Shown here: positions 1-64,000 of the stretch, in pieces
Numbering within the stretch: the first letter of the stretch is position 1
How the letters are laid out: each line of letters opens with the position of its first letter
From: an uncultured bacterium
Lineage (GTDB): Bacteria > Patescibacteriota > Microgenomatia > Levybacterales > UBA12049
Direction: 5' to 3'
NCBI GenBank assembly: GCA_963826535.1
Contig: CAWGXL010000011.1
Location: forward strand, 192,809 to 256,808
Length of the DNA stretch: 64,000 bases
The notes under the pieces: model-generated
Told to the model about the DNA's origin: nothing
The model's database searches: none
What the model saw: the letters and a program-made list of their open reading frames with translations, nothing else
Made by a program: the position numbers and the translations under genes

Positions 1-764
1 TCAGCAAAATGATTTCCGAAGTCTATTTGCATACAATATTTTTACTTTCGCTCTACCTTGTCGACAGGATCATCATTATAAATGAAGAGTGGGAAAAATC
101 CTTTTCTAATACACATAATGTTTTAAAGAAGTTTAAAAATAAAATATCTATTGCTCCGAATGGAGTGAATAGTAAATTATTTAAACCGTTAAATCTTCCA
201 AGGAATAAAAATACAATTCTATTTATATCGATTCTCGATAAATCGCACAAATTTAAAGGCCTGGATTATTTACTGGAGTCTTTAATTAGTGTTAGAAAAA
301 CACATCCTGACGTTACACTTTGGATTATAGGCGGCGGTGACGATAAGAACTTTTACATACGAAAGACAAAAAAATTAGGACTTGCCAAAAACGTGAAATT
401 CTTAGGGCAAATGAGGCAATCTGACCTCTCGAGTTACTATAACAAGGCTTGCATGTTAGTATTGCCTTCAACAAGCCAGGAGGGTTTTGGAAATGTGTTA
501 TTAGAAGCCAATTCTTGTGAAATTCCCGTAATTACAACCGGTATTGTCGGGATAGCTAAAGAGATACAGCAATATAAATGCGGGCTGATAGTTAAAATAA
601 AAGATTCAACTCAATTAGCTCATGCCATTGTGAAGTTGTTGGATGATCCCATATTAAGAAAAAGCATGGGGGGAAATGGGAGAAAATTGATTAAAAGTAA
701 ATACAATTGGGAAGGAATTGCCAACACGAATATAAGTGTTTATAAGGAGATTCTCAATAAATGA
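1..764 (+). CDS. Glycosyltransferase family 4 (GT-B fold), C-terminal part. The 5' end is probably truncated by the window edge.
   Basis: Translation contains the GT4 C-domain signature EGFGNVLLEANSCEIPVITT and ISIAPNGVNSKLF. The ORF runs to the window edge. Confidence 0.7.
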   Translation, partial: SKMISEVYLHTIFLLSLYLVDRIIIINEEWEKSFSNTHNVLKKFKNKISIAPNGVNSKLFKPLNLPRNKNTILFISILDKSHKFKGLDYLLESLISVRKTHPDVTLWIIGGGDDKNFYIRKTKKLGLAKNVKFLGQMRQSDLSSYYNKACMLVLPSTSQEGFGNVLLEANSCEIPVITTGIVGIAKEIQQYKCGLIVKIKDSTQLAHAIVKLLDDPILRKSMGGNGRKLIKSKYNWEGIANTNISVYKEILNK

Positions 765-2623
765 AAATAGTGCAAGTTGTTGCTTACTACCCTCCAAATA
801 TTGGCGGTTTACAAAATTGTGTTAAAGAAATTTCCGAAAGGCTCGTTGAAAAAGGCCACATAGTAGAAGTTTTTACTTCTGATATAGATTGTAAGAATGG
901 AAAACAAAAATCATCAAGAAACAATAAAATTAATTATTTAAAAGGTTGGCAATTTGCTCATTCTGCAATCATACCTTCTCTTCTCTTAAGACTAGCTCTA
1001 AATGTAAATAATTCAATTATTCATGTACACGTTGCTCATGTTCTGATTCCGGAAATAGTTTACTTGGTTTCAAAAATTAGAAATATTCCCTACATAGCTA
1101 ATATTCATTCGGATGTTGAAAGTTCGGGAAAATTTGGTTTTCTTTTAAAGCCGTACAAAAAATATATCTTGAAGTATGTTTTAAAAAATGCCTCAAGAGT
1201 AGTTTGCGCAACAGCAGATCAGAGAAAAATAATTATTAATAAATATAAACTTATAGCGAGTAAAGTCGTAGTCATACCGGATGGAGTTGGAGAAGAACAT
1301 TTTATAAAAAGAAAAAAATTTGTTAAAAGAACCCCTAGAATTTTAAATGTCGGGAGATTTGATGTAATAAAAAATATTCCGCTTTTAATAAATTCAGTTT
1401 CAAAAATGCGAGAAGATGTAATTTTAGATTTGGTTGGGGATGGGGAAAGAAGAAGAGAGATAGAGAAAGCAATTGAAGAAAAAAAATTAAAAAATGTACA
1501 TATGCACGGTATGAGAGCAAAGAAAGAAATTATTAGTTTTTATAAAAATGCGGATGTTTTTGTAATATCCTCTCATAAGGAGGGTCTTTCAATTGCAGTG
1601 CTTGAAGCGATGGCAGCAGGGCTTCCAATAATTGGTACTAATGTTCCGGGAATCAGGGATTTAATAAAAGATGTTGGAATTTTGGTACCTGACAATAATC
1701 CAAAAAAACTAGCAGTAGCAATAGACTCACTAGTATCCAACAAAAAATTGCAAAAGGAGTTATCAAGCAAATCACTAAATGCTGCCAGAAAATATAAATG
1801 GAATGAGAATGTCCGAAAATTTGAAAAAATTTACAAAGACGTGCTGGAAGAAAAGAGTAATGGCGACAAACAGGTAATAGTAACTACAAGTTGGGACGAC
1901 GGGCATATTTTGGATTTAAAACTCGCAAAACTTTTAAAGAAATATGGCATCAAGGCAACTTTTTATATTCCTCCGAAAAATCGGGAAATCCTTAAAAAGG
2001 ATTTGTTGTCGGATGACAATATAAAAAGTCTTTCAAATGATTTTGAAATAGGTTCACACACAATGACACATCCGAGATTAACCGACGTAAGCAAAAAAGA
2101 AGCGTTAAAAGAAATTGTCGAATCCAAAAAATATTTGGAAGATTTAATTGGGAAAAAAATAAATCTGTTTTGTTATCCCGGAGGAGAATATAACCATGAG
2201 ATAAAAAACTTAGTTAAGAAAGCGGGTTTTTTGGGAGCAAGAACCACGAAGCAGATGATAACTTGCGACCCGAAAGACCTTTTTGAAATTGGCACAACAA
2301 TTCATGATTTTCCTCTTTCACCTCGGGTAGTTGCCGGTAGGATTAAACATGCAATTAAAAATAACATTAGACTCGCTCCAATGTTGTTGACAAGAGATTG
2401 GGCCAGGATGGCGATAAATACTTTTGATTATGTAAATAAAAACGGCGGCATTTGGCATTTGTGGGGGCATTCCTGGATGGTAGAAAAATATAAAGATTGG
2501 GACAAGCTAGAGAAAGTTCTGAGCTATGTAAGCCGAAAAAATAGAGTTAAATATCTGACAAATTCAAAGACTATTTTGGAATTTCATCAGAATAAATTGG
2601 GTAAAAAAAGCTATAAAAAATGA
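761..2623 (+). CDS. Bifunctional glycosyltransferase family 4 (N-terminal) fused to a polysaccharide deacetylase, CE4/NodB-type (C-terminal)
   Basis: N-terminal half has the GT4 motif EGLSIAVLEAMAAGLPIIGT. C-terminal 250 aa has the CE4 motifs TTSWDDGH (TFDDG-like), GSHTMTHP (HxxxHP) and LFCYPGG. The 4-nt start overlap with the upstream GT indicates an operon. Confidence 0.7.
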   Translation: MKIVQVVAYYPPNIGGLQNCVKEISERLVEKGHIVEVFTSDIDCKNGKQKSSRNNKINYLKGWQFAHSAIIPSLLLRLALNVNNSIIHVHVAHVLIPEIVYLVSKIRNIPYIANIHSDVESSGKFGFLLKPYKKYILKYVLKNASRVVCATADQRKIIINKYKLIASKVVVIPDGVGEEHFIKRKKFVKRTPRILNVGRFDVIKNIPLLINSVSKMREDVILDLVGDGERRREIEKAIEEKKLKNVHMHGMRAKKEIISFYKNADVFVISSHKEGLSIAVLEAMAAGLPIIGTNVPGIRDLIKDVGILVPDNNPKKLAVAIDSLVSNKKLQKELSSKSLNAARKYKWNENVRKFEKIYKDVLEEKSNGDKQVIVTTSWDDGHILDLKLAKLLKKYGIKATFYIPPKNREILKKDLLSDDNIKSLSNDFEIGSHTMTHPRLTDVSKKEALKEIVESKKYLEDLIGKKINLFCYPGGEYNHEIKNLVKKAGFLGARTTKQMITCDPKDLFEIGTTIHDFPLSPRVVAGRIKHAIKNNIRLAPMLLTRDWARMAINTFDYVNKNGGIWHLWGHSWMVEKYKDWDKLEKVLSYVSRKNRVKYLTNSKTILEFHQNKLGKKSYKK

Positions 2624-4935
2624 TAATAAATAGAAATAAATTATTTTCAGGGATTTTGCTATTTGCATTGATAACCGGTCTCTTGGTTTTTTTCGATATC
2701 AAATATTTATATCTTAGAGCGATTTTTTCGTTTCTCTTTTTGACATTTGTTCCGGGTTTTTTGGTAATGTTGATGCTTAAAGTCAGAAGAGTCGGTGGTT
2801 GGGAATATATAGCTTATACACTCGGTCTAAGTCTTTCATATTTAATATTTGTCGGTCTGGCTATAAACTGGATATTTCCGTGGCTGCAAATTACCGATAA
2901 GCCTCTTGCTTTGACGCCATTACTTTTCAGCTTCTATGTAACTCTCTCACTTGTCGGACTTATCGGTTATATACGAAATAAAAATATACCGTTTACAGTG
3001 AAATTCCCAAAGCTGGATCGTGTAAGTAATATCTTATTTATAATCCCTACCACTTTTCCAATACTGAGTATATTAGGAGCGAATACTCTTAATAACGGAG
3101 GTTCAAATTATTTAACAATGCTAACGCTTGGCGGAATTGCCGCTTTTGTTCTATTTGTAGTTTTAATAAGGGATAAATTAAAAGAAAACATTTACCCATG
3201 GTCAATTTTGATGATTTCCCTTTCATTGCTGTTAATGTTCTCTATGAGAAGCTGGCACATAATTGGGTGGGACATTAATCAGGAGTATGAAATGTTTAAA
3301 ACAGCAGCGCAAAACTTCCGCTGGAGCATGTCGGACTTTCCCAGACAGCCTTACAATGCCTGCTTGAGCATAACTATTCTTCCGACAATTCTGAATGCTT
3401 TTATGGATATCAATGACGAATATATTTTCAAACTATTTTCTCAAATTATTTTTTCATTTTCCGGCCTTGCGGTTTTCCTATTTCTTAAAAAATACGCGTA
3501 CAATGTCATTATATATTTGGCAAGTTTCTTCTTCATTGCCCAACCACAGTACATAATGGAAATGCCAACTCTTGTAAGGCAAGAGTTTGCCCTTCTTTTT
3601 TTCATTCTGTCCTTACTTGTTTTGTTTAACAACGCTATTAATTCAAAATTAAAAAATACCTTGTTTATTATTTTCGGGTTCTCAACTGTTGTTTCGCATT
3701 ACTCAACAGCATATATAACTACGACACTTTTTACCTTGATATATTTGGGAAGTTTAATGTATAGAAAAACTGAGAATAAGAAAATAATTTCTACTTTTTA
3801 CCGGAAACTTAGATTGAAAGGACGTAATAAGTTCGATAAGGCAAAGTATCATCTCAATGGGTTTTTGGTTATTGCACTCATTGTCTTCTCTTTTCTATGG
3901 CTTAATCAAGTAACAAAGGTATCGGATAGCTTGGTTGAATTGAGTCAGAAAACGCTCGTTAATATGGGAAGAATGTTTAGCGATGATATGCGAGTAGAAC
4001 ATACTTCTTTACTTAACCAATTCAATATACTTTATAAACCAAAAGATCAAGGAGAACTTTTAAAAAGTTATTTTAATAAAATAAATCTTGATTCTAGAGA
4101 TAGAAACTCAAGTTTATATTATCCTGCTTCACAATATTCATCATATAAACCTAAAGTTATTAATTCGAAAATTTTACCTTCAAATATTGACCCCGATTTT
4201 ACGCCCAAAATATTCATATTCTTAAGAATTATTGAAGTCTCCATCAAGTTATTGTTATTGGTCGGAATTTATTATATGGTAGTTACTAAATATAAAAACC
4301 AAAAGATGAATATAGAAATGGTGTTAATGATTATACTATCCGCATTTATAGTGGGAGCTGTGACCGTATTGCCGGTAGTATCTCTGCATTATCCTATTGA
4401 AAGATTATACCAACAAGCTTTAATTGCACTTTCCCTGCCGACAGTATTGGGGAGTTTATTTATTTTCAGACGTTTAGTAAATGAAAAAGTGGCAATAAGG
4501 ATTTCTGCTGTAATTCTGATAATACACTTTCTGTACGTATCGGGATTTATCCCACAGCTTGTTGGGGGATCAGAATCGCATGTAACTTTGAATAATTTTG
4601 GAAGAATATATGATCAAGTTCATACCAATGATGCTACCGTAATGTCAATTACTTGGTTGGCCAAAGAAAATAAACAACAAGCTCTTGTTCAGGCCGATAT
4701 ACACGGTCATTGGAGATTACAAGCATACGCCCTTACAAAAGATCCTTTGGCAGAGGTTATTCCACAAGTAATAAAGAAAGATGCATACGTCTATTCAAAT
4801 TACATAAATACAACTAAAAAACAAGGCTTCATAGCAGAGCTTGGCGTTGACATAGCGTATAACTTCCCTACTCTTTTTTTGAGCGAGAATAAAAATAAAA
4901 TTTATTCAAACGGTAGCACGGAGGTATTTAAATGA
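2620..4935 (+). CDS. Large polytopic membrane protein, more than 12 predicted TM helices, possibly an oligosaccharide polymerase-like or DUF2206-type protein
   Basis: 771 aa with hydrophobic helices throughout the N-terminal 600 aa. It lies inside the glycan locus and has overlapping start/stop with its neighbours. No specific motif was recognised. Confidence 0.35.
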   Translation: MIINRNKLFSGILLFALITGLLVFFDIKYLYLRAIFSFLFLTFVPGFLVMLMLKVRRVGGWEYIAYTLGLSLSYLIFVGLAINWIFPWLQITDKPLALTPLLFSFYVTLSLVGLIGYIRNKNIPFTVKFPKLDRVSNILFIIPTTFPILSILGANTLNNGGSNYLTMLTLGGIAAFVLFVVLIRDKLKENIYPWSILMISLSLLLMFSMRSWHIIGWDINQEYEMFKTAAQNFRWSMSDFPRQPYNACLSITILPTILNAFMDINDEYIFKLFSQIIFSFSGLAVFLFLKKYAYNVIIYLASFFFIAQPQYIMEMPTLVRQEFALLFFILSLLVLFNNAINSKLKNTLFIIFGFSTVVSHYSTAYITTTLFTLIYLGSLMYRKTENKKIISTFYRKLRLKGRNKFDKAKYHLNGFLVIALIVFSFLWLNQVTKVSDSLVELSQKTLVNMGRMFSDDMRVEHTSLLNQFNILYKPKDQGELLKSYFNKINLDSRDRNSSLYYPASQYSSYKPKVINSKILPSNIDPDFTPKIFIFLRIIEVSIKLLLLVGIYYMVVTKYKNQKMNIEMVLMIILSAFIVGAVTVLPVVSLHYPIERLYQQALIALSLPTVLGSLFIFRRLVNEKVAIRISAVILIIHFLYVSGFIPQLVGGSESHVTLNNFGRIYDQVHTNDATVMSITWLAKENKQQALVQADIHGHWRLQAYALTKDPLAEVIPQVIKKDAYVYSNYINTTKKQGFIAELGVDIAYNFPTLFLSENKNKIYSNGSTEVFK

Positions 4936-5987
4936 ATATAGGAATCGTTCTGGTTTCGGATGAGTGGGCAGGAGCCGAAAGAGTCGTATATAATTTGTCA
5001 AAAAACTTGTCAAAAATAAAGGGAGTAAGCGTTACTCTTTTTATTAATCAGGAAGTTTTTAAATTATACGATAATGTCGGAGTTAAAAGAGTAAATATTG
5101 GTAAATATTCAAACTCAAATAAGCTCGTACACTTAATAAGCTACCTTATTCTAAAAAGAAATCTAAAAAAAGAGATTAAAAAAAGAAATATTGATGTATT
5201 AAATTCACATATGGAAATGTCCTATTTAATTTCCCCCAAAGAGAATTTAATCATAGTAAATCATGGGGATGATATTAAAAACCTTCTAAATCCTCCAAGC
5301 TTATTTAGCAAACTATTTATTCAAAGATTATCTAAGTCCCGTTTTGATGCATGTGAAAAAATAATCAGCGTTTCTAATTGGCAAAAACAAAAATTACCAA
5401 AAATATATAAAGAAAAAACCGTCGTAATTCCAAATGGCATAAACACAAAGGTGTTTAAAAAATTAAGAAACATTAAGCAAGAAAAAGCCATTCTTTTTAC
5501 AGGTAGATATATTGAGAGAAAAGGGTTCTTGGAGGTTTTGAAAGTTGCCGGTAAGCTTCCTCAGTACAAGTTTTGGTTCGCAGGATTCGGACGTTTGGAA
5601 AATAAAATTAATTTACCCAATACGGTCAATCTGGGATTTAAAAATACAGATGAATTGGTCAAATTATACAACCAAGTAGAGCTTTGTATTTTTCCGGCAC
5701 TCTGGGAGGCCTTTCCACTCTGTGGATTAGAAGCTATGGCATGCGGCAGAGCTGTTATTGCAACTCCTTTGGGATTCTCGGAATATATTGAAAACGGAAA
5801 AGACGGACTTATTGTCCCTTCAAAGAATACTGAGGTTTTAAAAAAAACTATTTTGCAAGTGATGAACGACAGCAAATTGAGAAAAAAATTGGAGAAAAAT
5901 GCAAGGGCAAAAGCTTCTCAATATTCATGGGACAAAGTGGCAGTCTCTTATTTGAAAGTGTTTACAAATATTAAATATGGAGATTAA
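4932..5987 (+). CDS. Glycosyltransferase family 4
   Basis: C-domain motif EAFPLCGLEAMACGRAVIATPLGFSEYIENGKDGLIV. Translationally coupled to flanking genes. Confidence 0.75.
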   Translation: MNIGIVLVSDEWAGAERVVYNLSKNLSKIKGVSVTLFINQEVFKLYDNVGVKRVNIGKYSNSNKLVHLISYLILKRNLKKEIKKRNIDVLNSHMEMSYLISPKENLIIVNHGDDIKNLLNPPSLFSKLFIQRLSKSRFDACEKIISVSNWQKQKLPKIYKEKTVVIPNGINTKVFKKLRNIKQEKAILFTGRYIERKGFLEVLKVAGKLPQYKFWFAGFGRLENKINLPNTVNLGFKNTDELVKLYNQVELCIFPALWEAFPLCGLEAMACGRAVIATPLGFSEYIENGKDGLIVPSKNTEVLKKTILQVMNDSKLRKKLEKNARAKASQYSWDKVAVSYLKVFTNIKYGD

Positions 5988-7113
5988 AAATATATTTCAA
6001 AAATTGTCCATTAATAATAATCTCCATAAACCCGGAAATTATAGCTATACTGCCGATGTAATTCGCGTAATTGCAATAATGATGGTTCTCGCAATACATG
6101 TTTTTGGAACAATTATTTATTATAAAAATTATTTTGGAAGTTCAATTTGGTGGTTTGCAAACATTATTAATTCAATCGCACAAATATCCGTACCCTTATT
6201 CGTCATGCTTTCCGGGTATTTATTGTTGAGTAGTTCGAAATCCTATGGCGTGGGGGAGTTCTATAAAAGAAGAATAAAAAGAATAGGAGTGCCTTATATT
6301 GCATGGGCCATAATTTATTTAATACTGCAGTACGGCTTTTTAAGGGAGAGATTTTCTTTCCCCGACGTTTTAAGCAGAGTAATTAATGGTTCGGCATATT
6401 TTCATTTATACTTTGTAAATATAATCCTCGGTTTGTACCTCATTACTCCGGTACTCAAGAAATTTATAAGTTCGACTTCATCTAACATTCAGAGATACAT
6501 TTTAGCCGGGCTTTTTTCCGGTGTCTTTTTAATATATTTAATTAATTATATATTACGGCCGGCAGTTGACCCTTTTGACGGTTTAGGTATATTTATTCCC
6601 TACATTCCTTATTACCTTGCGGGGTATTATCTAAGGAATATAAAAATTTCAAAAAGAGCATTTTACTTAAGTTCTATTTTCGTTGTTGTCTTAATATCTC
6701 TAACGACAATATTGAATTATAAAAATATGCAGGCATTCGGTTGGGTAAACGTATTCAGTCCGAGAGGAGGATTTGATTATTTTTATCAGCATTTCAGTCT
6801 CAATGTAATCCTGATGTCCCTATTAGGATTCGTATTGTTGCATAATATGCCTTCACTATTCTCAAAAATAAGGACTCCGCTACTTAAAAAATCCGTATTT
6901 TTCGTTGCACCTCTCGTCTTTGGCATATATTTAATTCACCCCTTACTTATTGTTTTTATCGAACGCGTCCTTAAAGACCACGGCTTGTTATATTTCCAGG
7001 GAGAGCTCGTTTGGGCATTGTCATTCTTAAAATTTGTAATCGTATTTTTGATCTCCGGCTCAATTGTATATTTCGGCAAGAAAATTAAATACATAAATAA
7101 TATTTTTGGATGA
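5977..7113 (+). CDS. Acyltransferase family 3 (membrane O-acyl/acetyltransferase, OatA-like)
   Basis: About 10 TM helices. N-terminal VIAIMMVLAIHVFG and overall architecture are typical of acyltransferase_3. Confidence 0.65.
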   Translation: MEIKNIFQKLSINNNLHKPGNYSYTADVIRVIAIMMVLAIHVFGTIIYYKNYFGSSIWWFANIINSIAQISVPLFVMLSGYLLLSSSKSYGVGEFYKRRIKRIGVPYIAWAIIYLILQYGFLRERFSFPDVLSRVINGSAYFHLYFVNIILGLYLITPVLKKFISSTSSNIQRYILAGLFSGVFLIYLINYILRPAVDPFDGLGIFIPYIPYYLAGYYLRNIKISKRAFYLSSIFVVVLISLTTILNYKNMQAFGWVNVFSPRGGFDYFYQHFSLNVILMSLLGFVLLHNMPSLFSKIRTPLLKKSVFFVAPLVFGIYLIHPLLIVFIERVLKDHGLLYFQGELVWALSFLKFVIVFLISGSIVYFGKKIKYINNIFG

Positions 7114-8060
7114 TAGAAATTTTGGTTAAGGTTAAAAATAGAGTCGGTATCAAATTTCCCTTATTGACGGCTGTAGCTTATCAACTGCTCGGTAAAGAAA
7201 GAAGAGGGTTTGTTCCTGGCTCGGCAAGATATTGTTATTCCGTATGGTTACGGCATCTGGTCTTGATCTGCGAGAACGGGCTTTGTGCAAAATTAGATAC
7301 TGTCGGGGAACTCGGGCCCGGTGATTCATTCGGTGTGGGACTCGCTGCAATGTTATCCGGAGTAAATAAATACTATGCTTTTGATGTTGACAAGCACGCG
7401 AGTAGTCAAAAAAGTATTGAGATTCTTGATGAGTTGGTTGAGCTATTCCGCAAGCATGAGAATATTCCGGATGAAGACGAATTTCCGGAAGTAAAACCGA
7501 ATCTTGCCTCTTATGAATTTCCCAAAAAAATATTAACGGATGAATTACTTAACAAATCTCTGGCCAAAGATAGAGTCGCAAGTATTCGGAATGCTATTTT
7601 AAATAAAAGCAGGGATAAAAAGGTTGAAATAAAATATTTTGTCCCTTGGAATGATCTCAAGATTTTGAAAGAGAATTCGGTAGACTTAATTTTCTCTCAA
7701 GCGGTCCTGGAATATATCGAAAATCTTCCTCACGCTTATCAAGCGATGTATTATTGGTTAAAACCGGGAGGCATAATATCTCATACAATAGATTTCAGAT
7801 CTCATGGAACAGCAAGGAGATGGAATGGGCATTGGGCTCATTCGGATTTTATTTGGAATTTGATGAAGGGTAAGATAAACAGGCAGCCACATTCTGTATA
7901 TATTAATTATTTAAAAAAATATGGATATAAAATTGTTTGTGACAAAGTTGACAATAATGCAACCGGAATTAATAGAAAAAAACTTGCCAGCACATTTAAA
8001 AATTTATCTGATGAGGATTTAGTTACAAGCGGAGCTTTTATTCAAGCAGTTAAAGAATAA
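7110..8060 (+). CDS. Class I SAM-dependent methyltransferase
   Basis: Motif I LDTVGELGPGDSFGVGLAAMLSG. Motif-II/III-like DLIFSQAVLEYIENL ... LKPGGII. Confidence 0.55.
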   Translation: MIEILVKVKNRVGIKFPLLTAVAYQLLGKERRGFVPGSARYCYSVWLRHLVLICENGLCAKLDTVGELGPGDSFGVGLAAMLSGVNKYYAFDVDKHASSQKSIEILDELVELFRKHENIPDEDEFPEVKPNLASYEFPKKILTDELLNKSLAKDRVASIRNAILNKSRDKKVEIKYFVPWNDLKILKENSVDLIFSQAVLEYIENLPHAYQAMYYWLKPGGIISHTIDFRSHGTARRWNGHWAHSDFIWNLMKGKINRQPHSVYINYLKKYGYKIVCDKVDNNATGINRKKLASTFKNLSDEDLVTSGAFIQAVKE

Positions 8061-8092
8061 TGCATTTCCTAAATTGAAGATTTAAAAGGAGG

Positions 8093-9373
8093 CTATATAG
8101 TTTTTTTTGCGGAGGACTTATTAATAAAAAAGTTATATTTCCAAAGTATTATTAAGTATATAAGAGAAGTAATCGCTTCTCCGATCAGCCAACCCACTCC
8201 TACGCCATGCAAATTTGTTTTAATGAAAAGTAAGCTTAATGAAATAATCAAAAAAGCATTAATTATGTTTAAAAAAATCAGTAGCGATACTTTATGTTTT
8301 ATATAAAAAATAGAATTACCTATATAATTTATAGAAACAAAGATTCCGCTGAGCGCTAGTAACTGCAAGAAAATGACTCCTTCGCTTGAATATTCCTTTC
8401 CAAATGCTAAAAGAATATATTTTCCAAATAAAATTGTGATGGTAATTGAAGGTATAAGAAGTAAGGCTATTATTTTCACTGTTTTCTTAAGATGTGCTTT
8501 CAGGTAATTTTCGCTGCGGGAACCTTCTGCAAATAGGGATTGAGAAACAGCCATTGGTATTGAATAGAGAAGACTTGCAATCATCATGTCCATATAAAAA
8601 TATGCTGAAAATTTAGCTCCGATAGAATTTAATATTAATATCGGTAAAACCATCGCCGGTAATCCTCCGATAAATCCGGCAATATAATTTCCTAATGAGA
8701 ATTTAAACAATTTTTTTATAATACTCCCGTTTATTGTTAGTTTTAAAAAATAATTAAATTTTAAGATTAATAACAATAAGGTAAATGCAAAACCGACGGC
8801 ATAAGATATTCCTACTGACATAAAAATTCCGTATGCACCAAACGTAATCAGGAATATTGGAAGAGCTAATTTTACAACACTTAATAATATGGTTTTTATA
8901 AGAACGTATTTTGAAGATCTATAGGCTATAAAAATACTTTCGCTATTTTGGTTTAATGCAGATGCAACCACAAATAAGATGAATAATAAGGACAGAATAA
9001 CATCATCTTTAATAAAAGTAAGCGTTGGTGAAATGAATTTTACATTAATTAAAAAGAACAAAGCACCAACTATGGATGCAATACAAATGAGGGTAAATGT
9101 GGTATTTATTGTTTCGTTTTTTGACTTAGAAATCGGCAAATAGCGGACTAAGCTCGTTCCAAGACCAAGGGAGCTAAAGCTTGCGATTAATGCGACAACT
9201 GAAATAAGAGTTGTAGCAATTCCTACTTGTTCTGAGGAAAACAGTCTTGCATTGATAATCCAAAAGAAAAACCCTAAGAAGGCCATCACCCCCGTACTTA
9301 ACATCAAAAATATTGAATTTCTAAATAGGGAGTCTTTTGCCAATTGTTGGTAATAGTTTGAAATTATTTCCAT
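8093..9373 (-). CDS. Polysaccharide/oligosaccharide flippase (MOP superfamily, Wzx-like)
   Basis: 426 aa with about 12 TM helices, in glycan locus context. Architecture is typical of Wzx/PST family. Confidence 0.6.
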   Translation of the reverse strand: MEIISNYYQQLAKDSLFRNSIFLMLSTGVMAFLGFFFWIINARLFSSEQVGIATTLISVVALIASFSSLGLGTSLVRYLPISKSKNETINTTFTLICIASIVGALFFLINVKFISPTLTFIKDDVILSLLFILFVVASALNQNSESIFIAYRSSKYVLIKTILLSVVKLALPIFLITFGAYGIFMSVGISYAVGFAFTLLLLILKFNYFLKLTINGSIIKKLFKFSLGNYIAGFIGGLPAMVLPILILNSIGAKFSAYFYMDMMIASLLYSIPMAVSQSLFAEGSRSENYLKAHLKKTVKIIALLLIPSITITILFGKYILLAFGKEYSSEGVIFLQLLALSGIFVSINYIGNSIFYIKHKVSLLIFLNIINAFLIISLSLLFIKTNLHGVGVGWLIGEAITSLIYLIILWKYNFFINKSSAKKTI

Positions 9374-9425
9374 TTATAAATAAAATTATGTTGGGCATTT
9401 TAGCGTAATGTAACTTGTTATGAAA

Positions 9426-10319
9426 TTAAAACAACCTTACTTTTTTAAAAAATTGTTTGTTTGAAAAAGTATTAGTATGAAGTTCACGAATACCGAGAAT
9501 ATAGTTTCTGGATTGTAATGGAAGATGAAAAAAGATTTTTTTTAACAAATTTTTTAGGTGGGTTTTTATAAAATTGTTCTCAAGTTGCTTATTTTTGTTT
9601 TCGTACATAGTTAAATAATCGGATTGCATGGGAGGACTTGAAAATATGGGTTTTAGTTCAGTTCTTATGGCATGAATCATTATGGTTACAGGTTTTTTTG
9701 ATATTAAACTTACCCTACGTTTCAAAAAAGCCGGGTCAGTCACAGAATAGCATTTAACTCGGGTACTTAACTCAGGACCCGAGAAGGGGTGTTCTACAAC
9801 TATTATATCCTTAATTTCAAAACCATTTGTTTGCTGAAGTATCCTAAAAAATAATTCCGGGCTGAATTGATAAAATCCATGTCCGAAGTGATTGTTTGCC
9901 ATGGAAAAAATAAAAAAACTTCCTCCTTTTTTAACCATTTTCATACAGTTTTCTATAGCTACTGGGAAATTGAATATATGTTCCAGAGATCCACCATCAA
10001 TAACGACATCAAACTTTTCGTAATAGTTTGCACCTATTGGCTTATTCATGTCATGGATAATTTCGCTTCCTTCATAATCGGAGAAGTCGAGGCTTTTTAC
10101 ATCTTTTGCACCGAGAAAAGATTTTAAAAAGTTATCAGCATATTCTTCGTATGAAAATTTAGCTGTCCCAATGTTTATGTCGTAGAATTTACTTAGATGC
10201 TCTATTTTTTTCTGCGAAACATATAATGTTTGATGACCAATGGTTAATATCTTATCGAAACGTATATTATTTTTTTTTGCTTTAGCAAGTAAAGCAACAT
10301 CGTGATATGCGAGTCCCAT
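9426..10319 (-). CDS. Putative SAM-dependent methyltransferase (Methyltransf_11/23-like)
   Basis: Segment VVIDGGSLEHIFNFPVAIENCMKMVKKGGSF resembles the post-motif-II region of class I methyltransferases. No clean motif I was seen. Confidence 0.4.
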   Translation of the reverse strand: MGLAYHDVALLAKAKKNNIRFDKILTIGHQTLYVSQKKIEHLSKFYDINIGTAKFSYEEYADNFLKSFLGAKDVKSLDFSDYEGSEIIHDMNKPIGANYYEKFDVVIDGGSLEHIFNFPVAIENCMKMVKKGGSFFIFSMANNHFGHGFYQFSPELFFRILQQTNGFEIKDIIVVEHPFSGPELSTRVKCYSVTDPAFLKRRVSLISKKPVTIMIHAIRTELKPIFSSPPMQSDYLTMYENKNKQLENNFIKTHLKNLLKKIFFHLPLQSRNYILGIRELHTNTFSNKQFFKKVRLF

Positions 10320-10592
10320 TATTTCCTCCTTTTATACTTAGTGTTTTGTATTTTTTTCATATTGATTTAATTTAATTCAAATACTCCAGTACGAATATAA
10401 AAGTGTCCAGTAAATCCTGCGCAACTTGAACAGAGTTCTTATACAAAAAATCATTTTTGAAATGATAGTATTGGACAATAAGAGATTATACACTAAAGTA
10501 TACGCAGGCACAACTTTTATAAGCTTTACTATCTTAATGATAAAATTAAAATGATATAAACTAATACTGTTTGAAAATATTGGAAAAATTAG

Positions 10593-11246
10593 CTAAATAT
10601 TATTTAACACTGAGAAGGCTTTTTCAATATATTTTGTTTCCATTACAATTGTTAATTCGGTAAAGGTTGATATTATTTCGACAAAACTTATTTTTTCCCA
10701 TATTAATACCTTAAGAATTGAATAATATATTCCAACCATTTTTGTAGCGTCCGGGTGTATGCCAATCGTCAGGGAGGAAAGATTATTAAGGCTTGCTGAA
10801 ATAACTTCTTTTTTAAATATTTTTTTAATATCATTTTCGCAATTCACGCTTGCTATTATTGTTATCTGACTAACGCCGTGAGATACGGTTAGAAAAAGAT
10901 CTTTTCTTGCAGCAAATTTTTCAAGGAATTTATTTTGAGCACTTACAATAGTTGGAGAGTTGAGAAATGTGTAATCAACAAGATTTGAACGAAGAGTAAT
11001 ATCGCTCAAGTATTTGGAGAGGATTATATTACTGGGCAATTGTTTTTTTAACCTGAGAGTTGCTCTTTTCAATGCCATAATTATTGCGCCAGTCTTGATA
11101 TCTTTGAAGAGCTTTTTTTCAGCTTCAGGTTTAAGTAACCGCGCAAGAGAAGAATAATTAACAATATTACTGGTCAGCGCTGTTTCCAGTGAAGGCGTTT
11201 GTTTTATCAATTCATCCACTACTTGTGCTGTAGAAATCATGTTCAA
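10593..11246 (-). CDS. Hypothetical protein, possibly an ACT-like regulatory domain protein
   Basis: ORF only. Divergent from dapB. No confident motif. Confidence 0.25.
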   Translation of the reverse strand: MNMISTAQVVDELIKQTPSLETALTSNIVNYSSLARLLKPEAEKKLFKDIKTGAIIMALKRATLRLKKQLPSNIILSKYLSDITLRSNLVDYTFLNSPTIVSAQNKFLEKFAARKDLFLTVSHGVSQITIIASVNCENDIKKIFKKEVISASLNNLSSLTIGIHPDATKMVGIYYSILKVLIWEKISFVEIISTFTELTIVMETKYIEKAFSVLNNI

Positions 11247-11306
11247 TATTTAACATATTTTAATATATTTGTCAAAAAGTGTATTTTATTTGACTTTATA
11301 TTATTT

Positions 11307-12203
11307 ATGATTTATCCTGCTAAGATGTTTAGTGAACAAGCAAGATTATCATATCAACACTTAGGAGTAGAATCAGAGTTGAGACAAGACGTACCCCATG
11401 TTTTAGTCGTTGGACTTCCAGGTATAATGGCGACATTAGTTGCAGAGGCGCTGGTTCAGAATAAAAGTAAATATGAGTTATTGCCTTTTGCTATTACCTC
11501 CAATAGGCATAAAAGAGAATCTTTTCAAATTGGAGGTAAAAATATTAAATTATATGAATATTGCCCCAGAGGTGTTGGAGATATACCAGGCGTTATTGCG
11601 GTAGACTTCTCTTCCGGACGGGATGCAAATACTAATGCCCTCTTATATGTTATGAATGGAATTCCATTTGTAATGGGGACTACAGGAGGTGATAGTGACA
11701 CGATTGAGGAAAATGTAAGGAGAGGTTCGGTAAATGCGGTTATTGCTCCAAATATGGCTCCAGAAGTTGTACAGATTCAAATTGAGTTAGAAGATTTATT
11801 ACGAACTAATCCACATAAATACGCCGGGTGGAATGCCACTATTCTCGAGAGCCATCAGGCATCAAAGCAAGATGTAAGCGGGACAGCTATTGCGCTGCGT
11901 AAGCAACTGGAAGCACTCGGGGCGACTATAGGAAAGATCGATAGGATCCGTGATCCCAGAATTCAAAAAGAATTGGGCATACAAAACTTAGATGGACATG
12001 CATATCATTGGATTAACTTAGACGGTCCAAATGGAGAAACCCAAAAATACAATTCCGGAATTGAGGGACGCCAACCATATATTGATGGGACTTTAATGGC
12101 ACTTGATTTTCTTAATCTAGAAAATAAAAAAAAGAAAGCGGGATCGCCAGGTGAAGTTTTTTCAATGATTAAAGTTATTAGAGCAAGGAGGCAACATGAA
12201 TAA
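11307..12203 (+). CDS. dapB: 4-hydroxy-tetrahydrodipicolinate reductase
   Basis: NAD-binding N-terminus VLVVGLPGIMATLV. GTTG motif (MGTTGG). DapB signature E-x-HH-x2-K-x-D-x-SGTA present as ESHQASKQDVSGTA. Start moved from 11199 to an internal ATG (11307 or 11325) to avoid overlap with the divergent gene. Confidence 0.75.
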   Translation: MIYPAKMFSEQARLSYQHLGVESELRQDVPHVLVVGLPGIMATLVAEALVQNKSKYELLPFAITSNRHKRESFQIGGKNIKLYEYCPRGVGDIPGVIAVDFSSGRDANTNALLYVMNGIPFVMGTTGGDSDTIEENVRRGSVNAVIAPNMAPEVVQIQIELEDLLRTNPHKYAGWNATILESHQASKQDVSGTAIALRKQLEALGATIGKIDRIRDPRIQKELGIQNLDGHAYHWINLDGPNGETQKYNSGIEGRQPYIDGTLMALDFLNLENKKKKAGSPGEVFSMIKVIRARRQHE

Positions 12204-13122
12204 AGAAGGAGCGAATTTTGGAAGATTAATTACAGCGATGGTCACGCCGTTTGACGATCAAGGTAAGCTCAGCGTGGAGAGAACCAAAGAACTGGCAACG
12301 CATTTAGCCGATAAAAAAAGTGATCTTGTACTTGGCGGCACTACGGGACAATCGGCAGGCTTAACAGATAATGAAAGATGGACTTTGCTAGACACAGTAT
12401 TGGACGCGGTTGGTGACAGGGTAAAAGTTATTGCCGGAACAGGTACAAGTGATACAGCTGAAAGCGTGAAACGATCACGTTTAGCAGCGAAGCAAGGAGC
12501 ACACGGTTTATTATTGGTGACTCCGGCTTATGTTAAACCTTCGCAGGAAGGACTTATACGTCATTTTGGGGCAATTGCGGAAGAGGTAGATATACCTCAA
12601 ATATTATATAATGTACCAACAAGAACAGCTGTAAAAATGCTGCCAGAAACTGTTCTCCGACTTGATCAAGATCACGCAAAAATTGTTGGTTTAAAAGAGG
12701 CAATTGGGACAAGTAATGAAGAAGGGCAAAAACAAGTAGCGATGATTATTGAGGGGAAATCTGAAGGATTTGAAGTGTGGAGCGGTAATGATCAAGACAC
12801 TTTGTGGATTTTACGACACGGAGGACATGGGGTAGTGTCAGTTGCTAGTCATATTACAGGAGATTTAATCAGCAGAATGATACAACACCATATAGTTAAA
12901 GAGAATGATCAAGCTCAAGAATTACATGAATATCTCATGCCTCTTTTCGAAGCCTTATTTCCTCCAAAATCTCCTGAGCCATCACCTTCTGCAGTAAAAG
13001 CTATGTTAAATTTAACCGGAATGAAAGTTGGAGGACTTCGGCCCCCACTATTAGAAACGCCAGATACTTATAAAGATAAATTGCAGGTCCTTTTAGCTCA
13101 ATATAATTTAGTCCCCAAGTGA
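12196..13122 (+). CDS. dapA: 4-hydroxy-tetrahydrodipicolinate synthase
   Basis: TAMVTPFDDQGKLSVERTKEL ... LGGTTGQSAGLTDNE is the DapA/DHDPS family pattern. The 8-nt overlap with dapB indicates an operon. Confidence 0.85.
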   Translation: MNKEGANFGRLITAMVTPFDDQGKLSVERTKELATHLADKKSDLVLGGTTGQSAGLTDNERWTLLDTVLDAVGDRVKVIAGTGTSDTAESVKRSRLAAKQGAHGLLLVTPAYVKPSQEGLIRHFGAIAEEVDIPQILYNVPTRTAVKMLPETVLRLDQDHAKIVGLKEAIGTSNEEGQKQVAMIIEGKSEGFEVWSGNDQDTLWILRHGGHGVVSVASHITGDLISRMIQHHIVKENDQAQELHEYLMPLFEALFPPKSPEPSPSAVKAMLNLTGMKVGGLRPPLLETPDTYKDKLQVLLAQYNLVPK

Positions 13123-13188
13123 GCTTTTGGTATGAGTTATTCCATTTAATAAAATGACTACATATTTGGTATCTTTTTGACTAGCATT

Positions 13189-13602
13189 TCAAATTTCATT
13201 AAAAAACTTTAGGAATTGATCCGGAGTTACAATTTTTATTTCTTTATAAACTCCTGAGTCTAATAACTCTTTATCACCGGTAATAATATAATCACACCTT
13301 CCTTCCACTGCAGCTTCTAAGACACGGTTATCATCCATATCTTTTTGAATATTAATAGTATCTTTGGGATGAACAACCTTAAAGGATTCTTTTATTTCCT
13401 CTTCCACAAGCCCAATTTCACCTGCAGATAAAGAAAATTTCTTGATTAATACCTCAGTTAGCTCAGAAAAAAGTATAGGCGATATTATTCCTTGAAAATT
13501 CTCTTCATAGGCTAACTCCAAAATTTGTCTGGGTTTTCCTCTATAAATGATTGCAGATACAATAACGTTGGTATCAAGAACTGCTTGAAGTTTTTTTGCC
13601 AT
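13189..13602 (-). CDS. PIN-domain toxin (VapC-like)
   Basis: N-terminal VLDTNVIVSAI with the acidic residues of the PIN fold. Overlaps the upstream antitoxin gene. Confidence 0.65.
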   Translation of the reverse strand: MAKKLQAVLDTNVIVSAIIYRGKPRQILELAYEENFQGIISPILFSELTEVLIKKFSLSAGEIGLVEEEIKESFKVVHPKDTINIQKDMDDNRVLEAAVEGRCDYIITGDKELLDSGVYKEIKIVTPDQFLKFFNEI

Positions 13603-13840
13603 GTCTAAAGCCGTAGACTATTTTATCTATTTCTTCCTCGCTTTTAATCCCCATTCTTTTAGCTGCTTTTTCCCCTGCCTCAAAAATCCTGTTCCACTTA
13701 GCTTTCCTTTCTATATATGCGTGCAAGGCTTGTCTGATTAACTCACTACGATTTTTATATTCTTTTTTGGCAACTTCGTCAACTTTTTTGACTAAATCTT
13801 TTGGCAAAGCAATATTTAAAGTCTGTGTTTGCATATACAA
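13574..13840 (-). CDS. Ribbon-helix-helix (CopG/RHH) antitoxin
   Basis: 88 aa. ELIRQALHAYIERK is RHH-like. Overlaps the PIN gene by 29 nt. Confidence 0.55.
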   Translation of the reverse strand: MYMQTQTLNIALPKDLVKKVDEVAKKEYKNRSELIRQALHAYIERKAKWNRIFEAGEKAAKRMGIKSEEEIDKIVYGFRHGKKTSSSS

Positions 13841-13870
13841 TTATTGTATCAAACTTGTATATAATGTCAA

Positions 13871-16021
13871 TTACGAAAATTCTTTAAATAATTTTGTTTG
13901 TATCCATCCGATCTCTACATAGGAGTACTCTTCTCCCAGTTTTTCTTTCACGGGTGACAGACGTTCAATGCCGAGTTGGCGGAAGGCCTTAATGATAATT
14001 TTCTGTTTAGTCTGTGGCACGAATGCATCTATATTTATTGGTTTTCCTTGAAGATATGCTTGTTGCAGATGTCTGTGAATTGTTTCTTCTGTGAATCCGC
14101 GAAGGCCTGCAATTTGTGCGACTGTTTTTCCTTTTTGAAACAAGGCGTGCGTCACAGCAATAGTTTCAGGGTTGGTGGATATTCTTTTGATTTTCTTTTT
14201 TCGATTAGTTTGTAACGGTGTAATATTTAGCGGCTTACAGTAGGTTATAATTTCATTCAGAAAAATTTGTCCATACTTTTTTAGCTTTTCTTCTCCAACA
14301 CCGTACATATTAGAAAATTGCTCCAGGGTTTGCGGAAAAAAGGCCGACATATCTTTCAAGCTTGTATCTGCAAAAATAATATATGGCGGTACTTTTTGAT
14401 CATCAGCTATTTTCTTGCGTAATACACGCAGGCGATTAAAGAGTTGCTTATCGATTTGGGTGTCTGACTCCTCTACTTTTTCGCTTTTACGAATTATCTG
14501 CTCTTGGGGCTTAGTTAACTGCACCTTTTCGCGACCTTTGAGCACTGCGGTGCTTTTTGGGGTTAAAAAGAGAATGCCGTATTGGTCCTGGCTTTGTTTT
14601 AAAAATCCCTGTTGTATGAGCTCATAGATAAATGTTTTTACATCGCCCTTGTTAAACTCTTCAATAATGCCATAGGTTGAGAGTAAATGGTGATTGTAGC
14701 GCAAAACATTTTTGTCTTTAGAGCCGGTGAGAATGCGGACTATATGAGTGACTCCAAAACGCTGTTGCGTTCGGTAGATACAAGAGAGGATTTTTTGGGC
14801 GGTGATTGTGGCGTCGAAAGTTTCCTTCGGGGAAAGACAATTGTCACAGGCGTCACACTTTTGCACTGCCGAGGTTTCAGCAAAGTATTGTAGAAGTTGA
14901 ACTCTGCGGCATATTTTACTTTGAGCAAAGTCGATCATGCGCTGCAGTTGTGCTTTGGCAATACGCTGCTCATCTTCTGATTGCTTATCGGTGATAAAGC
15001 GTTCATAGAAAAATTTGTCTCCATAACTATAGAGCATGAGGCAAACGCTGGGAAGTCCGTCCCGTCCGGCGCGGCCGGTTTCTTGATAGTAATTTTCAAG
15101 ACTACGCGGGAGATCATAATGAATAATATAACGCACGTTGGGTTTATCAATGCCCATGCCAAAGGCAATTGTGGCGACAATTAAATCGACATCTTCACGG
15201 ATAAAGCGATCCTGGTTAAGTTTGCGGATATTGTCAGGTAGGCCGGCGTGATAAGGCAGAGCTTTTATGCCTTGGTCCTGCAGACGCCGGGCGATATTTT
15301 CAACTGTTTTTCTCGATTGGCTGTAAATAATCCCCGACTCACTTTTATGCTCAGAAATGTAATCATATGTTTGAGTAAACGCGTCAAGTTTCCGGGTAAT
15401 CCGATACATTAAATTCGGGCGGTTAAAACTTGCAGTATATGTTCGTACATTATATAAACCGAGCCGCTCAATGATATCGTTTTTCACCCGTGGCGTGGCG
15501 GTGGCGGTAAGAGCAACAAGTGGTTTGTCGGGAAATTGTTTCTTGATCAGGTCAAGCTGGCGATATTCAGGCCGGAAATCATGTCCCCATTGCGAGATGC
15601 AATGCGCCTCGTCGATGGCAAAAAAGTTAATTGGTAGTTGTTTGAGGATATCTAAAAAGTGATCCTGTACCAGTCTTTCCGGCGCAACATAGAGAAGCGT
15701 GAGCTTATTGGTTTGCAATTGTTGCAAAACATTATGCTGTTCACTTAGCAATAAAGAGCTATTTAAATATGCGGCCTGGATGCCGTTTTGGACAAGATTG
15801 TCGACCTGATCTTTCATGAGTGATATAAGCGGAGAGATGACGATTGTAACGCCTTTTTGCATAATGCTCGGCAGTTGATAGCACAATGATTTTCCCCCGC
15901 CTGTGGGCATAAGGACAAAGACGTCTTTATTCGCCAGGATATCCTGAATAATTTCTTTTTGCAAAGGTCGGAATGACGAATAGCCAAAATATTGTTGTAA
16001 CGCAGTTTCAAGTTCACTCAT
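13871..16021 (-). CDS. recQ: ATP-dependent DNA helicase RecQ. Start at ATG 16021, alternative ATG at 16066; the track start 16081 is a TTG.
   Basis: FGYSSFRPLQKEII, Walker A PTGGGKSL, DEAH (AIDEAHCISQWGHDFR). C-terminal RQC and HRDC-like regions. 716-731 aa. Confidence 0.9.
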   Translation of the reverse strand: MSELETALQQYFGYSSFRPLQKEIIQDILANKDVFVLMPTGGGKSLCYQLPSIMQKGVTIVISPLISLMKDQVDNLVQNGIQAAYLNSSLLLSEQHNVLQQLQTNKLTLLYVAPERLVQDHFLDILKQLPINFFAIDEAHCISQWGHDFRPEYRQLDLIKKQFPDKPLVALTATATPRVKNDIIERLGLYNVRTYTASFNRPNLMYRITRKLDAFTQTYDYISEHKSESGIIYSQSRKTVENIARRLQDQGIKALPYHAGLPDNIRKLNQDRFIREDVDLIVATIAFGMGIDKPNVRYIIHYDLPRSLENYYQETGRAGRDGLPSVCLMLYSYGDKFFYERFITDKQSEDEQRIAKAQLQRMIDFAQSKICRRVQLLQYFAETSAVQKCDACDNCLSPKETFDATITAQKILSCIYRTQQRFGVTHIVRILTGSKDKNVLRYNHHLLSTYGIIEEFNKGDVKTFIYELIQQGFLKQSQDQYGILFLTPKSTAVLKGREKVQLTKPQEQIIRKSEKVEESDTQIDKQLFNRLRVLRKKIADDQKVPPYIIFADTSLKDMSAFFPQTLEQFSNMYGVGEEKLKKYGQIFLNEIITYCKPLNITPLQTNRKKKIKRISTNPETIAVTHALFQKGKTVAQIAGLRGFTEETIHRHLQQAYLQGKPINIDAFVPQTKQKIIIKAFRQLGIERLSPVKEKLGEEYSYVEIGWIQTKLFKEFS

Positions 16022-16067
16022 ATCTATTTTAATTATAGCAGTTACTAAATCGACTGCACTTGACATT

Positions 16068-16107
16068 GAACGATTGTTCAATTATAGTAGGTCTTGAACG
16101 ATTGTTC
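16068..16107. promoter_or_regulatory. Two LexA operators (Cheo/SOS box GAAC-N4-GTTC) in the recQ-lexA divergent intergenic region
   Basis: TGAACGATTGTTCAAT at 16067-16080 and again at 16095-16108, identical 12-mers GAACGATTGTTC 28 bp apart. They lie immediately upstream of lexA (ATG 16120) and next to or overlapping the recQ start. Confidence 0.65.
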
Positions 16108-16119
16108 AATAAGGATACT

Positions 16120-16695
16120 ATGGATATTGAGGCAGCAAAGAGCAAGTTCCGGAAGTTTTACAGCAGGCAGAAACGGCTTCCAACTTATGAGGAGATCTGC
16201 CGGCTTTTTCATTTTAAGTCGAAGAACGCGAGCTTTTATTTGGTTAATAAACTCGTCAAGGCAGGGGTACTGGGGAAAGATGAAAAAGGTAAACTCTTTC
16301 CCCGCGGGCTTTTTCAGATCCCACAGCTGGGAATTATTCACGCAGGGTATCCGGCAGCAGCTGATGAAATGCATGATAATAGTCTTGATCTGTATCAATA
16401 TATTCTTGATCTTCCGGGACAGATCTTTTCCCTTATTGTGAAAGGCGATTCGATGATCGATGAGGGAATAGTAGACGGAGATATTGTGATCGTTGAGAAA
16501 GGACGCGAGCCAAGAAATGATGATGTCGTAGCGGCCTGCATTAACAATGAATGGACGGTCAAGTATTTTAAAAAACGGGACAATGAAGTACTACTAGTGC
16601 CGGCAAATTCACTTTATCCGGTTATTCATGCCAGCCAAAAGGATGAGCTATTAATCGGCGGGGTGGTTATTAGTGTTATCAGAAAATATCATTAG
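16120..16695 (+). CDS. lexA: LexA repressor (S24 peptidase)
   Basis: N-terminal wHTH. Ala-Gly cleavage region (IIHAGYPAAA). S24 motifs GDSMIDEGIVDGDIVIVEKG and catalytic Ser/Lys region. Start at internal ATG 16120. Confidence 0.85.
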   Translation: MDIEAAKSKFRKFYSRQKRLPTYEEICRLFHFKSKNASFYLVNKLVKAGVLGKDEKGKLFPRGLFQIPQLGIIHAGYPAAADEMHDNSLDLYQYILDLPGQIFSLIVKGDSMIDEGIVDGDIVIVEKGREPRNDDVVAACINNEWTVKYFKKRDNEVLLVPANSLYPVIHASQKDELLIGGVVISVIRKYH

Positions 16696-16727
16696 CTATT
16701 AAGAGTCTGTTTGAAAAACCTAAATCA

Positions 16728-16829
16728 CTTGTCATTGCGAGGAGGAGATCCTTCGCTATGCTCAGGACAGGCTGCGCAATCTCTATAATAAAGATTGCCA
16801 CGCTCCTTATCAGTCGCTCGCAATGACAA
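16728..16829. repeat. GC-rich long imperfect hairpin: 13-bp perfect inverted repeats TTGTCATTGCGAG / CTCGCAATGACAA extended by GGAGGAG/CTCCTT, with a loop of about 60 nt
   Basis: Seen directly, 33-134 nt downstream of the lexA stop. Local GC is well above the surrounding sequence. Confidence 0.4.
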
Positions 16830-16835
16830 AAAGAA

Positions 16836-17093
16836 ATGAATGAGATTATTAATGAGAAGGTCAGTGTCATTAGTAAATATGACAAAACGAGGGGTACTTT
16901 CTTGCCGGTCAAATTACAATGGCAGGGTAAGGTGAGGCTTATTACTCAAATTGGCTTCCATCATACAAAGCGGCAGGGAAGAAAACTTATTCATATTTTC
17001 AGTGTAACAGATACATCTTTGTGTTATTACCTCAGTCTTGATACTGAAACTTTGCACTGGATACTTTTGGAAGTGTCGGATGGAAACGGGTAA
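16836..17093 (+). CDS. Hypothetical small protein
   Basis: ORF only. Confidence 0.2.
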   Translation: MNEIINEKVSVISKYDKTRGTFLPVKLQWQGKVRLITQIGFHHTKRQGRKLIHIFSVTDTSLCYYLSLDTETLHWILLEVSDGNG

Positions 17094-17096
17094 GTA

Positions 17097-17223
17097 AATT
17101 CAAAATCCAAAGCACCAAATTCCAAATAAATTCTAATATCAAAATTCCAAATTAGAAACGTTTTGGATTTTGTTATTTGTATTTTGATATTATTTAGGAT
17201 TTGTAATTTTGGATTTGTAATTT
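17097..17223. repeat. AT-rich extended palindromic intergenic element, copy 1, abutting the dinB start codon
   Basis: A-rich left arm (AAAATCCAAA...), central AAACGTTT, T-rich right arm with tandem GGATTTGTAATTT x2. About 80% identical to 32361-32490. Confidence 0.45.
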
Positions 17224-18459
17224 ATGCAGTTAGCAATAAATAAAAATCCTCCGCTCATAATGCACATGGACCTCAACTCTGCCTTTGCTACTATTGAGCA
17301 GCAGGCTAATCCCCTGCTTCGCGGTAAGCCGATGGTGGTTGCCGCATATAATAGTCCTCGAGGATGCGTACTGGCGGCATCGATTGAAGCGAAACGATTT
17401 GGGATTAAAACCGGCATGAGAGTACAAGACGCAAAGCTATTATATAATAATTTGGTTGTCCGTACCCCGGATCCCACAAAATACCGGGCGGTTCATCTTA
17501 TGTTCATGCGGATTCTTCAGGATTACTCCCCTCACGTTACTCCGAAGTCGATTGATGAAGCAGTGATTGATTTTACCGATACATATGACTTAAATAAATG
17601 CGACCTTATTGATATTGGCCGCGAGATTAAACAACGATTCAGAAGAGAGATTGGCGAGTGGATTTTTTGTTCGATTGGCATTGGACCTAATAGGTTTTTG
17701 GCAAAACTGGCGGCATCCATGCACAAACCTGATGGCCTGGCAGTTATAGATCACACAAATCTAATTGGTACGTATAGTAGGGCAAAACTTATTGATTTGC
17801 ATGGCATTAATACGCGGTATCAGGCGCGACTGAATGCTTATGGCATTTTTACGCCGGTTGATTTTTTCCATGCTTCACTTGAGAAGTTGCAGAAACAGAT
17901 TTTTAGAAGCATCTTGGGGTACTACTGGTACACGCGACTTCGGGGATGGGAAATTGACGCAGTTGATTTTAAAAGGAAAAGTTATGGAAATAGTTATGCT
18001 TTGAAGAAACAAACAAATGATTCAAAGGTACTAGCTAAACTCTTGATGAAATTGTGTGAGAAAACGGGCAGGCGGCTGCGGAGAAATGGCTATTGCGGCC
18101 AAGGAGTCCATGTAGGATGCTTATATACAGATCACACATATTGGCATATGGGGAGAAAATTTGATCTTCCTGTGTATACAACGCAAGAAATTTATTTTCG
18201 AGCGCTTACGCTTATGAGTCTATCAGGATATAAAAAGAAAGTGGCGGAACTGGCAGTGAGGGTGTATGATCTTATACCAAATTCGGATGAACAGCTTAAA
18301 ATTTTCTCTTCGCCTACTCATGCGGTATCAAAAGCAATGGACGAGATTAATGATACTTATGGAGAGTTTGCGGTTACGTCGGGGCTCCTAATGGGGATGG
18401 GGAATACAATTATTGACAGGATCTCTTTTGGCGGAGTGCGAGAGCTTGAAGATATTTGA
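17224..18459 (+). CDS. dinB: DNA polymerase IV (Y-family translesion polymerase)
   Basis: MHMDLNSAFATIEQQANPLLRGKPMVVA is the IMS/UmuC-DinB N-terminal signature. Length and thumb/little-finger regions fit. Confidence 0.85.
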   Translation: MQLAINKNPPLIMHMDLNSAFATIEQQANPLLRGKPMVVAAYNSPRGCVLAASIEAKRFGIKTGMRVQDAKLLYNNLVVRTPDPTKYRAVHLMFMRILQDYSPHVTPKSIDEAVIDFTDTYDLNKCDLIDIGREIKQRFRREIGEWIFCSIGIGPNRFLAKLAASMHKPDGLAVIDHTNLIGTYSRAKLIDLHGINTRYQARLNAYGIFTPVDFFHASLEKLQKQIFRSILGYYWYTRLRGWEIDAVDFKRKSYGNSYALKKQTNDSKVLAKLLMKLCEKTGRRLRRNGYCGQGVHVGCLYTDHTYWHMGRKFDLPVYTTQEIYFRALTLMSLSGYKKKVAELAVRVYDLIPNSDEQLKIFSSPTHAVSKAMDEINDTYGEFAVTSGLLMGMGNTIIDRISFGGVRELEDI

Positions 18460-18468
18460 TGAATTATT

Positions 18469-19947
18469 TTATATAGCAATAGAGGGATTTAGAATTTCTA
18501 CCGAATAATTGTAATCCGGCGGGCAGTGGATTTGAATATAGGAATTTATTGCCCGGGTATCGTAGTCAAATATTATTACTTTTGCACGATAGAGATGCTG
18601 ACAATTGAATTGGGACGTTCTTAGAATATAAAAGGGGACTTTTTCTAAATTGTATGCCTGGCGCATATGATTTAGATCTTTATAGACAAAGTAATTTCTT
18701 TCGGAAAGCAGGAGGATGTTGTTTTGCTTGATATTATTTATTTGCGCATCTTGTAGAGATTTTATTAGCAATGCGGTACCGGTATAACCGGAAATGTTAA
18801 AAACCCCGATTTGGCTTAGATGGAAGTTCAGTAAAAGAACTAAGAACAGTATAGGAATTATAAAATAGTTGGGTATTTTTTTTAGAGCATAGAACAATGC
18901 AATGCCAGCAAACGCCGCTCCAAATGGCAAGAAAAAAATTCCTCTCGTAGTGGGGGCATAGGCATAGGGGGAGGTAAAACCAATAATAACGCACGCGCTA
19001 ATGTAGGCTAACAAGAGAAAAAGATATTTACTCTTTCGCAAATGGAAAATTACAATAAAGGTTCCCAGTAGGGCGAATATTATTGTTACAACATCAAGAT
19101 AGGGGCCTGCAACAAATTGATTAAAGAGATAATCATAATTCTTGTAAAATAGCAGGAAGTTATGAAAAATATTCTTTAGGATTTGTGTATTGTCTGTAAA
19201 TTCCATATGTATAATTGTTTTTCCGGCAGGGCCGCCCAATGAAGATAATTGCAAAAGTGCCGGTAAGAGTAAAGATACATATCCGAGAATAAAAAAAGGG
19301 CTAAGGCGCAAGGCTTGCTTTATTGTTTTTCCAGCTAACAGGGGCAACAGGAACGGCCATATTATTAAGGGGAAAATCGGTCCGATATAGATATAGAATG
19401 AAAAGCCCAGCAATATACCAAGAATAAAAAAGTTTTTCTTTGAGGGGTGTTTGGCGCAGACAACCGAGTAATATGAACAAATGATAAGTAATGCAAGGGC
19501 TTGCGGCATATTCTTGCCGACTTTGAAGAAATTAGCAAGATAAAAAGAACATTGAAGAAGTATTGTGCTAAAAAGAGCAATTTCCGGATTAAATGATTTC
19601 TTCATCCATTTATAAAAGAAAATCGTTATTGGGATTATGAGGACGATATTGGATAGCCGCCAGGCAAAATTTGAAAATCCGAATAGTTGCAAAAACAATG
19701 CCTGATAGATGCTGGAAAGAGTGGTGTTTTGCGAGTAAACACCATTAAAATCAAAAGGGTTTACGAGAAAATTTTTCATAACGATTTCTTTGGCAAAAAT
19801 ATAAAATGGCCATTCATCACCAACAAAGGAAAATTTCCAGGAATTAATATTCCAACTGTAGTAAATAAGGGCAAGACATGTTGTGAGAAATAGGATTTTT
19901 GTATGAGTATGGGTGGAGAAAAATTTTTTTAGGGAAATCTTGTCCAT
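18469..19947 (-). CDS. GT-C fold membrane glycosyltransferase (ArnT/PMT-like, GT39/GT83-type)
   Basis: Polytopic. First-loop acidic motif VGDEWPFY. Paralogous to the four following genes. Confidence 0.5.
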   Translation of the reverse strand: MDKISLKKFFSTHTHTKILFLTTCLALIYYSWNINSWKFSFVGDEWPFYIFAKEIVMKNFLVNPFDFNGVYSQNTTLSSIYQALFLQLFGFSNFAWRLSNIVLIIPITIFFYKWMKKSFNPEIALFSTILLQCSFYLANFFKVGKNMPQALALLIICSYYSVVCAKHPSKKNFFILGILLGFSFYIYIGPIFPLIIWPFLLPLLAGKTIKQALRLSPFFILGYVSLLLPALLQLSSLGGPAGKTIIHMEFTDNTQILKNIFHNFLLFYKNYDYLFNQFVAGPYLDVVTIIFALLGTFIVIFHLRKSKYLFLLLAYISACVIIGFTSPYAYAPTTRGIFFLPFGAAFAGIALFYALKKIPNYFIIPILFLVLLLNFHLSQIGVFNISGYTGTALLIKSLQDAQINNIKQNNILLLSERNYFVYKDLNHMRQAYNLEKVPFYILRTSQFNCQHLYRAKVIIFDYDTRAINSYIQIHCPPDYNYSVEILNPSIAI

Positions 19948-19982
19948 GCTAATAAGTATAATTGATTTATTAATAAAATTAT

Positions 19983-21788
19983 ATGTATGATAAGTATTAC
20001 ATGCATTTATTTAAATCAAAATTTATATTTTGGATTCTAATTATAGTTAGTGTTATAGCTTACTTATACTCGATGGTGATCGTAAAAATAGACACAAGCT
20101 TTGATTATCGCTGGCTTGCTTTCTGGCTACACATTTCATCTGTTTTACTGCTTTTGGTTTGTTACGCATCTAAAAGTGTTTCAAGGCTTAAAATTAAAAA
20201 ACTATTTTCGGAAGCCGAGATAAATTCAATTCTTATAATTATCATTGTTTCTGTGAGTGTGAATTTTTTACTTCTTCCAATATATCCATTCGTCAGCATA
20301 GCTGATGATTTACGGGATAGTGGGTTTGATGCAATGAGGATAGCGTCGGGTGATATAAAAAATATTTTTGATTACGGTAACTATAACGGTTATGGCCTAA
20401 TTATTCCCATATTTTCAAGTTTTTTCTATTATATTTTTGGTAGTAGTGTATTAACATACCGTTTCCCTGCAGCTTTACTTTCGACAATAGATATTCTTCT
20501 TCTTTATTTTTTAATACGTATTATTATTAACAAACAAGCTGCATTTTGGGGCGCAATTATTCTTGTTACATTACCTCTTCATCTTTACTTTGCGCGTACA
20601 CACGTAATTATGGCGTTCAATTTTTTTTGGATGCCTGTAATATTATTATTATTTTATAAACTGCTCAAGAAACACCGCCTTATAGATTATATTTTCTTAG
20701 GAGCGATTATAGGTTTTATATCCGGCTTCCATGCAGCGATTCGTTCTGTTGCATGCCTTGTACTTCTTATCATTCTCTTTTTAGATTTTAGAGAGATAAT
20801 ATTCAGAAAATTAATGCCTGACGAGAAAATACGTATCCGCCTGGTAAAAATAATTCTTTTGTTGCTCTTTGTATTTATAGGATTTGGCCCCCGTCTATTA
20901 TTTACAGGGCCGCAGAATTTCTTTCATACAAGCAGACTTCCTCTGGAAAATAAAATAGAAGCTGATTTGCCAATTAAATCAGATGATATAAATACAATTA
21001 AAGGTAACTATATTAAATCTCTAATGGGTTATTTTTATGAGCCGGTAACATTTTTTTATCACGACCCTAAACCAATCCTCTCTCCAATTCTGGCAATATT
21101 TTTTGTTCTGGGTATTGGTTATTCAGTTTTTGTATTAAAAAATTATTTTTTAAATATATTAATATTCATAATACTTGCGATACCGTTTCTCAATAGCGCT
21201 ATTACCGACTGGGTTAATGCAGATCACAGATTAAGTCCGATTTTCTCAATAGTCGCTATATTTGTCGCAATCGGTATAACATTTTGTTTAAATTTAATAA
21301 AAAATAAGATTTGGAAATATATTTTTGCTTCGTTTATAATTTTCTATATATCATGGCAGGCTATAATTTTTTACACTAATCAACCCGCAAATCTAAAATA
21401 TAAATTTCAAGACTATGTCTTAACACACGTCTTACGTTTTCTGCAAAATGAAAAAATATACCAGGCATCTCCTTTAATGAATTTGCAATATATGAGTTCA
21501 GCTAATCCACCCGGGCAAATTTGCCTCTTAGTGTCGTCTGCCAATTATAAATATTTCCATGGTAATGTTGGCATAATTGAGCAAAAAAAATATTTATTGC
21601 CAAGTGCCGATATCCAATTTGCCCCGGGTGATTCTATAAATGATAACGAGATATATATTGTGAGAAGTAGTTGCTCAGGAAAGGGCAACACACGCAGGTC
21701 CAATCAGACTTATACCCTTTCGTGTGTGTTGGGAAATAAATTTACCTGTCCTTTGAATTATATAGGGGACATAAAATTCCATTATTAA
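19983..21788 (+). CDS. GT-C fold membrane glycosyltransferase (ArnT/PMT-like)
   Basis: Polytopic 601 aa. Loop-1 acidic motif SIADDLRDSGFD. Family context. Confidence 0.45.
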   Translation: MYDKYYMHLFKSKFIFWILIIVSVIAYLYSMVIVKIDTSFDYRWLAFWLHISSVLLLLVCYASKSVSRLKIKKLFSEAEINSILIIIIVSVSVNFLLLPIYPFVSIADDLRDSGFDAMRIASGDIKNIFDYGNYNGYGLIIPIFSSFFYYIFGSSVLTYRFPAALLSTIDILLLYFLIRIIINKQAAFWGAIILVTLPLHLYFARTHVIMAFNFFWMPVILLLFYKLLKKHRLIDYIFLGAIIGFISGFHAAIRSVACLVLLIILFLDFREIIFRKLMPDEKIRIRLVKIILLLLFVFIGFGPRLLFTGPQNFFHTSRLPLENKIEADLPIKSDDINTIKGNYIKSLMGYFYEPVTFFYHDPKPILSPILAIFFVLGIGYSVFVLKNYFLNILIFIILAIPFLNSAITDWVNADHRLSPIFSIVAIFVAIGITFCLNLIKNKIWKYIFASFIIFYISWQAIIFYTNQPANLKYKFQDYVLTHVLRFLQNEKIYQASPLMNLQYMSSANPPGQICLLVSSANYKYFHGNVGIIEQKKYLLPSADIQFAPGDSINDNEIYIVRSSCSGKGNTRRSNQTYTLSCVLGNKFTCPLNYIGDIKFHY

Positions 21789-21799
21789 AAAGGCTGTAT

Positions 21800-24130
21800 T
21801 TATTGAACGATGTAGGTGACTTTTCCCTCAGATGAAACGTTTAGCCAATAAAATTTCCGGGTTGGGTAGGCTGAGCGCATTTGGGCAATAGCAACTTGAG
21901 AAGGAGCATACGCAAAGAGGACGTTACTCTGCCCCTTTGGATCATTCATTGCAGCAAGGATATGATAAAACAAATTCCAATCCTGAGTTAAGACAATCGC
22001 GTTCTGTAATTTATTATTGTATACGGGCGTCGTATCTAGTTTTGAATAATTAGGAAGTTCTAAAAAATGATAGTAAAGCTGCAAATGTCTTGGCGTATAA
22101 TACACTAGATTATAGAGTAAAAAGATAGCCACTAACAAAATTACCGGCCAAGCTAACTTGATTTGTTTTAGTTTTACAGTGGAAATGACCCAATTATTAA
22201 GCACAATTATTCCACGTGCAGTTAAGAACACGAGAAATGGCAATACTTCAAAGAGATGACGCGGCCCAATAGCAATACCATGATAATAAAATGGTATCTG
22301 TGTTACAAAAGTCATGATGGCGATTATTAAGCACAGATAGTCAAAGCGGTTAGCTTTTTGAAGTAAAAAAGGGATAGCAATAAATCCTAAGGTAAATGCA
22401 TATGGCCATCCGAATAGTTCGAATTGTATGCTTGTCATTAATTGATCAAGACTTACCAATCCGGCTGCGACTGTGTGCTCCCCAAAATGTCCGATATTTT
22501 TGCCAAATCCATATATATCCGATGAGGAATGCAACACTTTTGGCGTGAGGAACATATTGCCTGTCTGAAGATGATTATATAAAAGATATAAAAAAACAAA
22601 AAAGAAAAAAATAATTGTATATATTCCCACAATACGTATCAGCTTTTTTTTACTTATAACTAAACTTGCATTACTATGCGTTGACTTTTTAATGACTGGG
22701 AAAAAATGGATAAGAAAAATGCCGACAGCACAAATTCCTCCTATAACTATTGCTGCAAGCTCACGTGTCAAAAAGGCAAACCCTAAACATGCTGCGGATA
22801 ATATTATATAACGATATAGTATTTCGCCTGATTTTGCTTTTCTGCAAAATACCTGCCAAAAATAACTCATGAAGACCAGGAAAAACAGGCAAACAGTATG
22901 ACTTAAATATGATGCAGCCTGGAAACTATAAAAAGGTGAGAAGGCTACAAGCCCAAGGGCTAATATACCTGTTGGCCTGCCAAACCATTCTTTGGCTAAA
23001 AGATATATTCCAAAAAGGGATGCTACTCCCAGAACCGGCGTAACAATCCAGGGCATGTGTATTAACATTCCAAGAGCAAGGATCAGTGAGGTTCCGGGCG
23101 GGAAAATCATAAACCAATGATTGTCATGCATAACCATAAATGGGCTTCTCAACCAAATGTATTCCGGTGTTGCCGGAAGAGAAAGCTGGCCAAGAGCAAA
23201 TATCTTTGCTTGTGAGTAATACGCCAGCTCATCCAGAATGTGCGGCATAGATTGGAATTCATATACGGAGATAAAAAGCGTATATATTAAAGATGCCATT
23301 AATAAAATAATTACAAAAACAGTGAACAATTGGGAGGACTTGCGTAATAAGCGGTTGGTATATTTTCCTAAATGGTTAGTGTTAAATACATGGGAGACAA
23401 TTGGCCTGCCTATATAGGCTGCCAGTAAACAGCCAAGGCAGAGCAGAAAGCTAACCAGTAATATCCGGGCCAGTGAAATAAGATTCTCTCCGAGGAAGGG
23501 GCCGGGATCTCTGGGAAAGTATGTTTGATAAATATTTTGGTCCTCTCTGTCCGGAATAGAGGCAAATACTTTTAAAGTTCTATCATTCCGATTTAGAGAT
23601 ACCTTATAACTTGTTTTATTATTGGTAATAAACTGCAGGCTTATTTCTTTTACAGGATAGAACAGAGAGATTTGAATGTCTGTAAATTTTGAAATTTCCG
23701 GAAGTGTAATTGGAGAATCTGTGGCCGGTGATTGTGCATAATATATTTCTTTATGTGTCTCAGCATTAAAAACACGTAAATCCTGCCATTTATTGTAAGC
23801 ACTACCTCCCCTCATCCAATCAGATAGTTTGTAATAAAAAGAATTAGAAAGTGACTGAAAGTATGCAGCTTCATAATTGTGATTAGTTATTGAGTCTGAT
23901 CCATCAATTTGAAATTCATGTGCCAGCGGGTCCGGCTTTTCTAAAAATAATTGTGTTGTACTTGCCGCATCAAATGGAAGAGGAATTGTATTCCCATCAA
24001 TTAATAACCGTGCATTATTTTGTCTTATCTCTAATTTAAAATGTATAGCCGCAAAAGAAACACCGATACTGTACAAAATTAGAATAAAAATAAATACGCT
24101 TGTGAATATGATAATTTTCTTCATTACCAA
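21800..24130 (-). CDS. GT-C fold membrane glycosyltransferase (ArnT/PMT-like) with a large N-terminal extracytoplasmic domain
   Basis: 776 aa. N-terminal about 200 aa soluble after a signal anchor. Then a TM core with an HILDELAYY (DE) motif. Confidence 0.5.
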   Translation of the reverse strand: MVMKKIIIFTSVFIFILILYSIGVSFAAIHFKLEIRQNNARLLIDGNTIPLPFDAASTTQLFLEKPDPLAHEFQIDGSDSITNHNYEAAYFQSLSNSFYYKLSDWMRGGSAYNKWQDLRVFNAETHKEIYYAQSPATDSPITLPEISKFTDIQISLFYPVKEISLQFITNNKTSYKVSLNRNDRTLKVFASIPDREDQNIYQTYFPRDPGPFLGENLISLARILLVSFLLCLGCLLAAYIGRPIVSHVFNTNHLGKYTNRLLRKSSQLFTVFVIILLMASLIYTLFISVYEFQSMPHILDELAYYSQAKIFALGQLSLPATPEYIWLRSPFMVMHDNHWFMIFPPGTSLILALGMLIHMPWIVTPVLGVASLFGIYLLAKEWFGRPTGILALGLVAFSPFYSFQAASYLSHTVCLFFLVFMSYFWQVFCRKAKSGEILYRYIILSAACLGFAFLTRELAAIVIGGICAVGIFLIHFFPVIKKSTHSNASLVISKKKLIRIVGIYTIIFFFFVFLYLLYNHLQTGNMFLTPKVLHSSSDIYGFGKNIGHFGEHTVAAGLVSLDQLMTSIQFELFGWPYAFTLGFIAIPFLLQKANRFDYLCLIIAIMTFVTQIPFYYHGIAIGPRHLFEVLPFLVFLTARGIIVLNNWVISTVKLKQIKLAWPVILLVAIFLLYNLVYYTPRHLQLYYHFLELPNYSKLDTTPVYNNKLQNAIVLTQDWNLFYHILAAMNDPKGQSNVLFAYAPSQVAIAQMRSAYPTRKFYWLNVSSEGKVTYIVQ

Positions 24131-25947
24131 TTAAATGTGGGTTGAACTTTTTGGAAGATCATTATTTTGGGATGATCGTATACGGTAAAGGATTCATCGG
24201 CTTCTGAATCATTTATGGGAATCTTGAGAATTGGGAGGGTCGGATAGTTTGTGAACTCCGCAATTTTTTGGAAGCCTAATGAGCCATTAAATAGATCCTG
24301 ATAATATTCAGCAGTCAAAGTATAGCATTTGTCCTGGGGTAGGGACTTGCAGTCGGTTAATTTTTGCAAGGGGGTGTAGAGTCTATTGGAAGCAATGATA
24401 ATAAAGTCAGTTTGGGCAAGTATTTGATTGATATTTTGCCATTTTGCCGGCGTGTCAGGATCGTACAGCGGCAGAGTCACAATCCGATAATTTTGACCTC
24501 CGTATATGGGTACCGGATCATCCCAATGTTCCTGGGCTATAACTTTTCCGGCGGGGATGAATTCATTGATCCAAAGGGTCGCAGTTGTGCGTGGGTTAGG
24601 TACGGTGTAGGTACGGATAAAACTTATTGGCCAGATTAAAATAAGGGTAAATGGTATGGCGTAAAGGGTAAAGCGTAATAAACGGTTTTTTAGGTAATGT
24701 TTGAGATATTTCAGGAACATATATGCAGCCAGTGCGCCAAATATACACAACATGGGATAGAGAGGGAGCATATAGCGCATAAAGCCAATTGCGAATCTTC
24801 CGACTATTAAAAAATATGCAAGGAAGAAGATGGCTATAATAACTTCCAATGCCCATTTTCCCTGCCTCATAGGAGGAATGGCATGCAACTTGCGGGAAAA
24901 CGCATGCCGGAAAAAATAAATAGTGCCTATAAAGGAAATGATCCCCAACAGTGGCCCGAGACCCCAGAGGATGATGTTTTTAATTTCATAAAGATATGGT
25001 ATTTTACCTACATATTGAAGCGTATAGGGGAAGGTAAAGGCACTGCGCGTCATTTGTGATTGTTCCAGAGTTTGTCTCCAAAATTCCGGGAAATCAATTA
25101 TCGCGTATGGCGAGCAAATGGCAAAGACGAGGAAGGCTGCAATACTTATTATAAACGAAAAAGAAAAAACATGATTTATAGAAGCCGGAAGGCGAGATAA
25201 CCACAGACGCGGTTTGTGCGGCTGTCTGAGGATAAGCAAAGCAAAAGGCGCGATTAATGCCGCCGCGATCGGGAAGAACAGAACAAGAGCGCTTGTTTTG
25301 GTTGCCAATGCAAGACCTAAAAAAATACCTATAAAAAGGGCGTGTTTTATGGTTGGTTTTTCGTAAAATAAAATAAGCCGGTATAAAGCTGCCAGGATGA
25401 AAAATGTCAGAAGTGTATCTACCGCATAGAAATGAGAAAGCTGGATGGGTAGAACGCTTACCGCATAGAAAAAGGAGGCTATATATCCGACTTTTGCCCC
25501 AAATAGTTTTCTGCCAAGATAAAAGACCAAAGCTAACGTTCCCAGATCGAACAATGCTGAGGTGAACCGACCCGCAATATTGATCAAGTCATAACCGGTA
25601 AAAAACGGATTGAATGCTCCAAGTCCTTCACCTATAAATTTCAATAGATAAAACGGGAAGCTGCCGTAGGCGAAAAAATGCGGATTAAATGGGCTATCCG
25701 GAGAGAGAAAAGAATTCAGATCAGCGGGAAATTGTATTTTTACAACTGTCATAATAATTGCCCGTTCGTCCGGATGTAAATGATATCCCTGATCCCAATT
25801 GAGACCATAGAAGCGAAAAAGTGCTCCGAATAATAAAATAAGCAGCAATAGTTTTTTTTGTTGGTTTAATTTCATGTTTAAATTAATTTTTAATTTTTTC
25901 ATAGATATATACAACCGGCCTGTCAAAGACATTTGCCGTTTCTTCAA
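24124..25947 (-). CDS. GT-C fold membrane glycosyltransferase (ArnT/PMT-like)
   Basis: LNWDQGYHLHPDER matches the loop-1 DE motif of GT39/GT83. 607 aa polytopic. Clear paralog of 25883-27625. Confidence 0.6.
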   Translation of the reverse strand: MKKRQMSLTGRLYISMKKLKINLNMKLNQQKKLLLLILLFGALFRFYGLNWDQGYHLHPDERAIIMTVVKIQFPADLNSFLSPDSPFNPHFFAYGSFPFYLLKFIGEGLGAFNPFFTGYDLINIAGRFTSALFDLGTLALVFYLGRKLFGAKVGYIASFFYAVSVLPIQLSHFYAVDTLLTFFILAALYRLILFYEKPTIKHALFIGIFLGLALATKTSALVLFFPIAAALIAPFALLILRQPHKPRLWLSRLPASINHVFSFSFIISIAAFLVFAICSPYAIIDFPEFWRQTLEQSQMTRSAFTFPYTLQYVGKIPYLYEIKNIILWGLGPLLGIISFIGTIYFFRHAFSRKLHAIPPMRQGKWALEVIIAIFFLAYFLIVGRFAIGFMRYMLPLYPMLCIFGALAAYMFLKYLKHYLKNRLLRFTLYAIPFTLILIWPISFIRTYTVPNPRTTATLWINEFIPAGKVIAQEHWDDPVPIYGGQNYRIVTLPLYDPDTPAKWQNINQILAQTDFIIIASNRLYTPLQKLTDCKSLPQDKCYTLTAEYYQDLFNGSLGFQKIAEFTNYPTLPILKIPINDSEADESFTVYDHPKIMIFQKVQPTFNW

Positions 25948-27625
25948 AACTAAAGACCGGACTATTTAAATAGGTAATCCTACAAAAAATATCACATGGC
26001 GTAGCGTATATTTTTTGAAACCCGTTCATATGAGCGAATAATGCTGAATAAAAGGAGTACGCGAGGGGATAAGTTATTGGATCGTTAAGGCGAGTCTTCA
26101 GGATACGCTGGCTGGGCAGAATAATGTAATCTGAAACTGCCAATTGCTGTGCCAATCTGTCGGTCGTGTATTCAGGTGAATTATTATCTAAATCATAAAA
26201 GTTAAAGAGGGTTATATTAGGAAACGAATCATTAAATGGCGTGATGCCCATGTCAAACACTTCACTGAGGATTGCGGCATTTGATGGGACGTGTTGCAAG
26301 GCATAAATTTTAGCGGCGATGCGAGTGTCTGTTTGGATATAAGCAGTAATAAAATAGGAGATGGAAAATATGATGGTAATACAAACAAAAATCCCCCCAA
26401 CCCCCTTAAATAAAGGAGGTGTCCGTAGGACGGGAGATTTGCTCATTGCAATAAATTCTGAAAGCGAGAGGCTCATAATCAGGTACATAAATGGTAGTGT
26501 TGGTACCATATAGCGGATCCATTTTGCGTAAAGAAATGCCTGGGAAAGAAATAGTATTAAGAAGAAAATATTAAGCATTAAGTATTTGCTATTCTTTGTT
26601 TTTATGGAAATAAAAATTAAGTAAAAGAATGATGGTATAAATAAACATGTTAATAACGGATTAAGAAGGAAGGGATAAATGTGAAGAAACTGAAAAACGA
26701 CGGGGACTACGTTTTTAAACTCTCCTGTATAGAAAACAGACAGCGTACCCAAGGCTACGCGTGATTCATAAAACATGCTGCCATAGAACTCAGAGAAGTC
26801 GAAATAGACGAAGGGATTGGTGATAAAAAAGACAAGAATGGATACTGCGCAAAACAGGATGCAATTGCGGATAAAGTTAAAAATGCGGCGCACGCGATGC
26901 TCTTTATTTATAGGATAAAAATGAGAAAGGAAAAGCGCTAAAACCGGAAGCGGCAATAATGCTATGTGGGATACTTTGGTTGCAATTGCTGCGCCAAAGA
27001 CTAAAGCTGTAACGAGAAGAGGCAGGAAATCGAGCCTCCGCAAGAGACGGAGAGTAAACAGAAAAAGTAAAACACTTAGCAAGGTCAGCCACATTTCGAA
27101 GGTGCCGAAATGGGCATATTGAATTAAACCTGTACTAAATGTCGCAAAAAAAGCTGCTATCAGGCCGGTCTGATTACTCAAATCCCCCGCCTTCGGCACC
27201 CCCTTTAATAAAGGGGGTTGGGGGGATTTATTGGCACTTAGATATATTTTCTTTCCGATGAAAAACATAAGCGGGATTAGCAAGAGGGAAAATAAGGCGG
27301 AAAAAAATCTGCTAATTAAAATTGCTAGCTCGAAAGACACGGTAAAAATTGTCATATCATCTGCGGATAATTGAAAGGACAGGGGAAGAGATAAATAATT
27401 AACAAAAACGCCGGTGAGGTATATCGTGTAAATCGGCAATGATCCGTAGGCAAAAAAATGCGGGTTCAACTGGTCGGGGAATTTCAGTCCGGAGACTGCG
27501 GAGGCAATATTGCGTTCGTCAGGATGGAAATAAAATGGCGCACCCCAGTTGAGATTATAGAACCGAAGGATTGCTCCAATAATTATCAGAAGACACAGCA
27601 AGAAAAGAATATTTTTTTTCTTCAT
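25883..27625 (-). CDS. GT-C fold membrane glycosyltransferase (ArnT/PMT-like) carrying two in-frame palindromic-element insertions
   Basis: NLNWGAPFYFHPDER aligns residue by residue with the upstream paralog. Extra segments SANKSPQPPLLKGVPKAGDLSNQT and SPVLRTPPLFKGVGG are encoded by GC-rich palindromes. Confidence 0.6.
   Translation of the reverse strand: MKKKNILFLLCLLIIIGAILRFYNLNWGAPFYFHPDERNIASAVSGLKFPDQLNPHFFAYGSLPIYTIYLTGVFVNYLSLPLSFQLSADDMTIFTVSFELAILISRFFSALFSLLLIPLMFFIGKKIYLSANKSPQPPLLKGVPKAGDLSNQTGLIAAFFATFSTGLIQYAHFGTFEMWLTLLSVLLFLFTLRLLRRLDFLPLLVTALVFGAAIATKVSHIALLPLPVLALFLSHFYPINKEHRVRRIFNFIRNCILFCAVSILVFFITNPFVYFDFSEFYGSMFYESRVALGTLSVFYTGEFKNVVPVVFQFLHIYPFLLNPLLTCLFIPSFFYLIFISIKTKNSKYLMLNIFFLILFLSQAFLYAKWIRYMVPTLPFMYLIMSLSLSEFIAMSKSPVLRTPPLFKGVGGIFVCITIIFSISYFITAYIQTDTRIAAKIYALQHVPSNAAILSEVFDMGITPFNDSFPNITLFNFYDLDNNSPEYTTDRLAQQLAVSDYIILPSQRILKTRLNDPITYPLAYSFYSALFAHMNGFQKIYATPCDIFCRITYLNSPVFSFEETANVFDRPVVYIYEKIKN
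26388..26434. repeat. GC-rich miniature palindromic element, copy B (plus orientation), inside the GT-C CDS
   Basis: AAATCCCCCCAACCCCCTTAAATAAAGGAGGTGTCCGTAGGACGGG. Outer stem, a CCCCC/GGAGG hairpin and a CCGT-AGG-ACGG hairpin. Confidence 0.5.
27181..27229. repeat. GC-rich miniature palindromic element, copy A (inverted orientation), inside the same CDS
   Basis: Reverse complement AAATCCCCCCAACCCCCTTTATTAAAGGGGGTGCCGAAGGCGGGGGATTT matches copy B over the first about 33 nt. Substitutions in the small 3' hairpin preserve pairing. Confidence 0.5.
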
Positions 27626-27674
27626 GTCATTACAATAATTATGGTAACACAGGCGAGGTAGAAATTACAAAAAA

Positions 27675-30323
27675 TCAAAAGAGAGGGAATATATCAAAAA
27701 AGCTAGCGTCCGGGTTCTCGCCCCTACATTCTGGTTCCGGAGTGGATTTGTCGTCCCAGCAAGGGATATTCTGCGAATCTTTATTGTCTTTTACCCAAGT
27801 AGACGTTTGCTCGGGTTTCTCACCCTTGCATTCTGGTTCCGGAGTAGCTTTGTTGTCCCAGCAAGGGATATTCTGCGAATCTTTATTGTCTTTTACCCAA
27901 TTGTCCTTGACAGGCAGTGCGGGTTGATCGGGTTGCGCAGGCGGCTGGGGTTTATTCACTTCACATTCCTGTTTGGGTGTTTCAAGGTCGTCCCAACATG
28001 TGCCGCCTGCTCCGGATGGATCCGGCTTTTGTACCCAATTTCCTCCGGCGGGTTTTGCAGGTTGCGCAGGCTTGTCAGGTTGCGGCTTGACAGGATCCGC
28101 GGGTGGTACGTATCCCTTCTGACCAGGAGCGCGTAGGTTGCCCGGGGGATCCGATTCGCATTCTTTTACTTCAGTGGTTGTTGTGTCGTCCCAGCAGCCA
28201 CCTTCATATTCTACATAACTTGGTTTCGGCTGGCCGTCGGGACCGGGCTGAAACTCGCTGGCGGAGCAACCCGTTATATTTAAGGCGGTTCCGGCACTAT
28301 CAATACTTTTCCGTGCGGCAGTACATGAAGCTTCAGTATCACCGCACTTTTCTGCTGATGTATTTCCATCCTTATTCGTATAAGAGAAGCACCATCGTGT
28401 TTGTTTGGGAGGAAGTGCTTGATCGCAAGGCACAACTTTATTCACACCATTTATTTCCTTATTACACCATTTCGCCTCTGGCTCACTTTTGGTACTAGCC
28501 GGTATCTGGCAACGCGGGTCGTTGGGATCCTTGCAAATGCCGGGTATTTTTAAGATATCAACTACGATTAGCTGAAAAATAACAAAGGAGAAAATAATAA
28601 ATATAAGTCCAACTATAGCCGCGATTAACTGATCACGTCCCTGTTGTACTTGTTCCGGTTTGCCTGATGAGGTAATTAGTTTATAGCCGGCAAAAATCAT
28701 AAGAAGCAGCGCTATTCCTCCAGCGAAACCGAGGAGGATAGTAAAGAATCTTAATACGAACGCGGCCGGATCGGTGGGGATATCCTTTGTGTCATCCGTA
28801 TCGCCGGAAAAGGAAGTACGGATTTTTTTACACCCCCCTGTCTCCAACCACTCGACACATGGGGGAGAAGGATTAATAATAGTAGTCGGTTTTGGAACAG
28901 TGGTCGGCTCAATGTATTGATTCGCGGTTTCTACATCAACAATACCCTGATCTACAAGTTTGGCTATAGTGTTGTCATCCAGGCCGGTAAGTCCAAACTT
29001 TTTCAGGACGCCTTTTACGTTATCTATAACTGATGGATCGCTGGCAACTCCGCCCGGTTGGCCGCAACCTCCCGATGACGGAGCGCTGCTGTTTCCGCTT
29101 GGTTGCGATGTGTTCCCGGTTGGGGCTTGTGCTTCCTTCCTACATAATGTAACCGTATGATTGACTGACTTGAATGCTTCTTTTTTATCATCGCACAGCG
29201 ACTGAGTAGCGTCGCACTGCACGCCTTTCACACCCCAGCGATTTGTCGCTGTAAAACAAAACAACTCAGAGACCGATGGCTTAGTGGATGTGCCTTCGCA
29301 TTCGTTAATATTCGGAGTCAGAATGTTATCGCAATCGCTGGGCGGACTGGTGGTGTCGGCCAAAACGTCTCCTCCCCTAGGCCCGGTTTGGGTGCCTTGC
29401 ACGCCGGTTGAGTTTTGTGCGGGTTGTTCAACACAACCTGTGACCGTATGCTTGGCTACCTCAAATACCTTTCTCATACTAATGCAATCATCTTTAGTAG
29501 CGGAGCACTGAGGACCTTGTGCGCCAATCTCGGGTTGAGCTGTTGAATCGAAGCACCATTTTGGTTTGGCTCCACTTGGCGGAGTGTCCGAGCATTTTTC
29601 GACAATATTCGGAGTAACAGTACTATCGCATTTTTCATCTCCGCCTTCTGGCAAATTTTCTCCGCTTGGCGGCGGTTTGGCCGCGCCGGAGCCGGATTCG
29701 CCTCCACAAGTTATTGCCTTCATAATACCTTCTGGACTAAAAATACCTAAATCTTTGAGTTTGCCTACTGTACTGGAGGGTATCTTAACGCCAAACTGAC
29801 CCAGGAGAGAATGTATTGTGTCCTCTTGAGTAAAAATTCCCTGAAGCCCGCCCTGCAATATCCCTCCGAGACCGAGCGCACCCCCCACTTCGTCTACTAA
29901 AATATCTTTTAAACCCACGCCATTTAAAAATTTATCCATTATCGGCGATAATGACCCAAGACCGGCGTATCCCAAGATGCCCTTTGTTATAGCGCCATAG
30001 TTTTCCTGAGCTATGAAGTCATAAGTCTCTCTACCTACAGAATAGATTTCATGACCTGTTTTAACTGTTTCAATAATCCCCATCAATTGCTCGCTTTGCA
30101 GTACATAATCCTTTGCTTGTTTTACTAACCCCTGGGCTTGCAGTGCTAATTGCCCGATATCTTCTGTTAACCATTGAGCATTTGCCCGTTGAGGATATAA
30201 AAAATAAGAAGCTGCGGTTGAAAAAACTACCAAGGACAAGATAATTGCTATAAATAACTTTTTCACTCCTTCCAGCATGACAAAAAATGATAAAATTTGC
30301 AAGAGGAGTGCGAATCTTGACAA
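27675..30323 (-). CDS. Large secreted/membrane-anchored Cys-rich repeat protein with an internal VirB2/TrbC-pilin-like double-TM hairpin
   Basis: Signal peptide. Two 70-aa 8-Cys modules. Central segment FFTILLGFAGGIALLLMIFAGYKLITSSGKPEQVQQGRDQLIAAIVGLIFIIFSFVIFQLIVV has two hydrophobic helices split by a short basic loop. C-terminal tandem repeats WVKDNKDSQNIPCWD-K-TPEPEC. Nucleotide tandem repeat of about 90 bp at 27736-27905. Confidence 0.5.
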   Translation of the reverse strand: MSRFALLLQILSFFVMLEGVKKLFIAIILSLVVFSTAASYFLYPQRANAQWLTEDIGQLALQAQGLVKQAKDYVLQSEQLMGIIETVKTGHEIYSVGRETYDFIAQENYGAITKGILGYAGLGSLSPIMDKFLNGVGLKDILVDEVGGALGLGGILQGGLQGIFTQEDTIHSLLGQFGVKIPSSTVGKLKDLGIFSPEGIMKAITCGGESGSGAAKPPPSGENLPEGGDEKCDSTVTPNIVEKCSDTPPSGAKPKWCFDSTAQPEIGAQGPQCSATKDDCISMRKVFEVAKHTVTGCVEQPAQNSTGVQGTQTGPRGGDVLADTTSPPSDCDNILTPNINECEGTSTKPSVSELFCFTATNRWGVKGVQCDATQSLCDDKKEAFKSVNHTVTLCRKEAQAPTGNTSQPSGNSSAPSSGGCGQPGGVASDPSVIDNVKGVLKKFGLTGLDDNTIAKLVDQGIVDVETANQYIEPTTVPKPTTIINPSPPCVEWLETGGCKKIRTSFSGDTDDTKDIPTDPAAFVLRFFTILLGFAGGIALLLMIFAGYKLITSSGKPEQVQQGRDQLIAAIVGLIFIIFSFVIFQLIVVDILKIPGICKDPNDPRCQIPASTKSEPEAKWCNKEINGVNKVVPCDQALPPKQTRWCFSYTNKDGNTSAEKCGDTEASCTAARKSIDSAGTALNITGCSASEFQPGPDGQPKPSYVEYEGGCWDDTTTTEVKECESDPPGNLRAPGQKGYVPPADPVKPQPDKPAQPAKPAGGNWVQKPDPSGAGGTCWDDLETPKQECEVNKPQPPAQPDQPALPVKDNWVKDNKDSQNIPCWDNKATPEPECKGEKPEQTSTWVKDNKDSQNIPCWDDKSTPEPECRGENPDASFFDIFPLF

Positions 30324-30363
30324 GCAATACTTAATTACGCTACTGTTATTGTAGATAACAATT

Positions 30364-30921
30364 ATGATGAACAGGAAAAAGCTAATAGTTGGCGGAATTA
30401 TCGGAGTTATTATAGTATTTATTTTGGCGACTGTATTGCTGACGCCGCAAGAAAAACCTCCATTGCCCGCAGGAAATCAGATAAGTCCGACCGCGGGACA
30501 ACTTATCCGGGAAAACGCACCGTTGGATTACGATGAGTTTTTAAGCAGCGGAAGGTCGGAGATCTGCACTTTCGCGGTGACACAGGAAAATCAAAATGTT
30601 AGCGGGCTCGAGGTTCCATCTAAAATATCAACAGGAACCATCTTCGCGGCAAATGGCAAGATAAAAGGTGAATTTACGATGACTACCAGAGACGGGACAC
30701 TCCAACAGCATGTACTTGTTGATGCGTATACAGCATATTTATGGAATAATGTGAATAATGGCGGAGTTAAGTTTCTTGTGGGAAAGGAATCGCCGGATAA
30801 GTTAATCAAACCGCCACTGGTTTACAATTGTAAAAGCTGGACGCCAAATAATTCTGTATTCCAACTTCCGGTGGGTGTAGTATTTACCGAAATTACAGAT
30901 TTTAACGCGAGCACTCCCTGA
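30364..30921 (+). CDS. Hypothetical membrane-anchored/secreted protein
   Basis: N-terminal TM LIVGGIIGVIIVFILATVLL followed by a soluble domain. No motif recognised. Confidence 0.3.
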   Translation: MMNRKKLIVGGIIGVIIVFILATVLLTPQEKPPLPAGNQISPTAGQLIRENAPLDYDEFLSSGRSEICTFAVTQENQNVSGLEVPSKISTGTIFAANGKIKGEFTMTTRDGTLQQHVLVDAYTAYLWNNVNNGGVKFLVGKESPDKLIKPPLVYNCKSWTPNNSVFQLPVGVVFTEITDFNASTP

Positions 30922-30953
30922 CGGCCAATAGACTTCTTTTGAAAAAGCGCAAT

Positions 30954-32351
30954 TTAAATATCTCCGTTGAACCAGAAGTCTGCGGGGGTGGGATAGAGCA
31001 GGCTCTGTTGCATCTCCAGATTCTTCACCTCAAGATAGTTCTTTATCAAACTCGCAGCAAAAACTCCACTTTCTACTAAAATTTTATCTTTATTCAAACT
31101 TTCCAATGTCTCAAAAAGTGTGTGAGGTGTTTGCTTTAAGCTTCCTTTTTCCCAAATATTCTCGTCGTACGGACCGAAGCCTAATTTTACCGGGTCTAAT
31201 TTCTTCTTAATACCATCAATTCCGAAAACGAGTAGCGCCGGGAAGGCAAGATAAGGGTTAGCTGCAGGGTCGGGACAGCGGAATTCGAGACGTTTTCCTT
31301 TCTCCATATTTTTATAATATACCGGGATTCTAATGGCAGCGCTTCTATTTCTTTTGGAGAAGGCTATCGCGGTTGGGGCTTCAAAATGAGGCACAAGCCG
31401 GCGATAAGAATTCAGAGTCGGGTTGGTAATTGCCAGAAGTGTGCGGATATTTGTGAGAAGAGCGGCAAGATAGGAAAGAGCCGATTTTGATAACTCTCCA
31501 TATCCCTTGGGATCGAAAAACACATTTTTTCCATTTTTAAAGATACTCTGATTGGTATGCATTCCGGAACCGTTATCTCCAAAGATGGGCTTGGGTAAAA
31601 ATGTAGCATGCATGCCATACTTTTTGGCAAGATTGCGGGCGACGTATTTATATTTCATAACTTTATCCGCCATATTCACCAGACTGTCGAATCGCATATC
31701 AATTTCTACTTGTCCGGCAGTCGCGACTTCATGGTGGTGCACCTCAATTGGAACACCGATTGACTCGAGGATTGAAGTCATTTCCGATCGAAAGACTTGA
31801 AGTTTGTCCTGAGGGGGGACAGGAAAATAGCCGGTTTTGGGAAGGATTTTGCTACCGTCGCTTTCCTCATCCGGAAAATCCGGAATTTCGTCACTTCTAA
31901 TTTTTATATATGAATCGTGTGAACCTAAGTGAACAGAGAGTTTATTTAATACAAAAAATTCTATCTCCGGTCCCCAGTAGGAGACATCGCCAATGCCTGT
32001 TTTTTTCAAATAAATTTCGGCCTTTTTCGCAGTGAAGCGCGGATCTCTTTCAAAAGGTCCTGCGTCACCGGGATTGTAGACGTCGCAAATACAGACAAGT
32101 GTTTTTTCGAAGAAAGGATCTATAAAAAGTGTAGCTAGATCGGGCCTTAGAAGCATGTCGCTTTCAAATATACTGCAGAATCCTTTGATGCTGGAGCCGT
32201 CAAATCCGTAACCCTTTTCAATTCCCTGCATTGAAAATTCATGGGCGGTAAGGGTCATATGCTGCCAAACTCCACGCAGATCAATAAAGCGAAGGTCTAC
32301 AAACTGAATGTCACTTGATTTAATTAATGCAAAAGCTTTTTTAGGATCCAT
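30954..32351 (-). CDS. glnA: Glutamine synthetase type I
   Basis: 465 aa. N-terminal beta-grasp DIQFVDLRFIDLRGVWQHMT. Catalytic-domain motifs (e.g. GMHTNQS-like, NPYLAFPALL). Confidence 0.85.
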   Translation of the reverse strand: MDPKKAFALIKSSDIQFVDLRFIDLRGVWQHMTLTAHEFSMQGIEKGYGFDGSSIKGFCSIFESDMLLRPDLATLFIDPFFEKTLVCICDVYNPGDAGPFERDPRFTAKKAEIYLKKTGIGDVSYWGPEIEFFVLNKLSVHLGSHDSYIKIRSDEIPDFPDEESDGSKILPKTGYFPVPPQDKLQVFRSEMTSILESIGVPIEVHHHEVATAGQVEIDMRFDSLVNMADKVMKYKYVARNLAKKYGMHATFLPKPIFGDNGSGMHTNQSIFKNGKNVFFDPKGYGELSKSALSYLAALLTNIRTLLAITNPTLNSYRRLVPHFEAPTAIAFSKRNRSAAIRIPVYYKNMEKGKRLEFRCPDPAANPYLAFPALLVFGIDGIKKKLDPVKLGFGPYDENIWEKGSLKQTPHTLFETLESLNKDKILVESGVFAASLIKNYLEVKNLEMQQSLLYPTPADFWFNGDI

Positions 32352-32360
32352 AGTTTACTA

Positions 32361-32490
32361 AAACTCAAAATTCAAAGCACCAAATCACAAATAATATCAA
32401 AATTCAAATTTCCAAAATTCAAAACGTTTTGAATTTATTGCTTTGAACATTTGAATTTATTTGGGATTTGTAATTTTGAATTTGTAATTT
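32361..32490. repeat. AT-rich extended palindromic intergenic element, copy 2, abutting the glnA start on the opposite strand and upstream of the UbiA gene
   Basis: AAAATTCAAAACGTTTTGAATTT core. Tandem GATTTGTAATTTTGAATTTGTAATTT. Aligned with 17097-17223. Paired changes tccaaa/tttgga to ttcaaa/tttgaa. Confidence 0.45.
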
Positions 32491-32645
32491 ATTTTTGGGG
32501 ACTTCGATGTCACCGAATTTTAGTGAGGACTTCTTTGTCTTCTTGTCTTCGTAATGAAGATAATGATATTAAAGCACATTAATATTGCTGTGTCAATAAT
32601 TATAAACAAGACTTATGCTACAATTTCTTTATAGAAAAACTGCGT

Positions 32646-34256
32646 TTGGCTGCCAAAAATATACCTATGAGCCTTGAATCATGGCTTATTTCTTTTGTGG
32701 GAATAACATTGGTCAGGACTTTTATTGAGCAGTTTTCAAATGGTGACCGTTTGCGATTTGTTCTGATTGATCCACCAACTATCATCCATTATTCTATCTT
32801 TTACCTTTGTGCCGCAGTATGCATCATGACAATATTTATGCTCGCAGGTGGTAAAACAAAAACAGAAAAAAGAAAAATAGATATGCGGGAAATTACAGGT
32901 TTATGTATTTTTGGCGCCTTAATAATTTGTCTGCCTCCAATTATAGATCTTATAATTGGCGGAAAGGGCGGTTTTGTTATGACTTACCTTTTCTTACCTC
33001 CTGACGAGCTTTTAGTGAGATTCCTTACTTTTTTTGGCGGTCATATTTCTCTAGGCGCAACTCTCGGGATTCAGGTTGAGGTGGCTATAATAACTATTGC
33101 ATCTTTTTTTTATATACGATCGGTTACCGGAAAGGCGCTGCGAGCAGTTGTTACTGCGCTCTCAGTTTACAGCATTATTTTTATTCTCGGAGCCTTGCCA
33201 TCAGTGGTCAGTTTGATTACACCAATTCATACAACTGTACAACAGACATTTTTAGAGTCAGTGACGGGGTCGCATATCATCACAAACAATATTCATCCCG
33301 GATTTACAGGTTCACCCTTAGCGCTAATCGACCTTGGTTTTAACAAGATCATGACTGCGTTCTTTACTTTAATTACCATCTTTTCAGGTACAGTATTTTT
33401 TTACCTCGGAACCCGTGAAAAATTCCTAATGATTATAAAAAACAGCCGGCCGGAACGAATTTCACACTATCTTTTACTTATCATACTAGGTGTTATATTT
33501 GGTGGCTTGGGGGTCCCATGGAATTGGATAGATGCGATAGCACTTCTTTTAACTTTGGTCTCGTTTGCAAGCGCATGGCTATTCGCTGTTTGCCAAAATG
33601 ACATTCACGACGAATCCATTGACCGCATATCAAACCCAAATCGTCCTTTGATAAAAGGGGGCTTGCCCAAAAGTGATCTAGTCTTTGCCTCAAAAATATT
33701 TCTCATCGTTGCGATAATTTCTGCCTATGCAGTAAGTCTCTACAGCGCGTTTTTCGTGGTTTTATTTATTTTCCTTTCTCACATTTACTCAATCTGGCCG
33801 CTTAGGCTTAAGAGGTTTCCAATGGTGGGATCTTTTATTATTAGCCTGGCCTGCCTATGTACTGTGCTCGCGGGCTTTTTCCTTTTTCACCAGGACAAAA
33901 GTATCCTGGCTTTTCCTTTAAAATTTATAGTATGGATCGTCTTAATTTTTACACTTAGTTCAAATGTGCGCGATATTAAAGATATTGCCGGAGATAAGGC
34001 GGATGGGATACAAACTCTGCCGGTCATTTTTGGTGAAAGAAGAGGTAAGCAAATTATTGCCATTATGGTTGCATTTGGATTTATTGTTACGCCTTTTTTC
34101 TTCTGGATTGAAGCACTTATGGTGCCTTCTATTGCATGCGCAGTGCTATCTTACAAGTTTATAACAGAAAGTAATTACAAGGAGAAAAAATTCTTTTACG
34201 TCTATCTTACATATTTTGCACTACTTATACTGTGCATTTTATTTAATATCAGGTAA
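32646..34256 (+). CDS. UbiA-family prenyltransferase with an N-terminal polytopic extension of about 280 aa
   Basis: C-terminal half has UbiA motif 1 NDIHDESIDRISNPNRPL (NDxxDxxxD) and motif 2 RDIKDIAGDKADGIQTLPV. 536 aa, all membrane. Confidence 0.65.
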   Translation: MAAKNIPMSLESWLISFVGITLVRTFIEQFSNGDRLRFVLIDPPTIIHYSIFYLCAAVCIMTIFMLAGGKTKTEKRKIDMREITGLCIFGALIICLPPIIDLIIGGKGGFVMTYLFLPPDELLVRFLTFFGGHISLGATLGIQVEVAIITIASFFYIRSVTGKALRAVVTALSVYSIIFILGALPSVVSLITPIHTTVQQTFLESVTGSHIITNNIHPGFTGSPLALIDLGFNKIMTAFFTLITIFSGTVFFYLGTREKFLMIIKNSRPERISHYLLLIILGVIFGGLGVPWNWIDAIALLLTLVSFASAWLFAVCQNDIHDESIDRISNPNRPLIKGGLPKSDLVFASKIFLIVAIISAYAVSLYSAFFVVLFIFLSHIYSIWPLRLKRFPMVGSFIISLACLCTVLAGFFLFHQDKSILAFPLKFIVWIVLIFTLSSNVRDIKDIAGDKADGIQTLPVIFGERRGKQIIAIMVAFGFIVTPFFFWIEALMVPSIACAVLSYKFITESNYKEKKFFYVYLTYFALLILCILFNIR

Positions 34257-34287
34257 TTGAGTTGAGTAACGTAAAAATTTGTAGTTA

Positions 34288-35385
34288 TTAAAAGTTGGAT
34301 GAGCCTTTATATACTTTGGGAGCTAACCAATCATTGGGAGCATCTTGTTCATCAGGAGCTTCCTGTTCGTCCGGAGCTACCATTGGCGCAACTTGCGCAT
34401 CCCGAGCTTTTTGTTCTACCATTGGCGCATCATCTTCAGCCCAAGGATTTTGCTCTGACTTTGGCGCTGCTTGTTCATCCTGCTTCCCTTGTGTTATTTC
34501 AGGCTCAACTGTAGGAAATCTAGGTTCAGGTTTTGCTTGTGTTTTTTGAATCTCATTTGTTGGAAATCTAAGTTGCGGATTTGCCGGTTTTTCTTGTGGC
34601 CTAGATTCACGAGCGTATCTTTGACTTGGTTGTTTTTGCGAGGTGGTAACAGATTCCCGACGGGCTCCATTTCTCATAAGAACTGAGGCTATCTCAAAAG
34701 CCAGGGGGCTTGTTGAATCATCCTGGAAATTTTTGGTAGCGTAGATAATGCCACTCATCAAATTTTGGGCAACATCCTGATCAATGCGTAAACCTAAAGA
34801 AAGGACGATATCCGCAACCAGTTCGCTTACTGAGGAGAAATCAGGTGAAACGGCAACAATATCACCGTATCCTTGATTTTCCTGTTTATTATCGATATTA
34901 ATTATTTTCGTATCGCGTATCTTATCAGAACTTATAATATCTCCAAGATCAGACAAAATGGGTGTACCAATAACGAACAGCAAGCTGAATGCGGCTCCTC
35001 CACCTTTGGTATATTTGACATCTTTTTCATCGAAGGTAAGCTCTTTTCCTGCGGCTTTTACTATAATATTGAGAAATCCATTTTCTAAAGTGTATGAGAC
35101 CTTTTCAATTTCACCTTCAACATATGGGAATGAGACAACTAAATCTCCTCCATCAGGACCTTCAAGTTTATTTGAGACTTTGTCAATGCCTACCAGATTT
35201 GATAATTCTACTATCGGCTGCGTGGGACAAGCAATGGTGACATTCTTATTTGCTTCTTTCAGCAATAAGTACAAAGATAATGAGGCTGCCATTTCATCCA
35301 TTGATGGATTTTTACCGAGCGTTATTGCGATATTATCGTTTTTGGAGAGCTCCTCTTTAATTTTTTGTATTAAAGCATTATCCAT
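34288..35385 (-). CDS. NrnA-like DHH-family protein with degenerate catalytic motifs and an acidic Pro/Glu/Ala-rich C-terminal tail
   Basis: NIDNKQENQGYGDIVAVSPDFSSVSELVADIV parallels the NrnA segment KIDHHPNEDPYGDLLWVDTSASSVSEMIYEL, with DHH replaced by DNK. The N-terminal DxD region is replaced by PSMDE. No DHHA1 domain. Confidence 0.45.
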   Translation of the reverse strand: MDNALIQKIKEELSKNDNIAITLGKNPSMDEMAASLSLYLLLKEANKNVTIACPTQPIVELSNLVGIDKVSNKLEGPDGGDLVVSFPYVEGEIEKVSYTLENGFLNIIVKAAGKELTFDEKDVKYTKGGGAAFSLLFVIGTPILSDLGDIISSDKIRDTKIINIDNKQENQGYGDIVAVSPDFSSVSELVADIVLSLGLRIDQDVAQNLMSGIIYATKNFQDDSTSPLAFEIASVLMRNGARRESVTTSQKQPSQRYARESRPQEKPANPQLRFPTNEIQKTQAKPEPRFPTVEPEITQGKQDEQAAPKSEQNPWAEDDAPMVEQKARDAQVAPMVAPDEQEAPDEQDAPNDWLAPKVYKGSSNF

Positions 35386-35395
35386 AGGTCTAAAA

Positions 35396-36106
35396 CTAAC
35401 TATGGGATAGTATCATATCCCCCACTTGTATGTCAAGAGGGGTGGCAATAAGCAAACCTGCTTCATGGCCTTTTTCAACCTTGGAAACCGGATTCTTGCC
35501 TACCCGGAGGGAGCCGATTGACGCTTCGCCCAGCACAGATTCCCCACGCATGATACGAATTCTGTCTCCACGCGCCACCCTTCCGGCGTTAACTTGAACC
35601 CCAAAAGCCACGGTTTTCTCAAAGGGAAATTTGGCAAGTACTTTGGCTTTACCAAAAATTTGTTCCATTTGAGCCTGTAATTTCCCCTCAAGCGCGTCTT
35701 TTATTTCGTCAAGCATCTCATAGATAATTGAATAGTTACGCAGAAGTACTTTTTCAGTCATGGCTAGCTTGAGGATTTCCGGACGTATTTTGGTATTAAA
35801 ACTCAGGACAATACTACCGGTTGATTTGGCGAGCAAAACATCAGCTTCAGATACTTCGCCGGTTTTCTGCATAATAATCTTTATTTTTTTAGGTAGCGCA
35901 TAACAGATCGCTTCGAGTGATCCTTTGGTGTCGGCCGCAAGGATTACAGAAAGGGTTATTTCTTCATCTTTTTTTTGATATACCGATTCTCTTTTTAGGG
36001 GTTGCGCCTGTGCCTGAGAAGCCTGGACTAAAGCTGTATTGGATTTTGAACTAATTATACTTCCAACAGCCGGAACATTCTTCGAGACCGAGTATTTCAA
36101 CCGCAT
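35396..36106 (-). CDS. infB: Translation initiation factor IF-2, C-terminal half (domains C1-C2). Separated from the G-domain half by a frameshift.
   Basis: SVILAADTKGSLEAICYAL matches IF-2 (VNIVLKADVQGSVEAI). NVPAVGS follows the EILGL motif of IF-2 domain II. Confidence 0.7.
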   Translation of the reverse strand: MRLKYSVSKNVPAVGSIISSKSNTALVQASQAQAQPLKRESVYQKKDEEITLSVILAADTKGSLEAICYALPKKIKIIMQKTGEVSEADVLLAKSTGSIVLSFNTKIRPEILKLAMTEKVLLRNYSIIYEMLDEIKDALEGKLQAQMEQIFGKAKVLAKFPFEKTVAFGVQVNAGRVARGDRIRIMRGESVLGEASIGSLRVGKNPVSKVEKGHEAGLLIATPLDIQVGDMILSHS

Positions 36107-36884
36107 CTCCGACTGTACTTTCTTTTAGTTGTTGGCCGCGGTCATTTATAATTGTACGAATTTTGCCGCTAATTGCATCTGTTTGAATTTCGTCTCTGAT
36201 TTTTATAGTTCCGTTTTTAATAACAATTGTTGCCCTAGGTCCGACCCGGGGATCAAGCCTGCTTTCAATAACAATTGCCTTCAACTGTCCATTTGCGGAT
36301 ATTTTATTCTCCTCAACAACGGGCGCATGCATATCAAATACTAACAATATAAGATCGAGAAGCTCTTTGATATTGGAATTTGTTTTCGCTGAAACAGCGA
36401 TTGCAGGAATTTCGCCACCGTATTCTTCCAGGGTTATTTGCTCTTTTAGAAGTTCCTGCTTAACTTTATCTAAATTTTTGGTGGCTAAATCTGCTTTGGT
36501 GATCACAACAATAAATCGGGTGTTGGTGCCTCTAAGTAGTTCTATACTCTCTTTTGTTTGTGGTTTCAGTCCTTCATTTGAGGCTACGACTAACAGTGCG
36601 AGGTCAGCAACCTGAGCTCCCCTACCGCGCATATGCGAGAAAGCTTCATGGCCTGGGGTATCAATAAAAGTGACTGAACGTTTATGGCCTTCATGAATTA
36701 TATCTATTGATGATGCTCCAATTTTTTGAGTGATCCCACCGACCTCGCGTTCGGCGATTGATGTTTTTCTAATCGCGTCAAGGAGGGTAGTCTTGCCATG
36801 ATCAACATGACCAAGTACGGCTACAACCGGCGGAAATTGAAGCCCAGAAGCTTTGACCTGTTTAACGTCTTTTGTTTTTGCCAT
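36051..36884 (-). CDS. infB: Translation initiation factor IF-2, N-terminal G-domain half. Ends at a stop created by an apparent frameshift.
   Basis: PPVVAVLGHVDHGKTTLLDAIR (G1). DTPGHEAF (G3). NKADL-like TKADL (G4). Ends GDAVEILGLEECSGCWKYN*. Confidence 0.75.
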   Translation of the reverse strand: MAKTKDVKQVKASGLQFPPVVAVLGHVDHGKTTLLDAIRKTSIAEREVGGITQKIGASSIDIIHEGHKRSVTFIDTPGHEAFSHMRGRGAQVADLALLVVASNEGLKPQTKESIELLRGTNTRFIVVITKADLATKNLDKVKQELLKEQITLEEYGGEIPAIAVSAKTNSNIKELLDLILLVFDMHAPVVEENKISANGQLKAIVIESRLDPRVGPRATIVIKNGTIKIRDEIQTDAISGKIRTIINDRGQQLKESTVGDAVEILGLEECSGCWKYN

Positions 36885-36925
36885 AAGTATTCAGAGATTA
36901 TGTAAATTTTAAAAATGTACATAAT

Positions 36926-38062
36926 TTAAGCCTCTTTTTTTGCCTCTTTTGATTCTACTGCGGTAGTCTCTGTTAAATCCGGTGATTTTTTTTCTTTGGG
37001 TTTTTTCTTCTCGGCTTTTTTTGTTACTTCCTGCCTGCCGGCAGGCAGGTCTTTTTCTTTTGCTTTTTTAACTTTAACTGCTGCGGATTTTTCCTCATCT
37101 ATCGAAGGCGCTTCTTCGCGTCCTTCTATTTCAATCCTGTACTGTGTTAATTTGTATGCCAGGCGGACATTTTGGCCTTCCTTACCGATTGCAAGGGATA
37201 GTTCTTCTTTGGGTACAACAACATTGGCGATTTTATCATCTTCATTTACGGTTACAGTGACGTTTTTAGCAGGAGAAAGTGCCTGGGCAATATAGGTTTT
37301 GGTGTCTTCCGACCACTGTATAATATCGATTTTTTCGAGACCGCCTAATTCCTGAATTATAGCTTGTACCCGGACACCTTTCTGACCGACACATGAACCA
37401 ACCGGATCAATGCCCGGTTGTCCGGAAAAAACAGCGACTTTTGCACGATTGCCCGGTTCGCGTACGATTGCTTTTATCTGAACGCTGCCCTGGGCAACTT
37501 CCGGAACTTCTCTTTTAAATAATCCATCTATAAGACCATTATTGGCGCGGGAGACTATTATCTCTTCTCCTTTGACGCCTTGTTTTATATCTGAGAGGTA
37601 AAAAATCAGGCGCTGATTTAAATGATATTTTTCGCTGGGTATTTGTTCCTGAGCCGGCATGATCGCTTCTGCTTTACCGATATCGACGATGATATTTGAT
37701 CCGGCAAAGCGGAGAATCATACCATTAACTATAGTGCCGATTTTAACTTTATAGTCTGTCAGGATCGCTTCTTTTTCTTTTTCACGTATTTTTTGCAGGA
37801 TGACTTGTTTGGCTGTTTGAGCCGCAATTCTACCAAATCCCGGCGGCGTTACATCTGTGTCGCCTTGAAAAATATGCGCTTCTCCGGTTGCGGAATTGAG
37901 TTCAGCGCGAAATTCTTCGAGTTCAACACCGGGATGATCCTTCCGGTAAGCTGCAAGGATCGCGTTTTTTACTGTTTCAAGTACGACATCTGTGTCTACT
38001 CCACGCTCGGAGGCGACTTGATTTAATGCTAATGCAAATTCACTTCTTTGTATCGCAGGCAT
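36926..38062 (-). CDS. nusA: Transcription termination/antitermination factor NusA with a Lys-rich C-terminal tail
   Basis: N-terminal domain, S1 and KH (GxxG: IGKEGQNV) regions. Sits directly upstream of infB, as in the conserved nusA-infB operon. Confidence 0.85.
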   Translation of the reverse strand: MPAIQRSEFALALNQVASERGVDTDVVLETVKNAILAAYRKDHPGVELEEFRAELNSATGEAHIFQGDTDVTPPGFGRIAAQTAKQVILQKIREKEKEAILTDYKVKIGTIVNGMILRFAGSNIIVDIGKAEAIMPAQEQIPSEKYHLNQRLIFYLSDIKQGVKGEEIIVSRANNGLIDGLFKREVPEVAQGSVQIKAIVREPGNRAKVAVFSGQPGIDPVGSCVGQKGVRVQAIIQELGGLEKIDIIQWSEDTKTYIAQALSPAKNVTVTVNEDDKIANVVVPKEELSLAIGKEGQNVRLAYKLTQYRIEIEGREEAPSIDEEKSAAVKVKKAKEKDLPAGRQEVTKKAEKKKPKEKKSPDLTETTAVESKEAKKEA

Positions 38063-38117
38063 GGAGGTAGTATAGCAAAATCAGCTCTAACCTACAACCC
38101 TTAAGCAAAACCGGAGA

Positions 38118-39023
38118 CTAAAATTTCCAGCCAAGCTCTTTTTTGATCTCTTTTTGGGCTAGAACGAACTGGTCTTTTGTTAGTTGGTTGTTGAGGATAC
38201 AGTATTTTTTATTCTTAAGCCCTATACAGCCGATGCAATCAGTGCAATTCAAAAGCCATTCTCCATAGTAACAGTTAGTACTATTTTCCGATACATGAAG
38301 AAAGGCACAATTAAAACAAGAGGTTGCATAGGTCATTTGATAGCACCTTTCGCTAAAAGAATTAGTGCCCGGATTTCCGCCTGAGCGATAGGAATCCCAA
38401 CAGTTTCTGGACCTTGAACAATTAAAAGTATATCCGGAATTTTCAATATATAAAGTATTAAAAGACCAATAACAGTTTTTTGAGTTGTAAATATTATCTC
38501 CATATGGACAATTATCATTATTTGATTGTTGACTTGCCGGATGCGGGATTTGTTTTTTTAACTCAAACATTTGAGCCAGTAACTTTTGAGGATCTTGTTT
38601 TTTTAATTCTTCAATTTTTTTAAAATATTCCTCTTTGGTATATTGCTTATTAAAAATACAATACTTTTTATGGACCAACCCGACACATCCGAAACAATCA
38701 GTACAGGCATTTAACAAAACGGAGAAATGGCAATCCGTATTGTTACTACAATCCGAAAGGTAAGTACAGCTATAACATTTGCTTGAATCAGCAGACTGAT
38801 AACACTTTTCAGATTCGAAAACAGACATACAATCTACCAGTTTTTTTCCATAAGCCGCAAGCGCAGTATAAATACAATCTTCCAGATAGTACCCTTCCGA
38901 ATAGTAGGAATTTTTGCTCATAAAAGTGGCGTCAACAAATTCACAATTTTCAATATGATCAACCAATACAGCGGGAACGGGAATGGATTTCTTCAGAAGC
39001 TCGTATTTTTGGAGAAAGGTCAT
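38118..39023 (-). CDS. Cys-rich internally duplicated protein of unknown function
   Basis: Two halves each ending ...C-TDC-GC-GL--KKYCI-N-Q-TK. Many [ST]xC[YFW] repeats, about 40 Cys in 301 aa. Confidence 0.3.
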   Translation of the reverse strand: MTFLQKYELLKKSIPVPAVLVDHIENCEFVDATFMSKNSYYSEGYYLEDCIYTALAAYGKKLVDCMSVFESEKCYQSADSSKCYSCTYLSDCSNNTDCHFSVLLNACTDCFGCVGLVHKKYCIFNKQYTKEEYFKKIEELKKQDPQKLLAQMFELKKQIPHPASQQSNNDNCPYGDNIYNSKNCYWSFNTLYIENSGYTFNCSRSRNCWDSYRSGGNPGTNSFSERCYQMTYATSCFNCAFLHVSENSTNCYYGEWLLNCTDCIGCIGLKNKKYCILNNQLTKDQFVLAQKEIKKELGWKF

Positions 39024-39302
39024 TTACTCTTTTGTCAGGTCTACGGTGTTGCGAAACTCCGTATAACAGGGGATGCAATAAACGATTAACTTTTTATCGG
39101 GGTTATGGGTTGTTACCATGTCTTTGCCGCATTTGGCACAGGGATATTTATAGAATTTTCTTTCATTACGCATTGCTTCGCGGAGTTCCTGTCTACATGT
39201 CGGGCAATTATCAGGATGAGGGAGTCCCATTTCCTTATAGAATTCAAGCTCCTGCTTGATCATCTTAAATTTGGCTCCGCAGCGCTTACATGTTCTTTCC
39301 AT
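39024..39302 (-). CDS. Zinc-ribbon protein (four CxxC pairs)
   Basis: CKRC...CPTC...CAKC...CIPC. Stop is adjacent to the start of the downstream Cys-rich gene. Confidence 0.4.
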   Translation of the reverse strand: MERTCKRCGAKFKMIKQELEFYKEMGLPHPDNCPTCRQELREAMRNERKFYKYPCAKCGKDMVTTHNPDKKLIVYCIPCYTEFRNTVDLTKE

Positions 39303-39397
39303 AATTTAGTTTTGGGTAGTATGAATGTTATCCTGTCTATTAGAGTTTATCACAAGTATTTTTGCTGTCAAGACTAAAAATGTATTTGTAATGGGTT

Positions 39398-40522
39398 TTA
39401 AAAATATGAATAGGCCCAGTAACTGAAGGAAGTTATTCCTTTTTGTTTGAGGTAAACTTGTTTTCGTTTTATTGACTCCATGTCTTCGTACCATATAATA
39501 TGATCTTTGTTGTCTGAGTCTGTATAGCGGATTTGTGATTCGGCGGCTTCTTTATCCCTGATAAGCTCACAATTGGTAAATTCGCAAGAACCTACAAATT
39601 TTTGTTTTATTTGTGACAGGCTCAGGGATTGGGCAGCCTGGACTGACTGCTCTTTTTCGGTAACCAACCAATCATAGCCGTATGCACCGAAGATGACAGT
39701 TATTTTTTGCGGTGGTACAACTTCCAGGAAGTCATCTGTCATAATGCTTAAATCGTAACCGAACTTTTTAGCTCCAAGAAGGGGGAAATTTGGTCCGGGA
39801 TTGCCGCCGGCTTTATGGAGATCGTAGGCCATGATCATAATTGTATCCGCATTTTGCGCTAGTGTTTTTACATCATAAGGCCTGGCGCGGTAAAATATAT
39901 CACCATAAAGTGTAAGAGCAAAGGTGAGGTTGTTTTTCTGGCTTGCAGCGTAAAATGTAGTTGTGAATTTATTGATTTTTTTGATAAGAGAATCAAAAGG
40001 AATTGCCGCGACCTCCAGGTCCAGAACGATTCCGTTCATATTGTTAATTTGGGCAATTTCGATAGTTTGATCAATAATTTGCTGCTGCAGTGATGGATCT
40101 TCCAAGATATCTAAATTTTCCTGACTGCCGGTCATGCGCAGAGCCAATAATTTTTGAGTACCGGCAGGTAAAGAGTTGTTGAATTCAACTAACTGTATTT
40201 CTTCCTGTTCAGTCATACTAATTCCTTGTTTGTCCGGCTTGATACCGAAATAAATTATTTTGTCAAATCCATCAGTCTCAATCGTGGTGTCGGATAACGT
40301 CCAATATGGTACGAAGAGTGAGAGGGTTGTTTTGTTTCCTGAAATTGCCGGCAGAGTAGTTGGTCGCGGTATAGACGTTGGGGCGAAGACCGGCTGAGAA
40401 AGATCTTTGTTCAGTTTATTTTTAAAAAGGATCGCAGTGCCGAAAAGCACAAAAATAATTAACGCGAGAAGCACAGTTCTTTTCATCCCCCCTATTATAC
40501 GGGAGAAGTAGGCGGCTGGCAA
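39398..40522 (-). CDS. Secreted glycoside-hydrolase family 18-like (chitinase-like) protein
   Basis: N-terminal signal anchor. FVPYWTL... and NGIVLDLEVAA resembling the GH18 DGxDxDWE region (weak). Confidence 0.35.
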   Translation of the reverse strand: MPAAYFSRIIGGMKRTVLLALIIFVLFGTAILFKNKLNKDLSQPVFAPTSIPRPTTLPAISGNKTTLSLFVPYWTLSDTTIETDGFDKIIYFGIKPDKQGISMTEQEEIQLVEFNNSLPAGTQKLLALRMTGSQENLDILEDPSLQQQIIDQTIEIAQINNMNGIVLDLEVAAIPFDSLIKKINKFTTTFYAASQKNNLTFALTLYGDIFYRARPYDVKTLAQNADTIMIMAYDLHKAGGNPGPNFPLLGAKKFGYDLSIMTDDFLEVVPPQKITVIFGAYGYDWLVTEKEQSVQAAQSLSLSQIKQKFVGSCEFTNCELIRDKEAAESQIRYTDSDNKDHIIWYEDMESIKRKQVYLKQKGITSFSYWAYSYF

Positions 40523-41481
40523 AAACGGGCAATTTTTAGCTCAGAGATCAGATCGCTGCAAAGGTTATCAACAGCGTCATCCGAATCTAAGGCTGCAACC
40601 AGGAATGGACGGGCCAGCCCTGCCAAAGCGCAGCCAAGGTGAAGTACTTTGGCAATATCCAAACCGGTTCTCACACCTCCGGAGCCGAGAATAGTTAGTC
40701 CTTTAATTTGAGTACAAGCTTGGATGGACTCATAAGTGGTTAAGCCAAAATGTTTAAAAACTTCGGCTTTTCGATCCTCCCCTGCAATTTTGGCTTCGAT
40801 CCATGACCAGGAGGTGCCGCCTACTCCTGCGGTATCAATAATCTTTACGCCGATGTTAAATAAATTTCGTGCGGTATGAAGGTCAATACCGTGACCTACT
40901 TCTTTGAAAATTACGGGAACATTTATTTTTTTTATAACCTGCTCGATTTTTGGCAGCAAGTCATGAAAATTCGTGCTGCCGCCCGGCTGCAAGGCTTCTT
41001 GTAAGGGATTGAGATGCAAGACTAAAGCGTCGGCTTCTATAAGATCAACAGCTTTTTGACAATCAATCCACGTAAGTCCGTCGTTAAGTGTGCTGGCTCC
41101 AAGATTGGCCATAAGCGGGATGGTTGGGGCAAATTTACGAACCTGAAACGTAGGCAATAGTTCAGGGTAACGCAGGGCAATACGGATACTTCCGAGTCCT
41201 AAGGGTATATTGAACTTCTGAGCGGACCGGGCAAGGCGGGTGTTTAAACTCAAGGCTTTTTGGGGGCCGCCGGTCATGCAGGAAATAAAAAAAGGGTAGG
41301 AGATTTTTTTTCCTAAGAATTTGGCTGATAGATCGATTTCGTCGAGAGAACGATCAGGTAAAGCGCAATAGGGCAAGATTACTTTTTCCAAGCCATTGGT
41401 GCCTGTTTGCGACAGGGGGTCTAGGGCAAATTGTAAATGCATGGACTTTCGTTTTTTTATGGTATCTTTAGTCGTGGTCAT
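40495..41481 (-). CDS. fni: Isopentenyl-diphosphate delta-isomerase type 2 (FMN-dependent)
   Basis: IDLSAKFLGKKISYPFFISCMTGG and a TIM-barrel FMN-binding GSGGVRTG region, characteristic of IDI-2. Confidence 0.75.
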   Translation of the reverse strand: MTTTKDTIKKRKSMHLQFALDPLSQTGTNGLEKVILPYCALPDRSLDEIDLSAKFLGKKISYPFFISCMTGGPQKALSLNTRLARSAQKFNIPLGLGSIRIALRYPELLPTFQVRKFAPTIPLMANLGASTLNDGLTWIDCQKAVDLIEADALVLHLNPLQEALQPGGSTNFHDLLPKIEQVIKKINVPVIFKEVGHGIDLHTARNLFNIGVKIIDTAGVGGTSWSWIEAKIAGEDRKAEVFKHFGLTTYESIQACTQIKGLTILGSGGVRTGLDIAKVLHLGCALAGLARPFLVAALDSDDAVDNLCSDLISELKIARFCQPPTSPV

Positions 41482-41517
41482 AAGAATGCATTATACCTTA
41501 CTTATTTGTAGAGCGCT

Positions 41518-41979
41518 ATGCTATACTTAATTGGTACTCTGGGTATGAAAAATTCTATTATTCTAATTTTACAATTTATATTGGTTTTATATATTATTTT
41601 TCTTTCTGGGCCATATTTTATTTTTACGGTTCCTTTTGTAGTGATTCAGACTTTAAGCGTTTTGCTTATTTTTTGGGCATTACTGGTAAAAAAGCTGCAA
41701 AAAGTGCGGGTATTTAGTGGAGCGTCGAGGGGGGTTTATTTAATTAAGGATGGTCCATATGAATTTATCAGGCATCCGGTATATGTGGGCTTGTTGCTTT
41801 TTGTATCAACTTACGTTCAGGAATATTTTACACCGGAACGATTTTTGGCCTTTGTACTTATAGTAATTCTTGTACTTTTACGGATACGCAGCGATGAGAG
41901 ACGAACTGAAATTCATTTTAAGCATGAGTACAGCACACATAAGAAGAAAACTAAGATGCTAATCCCCTACGTCTACTGA
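41518..41979 (+). CDS. ICMT/PEMT-family membrane methyltransferase (isoprenylcysteine carboxyl methyltransferase-like)
   Basis: YEFIRHPVYVGLLLF contains the RHPxY motif. C-terminal E...R region. 4 TM helices. Confidence 0.55.
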   Translation: MLYLIGTLGMKNSIILILQFILVLYIIFLSGPYFIFTVPFVVIQTLSVLLIFWALLVKKLQKVRVFSGASRGVYLIKDGPYEFIRHPVYVGLLLFVSTYVQEYFTPERFLAFVLIVILVLLRIRSDERRTEIHFKHEYSTHKKKTKMLIPYVY

Positions 41980-41991
41980 AATAAGTTTTAT

Positions 41992-42309
41992 TCAAAAGAC
42001 TCCTTTTAGGAGGAATAGTACAAGGCCTATGATTATGGCGATAATCAATATGCTTGAAAGGCCGGCAAAGGCTAGGATTCCCAGAACTGAGAGTATCCAA
42101 AGAACTAGAAGCACTCCTGCAATTTCTCTGAATGGACTGGGAAGAACGCCGATAATTGCGCCAATTACTGCAAGCGTGAGAAGGTTCCAAAGTGTAACGG
42201 GCTGTCCGTTGATGGTAAAAAGTATAATATTGGGAAGGTTTACATTTCCGACAGAGATGTAGCCAAAGTACCAGAGAATGATGAGAATAATTAGTAGCCC
42301 AATTAACAT
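41992..42309 (-). CDS. Small hydrophobic membrane protein
   Basis: 105 aa with 3 TM helices. ORF only. Confidence 0.3.
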   Translation of the reverse strand: MLIGLLIILIILWYFGYISVGNVNLPNIILFTINGQPVTLWNLLTLAVIGAIIGVLPSPFREIAGVLLVLWILSVLGILAFAGLSSILIIAIIIGLVLFLLKGVF

Positions 42310-42376
42310 AATTTAATGCTAGAGCTTGAAGGTGAAAATGAGTTAAAGATGAGGTAAGAGATATGCAAGAGCTTTT

Positions 42377-42766
42377 TTAGATTTTTAACATTGGGAGGTT
42401 ATATTTTACGATTTTATCATCAGTAGTAATAAGCGTGAGCTTCTCGACAATGGCTTGAGAAATTAAGATTCTATCAAATGGATCTTTATGATGAAGAGGG
42501 AGTATATCAATACCAAACACATGGTCTATTTCTATAGGAAGGACGCTAAACTTGCTTTTCTGCACACTAACTTTCATATCCATAGATAGATCTAGTTTTT
42601 TCTTTCTTTTTTTTAAAACTATCTCCCAAACACTAACTACACTTAAAAAAATCTTATTATGAGGATTATTTAAAAGATCAAAAAGTTCTTGAGGGAGTTT
42701 ATTGCTTTTTTCCATCCACCATATAAATATATGTGTATCTATTAGATATCCGTTATTATTCACCAT
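42377..42766 (-). CDS. vapC: PIN-domain toxin (VapC family). Start taken at an internal Met; the ORF track extends it to 42907.
   Basis: YLIDTHIFIWW ... TDDKIVKY are PIN acidic motifs. Overlaps the upstream antitoxin gene. Confidence 0.6.
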   Translation of the reverse strand: MVNNNGYLIDTHIFIWWMEKSNKLPQELFDLLNNPHNKIFLSVVSVWEIVLKKRKKKLDLSMDMKVSVQKSKFSVLPIEIDHVFGIDILPLHHKDPFDRILISQAIVEKLTLITTDDKIVKYNLPMLKI

Positions 42767-42989
42767 AAAAAAGCTTATTAATTTCCTCGTCTTCATCATC
42801 AAAATCATCAGATACCCATACCTTACCCTTCCATAATCCCGGCTTTCGGGGCTTAAGGTCTTCCTTATAAGCAACAAGCTTTGCCACAGGTTTTCCTGCT
42901 TTGGCAATTATGACATCCTCGCCTTGCAAAGTTTTCTCTATTAATTTTGACAGATTCGTTTTTGCTTGATGAATATTTACAGTCTGCAT
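42756..42989 (-). CDS. Phd/YefM-family antitoxin
   Basis: MQTVNIHQAKTNLSKLIEKTLQGEDVIIAKAGKPVAKLV is the canonical Phd/YefM N-terminus. Confidence 0.65.
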   Translation of the reverse strand: MQTVNIHQAKTNLSKLIEKTLQGEDVIIAKAGKPVAKLVAYKEDLKPRKPGLWKGKVWVSDDFDDEDEEINKLFYGE

Positions 42990-43086
42990 ATAGGTACATA
43001 TTAGCTAATTTAGCTAAGTGTGTCAATAACTTGAACAAAATGTTTTATGCCTGGAAGCTAACGCGGCTTAGGCAAACGATTCTTGA

Positions 43087-45204
43087 TTATTGTTGTGCAG
43101 AGATTCGGCCGGTGAAGGTGGATTTGGCCAGCATTTGTTCCAGGATGTTCTTGGGGACGATTTCATAATGGCTTGGTTCCATGTAGTAATGGGCGCGGCC
43201 TTGAGTGAGGCTGCGGAGTTGGGTGGCGTAGCCTGATAGACTTTCTAAGGGGACCATGGCGAGGATGATTGTCGCAGTACCGTGTTCTTCGGAGCCTAAG
43301 ATTTGGGCGCGTTTGGAGGAGAGATCGCCTATGACTTCGCCCATAAATTCGGACGGAGTGGTGACTTCGACTTTCATGATAGGCTCAAGTAGTGTAAGGC
43401 CGGCTCTTTTGGTCGCGGCTTGAAGCGCTTGGCTGGCGGCGATTTTAAAGGCAATGTCGGATGAGTCGACATCATGATATGATCCGTCGTAACAGGTGAC
43501 TTTCATGTCTACGACCGGATAGCCAAGCAGGATACCGTTATCCATAGTTTCGACAATGCCTTTTTGGATTGAGGAAATAAATTCCTGCGGGATGGCGCCG
43601 CCTTTGACTGCATTGACAAATTCGAAGCCCTCACCTCTTGCCTGGGGTTCGACGCGGAGGAAACAGTGACCATATTGGCCGCGGCCGCCGGACTGGCGGA
43701 TGTATTTGCCTTCGGCTTCGGCAGGTTTCTCGATAGTTTCTTTGTAGGCTACTTGGGGAGCGCCAACATTGGCTTCGACATTGAATTCACGTTTCATACG
43801 GTCAACCATGATCTCGAGCTGGAGTTCACCGATTCCGGAAATAATTGTCTGGCCTGTCTCGTGGTTGGTCTTGACTGTGAATGTCGGATCTTCTTCCATG
43901 AGACGCTTTAAGGAAAAACCAAGTCTCTCCTGATCGGATTTGGTTTTGGGCTCGATGGCAAGCGAGATAACCGGTTCGGGGAAGGTGATTTTCTCGAGGA
44001 TAATTGGCTTGGCTTCGTCACAAAGAGTATCGCCGGTACCTGTTTCTTTTAAGCCGACGATTGCAACTATTTCGCCTGCGTAGGCTTCTTTGATTTCTTC
44101 ACGATTATTGGCATGCATAAGAAGCAGGCGGCCGATGCGTTCCTTGGTGTCTTTGGTACTATTATATGTATAGGAACCGGCGCTTAATTTTCCTGAATAG
44201 ACGCGGAAGTAGGTTAATTTACCAACATGAGGATCGTTTTGTATTTTGAAGGCCAGGCCGGAAAATGAGTCTTCGAGCGTAAGCTTGCGGACTTCGGGGC
44301 TTCCGGTTTTGGGGTGGATGCCTTTGACTTCATCGAGATCTACCGGGGAGGGGAGATAATCAATAACGGCATCGAGGAGTGGCTGCACGCCTTTGTTGCG
44401 AAGGGATGAGCCGGCGAAAATGGGGACTAATTTATAGGCAATTACTGCGGCGCGAAGGCTTTTTTTGAGTTCTTCAACCGGCAGATCCTTGCCGCTTAGA
44501 TATTTTTCCAGAAGTACGTCATCGGTTTCGGCGATTTTCTCGATGAGTTTAGCCCGGTATTCTTCGACCTGTTGCTTCATGTCTTCGGGGATTTTGTCGG
44601 AGACTTCGAATTTGGCGCCGAGTTCTTCAGATCCCCAGATCAGTGCTTTACGGGTAAGCAGGTCGACTGTTCCAATGAATGTATTTTCTGCTCCGATGGG
44701 AAGAACCATAATTGCGGGATTGGCGCCGAGTCTGACTTCAATTGTCTTGATAGTATGGAGGAAATCAGCACCCAGCTTGTCCATTTTGTTAACGAAACAA
44801 ATACGCGGGACTTTATATTTATCCGCTTGGCGCCAGACGGTTTCGGATTGAGATTGCACGCCTTCTTCAGCGTCAAGTACAGTAATTCCTCCATCGAGAA
44901 CACGGAGGGAGCGCTCTACTTCGGCGGTGAAGTCAACGTGTCCGGGAGTGTCGATAATATTTATGCGATGATCTTTCCAAAAAGTAGTAGTGGCTGCGGA
45001 TACAATAGTGATGCCTCTTTCTCTTTCCTGGGCCATCCAGTCCATTTGTGTGCTACCTTCATCAATGTCGCCGATTTTGTAAGTTTTGCCTGTGTAGAAC
45101 AAGATGCGTTCGGTTGTGGTGGTCTTGCCCGCGTCAATGTGGGCAATAATGCCGATATTACGGATCTTGTCGAGCGGGAAATTGCGTGATTTTGGGTCGT
45201 CCAT
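43087..45204 (-). CDS. fusA: Elongation factor G
   Basis: [28 protein letters not shown], and domains II-V conserved throughout. 705 aa. Confidence 0.95.
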
Positions 45205-45388
45205 AAATAAAAAAGTTAAAAATTCAAAGTGAAAAGTTCAAAGTTACTATGTCTAATTAAAAATTCTAAAGCTGCACAGTAACTCAAAAAAATTTAACTT
45301 TTAAACTTTTAACCGTCTTAAATTATAGCATAATTTGATGGGGCTGGCTATAGTAAAGAAGTGTTTTATTTACTGTATAATAGCCCAT

Positions 45389-46348
45389 ATGAAATCTTTT
45401 TGGAAAAAATTACCGCGGCCGTTTACCGCGCTTGCACCCTTGGACGGGGTGACTGATGCAGTATTTCGTCAGATGGTGACGGAAATTGGCAAGCCGGATG
45501 TGCTTTTTACAGAATTTACTGCTTGCGGGGGTTTGGTGTCAGAGGGAAGAAGTCATGCGGCTCGGAATCTGTTGTTTAAGCCTAACGAGCAGCCGATTGT
45601 CGCGCAGATCTGGGGAACGGAGCCCTCGGACTTTCTTACTGTTGCGCAGGATTTAAGGGCGCGAGGATTTGCGGGGATTGATATTAATATGGGTTGTCCT
45701 GTGCGCGCAATTATTAAGGATGGTTCGTGTTCGGCGCTTATGAAGAATACTAAGCTTGCAGGTGAGATTATTCAGGCCACTAAAAAGGGGGCAAAAGACG
45801 TACCTGTGAGCGTGAAGACGCGAATAGGTTTTGATAAAACTAATATAAAGGAGTGGATCGGATTTCTCTTAAAACAGGATTTGGCGGCTTTGACTGTGCA
45901 TCTGCGGACTGTGGCGGAGATGTCCAAATTTCCTGCGCATTGGGAGTTGATGCCTGAGATTGTCTCAATGCGCAACGAATTGGCGCCTCAGACTTTGATC
46001 ATTGGGAACGGTGATATTGTTGTGCTTTCTGAGGTGGAGGAGAAGTTTAAAAAATACGGATGCGAGGGAATTATGATCGGGCGGGGAATTTTTGCCAATC
46101 CTTGGATATTTAATAGACCGGTGGATATGAAAGAGAAGACTGAAAAAGCGCGGGTTGCGTTGTTTTTGCGTCACATTGAGCTTTTTGAAAAAGAGTGGAA
46201 GGGGCGGCGGAAATTTGATCCGCTTAAGAAATTTGCGAAGGTGTATTTAAGTAATTTCGATGGGGCAGCTGACTTGAGGATGGAGCTTATGAAAGCTAAG
46301 AGTCTTGAGGAGATGAAACTTACGCTTAAAGATTATAAAACTTCTTAA
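45389..46348 (+). CDS. dus: tRNA-dihydrouridine synthase. Start at internal ATG 45389; the track starts at 45335.
   Basis: LAPLDGVTDAVFRQM, IDINMGCPV and the catalytic Cys region of the Dus family. Confidence 0.8.
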   Translation: MKSFWKKLPRPFTALAPLDGVTDAVFRQMVTEIGKPDVLFTEFTACGGLVSEGRSHAARNLLFKPNEQPIVAQIWGTEPSDFLTVAQDLRARGFAGIDINMGCPVRAIIKDGSCSALMKNTKLAGEIIQATKKGAKDVPVSVKTRIGFDKTNIKEWIGFLLKQDLAALTVHLRTVAEMSKFPAHWELMPEIVSMRNELAPQTLIIGNGDIVVLSEVEEKFKKYGCEGIMIGRGIFANPWIFNRPVDMKEKTEKARVALFLRHIELFEKEWKGRRKFDPLKKFAKVYLSNFDGAADLRMELMKAKSLEEMKLTLKDYKTS

Positions 46349-46420
46349 GGGATAAAAATCAATCCAAATCTATACAATGGCATAACTAACCCTTTACAAA
46401 CTCTGTGTTAGAACTGCCTA

Positions 46421-46696
46421 TTAAGATTGATTTTGTAGATGATCCATGATCCACATTCTTGCAAGTGTTGTTGGGCCGATTCCTTTTTTATGTGCAAGTG
46501 TACGAAGTTTATTTAAAGTAGGAGAATCAAACCGTATAGTGATTCCTTCCGATAGATTTTTGGCAAAACGTGCTTTGATAGGATGGAATTCATCTATAAA
46601 ATCAGCTATGCTGTGTGTTTCCCAAAAATTTGCTTCTTCTTCACGACTAGCAAATGTAGGAATTTTAGTTAATCTTTTAGTTTTTGTTTTCATCAT
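46421..46696 (-). CDS. brnA: BrnA-family antitoxin
   Basis: EEEANFWETHSIADFID ... RFD motif typical of BrnA. 1-nt junction with the upstream BrnT. Confidence 0.6.
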   Translation of the reverse strand: MMKTKTKRLTKIPTFASREEEANFWETHSIADFIDEFHPIKARFAKNLSEGITIRFDSPTLNKLRTLAHKKGIGPTTLARMWIMDHLQNQS

Positions 46697-46980
46697 TATT
46701 TTTCACCTCCTTTCAAACGATTATAAAGCGCAATTTCTTTCTTATCCGCTTGATATGCTGTAATAGGATAATATCTCCCATTACCTTGTGTCTCCAGTAC
46801 TACTGCCAATATTTGATTTTCTTCAGTCGGACCCAGAAGTACTAATCGTCCTTTTTGCTGGCCAAGTAGTACCAATGGTGATCCATAGCAAACTGCTTCT
46901 ACTTTTTCCGGAACAATCTTATGATTCGCTATATGCTGCACATTCCAAGAATCCCAGATTAGTTTACGTATTAAGAGCAC
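46696..46980 (-). CDS. brnT: BrnT-family (DUF497) ribonuclease toxin
   Basis: WDSWNVQHIANHKI is the WDxxNxxHIxxHxV BrnT signature. Confidence 0.65.
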   Translation of the reverse strand: MLLIRKLIWDSWNVQHIANHKIVPEKVEAVCYGSPLVLLGQQKGRLVLLGPTEENQILAVVLETQGNGRYYPITAYQADKKEIALYNRLKGGEK

Positions 46981-47094
46981 ATTTTTATTGTAACACGATG
47001 CGTTACATAGTCAAGGGTTAGGTGAAAAATCCACTTCGAAGTTGGCAATTCTTTCAGCCCACTCAAAAACTTGAATTGAAGTGGTATAATTGTA

Positions 47095-47298
47095 TTGGAG
47101 GAAAAAGTTATGGAAAAGGAAGTGATAGGTGCAGCAGCTTTTGAAACTGTAGCGGCTTCAGATGTAGCAGGAGTAGAAAGTAGTGCCGGTGACGCAGGAG
47201 CTACAGAAGTAGGAGTTGGCGGGGGAGATTTTTTGGGGTTATTATTTTTTGGGTTCGCTTTGTATCTATTAAGTTCGATGACTTCTAATAGTAGATAA
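47095..47298 (+). CDS. Small protein (67 aa) with an Ala/Gly/Val-rich acidic N-terminus and a hydrophobic C-terminal helix
   Basis: ORF with locally elevated GC. No homology recognised. Confidence 0.2.
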   Translation: MEEKVMEKEVIGAAAFETVAASDVAGVESSAGDAGATEVGVGGGDFLGLLFFGFALYLLSSMTSNSR

Positions 47299-47345
47299 AT
47301 CAGAATATTTATTGCCGATGGGAATGAAATTCTACAATTAAGTTT

Positions 47346-48032
47346 CTAAAAAGGGATAGTGGGGTCTGTTCCGGGAGAATTATTTACAAAATGATTTCTG
47401 TAAATGCACAATTTGCAGGCTTCTGAAGGGATGGGTAATGGGCCATTTAATACTTCTGAAATTGATTTAATTAAAGTATAAAAACTTTGCATATTTTCTT
47501 CTATCGGATGCCAGGTTGGTTTAGCGGTAAAGAGTATTTTTCCATCTACGAGTTCCATTTGTTCAGGGTTTATACTGACTACTCCCATTCTTGAGATTTT
47601 AATTGGAGGCTTTCCATTATTGGGATTCTCGAGGGCATATTTGTAAGCATGGAGTTGAGATGCGTATTTTTGAATTTTTTCTTCGTCGGGTGTGGTGATT
47701 TTGAAATCAATGACTGTATAACTTCCGTCGTCCAACTTTGTGAGTATATCAAATCGGCCTGAGACAAAACAATCTTTTGTTCCCGGTATAGGGAGTGATT
47801 TTATAAATCCTTCTTGTATTTCTATGAGTCCTGATGGAAGAGTTGGATGGACATCTTTAAGATTCTTACCCATGATCGAGTTTTGAAGGAGACCGTTTAT
47901 TCTTCCAAACATAGAGGGGAATATACCGCTGGAGGAAATACCAAATTTTACTTTTTGATAATAGCAATGTTTACATTCTTCCCAAAGGTAGGAAAAATCA
48001 GAAGGGCTTAATTTATATAATTTAGGATTCAT
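47346..48032 (-). CDS. PD-(D/E)xK nuclease of the Cas4/RecB-like clade with a 4-Cys cluster
   Basis: N-terminal LSPSDFSYLWEECKHCYY (Cas4 S-x-S...C motif). GRFDIL ... VIDFKIT (D...D/ExK). QLHAYKYAL (QxxxY). C-terminal CKLC. Confidence 0.5.
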   Translation of the reverse strand: MNPKLYKLSPSDFSYLWEECKHCYYQKVKFGISSSGIFPSMFGRINGLLQNSIMGKNLKDVHPTLPSGLIEIQEGFIKSLPIPGTKDCFVSGRFDILTKLDDGSYTVIDFKITTPDEEKIQKYASQLHAYKYALENPNNGKPPIKISRMGVVSINPEQMELVDGKILFTAKPTWHPIEENMQSFYTLIKSISEVLNGPLPIPSEACKLCIYRNHFVNNSPGTDPTIPF

Positions 48033-48128
48033 ACTTAACAGTAACTACTGCAGAGATTATTATACTATAAGTTGTGGAGAAAAGCTAATTCCAGAGTTTT
48101 TGGAGTTGGGAGAGGGTTTGCTTCAGTC

Positions 48129-48247
48129 CTGGCAGGGTGAGTCTTTTTGGTTTTAATCAGATGCAGGTGATTGTAAGTGGGGAGTATTCTGAGTGCAATA
48201 AAGCGATTACGATTGACAATCAATCCAATATACAACTGCTCAGGTAA
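48129..48247. repeat. About 120-bp direct repeat, copy 1, upstream (minus-strand sense) of the Cas4-like nuclease gene
   Basis: GGTGAGTCTTTTTGGTTTTAATCAGATGCAGGTGATTGTAAGTGG ... GCGATTACGATTGACAATCAATCC. About 90% identical to 49093-49213 with small non-triplet indels. Confidence 0.6.
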
Positions 48248-48322
48248 CCACAGCAAGTATATTGGGAATATAAAGCTACCAAGCTAATTCAAGTCGAAGG
48301 TTGTAATTTAAGCGGCATTATT

Positions 48323-48832
48323 TTATATAATACCCTTACTTTTTAATTCTTGAAACATTGTTATCGATCTTTCAACACCCGACATCTTAAGAGCTTCAAT
48401 ATCTTTACCTTCTTTTAATTCTTTTATAGCTATATAAGCAAAATTTTGGGTCACTCTGGGTTCCATTTTTTTAGTAACGAGAAGCGTTTTGACTTGCCCA
48501 TCATCTTTATAAAATTTTCCATTTAAAACATCCAGTATGGTCTTAGCCATATTGTCTACATCTCGCGATTTATAGTCTTTTTGTGATACGAAATACTGAA
48601 CTATAAAAACAAAAACCTCTTTGTCTGTAGGAAATTGCTTTGTGTGTTTTAAGTCGCTTTCTACTCTTTGAAGAAAAGTTTGTCTGAATGTCCCCAAGCC
48701 GCTTTTTTCATCTTTTCTTCTTGCCTCAGAAAAATTGTCCTTTTTAAAGGCTTCTTGAGTTGAAGGAATAATCATATCAATGCCGATATCAAAATCTACA
48801 GAAGTTTTAATATTTGCATTTTTCCTCGCCAT
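48323..48832 (-). CDS. RusA-like Holliday-junction resolvase (phage-type)
   Basis: SRDVDNMAKTILDVLNGKFYKDDGQV parallels E. coli RusA [27 protein letters not shown]. Confidence 0.5.
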   Translation of the reverse strand: MARKNANIKTSVDFDIGIDMIIPSTQEAFKKDNFSEARRKDEKSGLGTFRQTFLQRVESDLKHTKQFPTDKEVFVFIVQYFVSQKDYKSRDVDNMAKTILDVLNGKFYKDDGQVKTLLVTKKMEPRVTQNFAYIAIKELKEGKDIEALKMSGVERSITMFQELKSKGII

Positions 48833-48842
48833 TGGGGATATT

Positions 48843-49007
48843 TCAGGCTGTAATAAATGTGTAGAGCCTTACGCCTGTTTTGGTATTTTCTCTTTCTACT
48901 TTCTTTTCGGGTATTTCTTTACCTTCTTTTGTATAGAATGAAACTTTTGCCGGATTGTTTTTGTATTTTGTAGCTATAAAATAAACTTCTTTTTTTAACT
49001 TTTTCAT
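48843..49007 (-). CDS. Small hypothetical protein (54 aa) upstream of the RusA-like gene
   Basis: ORF below the track cut-off: MKKLKKEVYFIATKYKNNPAKVSFYTKEGKEIPEKKVERENTKTGVRLYTFITA. Confidence 0.2.
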   Translation of the reverse strand: MKKLKKEVYFIATKYKNNPAKVSFYTKEGKEIPEKKVERENTKTGVRLYTFITA

Positions 49008-49092
49008 AGTGTAGTTTATAGTATATAAGTATTTAGATAAAAATCAAGGCCTCTTACTGTTTTCAAACAAAATTTCGATGGTGCAGTTGTGT

Positions 49093-49213
49093 CTGGCAGC
49101 AGGGGTGAGTCTTTTTGGTTTTAATCAGATGCAGGTGATTGTAAGTGGAGTATTCTGCGTGCAATAAAGCGATTACGATTGATAATCAATCCAACATCCA
49201 ACTGCTAAGGTAA
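49093..49213. repeat. About 120-bp direct repeat, copy 2, between the hsdR 3' end and the small ORF/RusA cassette
   Basis: See copy 1. Contains the small hairpin GATTGA-TAA-TCAATC. Confidence 0.6.
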
Positions 49214-49312
49214 GTTCAACAAGTAAATATAGAATTATTTTATAAAGAAGAAAAGGTGCGAAGCTATTTCAGATGGATGGTGCAGTTATTTTAAATATTC
49301 GTTTTAATAATT

Positions 49313-52300
49313 TTATGCACCAACAAAGCTTGTTGAATCATGATAGTGCTCATAAACAAAGTTATATATTTCTACTCCTTTACTATCACAGTCTTGTTTT
49401 GAATAAGTCGGTTCAGGTAGTGAATCATATAGAATATCAGAAATTGTTGTTTTAACTCCTGCGCGAGCTATCTCTTTTTCTCTCCAATCAATGACAAGCT
49501 TTTCATGTTTAAGTTTTGCTAAAAGATCTTTTGCAATCTTTTTTACTTTTTCTCGCTCATCAGGATTCAAGTTATCCTTTTGTAGAAGATCAAAAATTGC
49601 GAGTTCCTCTTCAGTCAAATTTTCTTTTACTGCTCTTTGTTCTTCTTCGCTTAACTCTTTCGCAAGTTCAACGAGGTCATCGAAAAGCTGATCGATATCA
49701 TGAGCTCCGGTGTTATACACATTTAGCATTGCCAAAAGTCTGTCCATGAACTTTGCACGTATTTTATTTTTTTTCATCATATCGATAATCTTTTTTTCCA
49801 GATCATCTCTTAGTGCCTCAACTTGTAAGTTTTTATTTTCAATCTTGTAAAAGAATTCATGTAAAGCATCGACATCGAGTGCGCTTAAATCCTTGAGTCT
49901 TTTATAATGTGGGACAACGTATTCACCAGCTCTAATTGACTTATCCAATAATAATTCCAAGTCTCTTTTTACCGGTGAAGTATCAATACTTCGAGCGCCA
50001 ACGTCTCTTATGCGCGAAGCAATTATACGAATTGCGGTTACCTCATTGTAATAATCTTCTGCTGAAGGATCAGGTAAAACAGATTTGTAGGCAGAATAAA
50101 GGTCTGCTGACAGGTTTAAAAATTCATTCTTTCTTTTTTGATCCACTAAAATTTGGTTGGCGTATTTATCGATAAGCAATAATTTCTGTTCATTAGGTGA
50201 TTTAAGCAAAACTTCAATATCTATTTTTAATCCTTTAAGCATTTCTTTAGTTTGCTTTAAAATATTTAACAAATCTTTCAAAAGCTCATCTTTACTTTTG
50301 ATTATTTCATCGTCTCCTGACTTGGTCGCAGCATAAAGGGCTAATGCTTTTTCAACGTTCTTAAAGACTCCAATATAATCAACTATCATGCCGTTTGTTT
50401 TCCCTTCGGATACCCGATTTGCTCTCGCAATTGCTTGCATCAAGGTATGATTTTTTAAAGGCTTGTCAAGATAAAGTGTTGAAAGCGTCGGGACATCAAA
50501 ACCGGTTAGCCACATTGCGCAAACAAATACAATTTTTAGATTGCTATCATCTTTCTTGAATTCTTCTTCAAGGTTTTCATTCTGTATTCGAGCTCGAAGC
50601 GGTCTCATTTCTATTTCAAACGGTTCAAGATCAGCAATTTCATTCTGTGATTGACTTACGACGACAGCCATATCTATTTTTTCAAGTTTTTCAATTTCTT
50701 CACGAATTTTCTCTTGCTCAAAATCATTCTCTGCTCTTGATAAATCCAACCGCAATTTAGCTAAATGCCTATCCCATTCAGCTTTTACTTTTGTATACAT
50801 ACGCACTGTTGTTTTTTTATCGATTGAGACGACCATTGCTTTTCCCTGATAACCCCGTCCGACAAAATGCTGCACAATATCCCTTGCTATCGCATTTAAT
50901 CTGTCTTCACGGGTTATCAAATGATAGAAAGTTGAAAATTCCTGTTCTACCTTTTCCTCTTCCTCATCGTTCATTTCGTAGTAATTCATTATTTTGCCAA
51001 GTTCTACTTCAAGCTGTGGGTTGATATTCTCAAGTTTGGCTACGCGATTTTCATAATATAAAGGAACCGTTGACCCATCTTTTACTGATTGACCAAAATT
51101 ATATACGGACACATATTCTCCAAAAGTACTCTTTGTTTTTTCTTCACCACGACTTAAAAGTGGAGTTCCTGTAAAACCAATAAATGAAGCATTTGGTAGT
51201 GCTTTTCTCATGTTCTGGGCGTAAGTATCGTATTGGCTTCTATGAGCCTCATCCGTCATAACAATAACATCATCCCGATCTGACACCGCTCCTGGGATAT
51301 CCTGAAACTTCTGAATAGTCGTAAAAATTTGTCTGTGATCCTCTTTTAGTAATAATTTTAAATCTTTAATTGAATCAGCCCTTACATGTTTTTCATAAAC
51401 TGCACCCACGTTGGCAAAATTTTTATATGCTTGGCCATCGAGTTGTTCGCGATCAGTAACAATAATAAAAGTAAAATTCCCAGGAATTTTTCTGAATACT
51501 TTTTGTGAGAGATAAACCATAGCAAAAGATTTTCCAGATCCCTGTGTATGCCAAAAAACTCCAAGTTTTCCGTTGAGTTCTTTTCTCTTTATAACTCTTT
51601 CAAATGCACGATTGACTCCGTAGTACTGAAAATACCTGGGAACTATTTTTTTAGTTTCTCCAAGTGATTCATCATAAAGAATAAAGTTTTCAAATATATC
51701 AAGAAGTCTTTTTTTGTCACAAATTCCTTTGACAAGAGTAGCTAAATCTTTTTTTGTCTCATCTTTTTCAGATTCAACTTTTTTCCACTCGTTAAAATAT
51801 TCAAAAGGGGATGTTAGGGAACCAAATTTATTCTCAATGCCATTGGAAATTACGATTCCCATGTTGTACCAGAAGAGGTGTGGAATGGTGTCTTTATAAT
51901 CCCGGATATTGTCTTTATACGCATCTACCAAACTTTTATGAGAGGCTTTTAGCTCTAATAGAAGGAGGGGAATACCATTAACAAAAAGAACTACATCTGT
52001 TCGTCTCGTGTACATCTCGCCCACCACCCATAGCTGGGAAACACAAAGAAAATTATTGTTTTCAGGGATTTCAAAATCAAAAAACTTCACATTCTCAATT
52101 TTTGAATTTCCATCTTGTGTTTTTATGTTTACGCTGAATCCATCTTTTAATAGTTTGTAGACTTCTTGGTTGGCTTTAACTAAAGTTGTATTTGATCTGT
52201 CTCTGGTTATCTCAGCAACTGACTGTTGCAAGGCTTTTTCAGGTAATGATGGGTTTATTTTGGTTAGAGCAGGGAGTAAATACTTTTTGAGGATTACTTC

Positions 52301-52438
52301 GCCGCGGTGTTCCCGGCCAAACTTTGCGTCTTCCGCGTCTATAAAAGCATTTATATGACAGGTTTCATCAGTCCACGCTTCTTTAATGAGTTTTATGACT
52401 GTTTGTTCAACTAAATTGTCTTCGCTAAATTGATTCAT
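49313..52438 (-). CDS. hsdR: Type I restriction enzyme R subunit
   Basis: HsdR N-terminal domain. Walker A HTQGSGKS. DEAH (MTDEAHRSQY). Helicase motifs throughout. 1041 aa. Confidence 0.9.
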   Translation of the reverse strand: MNQFSEDNLVEQTVIKLIKEAWTDETCHINAFIDAEDAKFGREHRGEVILKKYLLPALTKINPSLPEKALQQSVAEITRDRSNTTLVKANQEVYKLLKDGFSVNIKTQDGNSKIENVKFFDFEIPENNNFLCVSQLWVVGEMYTRRTDVVLFVNGIPLLLLELKASHKSLVDAYKDNIRDYKDTIPHLFWYNMGIVISNGIENKFGSLTSPFEYFNEWKKVESEKDETKKDLATLVKGICDKKRLLDIFENFILYDESLGETKKIVPRYFQYYGVNRAFERVIKRKELNGKLGVFWHTQGSGKSFAMVYLSQKVFRKIPGNFTFIIVTDREQLDGQAYKNFANVGAVYEKHVRADSIKDLKLLLKEDHRQIFTTIQKFQDIPGAVSDRDDVIVMTDEAHRSQYDTYAQNMRKALPNASFIGFTGTPLLSRGEEKTKSTFGEYVSVYNFGQSVKDGSTVPLYYENRVAKLENINPQLEVELGKIMNYYEMNDEEEEKVEQEFSTFYHLITREDRLNAIARDIVQHFVGRGYQGKAMVVSIDKKTTVRMYTKVKAEWDRHLAKLRLDLSRAENDFEQEKIREEIEKLEKIDMAVVVSQSQNEIADLEPFEIEMRPLRARIQNENLEEEFKKDDSNLKIVFVCAMWLTGFDVPTLSTLYLDKPLKNHTLMQAIARANRVSEGKTNGMIVDYIGVFKNVEKALALYAATKSGDDEIIKSKDELLKDLLNILKQTKEMLKGLKIDIEVLLKSPNEQKLLLIDKYANQILVDQKRKNEFLNLSADLYSAYKSVLPDPSAEDYYNEVTAIRIIASRIRDVGARSIDTSPVKRDLELLLDKSIRAGEYVVPHYKRLKDLSALDVDALHEFFYKIENKNLQVEALRDDLEKKIIDMMKKNKIRAKFMDRLLAMLNVYNTGAHDIDQLFDDLVELAKELSEEEQRAVKENLTEEELAIFDLLQKDNLNPDEREKVKKIAKDLLAKLKHEKLVIDWREKEIARAGVKTTISDILYDSLPEPTYSKQDCDSKGVEIYNFVYEHYHDSTSFVGA

Positions 52439-53957
52439 TTTCTGATATTTCTGGTAGGTACTTTTTCAATACGTCCACCATGGAATTCTTTTTATCGCCT
52501 GAGGTCAAAAAAGATAAAATTAGATTTTGATAGCCATTTTTAGCTAGCTCAAGATCAGTTTGAATTTCTTTTACAAGTCCTTTGTGAGGATAAGATTTTA
52601 ATATTTCAACTATATCTGCGTCATCTGAAGGTAGGTTAATTTTCTCCATTTCAGTATCCATCTCCGAAATAATACTTTTTTTGAAAGATTCGTAATCAGT
52701 CTTAGATTTCAAGGCTCCAAATTTTTCATCAAAAAGCCTATTTATTCTATACTTTGAAGCACTAAATAAAACTTCGTCCTTTCGTTGTTTGTATATACTT
52801 TTTATTTTTTCAGTCACCTGTGCTTTCTTATCGGTTTTTGACAAATGTTGAAGCACAAAATCAATGAACTCTGGAACCAGGAATATATTCTCAATTTCAT
52901 TTAAAGCAATGTTAAAAATAGATTCGGATTTTAAAGACTCTAGTTGGTTATCTGATCTAAAATCTCTATCTATTAAACCAAACACTTTTTTGTCGTGCAG
53001 AGATGTATTATTTCTAAGTCCTTTGACTGATTCGATAACTTTTTCACCCGAACCTCTGGCAATTACTGTGAAATTTTCGTAGTAAATCTGGTAAATTTGA
53101 GAATCAAGCGAACCTTTGTCACCCTCTACGAATAAAATTGGCTTCCTGCTTCCAAGAATCTCAAGGAAAAGTTCATCCGGGATAATTCCATTTTGGTCAA
53201 CTTCTTTCCACTCCCATGTGTTTTCTTTAAATGATTGAACCCATATGACTTTGCTGGCGGGTTTACTTACAGCAAAATCTAAATCGTGTGTTATGTAAAC
53301 AAATGAACAATCACTCCGGAATTCTTCAAGTTTGTTCCATAACCGTACCATTAACGCTTTATGTAAATGCAATTCGGGCTCATCAATTATCAGAATGCAG
53401 TTATCTTCAGCTAAGACGGTCTGAGATATTAAATACAAACCCACTTTTTCCCCATCACTCATTTCAGCTCCAGAATATTCGTTATTATCGCTTACCGCTC
53501 GAATACGATCTTTTTCCAACTTTAGCGGCCTGTAAGGGAAAATAAAATTCCAAACCTCCAAAACTTTTTCCTTAACGGAAACTGGTGTATCTTCTTTAGT
53601 AATACTGCCATTTAGATTTATGCTTTTAATTACCTCCTCATTTCTTGTTGCTTCTTGAGCAAATAACGAGATTAAGACTTGTTGATAATCATTTTGAGGC
53701 TCTACTGGGGGATGATTTTTATAACTGCTTCTTAATTGAGTATTTGCCGTCTCATAATCTTGCCTTTGTACTACCTCAGACAATTGTAAATATCTTTGGG
53801 CGGATATTCGTTTTGTAGGGTTGTTAATCTGTTCAAGCTTAGAGCCCAACCTGGTTTTCCCAGCCCCGTTTGCCCCAACTATTACTATGTTTTTTTCAAA
53901 TTCGAAAGATTCCACGACTGAGGATACGCCAGATTTAGGAAATTGAATAGTTTTCAT
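52425..53957 (-). CDS. ABC-type ATPase (AAA_15/21-like) fused to a C-terminal TOPRIM (DUF4435/OLD-like) domain, inserted between hsdS and hsdR
   Basis: Walker A VGANGAGKT. Walker B/D-loop ILIIDEPELHLH. C-terminal LFVEGDKGSLDS and FGLIDRDFRSD (TOPRIM Glu and DxD). Overlaps hsdR by 14 nt and hsdS by 4 nt. Confidence 0.6.
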   Translation of the reverse strand: MKTIQFPKSGVSSVVESFEFEKNIVIVGANGAGKTRLGSKLEQINNPTKRISAQRYLQLSEVVQRQDYETANTQLRSSYKNHPPVEPQNDYQQVLISLFAQEATRNEEVIKSINLNGSITKEDTPVSVKEKVLEVWNFIFPYRPLKLEKDRIRAVSDNNEYSGAEMSDGEKVGLYLISQTVLAEDNCILIIDEPELHLHKALMVRLWNKLEEFRSDCSFVYITHDLDFAVSKPASKVIWVQSFKENTWEWKEVDQNGIIPDELFLEILGSRKPILFVEGDKGSLDSQIYQIYYENFTVIARGSGEKVIESVKGLRNNTSLHDKKVFGLIDRDFRSDNQLESLKSESIFNIALNEIENIFLVPEFIDFVLQHLSKTDKKAQVTEKIKSIYKQRKDEVLFSASKYRINRLFDEKFGALKSKTDYESFKKSIISEMDTEMEKINLPSDDADIVEILKSYPHKGLVKEIQTDLELAKNGYQNLILSFLTSGDKKNSMVDVLKKYLPEISENESI

Positions 53958-55096
53958 GATTTTAATTCCCTCATTCCTGTCACAAGCTGAGGGATAAGTA
54001 TATCACAAATTTTTTCCAGGCTATAACTCTGTGCTTCAAGGTTATCTCGTAAATTGAAAATTTTTTGGACATTTATAGTAAATTGATTAAGTAGGCTGTT
54101 AGGCGGAACTATTATCTTTTTACCATATACATAGCTTCTATTAAGCCCTGGTACTGCTGCGTCTCCGGCAATATAACTTTGAGATTTTAAAAGATAATAA
54201 ATGAATTCTAAGTTCAAAGATGATTTAACATAATAAGTGGTGTCAATTGGATAAAAGTCATTTTTAACCCAAAATACAGAGCCTATATTGCCCTTTCTGC
54301 CTATTACAATTCCCGGTCCCGGAACAAATTTTTCGTTATGAAAACCAACTCTACCACTAGAACCATATACAGAAATATTTCCGTTAACTCTTGAGTCTTC
54401 TTTTAATGCTTTTCCATATGCAAGCTCTAATATATCACTGAGCTTCTTAACTTCCCACCCTTCTGGTATTTTGCCTAGAAGAGAATCGATCATTTTTACA
54501 TTTTCATGCCCGGGGAAATTGAATTTTATGAACCATTCTGTATAAAGCGTTTGTGCCATTTCCTCCAAAATCTTTATCCGCTTTTCGTTGTTTTCAATTA
54601 AATCGTTGTAGGCAGAAAGGACAGAAGAAATTTGAACTTGGGTTTTCAGATCAGGTAGATTTATAATTATATTTCTTAAATCTTCGAGTCTAATACCTGT
54701 AACTGTTGACCCATTCCCTATGTTTTGTAACTTAATTCCTGAATAAATTAAAGTCCAAAGTAAAAAATCATTATTAATTTTCTCATTAGGGTAAACTGCT
54801 TTTAAATCTTGATTTATTGCAGTACCAATTGTTGTTTTTACTACACGTCCCAATCCCATCCTAGTTGGCATTACTATGGTTCCAGCACTGACGAAATTTG
54901 AGGCACTATTATCTAAACCTTCTTGAGTAATATAATCTTGAGTTGAATCTAAATAATATCTGCCGTCTTCAAAGTCTTTAACACTTGCCCAAGGAATTGC
55001 ACCTCCCCAATATTGTAGATTACTTTTTGATGGAGTCCCCCCTCCTACAACCTTCTCTAACACATCTCCTAATTTTTGTTTTGTCCAAGTTGTCAT
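53954..55096 (-). CDS. hsdS: Type I restriction-modification specificity subunit (two target-recognition domains)
   Basis: N-terminal WTKQKLGDVLEKVVGGGTPSKSNLQYWGGAIPWASVKDF and a repeated central/C-terminal conserved region. 380 aa. Confidence 0.8.
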   Translation of the reverse strand: MTTWTKQKLGDVLEKVVGGGTPSKSNLQYWGGAIPWASVKDFEDGRYYLDSTQDYITQEGLDNSASNFVSAGTIVMPTRMGLGRVVKTTIGTAINQDLKAVYPNEKINNDFLLWTLIYSGIKLQNIGNGSTVTGIRLEDLRNIIINLPDLKTQVQISSVLSAYNDLIENNEKRIKILEEMAQTLYTEWFIKFNFPGHENVKMIDSLLGKIPEGWEVKKLSDILELAYGKALKEDSRVNGNISVYGSSGRVGFHNEKFVPGPGIVIGRKGNIGSVFWVKNDFYPIDTTYYVKSSLNLEFIYYLLKSQSYIAGDAAVPGLNRSYVYGKKIIVPPNSLLNQFTINVQKIFNLRDNLEAQSYSLEKICDILIPQLVTGMRELKS

Positions 55097-55098
55097 TG

Positions 55099-56094
55099 TT
55101 ATTTTTTCTTCAAATATTTTTTTACTTCTTTGTCAAAGTCGGAGAAGTATTTTTTGTCTTCATCTTTTCGATATTTTTCATACTCGTTATGAGCTATGGT
55201 TTCTGCTTTTTTGGCGCTGATTGATCCTGCGTCTTTTAGTATTTGTTTTTCGCTTAATTTCAAAAATTTATCGAGCTTAGACACCCAATCACTCATTTTC
55301 ATCAATCTGGCATTTGTTGCTTGTAGCTCGGCAAAGTCTAAATAAAGCGACACAATCAAATTTAATTGTTTGATTTCCGGTTCTGAGAGATAATTTTTGG
55401 CGATTGTTGTATCTGAGGCATGGATCTTTGATCCTTTGAAACTTGTTAAACCCATGTTTGGTTGTTTGCTATTGGCTCTTGTCGCGATAACTTCGGCGGC
55501 TGTGTGTCCATGGACTGCGTAGTGCATTTTATTTTGCACAGTTGCAAAAAATTCTTGAGTTAACTTATTATCTTTGCTGTAATCAATACTTGTGGCGTAT
55601 ATATCAGTGACTTTTTGATAAAAGTTTCGCTCACTGGCTCGAATATCCCGTATGCGCTCCAGAAGTTCATCGAAATAGGATGCTTTTCTGCCACCTTCTT
55701 TAAGACGCTCGTCATCAAGCGTAAAGCCTTTGACTATATATTCCCGGAGTCTTTGTGTGGCCCAAATACGAAATTGAGTGCCGCGAATTGATTTAACACG
55801 ATAGCCCACGGAAATAATTACATCGAGATTGTAGTATTCAACAGAACGCTTTTTCTCAACACCACCTTCTGTTTGAACTGTCAAGTAATCCTTGACAGTT
55901 GATTCTCTTGATAATTCAGCTTCTTTATAAATATTATTGACATGGAGACTAATGTTTTGTTTTGTGGTTTCAAATAGCTCAGTCATTTGAGCCTGGTTTA
56001 ACCAGGCTGTTTCGCCTTCAAAACGTACATCAACTTTTGTTTTACCGTCTGGTGTTTGGTAGAGAATAATCTCTGATTTATTTTTGCTTGTCAT
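55099..56094 (-). CDS. RhuM-family (virulence_RhuM) protein embedded in the type I R-M operon
   Basis: YQTPDGKTKVDVRFEGETAWLNQAQMTELF is the hallmark N-terminus of RhuM-family proteins. The hsdM-hsdS slot is the usual genomic position for this family. Confidence 0.7.
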   Translation of the reverse strand: MTSKNKSEIILYQTPDGKTKVDVRFEGETAWLNQAQMTELFETTKQNISLHVNNIYKEAELSRESTVKDYLTVQTEGGVEKKRSVEYYNLDVIISVGYRVKSIRGTQFRIWATQRLREYIVKGFTLDDERLKEGGRKASYFDELLERIRDIRASERNFYQKVTDIYATSIDYSKDNKLTQEFFATVQNKMHYAVHGHTAAEVIATRANSKQPNMGLTSFKGSKIHASDTTIAKNYLSEPEIKQLNLIVSLYLDFAELQATNARLMKMSDWVSKLDKFLKLSEKQILKDAGSISAKKAETIAHNEYEKYRKDEDKKYFSDFDKEVKKYLKKK

Positions 56095-56143
56095 AGTTAC
56101 CTTTCTTATTTTACTTTTCAGGCCAAAAGTATAATATGGATTT

Positions 56144-57721
56144 CTATATTATAGTTTTCCAATCTTCTTCAATTTTCTTTTCTAAGCTGTGTGCCTCTTT
56201 TGTGAGAGTTTTGAATTCCGATGTTAGTTCGTTCATTCGTGCTTCAAATTCCACATTATCCATTTCTTTCTCAACTATTTCGATATATCTTCCAGGATTT
56301 AAGGAATAATCATTTTCTTTTATTTCATCAAGGGTGGCAGCTTTGCAACGGCCTTTTATGTCTTCATATTTTCCGTATCCTTCCTCACCACGATATCGCC
56401 TGACAATTCCTGCGATTTCCTGTATTTGTTCATCGCTCCAGTTGTTATGTGCGCGATCTACTGGGGTAAAGATATTTTGTGTGTTGATAAACAATATTTT
56501 ATTTTGTCTATCTGTTCCTTTTTTACCTTTGTCCAAAAACCATAATGTGGAAGAAAGTGTTACATTTAGAAACATATTGGGCGGTGTTGAAATAATCACA
56601 TCAACAAAATTTTTCTCAATAAGTTTTTTTCTAATCTCCTTCTCAGCATGTCCAGCATCAGTTGCGGAGTTGGCCATGACAAAACCAGATCTACCATTAG
56701 AATTTAAGGCGCTCGCAAAGATTTGCATCCAAAGGTAGTTTGCATTTGTAATGTTGCCTTGTTGGGTAGTAGGAAGTCCAAGAAAATAACGTGGATCGCG
56801 GTGTAAGCGCTCTGGATCAATAATTACTTGACCATTCTCGTCAACACCAGCAACATTAAATGGTGGATTAGCTAGAACAAAATCAAATTTACCGATACTG
56901 TTGTGTGCGTCTTCATAATATGAGTTTGCCGGAAGAATCTTTCCTGATAGACCATGAATTGCTAAATTCATTTTGGCAATTTTAATTGTTGCGTCTTTAG
57001 ACTCTTGACCATAAATTGTTACTTGATCCATTACTTTGGATTTATTTTTTAAATGTTCTTCGACAAACTTAGCTGAATGAACGAACATTCCACCGCTTCC
57101 ACAAGCCGGATCAAAGATCCGGCCATGGTATGGCTCTATAACTTCAACCAAAAGCTTAACTATAGATTGAGCTGTAAAAAATTCTCCACCATTTTTCCCT
57201 TCTGCAAGAGCAAAATTTCCTAAAAAATATTCATAGATCTCTCCAAACGCATCTCCTTCAATGTCTTCTGGAATCTGATTAAAATTTTTAAGAAGAGTAA
57301 TAAGGATCCTATTATTTTCATCTGCTTTTTGCGAGAGAAGTGAGTAATTTTGAGGCAGAACACCAGCGAGATCTCTGTTATATTCTTCAATTGACTTCAT
57401 TGCTTCGTTAATTGCTTTGCCTATGTTTTCATTTTCTGGAAGGCTGATTAGATGTGAATATGTGGCTTTTTCTGGTACATATAATACGCCTCTAGCTTTG
57501 TAGTCTTCTGGAGAGACTGGTCGCTGTCTGGTTGACTGTGAAGAAATTCTATCTTTCCCTATTTTTACTTTGACTTTTTTAAATCGTACATCGGCAAATT
57601 TAAGAAAAATGAGTCCTAGAATTGGAGCAGAAATTTCATTTAAATTTAGCCCACTATTGGCACGCATTTGCTCAGCCGATGCCCACAGTTGATCTTGAAG
57701 TTGCTTTTTTTGTGCAGTCAT
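56144..57721 (-). CDS. hsdM: Type I restriction-modification N6-adenine DNA methyltransferase subunit
   Basis: HsdM N-terminal domain. Motif I DPACGSGGMF. Motif IV VLANPPFN. Confidence 0.9.
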   Translation of the reverse strand: MTAQKKQLQDQLWASAEQMRANSGLNLNEISAPILGLIFLKFADVRFKKVKVKIGKDRISSQSTRQRPVSPEDYKARGVLYVPEKATYSHLISLPENENIGKAINEAMKSIEEYNRDLAGVLPQNYSLLSQKADENNRILITLLKNFNQIPEDIEGDAFGEIYEYFLGNFALAEGKNGGEFFTAQSIVKLLVEVIEPYHGRIFDPACGSGGMFVHSAKFVEEHLKNKSKVMDQVTIYGQESKDATIKIAKMNLAIHGLSGKILPANSYYEDAHNSIGKFDFVLANPPFNVAGVDENGQVIIDPERLHRDPRYFLGLPTTQQGNITNANYLWMQIFASALNSNGRSGFVMANSATDAGHAEKEIRKKLIEKNFVDVIISTPPNMFLNVTLSSTLWFLDKGKKGTDRQNKILFINTQNIFTPVDRAHNNWSDEQIQEIAGIVRRYRGEEGYGKYEDIKGRCKAATLDEIKENDYSLNPGRYIEIVEKEMDNVEFEARMNELTSEFKTLTKEAHSLEKKIEEDWKTII

Positions 57722-57807
57722 ATATTATTCCCTTATTAACTTAAAACTGATCCTTATTATAACCGGTATTGGGATGTTTTGCGAGTTGATGTAATGATGG
57801 GTGTATC

Positions 57808-57912
57808 ACTTTGGAATATAGCTGGTAAAAATTTCTGAGCAGCTGTAGGCGTGGCAGACGATGCAGCTGTAATTGTAGTCTGCTAGTATTGCGTCGCGGT
57901 GGATTTTGTCGG
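57808..57912. repeat. About 104-bp direct repeat, copy 1: a duplicated 3' fragment of the CAP-domain gene, 35 codons plus stop
   Basis: Reverse-strand translation DKIHRDAILADYNYSCIVCHAYSCSEIFTSYIPK* versus the real C-terminus DKIHRDAILADYTYSCIACHAHNCSEIFTSYIPK*. About 90% nucleotide identity with 58629-58732. Confidence 0.6.
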
Positions 57913-58033
57913 GTTTGCGAACCGAAATATTGTTGGGGAGTGTATGGCTCAAATTATAATCTGCTATAATAGCCTTACAAAGTTATAATATTACTATGTT
58001 ATACTGATTAGGTTATATCAGGAAAGGATATTT

Positions 58034-58330
58034 ATGAGCACAGCAACAACTATCACATTTTCAATTGATCCGGCACTTAAGAAGAGAGCAAAAGAAAAAG
58101 TTGAGAAACTAGGCTTTAGTCTTGATTTACTTGTTGGTTCTTTTGTTGATAAATTACTTACAGTAGTCGCGGATAAAGAAAATGCTGACGCAGAAATAGT
58201 TCTTCATTTAGAAAAACCAAATGAGTATTTTAAACGGGCTATCAAAAAATCCAGAGGTGATAGAAAAGCGGGAAAAGCATCCCCCACCTTTGAAAAAGCT
58301 GAAGATGCGATTGAGTGGCTACATAAATGA
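58034..58330 (+). CDS. RelB/DinJ-family antitoxin
   Basis: ITFSIDPALKKRAKEKVEKLGFSLDLLVGSFVDKL resembles the DinJ N-terminus (RHH-like). A RelE-type toxin remnant lies immediately downstream. Confidence 0.5.
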   Translation: MSTATTITFSIDPALKKRAKEKVEKLGFSLDLLVGSFVDKLLTVVADKENADAEIVLHLEKPNEYFKRAIKKSRGDRKAGKASPTFEKAEDAIEWLHK

Positions 58331-58336
58331 GCCATT

Positions 58337-58618
58337 ATGAAAGTTAAATTTAGCCCGGAGTTATCCGCAAGGCAGTTGATGAGAAAATAAAAATCTTCCA
58401 AAAAGATCCACAGAATTCAGATTTACATAATCATGAACTTCGTGATGAGTATAAAGGACTACGGAGTATTAATATTACCAATGACTATCGAGCAATCTAT
58501 GAGGAAATAAAAGAAAGGAAAGACACGATAACAGCGTACTTTTCTTTACTTGGAACACATAAAGAGCTCTACGAAGTAAAGAGATTTAGAGTCAGAGTAA
58601 GGTTTAAAAGACAATAAA
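58337..58618 (+). pseudogene. RelE/YafQ-family toxin gene disrupted by a frameshift
   Basis: Frame 1 gives MKVKFSPELSARQLMRK*. From 58372 another frame gives AVDEKIKIFQKDPQNSDLHNHELRDEYKGLRSINITNDYRAIYEEIKERKDTITAYFSLLGTHKELYEVKRFRVRVRFKRQ*, the RelE/YafQ core pattern. Confidence 0.5.
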
Positions 58619-58626
58619 TAACTATA

Positions 58627-59517
58627 TTACTTTGGAATATAGCTGGTGAAAATCTCTGAGCAGTTGTGGGCGTGGCAGGCGATGCAGCTGTAGGTGTAGT
58701 CTGCTAAGATTGCGTCGCGGTGGATTTTGTCGTTGATCCACCAATTAAATGCGTGTTGCTCGGTTGTAAAATTGATTATGTTTTCATTAACGTAATAAGG
58801 CAGATTCATTGCTCTTAAGCCTGAGTGCATGGCGCTGTTACCGTAGATTTCATTGTAAACCTCAGGGGCTCTGTTTTGGGCGATGGCACAGACTGCTTCG
58901 TCTTTTTTAAAGGGGGGTAGATCAAAAGTGCTTCTATAATTATTGACCATAGCAAACAATTCATTTGCGTTAAGCCCGTTCACAGGCGCTGCTTGCTTAG
59001 TAATAGTCGGAATTGGAAAAGGAGTTGGGGTGGGCGTACTGGTAGGTTTGGGGGCTTGCCCCGATTGAACTTTGATTTTTTCACTGGGTTTTGCGGTTAC
59101 AATCGGGGTATCGGGGGAGCCCGGGGTGGGCGTAGACGTTGGTTTTAATGTCGGCTTGGGCGCTCGCTCCGATTTTATCGGGGTTAAAGTCCCTGCTGTT
59201 GGGAGGTTTGAAGTGGGTATTAAAATTTTATCTTCTGCAGGTGCACGATGTACTGATGAAAGGATATTGGGGGCCTGCCCCGATTTTATCGAGGTTGGGT
59301 ATAAGGTAATATTCTTTAGTTCCTTTTCGAGTGCCAAAACTTCCATTTCCATTTTTTGAAGCTCGGGGTCGTGGCCTGATTTAAGCGGAGCCGGAGTAGA
59401 TTTAATAACAACTTTCTTAATAATTGCTGAGTTACTTTTGTTAATTGGCAGCCCCGGAATAATACTTGAGGTAAAAGTACTCGCCATTAAGAAAAATGAA
59501 GTCAAAAGCTCAAACAT
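58627..59517 (-). CDS. Secreted CAP/SCP (YkwD-like) domain protein with a Pro/Thr-rich linker
   Basis: Signal peptide. PTSTPTPTPFPIPT linker. C-terminal NYRSTFDLPP ... WINDKIHRDAIL ... YSCIACH parallels the YkwD/CAP motifs (WMNSPGHRANIL). Confidence 0.55.
   Translation of the reverse strand: MFELLTSFFLMASTFTSSIIPGLPINKSNSAIIKKVVIKSTPAPLKSGHDPELQKMEMEVLALEKELKNITLYPTSIKSGQAPNILSSVHRAPAEDKILIPTSNLPTAGTLTPIKSERAPKPTLKPTSTPTPGSPDTPIVTAKPSEKIKVQSGQAPKPTSTPTPTPFPIPTITKQAAPVNGLNANELFAMVNNYRSTFDLPPFKKDEAVCAIAQNRAPEVYNEIYGNSAMHSGLRAMNLPYYVNENIINFTTEQHAFNWWINDKIHRDAILADYTYSCIACHAHNCSEIFTSYIPK
58629..58732. repeat. About 104-bp direct repeat, copy 2 (the functional 3' end of the CAP-domain gene)
   Basis: See 57808-57912. 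Together the copies bracket the DinJ-RelE(pseudo) cassette. Confidence 0.6.
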
Positions 59518-59572
59518 ATTATTACTATACCATTTTTTGCTAATAAAATTTATCTATCCCAGCGTAGAAGGG

Positions 59573-60085
59573 TTAGGGAGTGTATCGGAATGAATGGGCG
59601 ATTTGGTCGAGGTCGGAGAATAATTCTTTAAATTCTGTTTTAATCGAGAAAACCCAGCTATTAGCGTAAATTGAATAGTATGTCTCTTCTCCAATTTTCT
59701 CTTTTACAGCTTCATGATTATTTATTACTAGTTTTTCTTTTTCTTTGATAATTAGATTGTTTTTTTGATTTAAATCATTTAGGTATCCTTCTAGAGAATT
59801 ATAGTTTGTTCCTGCTCTAGACAAAACAATTTCACGTTTTCCATTTTTTTCTTTTAAGGTAATCGTTCCGAATTTTTCTTCAACTGAGTAATTTACGGGC
59901 ACATCAATTGTAATTTTAAGAAGTTTTGATGTGTAACTTCTTGTTAACTCTTGTGAATTGGTTGCACTATTATCTACTTTTGTTATTTGATTTCGCGGTA
60001 GAATATAGTAGCCAAGAATAATGATAATAATGACTACACCCAATAGCCATAAATAGTTTTTATTTCCTTTTGTATTCTTTGCCAT
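59573..60085 (-). CDS. Hypothetical membrane-anchored secreted protein
   Basis: N-terminal TM LWLLGVVIIIIILGYYIL. No motif recognised. Confidence 0.3.
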   Translation of the reverse strand: MAKNTKGNKNYLWLLGVVIIIIILGYYILPRNQITKVDNSATNSQELTRSYTSKLLKITIDVPVNYSVEEKFGTITLKEKNGKREIVLSRAGTNYNSLEGYLNDLNQKNNLIIKEKEKLVINNHEAVKEKIGEETYYSIYANSWVFSIKTEFKELFSDLDQIAHSFRYTP

Positions 60086-60086
60086 A

Positions 60087-62987
60087 TTAATATTTATATT
60101 TCAGACTACCTTGTTGAGTAAATAATTGCAATAGAATAATGCCAGGCTTGATTTCACTTGTGTAGGTGGTAGTACCAGGACTTTTGGTATAGATTTTTGT
60201 TGTGTTGCTTGAAGACGAATAAAGTGTAAAGATTTTTTTGTCATCTTTGAGACTGTAATATTGATCCAATTGTTTTATTTTATTGGTTTTATCAGTAAGA
60301 GCCAGGGTAAAAAAGACATTTGGGTCAAGAGATAGAGATGGGTTGCTATTGTATTGCAGACTATTAACGTTTAGTGCAACTTGCTTATCAATCTTTACTT
60401 TACCAATGGTTAAGAGAAGCTTATTGCCTGCCTGATCGGCAATAGTGTATTTCGGGCGAAGTGGTTGGGTTTTATCAACTGTAAAGGTGGTTGATCCCAA
60501 ATTATCTTTTCCTGTAACTATACTGTCAAAACTTGATAAGTCGTAACCGATTTGTGCTTCGGGTGAAGTTTTATCAATATTTATTCCATTAAAGTTTAAT
60601 TCACTTTTATTCCCTGCATTATCTTCACAAATACTTTTTACCGACTGATTCTTGCCCTCGGTTTTTACAATAATTGGTTCACTAACTATTTTTACACCTG
60701 AAGTATTGTCTGTGCAATTAAACTTAACTTGCACATCTGCATTGGTCCATGAACCACTAGCATATGGTAACCCTTTTGTAAAAGCAACGGCAGATAAGGT
60801 TGGGGGTTTTGAATCATATTTGAAATTAAATGAAGTAGAACCGATATTTCCCGCTTTATCGGTACAATATCCCTCAACGATAGCATTCTCATTATCCGGT
60901 TCTTTGTAGATGATTGATTCTGTGCAGTTGTCAATTCCTGAGTCGTAGTCCTGTCCGGTAAATGAAATAGTTACCGGATGATTATACCAGTCGTTTGTGT
61001 CAGGGGTTCTATCAGCAGATGCTGATAAAGCCGGTGGAGTTTTATCGATGTCAAATTCTATTGAATTTATGTCCTCAATGTTACCATCGTTATCTTCAGA
61101 GTAATATTCAATTTTATGATGGCCTTCGGTAGTAAACATAAGTGGGTCGGAATATTTTTGCCAATCCCCGCTCTCCAGTTTATAAGCGGTATATTTGACT
61201 CCCAAACCCCCATCATTATCTATAGAATTAAAAATTAATTGAGTCTCAGATCTGAACCAATTCAACTGTCCTTTTTCGCCTTGTAAATCTGCGCTCGTTG
61301 TGGGAGCAATTGTATCCAGTCTTTCTCCCATTAGGGCAAAATATGTCAGGTGGTCTACTTGAGCGCTTGCTTTATTATTGAGAAAATTAATTAATGATTC
61401 TTCTTTTACCCAATTCTCGCGATCTGTGCTTGAGTAAATAGATAAAGAACCTATCTTATAACGGGAAATATCGGCTTGCGTGAAGTCAATAACCACAAGC
61501 ATTGGATTAGTTAGAATAGTTATTAAGGAGCCAAGGGGGTCTTTAAGTATAATATCCATTACAGATCCGACAGATTCCAGATTGTCTGAGGATTTTGCTG
61601 CGGGTGCAGCTTTCATTTCAATAGTTGATCCAACAGCTACCGTGTTTGCTGGAAGCTCGACCAAGTATTTTCCTGTTTTAAAAATAACCCCATTGGCAGG
61701 AATAGTTGCGTCAAGTGCATCAAGCTTTTTATTCCATAGATAGTAACTTTTATTTCCGGTTTTCTGCTTGCTATTATAGATGAAGGAATAATTTTCCCAC
61801 GGATCTTGGTCTATAGACTGCCAGCCAAACGGATCAACAAGTCCATCAGGAATATTGTCTTCAAAATTTCCGTCCTTGTTCTTGTCTTCAATTACCATAA
61901 AATGGATATGGGCACCAACTTCTCCAGCCGGACTCACGTTTCCTGTGAAACCTACTTTGCCAATAATTTGTCCGGAATTTACACTGACAGGCTGATTTGG
62001 AGTGTGTGTAATAAGACCTTTATGATCCAGATGATAGTATCTTGTTTGGAATCCGTTTTCATGATCTATATGAATGGCATTGCCACATGCACCGCAAGTA
62101 TTTACAAAGGTAGCAATGCCAGATGCTGCTGCAAGGACATTGTCTTCAAATTCTACTTCGGCAGGGTTTCCGTAGTCATAACCATCATGGCGGGAGTAAC
62201 TTAGTCTAGTACTTATTTCATTTTTATAAGTTGTAATTTGGTTTAAAAAATCTTTAGGTTCGATTAGTCCACTACTTAATAATGGATATGTATGATCAAA
62301 AAAGGTATTAATAGACATTGCCGCCTCATTAAAGTCCATTCCTTTTTCTTCATAATCCCACGGTAAATCGAGGAATGGTTGAGGGGGTGTGGGGGTGGGT
62401 GGAGATGTAGGGGTTGGCGTGGGAGTGGGGGTTGGTGATGGGCCGGGGGCGTTGGTGTTTACTAGATGTATTGGGTCGCTGGCTATGCTGAAACCACAGA
62501 TATCGTAGAGCGCAACATGCACTCTGTTTGCTCCGACTCCAAAGAGGTGGGTGATGTCTTTGGGTGGAAAGGAATCAAGTTGGGTGCAGTTTGTTTGATA
62601 TGAATGGGTAAATGATAATGGCGAGCTATTGTCTCTGGTAACTGTGATATTAATCGCATCGTCGGCCCAGGTATTACCCGAACCATCGGAATTGCGGCTG
62701 AGTATAATATTGCCAGAGGTATAATTAATAATGATATCCTTTTGAAAAAACGTCTCACCAACAGTTGTAGGCGGACGCGCTGGAACACCGGAGGTGATAA
62801 GGTAGGGAAATGTTGCGGCAAGTGCTTTCTGTGGAAAGATAGTAAATAATAATATAAGAATCAGAATAATACGAGAAAAGTAGTAAAATTTAGTAATAGG
62901 ATTGTGAAGATTTCTCATTTTCATTATTATAGTTATACGAGAGTTGTAACTATTTATAATATAGAGATAATAGTTGGGATTTGTCAA
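60087..62987 (-). CDS. Giant secreted M23-family metallopeptidase (LytM-like) with a Pro/Thr linker and C-terminal Ig-like repeats
   Basis: Signal peptide. PTPTPTPTPTSPPTPTPP linker. M23 motifs HDGYDYG (HxxxD) ... GAHIHFMV (HxH). Repeated beta-rich C-terminal modules. 966 aa. Confidence 0.7.
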   Translation of the reverse strand: MTNPNYYLYIINSYNSRITIIMKMRNLHNPITKFYYFSRIILILILLFTIFPQKALAATFPYLITSGVPARPPTTVGETFFQKDIIINYTSGNIILSRNSDGSGNTWADDAINITVTRDNSSPLSFTHSYQTNCTQLDSFPPKDITHLFGVGANRVHVALYDICGFSIASDPIHLVNTNAPGPSPTPTPTPTPTSPPTPTPPQPFLDLPWDYEEKGMDFNEAAMSINTFFDHTYPLLSSGLIEPKDFLNQITTYKNEISTRLSYSRHDGYDYGNPAEVEFEDNVLAAASGIATFVNTCGACGNAIHIDHENGFQTRYYHLDHKGLITHTPNQPVSVNSGQIIGKVGFTGNVSPAGEVGAHIHFMVIEDKNKDGNFEDNIPDGLVDPFGWQSIDQDPWENYSFIYNSKQKTGNKSYYLWNKKLDALDATIPANGVIFKTGKYLVELPANTVAVGSTIEMKAAPAAKSSDNLESVGSVMDIILKDPLGSLITILTNPMLVVIDFTQADISRYKIGSLSIYSSTDRENWVKEESLINFLNNKASAQVDHLTYFALMGERLDTIAPTTSADLQGEKGQLNWFRSETQLIFNSIDNDGGLGVKYTAYKLESGDWQKYSDPLMFTTEGHHKIEYYSEDNDGNIEDINSIEFDIDKTPPALSASADRTPDTNDWYNHPVTISFTGQDYDSGIDNCTESIIYKEPDNENAIVEGYCTDKAGNIGSTSFNFKYDSKPPTLSAVAFTKGLPYASGSWTNADVQVKFNCTDNTSGVKIVSEPIIVKTEGKNQSVKSICEDNAGNKSELNFNGINIDKTSPEAQIGYDLSSFDSIVTGKDNLGSTTFTVDKTQPLRPKYTIADQAGNKLLLTIGKVKIDKQVALNVNSLQYNSNPSLSLDPNVFFTLALTDKTNKIKQLDQYYSLKDDKKIFTLYSSSSNTTKIYTKSPGTTTYTSEIKPGIILLQLFTQQGSLKYKY

Positions 62988-63005
62988 GTAAGAATATACT
63001 TATGT

Positions 63006-63710
63006 CTAGGGATGCTTTACTGTGTTTTCTCTAAAACTGAAGTAGGAATTGCGGCCGATTATTAGGTGGTCGAGCATGTTGATGCCCATGATTTTGCCTG
63101 CTTCGAAGAGGAGTTTGGTTACTTTGGTGTCTTCGTCGGAGGGGTCGGGGTCGCCGGAGGGGTGGTTGTGGGCGACGATGAAGGCGGCGGCGTGGCGGCG
63201 GATGGCGGCTTCTAGGGTTTCTCTGGGATGGACGAGGCTTGAGGTGAGGGTGCCGATAAAAATTGTGTCTATGGCGAGAATTTGGCTTTTGGTGTTGAGG
63301 GAGATGACGACAAAATGTTCTTTGGCTGAGTTTCCGATTTTGTTCTTAACAGAGGAATAAATTTCTTCTGGTGAAATTGGTTTTTGTTTGCTTTTGATTG
63401 TTATAGGAATGGAATTTCGCTCGAGACGGCGGGCTAATTCCAGACTGGCTTTGATCTGACAGGCTTTGGCAAACCCCAGACCTTTTATGGTTTGAAGATC
63501 TTGCAGGGAGGCTTCATTGAGTCCTTCTAACGATCCGAAATGGCTGAGGAGTTTTTGGCTGGTTGTTATGACGGATTCGCCGGCGATGCCCCGTCCAAGA
63601 ATGATTGCGAGTAATTCATGGATTGAAAGTGCATCCGGTCCTAGGTTGGCAAGCCGTTCTCTGGGGCGTTCTTCGGGTGGCAGGTCGCGGATGGTATAGG
63701 TATTTCTCAT
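63006..63710 (-). CDS. radC: RadC-family JAB/MPN domain protein
   Basis: N-terminal HhH (LSIHELLAIILGRG). JAMM motif HNHPSGDPDPSDED. Markedly GC-richer than the flanking genes. Confidence 0.85.
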   Translation of the reverse strand: MRNTYTIRDLPPEERPRERLANLGPDALSIHELLAIILGRGIAGESVITTSQKLLSHFGSLEGLNEASLQDLQTIKGLGFAKACQIKASLELARRLERNSIPITIKSKQKPISPEEIYSSVKNKIGNSAKEHFVVISLNTKSQILAIDTIFIGTLTSSLVHPRETLEAAIRRHAAAFIVAHNHPSGDPDPSDEDTKVTKLLFEAGKIMGINMLDHLIIGRNSYFSFRENTVKHP

Positions 63711-63836
63711 ATGATTAGAGTAGCAGAGAAGTTAGTTTTGCTCAATAATTAAAAAAGGTTCACTTCAATTTATGTAACTAATAAAAAAACGCTCAATTGG
63801 CGGTTTTATGCGTTCCTTATAAACAAGTATTATTTA

Positions 63837-64000
63837 GTCTTTGAACTAAACTCATTTGTTGCTTGCCAAGCTAAATTATTTGCTGCATTAAAGTCCTCTC
63901 TAGTAACAATTTTTATCCGTTGTCCGGGTTGATATCCTAATTCTTCAGCAAGGCGAGTTCGTGATTGTCGGGAAACTATTGCCAGTCTCAATCTATCATT
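63837..64000 (-). CDS. Partial ORF (3' end only), possibly the C-terminus of an IS200/IS605-family TnpB-like protein. Truncated by the window edge.
   Basis: Translation ...RLAEELGYQPGQRIKIVTREDFNAANNLAWQATNEFSSKTK*. The D-x-NAA-N motif resembles TnpB C-termini. Only 54 codons are visible. Confidence 0.2.

Follow-up and report, generated by a model that had tools for sequence, protein, structure and literature searches.

Elements that integrate into the 3' ends of tRNA or protein genes characteristically leave direct repeats of the gene end, an intact target gene and tandem arrays of inserts. A different route to new DNA beside a conserved gene, homology-facilitated illegitimate recombination or transformation-generated merodiploidy, is known from the naturally competent Acinetobacter and Streptococcus pneumoniae, and the events described mostly delete recipient DNA. 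The ultra-small genomes of uncultured bacteria apparently have few classical mobile-element enzymes, yet they carry variable defence-gene islands.

Here we analyzed a 64-kb stretch of DNA from an uncultured bacterium, referred to as the window, in which a small toxin-antitoxin (TA) cassette lies between two copies of the 3' end of a CAP/YkwD-domain gene. Literature searches for a prior description of such gene-end cassette arrays returned nothing relevant. The features of the locus are collected in Table 1.

Table 1. Features between the PD-(D/E)XK gene and the CAP gene, in window coordinates. L001 is the closest TA relative.
Feature	Position	Strand	Remarks
Copy A1 of the second direct-repeat pair	48133..48269		100 nt upstream of the PD-(D/E)XK/Cas4-like gene start (48032)
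Small cassette: RusA (169 aa) and upstream 54-aa ORF	48323..49007	-	Bracketed by A1 and A2
Copy A2 of the second direct-repeat pair	49101..49235		78 nt beyond the hsdR stop codon
Type I R-M island: hsdR, DUF4435/AAA ATPase, hsdS, RhuM, hsdM	49313..57721	-	Between inner copies A2 and B1
Copy B1, detached last 34 codons and stop of the CAP gene	57804..57911	-	Stop TGA 57806-57808
Junction segment from B1 to the cassette, 45 nt	57912..57956		No CAP similarity
5' region of the TA cassette, AT-rich, TATAAT-like boxes	57957..58033	+	Nucleotide similarity to L001 begins here
Intact DinJ/RelB-like antitoxin, 98 aa	58034..58330	+	End-to-end alignment with relatives
YafQ/RelE-family toxin remnant	58337..58617	+	ATG 58337; original stop 58615-58617
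Copy B2, working 3' end of the CAP gene	58625..58732	-	Stop TAA 58627-58629; 9 nt from the toxin stop codon
CAP/YkwD-domain secreted protein gene, 296 aa (anchor gene)	58627..59517	-	Pfam CAP above cut-off

The cassette and the two gene ends that bracket it

The repeat finder returned copies B1 and B2 as direct repeats of 108 nt with 91% identity and a spacing of 821, and blastn recovered the same pair as 57808-57911 and 58629-58732 (104 nt, 91.3%, E about 1e-32), which confirmed the figure of about 90% given in a preliminary description of the locus. Besides this pair, pair B, blastn found one further cassette-scale repeat pair across the whole window. The similarity between B1 and B2 sets in about 5 nt past the stop codon of CAP and breaks off sharply 105 nt inside the gene; at the inner end the two copies agree over 24 consecutive nt. 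As that description had it, B2 is the true C-terminal coding end of the CAP gene: the ORF passes the Pfam cut-off, and 113 homologues have the same conserved C-terminus (the best of them 56-59% identical over about 40% of the protein). The target gene is restored and the repeats are made of its 3' end, as is found with integrative elements, and this anatomy supports the insertion of the cassette at the 3' end of the CAP gene.

The peptide previously read from B1, DKIHRDAILADYNYSCIVCHAYSCSEIFTSYIPK followed by a stop, was exact. B1 forms part of a 48-codon ORF (57806..57952) that has no family match and in front of which the promoter scan placed a promoter-like, minus-strand match. Its placement downstream of hsdM holds in plus-strand coordinates only; in the direction of hsdM transcription, B1 precedes the start codon (57721) by 84 nt. 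No third copy of the CAP end was detected in the window by blastn-short or tblastn. The 45 nt between B1 and the cassette weakly and non-significantly resemble the stretch upstream of the L001 cassette; a remnant of the L001 repeat was rejected as the origin of this segment, the similarity being only about 55-60% and not significant.

The two copies differ by 10 substitutions that cause four amino-acid changes and leave the conserved Cys and His residues in place, and each has retained a stop codon, TGA in B1 and TAA in B2. When 10 random substitutions were simulated, four or fewer amino-acid changes arose with P = 0.020, and with P = 0.007 when retention of the ORF, the stop and the conserved residues was also required. 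On this test of 10 substitutions in one repeat pair, B1 and B2 appear to differ as alleles under protein-level selection would (P about 0.007-0.02), a pattern that would not be expected from neutral in-place duplication. Of the two mechanisms proposed previously, recombination between gene-end copies fits the data. A simple long target duplication is at odds with them: most differences between the copies fall on silent or tolerated positions, and neither copy has lost its stop. Given the 48-codon ORF and the minus-strand promoter-like match, selection may also act on B1 in place.

The TA pair is the sole content of the 821-bp unit between the repeats, and profile and family-model matches support its assignment as a DinJ/RelB-type antitoxin with a probable YafQ/RelE-type toxin. 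A profile built from 15 members of the antitoxin family matches E. coli DinJ (4Q2U, 4ML0; E=7.5e-5) over residues 4-69, which indicates homology to the ribbon-helix-helix N-terminal domain of DinJ/RelB. The window antitoxin itself matched the NCBIfam RelB/DinJ model weakly (E=0.004, below the curated cut-off); a Pfam search with this single sequence gave no match, and its relatives gave a weak match to Pfam RelB. It is 69% identical to the antitoxin of L001, and its full-length alignment with relatives bears out the earlier claim that it is intact. The antitoxin stop codon (58328-58330) stands immediately before the co-oriented toxin ATG at 58337, the gene order of this family. A consensus promoter scan of the 5' region found no plus-strand site. 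Searches with tblastn gave 74 antitoxin matches across 82 TA loci, and searches for the cassette on plasmids, phages or viral contigs gave no match.

A clean deletion has removed 31 nt of the toxin gene, about 10 codons and 1 nt, with its junction between 58362 and 58363, as defined against two independent relatives, L001 and L002. Read from its ATG, the frame runs into a premature stop (58388-58390), and the long frame downstream lacks a start codon, so that no intact YafQ/RelE ORF is left in the window toxin. A sequencing-error frameshift, raised as a concern in the preliminary description, is therefore very unlikely. That description had correctly called the toxin inactivated; the lesion, placed there at a frameshift near 58365-58385, is an internal deletion and not a single-base frameshift. 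The remnant scored 23.8 bits on Pfam YafQ_toxin (E=5.5e-5; cut-off 30), and P0115, an intact homologue with 61% identity, scored 35.9 bits on NCBIfam RelE_StbE against a cut-off of 27.9. At E about 2e-3, the toxin family profile also matched HP0894 and HP0892, two RelE-like toxins. Judged from the reading frames, the toxin is dead and the antitoxin has been kept, and a putative anti-addiction role for the surviving antitoxin is plausible.

The neighboring restriction-modification island

Beyond B1 lies a type I restriction-modification (R-M) island that is flanked by inner copies of two different repeat pairs, not by CAP-end copies. The second of these, pair A, brackets the RusA cassette at the end of the island opposite pair B, and its two copies are identical over 46 nt and then 85% identical over 89 nt, with a 2-nt indel. 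The interval from the CAP gene to the PD-(D/E)XK gene is a stacked defence island. It had been suggested that the R-M island integrated in the same way as the TA cassette. The mobility of the island was borne out, with homologues of hsdM at 77-85% identity (74-85% for hsdM and hsdR together) in unrelated contexts, against 56-59% for the best CAP homologue; its bracketing by CAP ends was not, there being no third copy in the window. A possible donor, with hsdM beside a CAP gene, was not seen in the five hsdM contexts examined.

Against Rfam, pair A had no match either at the gathering threshold or with E up to 1, and with fold z-scores of -0.8 to 0, a structured RNA was rejected. A 32-mer of pair A was absent from viral contigs. 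The 132-nt repeat pair of L001 was considered as a relative of pair A and rejected, as it is a MITE-like element with terminal inverted repeats.

No integrase or recombinase, including Phage_integrase, was found among the 30 window ORFs scanned, and the window holds no transposase and no tRNA or tmRNA integration target. The repeat finder detected no inverted-repeat pair with arms at the ends of the TA cassette. The annotated contexts of relatives likewise showed no integrase; most metagenome loci were covered to about 4 kb on each side, so that a recombinase encoded farther away would be missed.

Related cassettes at other gene ends

The recurrence of this architecture was assessed in 52 distinct related metagenome TA cassettes with usable flanks. 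Direct flank-to-flank matches exceeded all 5,200 shuffles in 12 of the 52, compared to one in the reverse-complement control, and the bracketing repeats of these 12 are 20-176 nt long and derive from the local target. Cassette-scale repeats numbered 51 direct versus 1 inverted in 328 kb of TA loci, and 1 direct versus 0 inverted in 470 kb of CAP-gene loci. The repeats are locus-specific, being the end of a TrxB-like gene in L071, of NDK in L076, of a 643-aa protein in L090, and of a 342-aa membrane protein in L100, L098, L102, L080, and L057; altogether, the same TA family is attached to at least nine unrelated target sequences. Bracketed cassettes often form multi-cassette arrays, and related genomes differ by whole cassette-plus-end units. 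Junctions in the related arrays lie 0-12 nt from the preceding stop codon. The inner boundary of the orphan ends varies within one array and between related arrays, and no fixed crossover point was found.

The orphan ends of the related arrays show 211 synonymous versus 30 nonsynonymous pairwise codon differences, encode Leu as CTC, CTG, TTA and TTG, and use all three stop codons. In the membrane-protein-type (L100-type) arrays the encoded peptide is conserved and the hairpin arm is not. Read off the alignments, the end copies in L090 have about seven synonymous differences (stop included) versus two nonsynonymous, and both of the two differences in L076 are synonymous. The bias towards silent or tolerated differences is far stronger in the related arrays than in the window. 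Together, these sequence comparisons suggest that recombination at gene ends gathers small defence genes with no integrase nearby.

A transposon or IS element was rejected on the grounds of duplications of 20-176 nt, with neither terminal inverted repeats at the window cassette nor a transposase in the window. An integron cassette or attC array was also rejected, as no integron integrase was found among the window ORFs scanned or in the annotated contexts of relatives and the repeats are the coding C-termini of CAP, TrxB-like, and NDK genes.

Exact-protein look-ups found no close relative of the source genome, and 31 CAP loci from species-representative genomes showed neither synteny nor orphan ends. 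One candidate orphan end, in L007, was rejected since two full CAP paralogues are present there. An exact 23-mer of the CAP-end repeat was absent from the metagenome and viral contigs searched. A close relative that could serve as donor or as source of the empty site was thus not found by the protein, CAP-locus, or 23-mer searches.

Origin of the bracketed cassette and its likeness to described systems

We tentatively favor, at somewhat less than an even chance of its being correct, the explanation that the window holds the scar of cassette stacking at a conserved gene end by homology-anchored recombination. The imported unit would have been a minimal cassette, about 0.7 kb from its promoter to the stop codon of the toxin, taken from a related lineage in which the TA cassette already lay directly behind the CAP gene. 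Recombination would have been anchored by CAP gene homology, with the incoming DNA supplying both the cassette and a working gene end (now B2, or a donor/resident hybrid). The joint at its far end would have formed some 105 nt before the stop codon of the resident gene, and the resident end, B1, would therefore have been pushed intact to the far side of the cassette, beside the older type I R-M island. The gene end itself would act as a portable recombination site, and a dedicated integrase would be unneeded. We infer both this recombination route and the arrival of the TA pair after the R-M island. Joining could have occurred by homology-facilitated illegitimate recombination after DNA uptake, or a circularised piece that included the gene end could have inserted by a single crossover. 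The RusA cassette of pair A would have been stacked on the other flank by the same process, and the 31-nt deletion would have killed the toxin later, leaving the antitoxin intact. Two features of the related arrays count against this explanation: the precision of their junctions exceeds that expected for random illegitimate joints, and duplications of 20-21 nt are short for RecA-type homology.

A rather unlikely alternative is a site-specific integrative element or its remnant, resembling an integron cassette, CIME, or satellite island, for which the replacement 3' end would be the attachment site and movement would depend on a tyrosine or serine recombinase acting in trans from elsewhere. Gene-end direct repeats, an intact target gene, and tandem arrays are what the classic elements produce. 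Element-borne gene ends would be expected to be functional, matching the coding constraint on the copies; the cassette ends are precise, from -35 box to stop codon; and all L100-type tail copies have a minimal core from AGACAAAG onward, with a short palindrome. Such an element has to be set against the lack of a recombinase in the 821-bp unit, the window ORFs, or the annotated relatives, the spread of one TA family over so many unrelated targets, and a duplication length and inner boundary that vary, the latter even within an array. The conservation in L100-type copies lies in the peptide and not in the hairpin arm, and viral contigs, phages, and plasmids were not found to carry the family. 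The order of arrival might also have been the reverse, which we consider unlikely: the CAP gene and TA pair would be resident, and the R-M island, anchored on its PD-(D/E)XK side, would have brought the last 105 nt of a donor CAP gene (B1), with an illegitimate joint immediately before the TA promoter. The hsdM and hsdR relatives described above show clearly that the R-M module is mobile, L035 has a same-length PD-(D/E)XK gene downstream of hsdR, B1 directly adjoins hsdM, and the decayed toxin suggests that the TA pair is not recent. In the metagenome arrays, however, the duplicated segment hugs small cassettes beside the anchor gene, and the reverse order is no more parsimonious because RusA must arrive after the R-M island on the other side in any case.

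It is improbable that the repeats record a true in-place target duplication at insertion, by a staggered break or replication template switching, with later divergence and possibly allelic replacement of the gene-attached copy. Repeats exactly flank the element in several loci (29 nt in L076, 20-21 nt in L095 and L067), variable length is natural for staggered breaks or template switches, and replacement of the gene-attached copy after duplication would mimic the selection signature. The differences between copies are nonetheless coding-constrained, orphan ends keep frame and stops despite 9-15% divergence, and orphans of one array differ at many synonymous sites, unlike neutral decay; repeated insertion at one gene end would moreover need a hotspot. 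An assembly artefact joining strain variants with different cassettes behind the CAP gene is highly improbable. The assembly does come from an uncultured organism, the 91% identity of the repeats is as in strain variants, and the inner 24 nt are identical; on the other hand, reads would have to contain the junction of B1 and the cassette, the source contig extends over 894 kb, and the same architecture is present in many independent assemblies from different projects.

Homology-anchored stacking could extend beyond this locus. The Patescibacteria (CPR) and similar uncultured bacteria may assemble small defence and TA cassettes into arrays that resemble those of integrons but have no integron behind them, in which the last 20-180 nt of a conserved host gene would be a portable recombination site travelling with each cassette. 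Each insertion would bring a working end and leave the prior one as an orphan, and the array would record successive horizontal acquisitions. We regard this generalization as doubtful at present. Were gene ends portable recombination sites, this would explain how ultra-small genomes gain and shuffle small cassettes and would mark each orphan end with its donor lineage. It would also explain the orphan gene-end fragments beside TA pairs, and so annotators should not label these as paralogue pseudogenes.

Among described systems, E. coli DinJ-YafQ resembles the window pair in its layout, an antitoxin with a DinJ-like N-terminus being followed after about 6 nt by a RelE-fold, YafQ-like toxin; the window pair differs in being distant (profile E 1e-4 to 1e-3) and in the loss of its toxin to the 31-nt deletion. 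Homology-facilitated illegitimate recombination is similar in that homology anchors one side only, within a conserved gene, the other side is joined without it, foreign DNA is added beside the anchor, and no dedicated recombinase takes part. In contrast to the events described for it, the survivors here, as read from the sequences, duplicate 20-176 nt of the anchor and form ordered arrays. Integron cassette arrays and CALINs, including the TA cassettes of chromosomal integrons, are likewise built of small, mostly single-operon cassettes, often TA pairs, between array-specific repeats, and relatives differ by whole cassette units. Here, the repeats are instead coding ends of a resident host gene, conserved as peptides and not as attC hairpins, the cassettes have their own promoters, and an IntI gene is not seen.

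The integrative elements of gene 3' ends (prophages, ICEs, genomic islands, CIMEs, and tycheposon-like satellites) show direct repeats of the target 3' end, an intact gene with one copy displaced, and tandem accretion at one site, and both displaced and replacement ends look functional. The unit described here differs in being only about 0.7-0.8 kb with no integrase found, and in combining one cargo family with many unrelated target ends, repeats of 20-176 nt, and a variable inner boundary. Pieces of the main gene also recur behind rhs, cdiA, and maf, each joined to a different cassette in an orphan toxin/immunity module, and exchange is thought to be by homologous recombination. The repeated piece there precedes an alternative C-terminal toxin domain, whereas here the repeat consists of the terminal codons and stop, and the cassettes are unrelated to the anchor gene.

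Gene-end repeats around the TA cassette

A repeat search of the window returned a 108-nt direct repeat, 91% identical and 821 nt start to start, comprising the end of the CAP/YkwD gene (B2) and a detached copy (B1), with the toxin-antitoxin (TA) cassette between them. The pair was recovered by blastn as 104 nt at 91.3% identity (E ~1e-32), in agreement with the roughly 90% identity given in the preliminary description. Similarity sets in about 5 nt beyond the stop codon and breaks off sharply 105 nt inside the coding region. B2 had been taken for the true C-terminal coding end of the CAP gene, and the Pfam match and an alignment of 40 homologues confirmed this, as the C-terminal 34 residues lie within the best-conserved part, with 3 invariant cysteines. 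All CAP relatives found were Levybacteria/Microgenomates MAGs, and the source organism probably belongs to this group as well. B1 is indeed detached, with its own stop codon and close to hsdM, but the 84 nt between it and the hsdM start codon place it upstream of that gene, not downstream as had been stated.

Features of the repeat-bracketed region, in window positions
Feature	Position	Strand	Description
Repeat pair A (A1 / A2)	48133-48269 / 49101-49235		the other cassette-scale direct-repeat pair, across the R-M island from B1 and B2
DUF4435/AAA_21 ATPase gene	52425-53957	-	inserted between hsdS and hsdR
RhuM-family gene	55099-56094	-	inserted between hsdM and hsdS
hsdM	56144..57721	-	type I R-M gene adjoining B1
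B1	57804-57911	-	same 34 residues as B2 with 4 substitutions
Antitoxin ORF	58034..58330	+	intact, 98 aa
Toxin gene	start 58337	+	YafQ/RelE-like remnant, disrupted
B2	58625-58732	-	3' end of the CAP ORF
CAP ORF	58627..59517	-	296 aa; Pfam CAP match above cut-off

A promoter-like match on the minus strand (TTGTAA-16-TATAAT, 10/12, 57953-57980) ends 1 base short of the TTG at which the 48-codon ORF with B1 begins, so the orphan end could conceivably be expressed, although the match may be due to chance in this AT-rich region. In a related genome (locus L007), two full-length paralogues with a CAP domain are separated by 8 kb (2311-3135 and 10934-11566); such paralogues therefore exist in the group and could in principle supply gene-end fragments.

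B1 and B2 differ at 10 of 105 nt. Four of the differences are single synonymous changes, and one changes the stop codon from TAA to TGA, so that a stop is retained in both copies. The 4 amino-acid changes affect residues that are variable across the homologues, except for an A-to-V change at a nearly invariant position. When 10 random substitutions were simulated 100,000 times, 4 or fewer amino-acid changes resulted with P=0.020, and with P=0.007 when retention of the ORF and stop and at most one conserved-residue hit were also required. The two ends have diverged as alleles do, unlike a gene and its decaying duplicate. The earlier proposal of target duplication or gene-end recombination is accordingly narrowed: recombination is best supported, whereas a simple in-place duplicate does not fit allele-like copies.

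The antitoxin was, as described, found intact between the repeats. Its family profile matched E. coli DinJ (4Q2U, 4ML0; E=7.5e-5), and tblastn gave 74 matches across 82 TA loci. The toxin remnant matched Pfam YafQ_toxin with a score below the cut-off; an intact homologue, 61% identical, passed NCBIfam RelE_StbE, and the toxin family profile matched the RelE-like toxins HP0894 and HP0892. The toxin is broken and its frame shifted, as had been reported, yet the lesion is not a plain frameshift. Compared with protein homologues and the DNA of 2 independent relatives, there is a clean 31-nt gap at 58362|58363, with loss of about 10 codons; the frame of the start codon runs only as far as a stop at 58388-58390, and the long frame lacks a start codon. 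A sequencing error had been raised as a concern; the gap is a genuine deletion and not an error of the homopolymer type. The surviving antitoxin may guard against related incoming toxins.

The R-M island and its left flank

Along the + strand the order is PD-(D/E)XK, A1, RusA, A2, R-M, B1, TA, B2, CAP. Left of the TA cassette, Pfam identified a type I R-M system into which RhuM and DUF4435/AAA genes are inserted; relatives of the system have other genes at those positions (Fic, SDH protease, DUF3644). Homologues of the R-M module, 74-85% identical, stand in unrelated contexts, and the module is itself mobile. Farther left, RusA and a PD-(D/E)XK/Cas4-like gene are accompanied by another pair of small genes. 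Pair A encloses RusA and a 54-aa ORF, and consists of 46 nt at 100% and then 89 nt at 85% identity, with a 2-nt indel; it is non-coding, had no Rfam match, and its fold was not significant. A and B are the only cassette-scale direct-repeat pairs in the 64-kb window. The R-M island, too, had been suggested as possibly integrated at the 3' end of the CAP gene, but the window holds no third CAP-end copy, so the island is not bracketed by such copies.

A metagenome contig (L035, Logan SRR22388211) carries a related R-M island, its hsdM 83% identical at the protein level. Two genes after this island is a 228-aa PD-(D/E)XK gene (10576-11262) whose DNA is 72% identical to window 47388-48019, so PD-(D/E)XK may move together with the R-M module instead of serving as a core anchor. 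Between dus and the PD-(D/E)XK gene of the window, two overlapping small ORFs of 94 and 91 aa (46421-46980, minus strand) resemble by eye a putative BrnT/BrnA-like TA pair, for which NCBIfam gave no meaningful match; given their position, 46.4-58.7 kb looks like a single stacked defence/TA island.

Elsewhere in the window, AT-rich 130-nt elements (17096-17225 and 32361-32492, 76-91% similar) lie 15 kb apart, match each other both directly and as reverse complements, and flank a segment within which the GC content of the window is at its highest. A tandem 102-nt repeat, 91% identical (27709-27798 and 27811-27900), lies inside an 882-aa ORF (27675..30323, minus strand).

Repeats around related TA cassettes

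No close relative of the source genome was found, and the relatives of the cassette were therefore examined instead. None of 80 metagenome loci with toxin relatives had a CAP gene nearby, and many were bracketed by direct repeats 630-860 nt apart, often in arrays. Direct local alignment of one flank to the other exceeded the best of 5,200 shuffles in 12 of the 52 distinct cassettes with usable flanks, versus 1 in the reverse-complement control. Counting repeats of at least 20 nt with 85% or higher identity and a spacing of 300-3000 nt, the TA loci (328 kb) contained 51 direct versus 1 inverted, and the CAP-gene loci (470 kb) 1 direct versus 0 inverted. The repeats are locus-specific, are derived from the local target sequence, and involve duplications of 20 to 176 nt; whole cassette-plus-end units make up the difference between related genomes.

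Three copies of a TrxB-like gene end in L071 separate a cyclase-containing segment, the TA cassette, and a Ni-SOD gene from one another. The last 10 codons of ndk (AEKEINLWFG) occur in L076 on ndk itself and, orphaned, immediately behind the toxin stop codon. In L100, L098, L102, L080, and L057, a 342-aa membrane protein provides the recurring end (..EQWFFFLQTKREELG*), up to 6 copies of which lie between cassettes; among these cassettes are 2 TA pairs of the window's family, an aspartyl-protease pair, and an AAA-ATPase gene in reversed orientation. A repeated segment separates 4 TA-type cassettes in L089, and in L090 the repeats likewise consist of a gene end, that of a 643-aa protein.

Other repeats were noted at these loci. 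The third TrxB-like end of L071 (4218-4256) is split by a 27-nt GC-rich palindromic insert, ccacttcgccaaggcttcgcggggcaa, missing from the other two copies. In L001, a 132-nt element with 21-nt terminal inverted repeats (GGCTCTCCCGGAATTCCCGTG...) and a MITE-like appearance occurs twice (2823-2954 and 3785-3916, 98% identical), enclosing 830 nt of GC-rich sequence. The gene next to the TA pair on its upstream side at this locus, for a secreted protein of 167 aa, is flanked by copies of a 32-nt repeat that contains a hairpin (4025-4056 and 4592-4623).

The 10 full copies of the membrane-protein end, mostly orphans preceded by in-frame stops, showed 211 synonymous versus 30 nonsynonymous pairwise codon differences, with leucine as CTC, CTG, TTA, or TTG and the stop as TGA, TAG, or TAA. 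The L090 copies differ by about 7 synonymous changes (stop included), AGG to CGC being among the changes, versus 2 nonsynonymous, and the L076 copies by two synonymous-site differences. Orphan ends with so many silent differences and no matching neutral decay cannot go back to old duplications in place, and must until recently have served as working gene ends in lineages that had diverged.

Probable origin of the architecture and similar known systems

Of the readings considered, homology-anchored stacking has the best support. Incoming DNA of a related lineage would bring the end of the anchor gene with an adjoining cassette and recombine through that gene, with its far end joining at a variable point shortly upstream of the resident stop codon and pushing the resident gene end aside as an orphan. 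In the window, one such event would have occurred at CAP and another, marked by pair A, beside PD-(D/E)XK; the R-M island would be an older resident between them. Either the TA cassette or the R-M island may have arrived last, the R-M module being itself mobile.

It is possible that a site-specific recombinase acting in trans moves the cassettes. Their ends are precise, one array family shares a minimal core, and the flank seen in most loci is only about 4 kb; within the window, Pfam found no recombinase among 30 ORFs and ARAGORN no tRNA. However, the inner boundary of the orphan ends varies within one array, and a hairpin arm inside the membrane-protein end is unconserved while the peptide is kept, which argues against a fixed crossover or structure-specific site. 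A further possibility is a true target duplication in which the copy on the gene was later exchanged by allelic replacement. An assembly chimera is unlikely, since the architecture recurs in many independent assemblies.

We found no description in the literature of TA cassettes bracketed by copies of host gene ends, which is weak evidence of novelty. The architecture has likenesses in the possible products of homology-facilitated illegitimate recombination and in the orphan modules of polymorphic toxin loci. It mixes features of two known kinds. With elements that integrate at gene 3' ends it shares a replacement end, a displaced end, and tandem accretion, and with integron arrays small cassettes, many TA pairs, and an array-specific repeat between them; unlike both, it comes without the defining integrase and the attC or att core.
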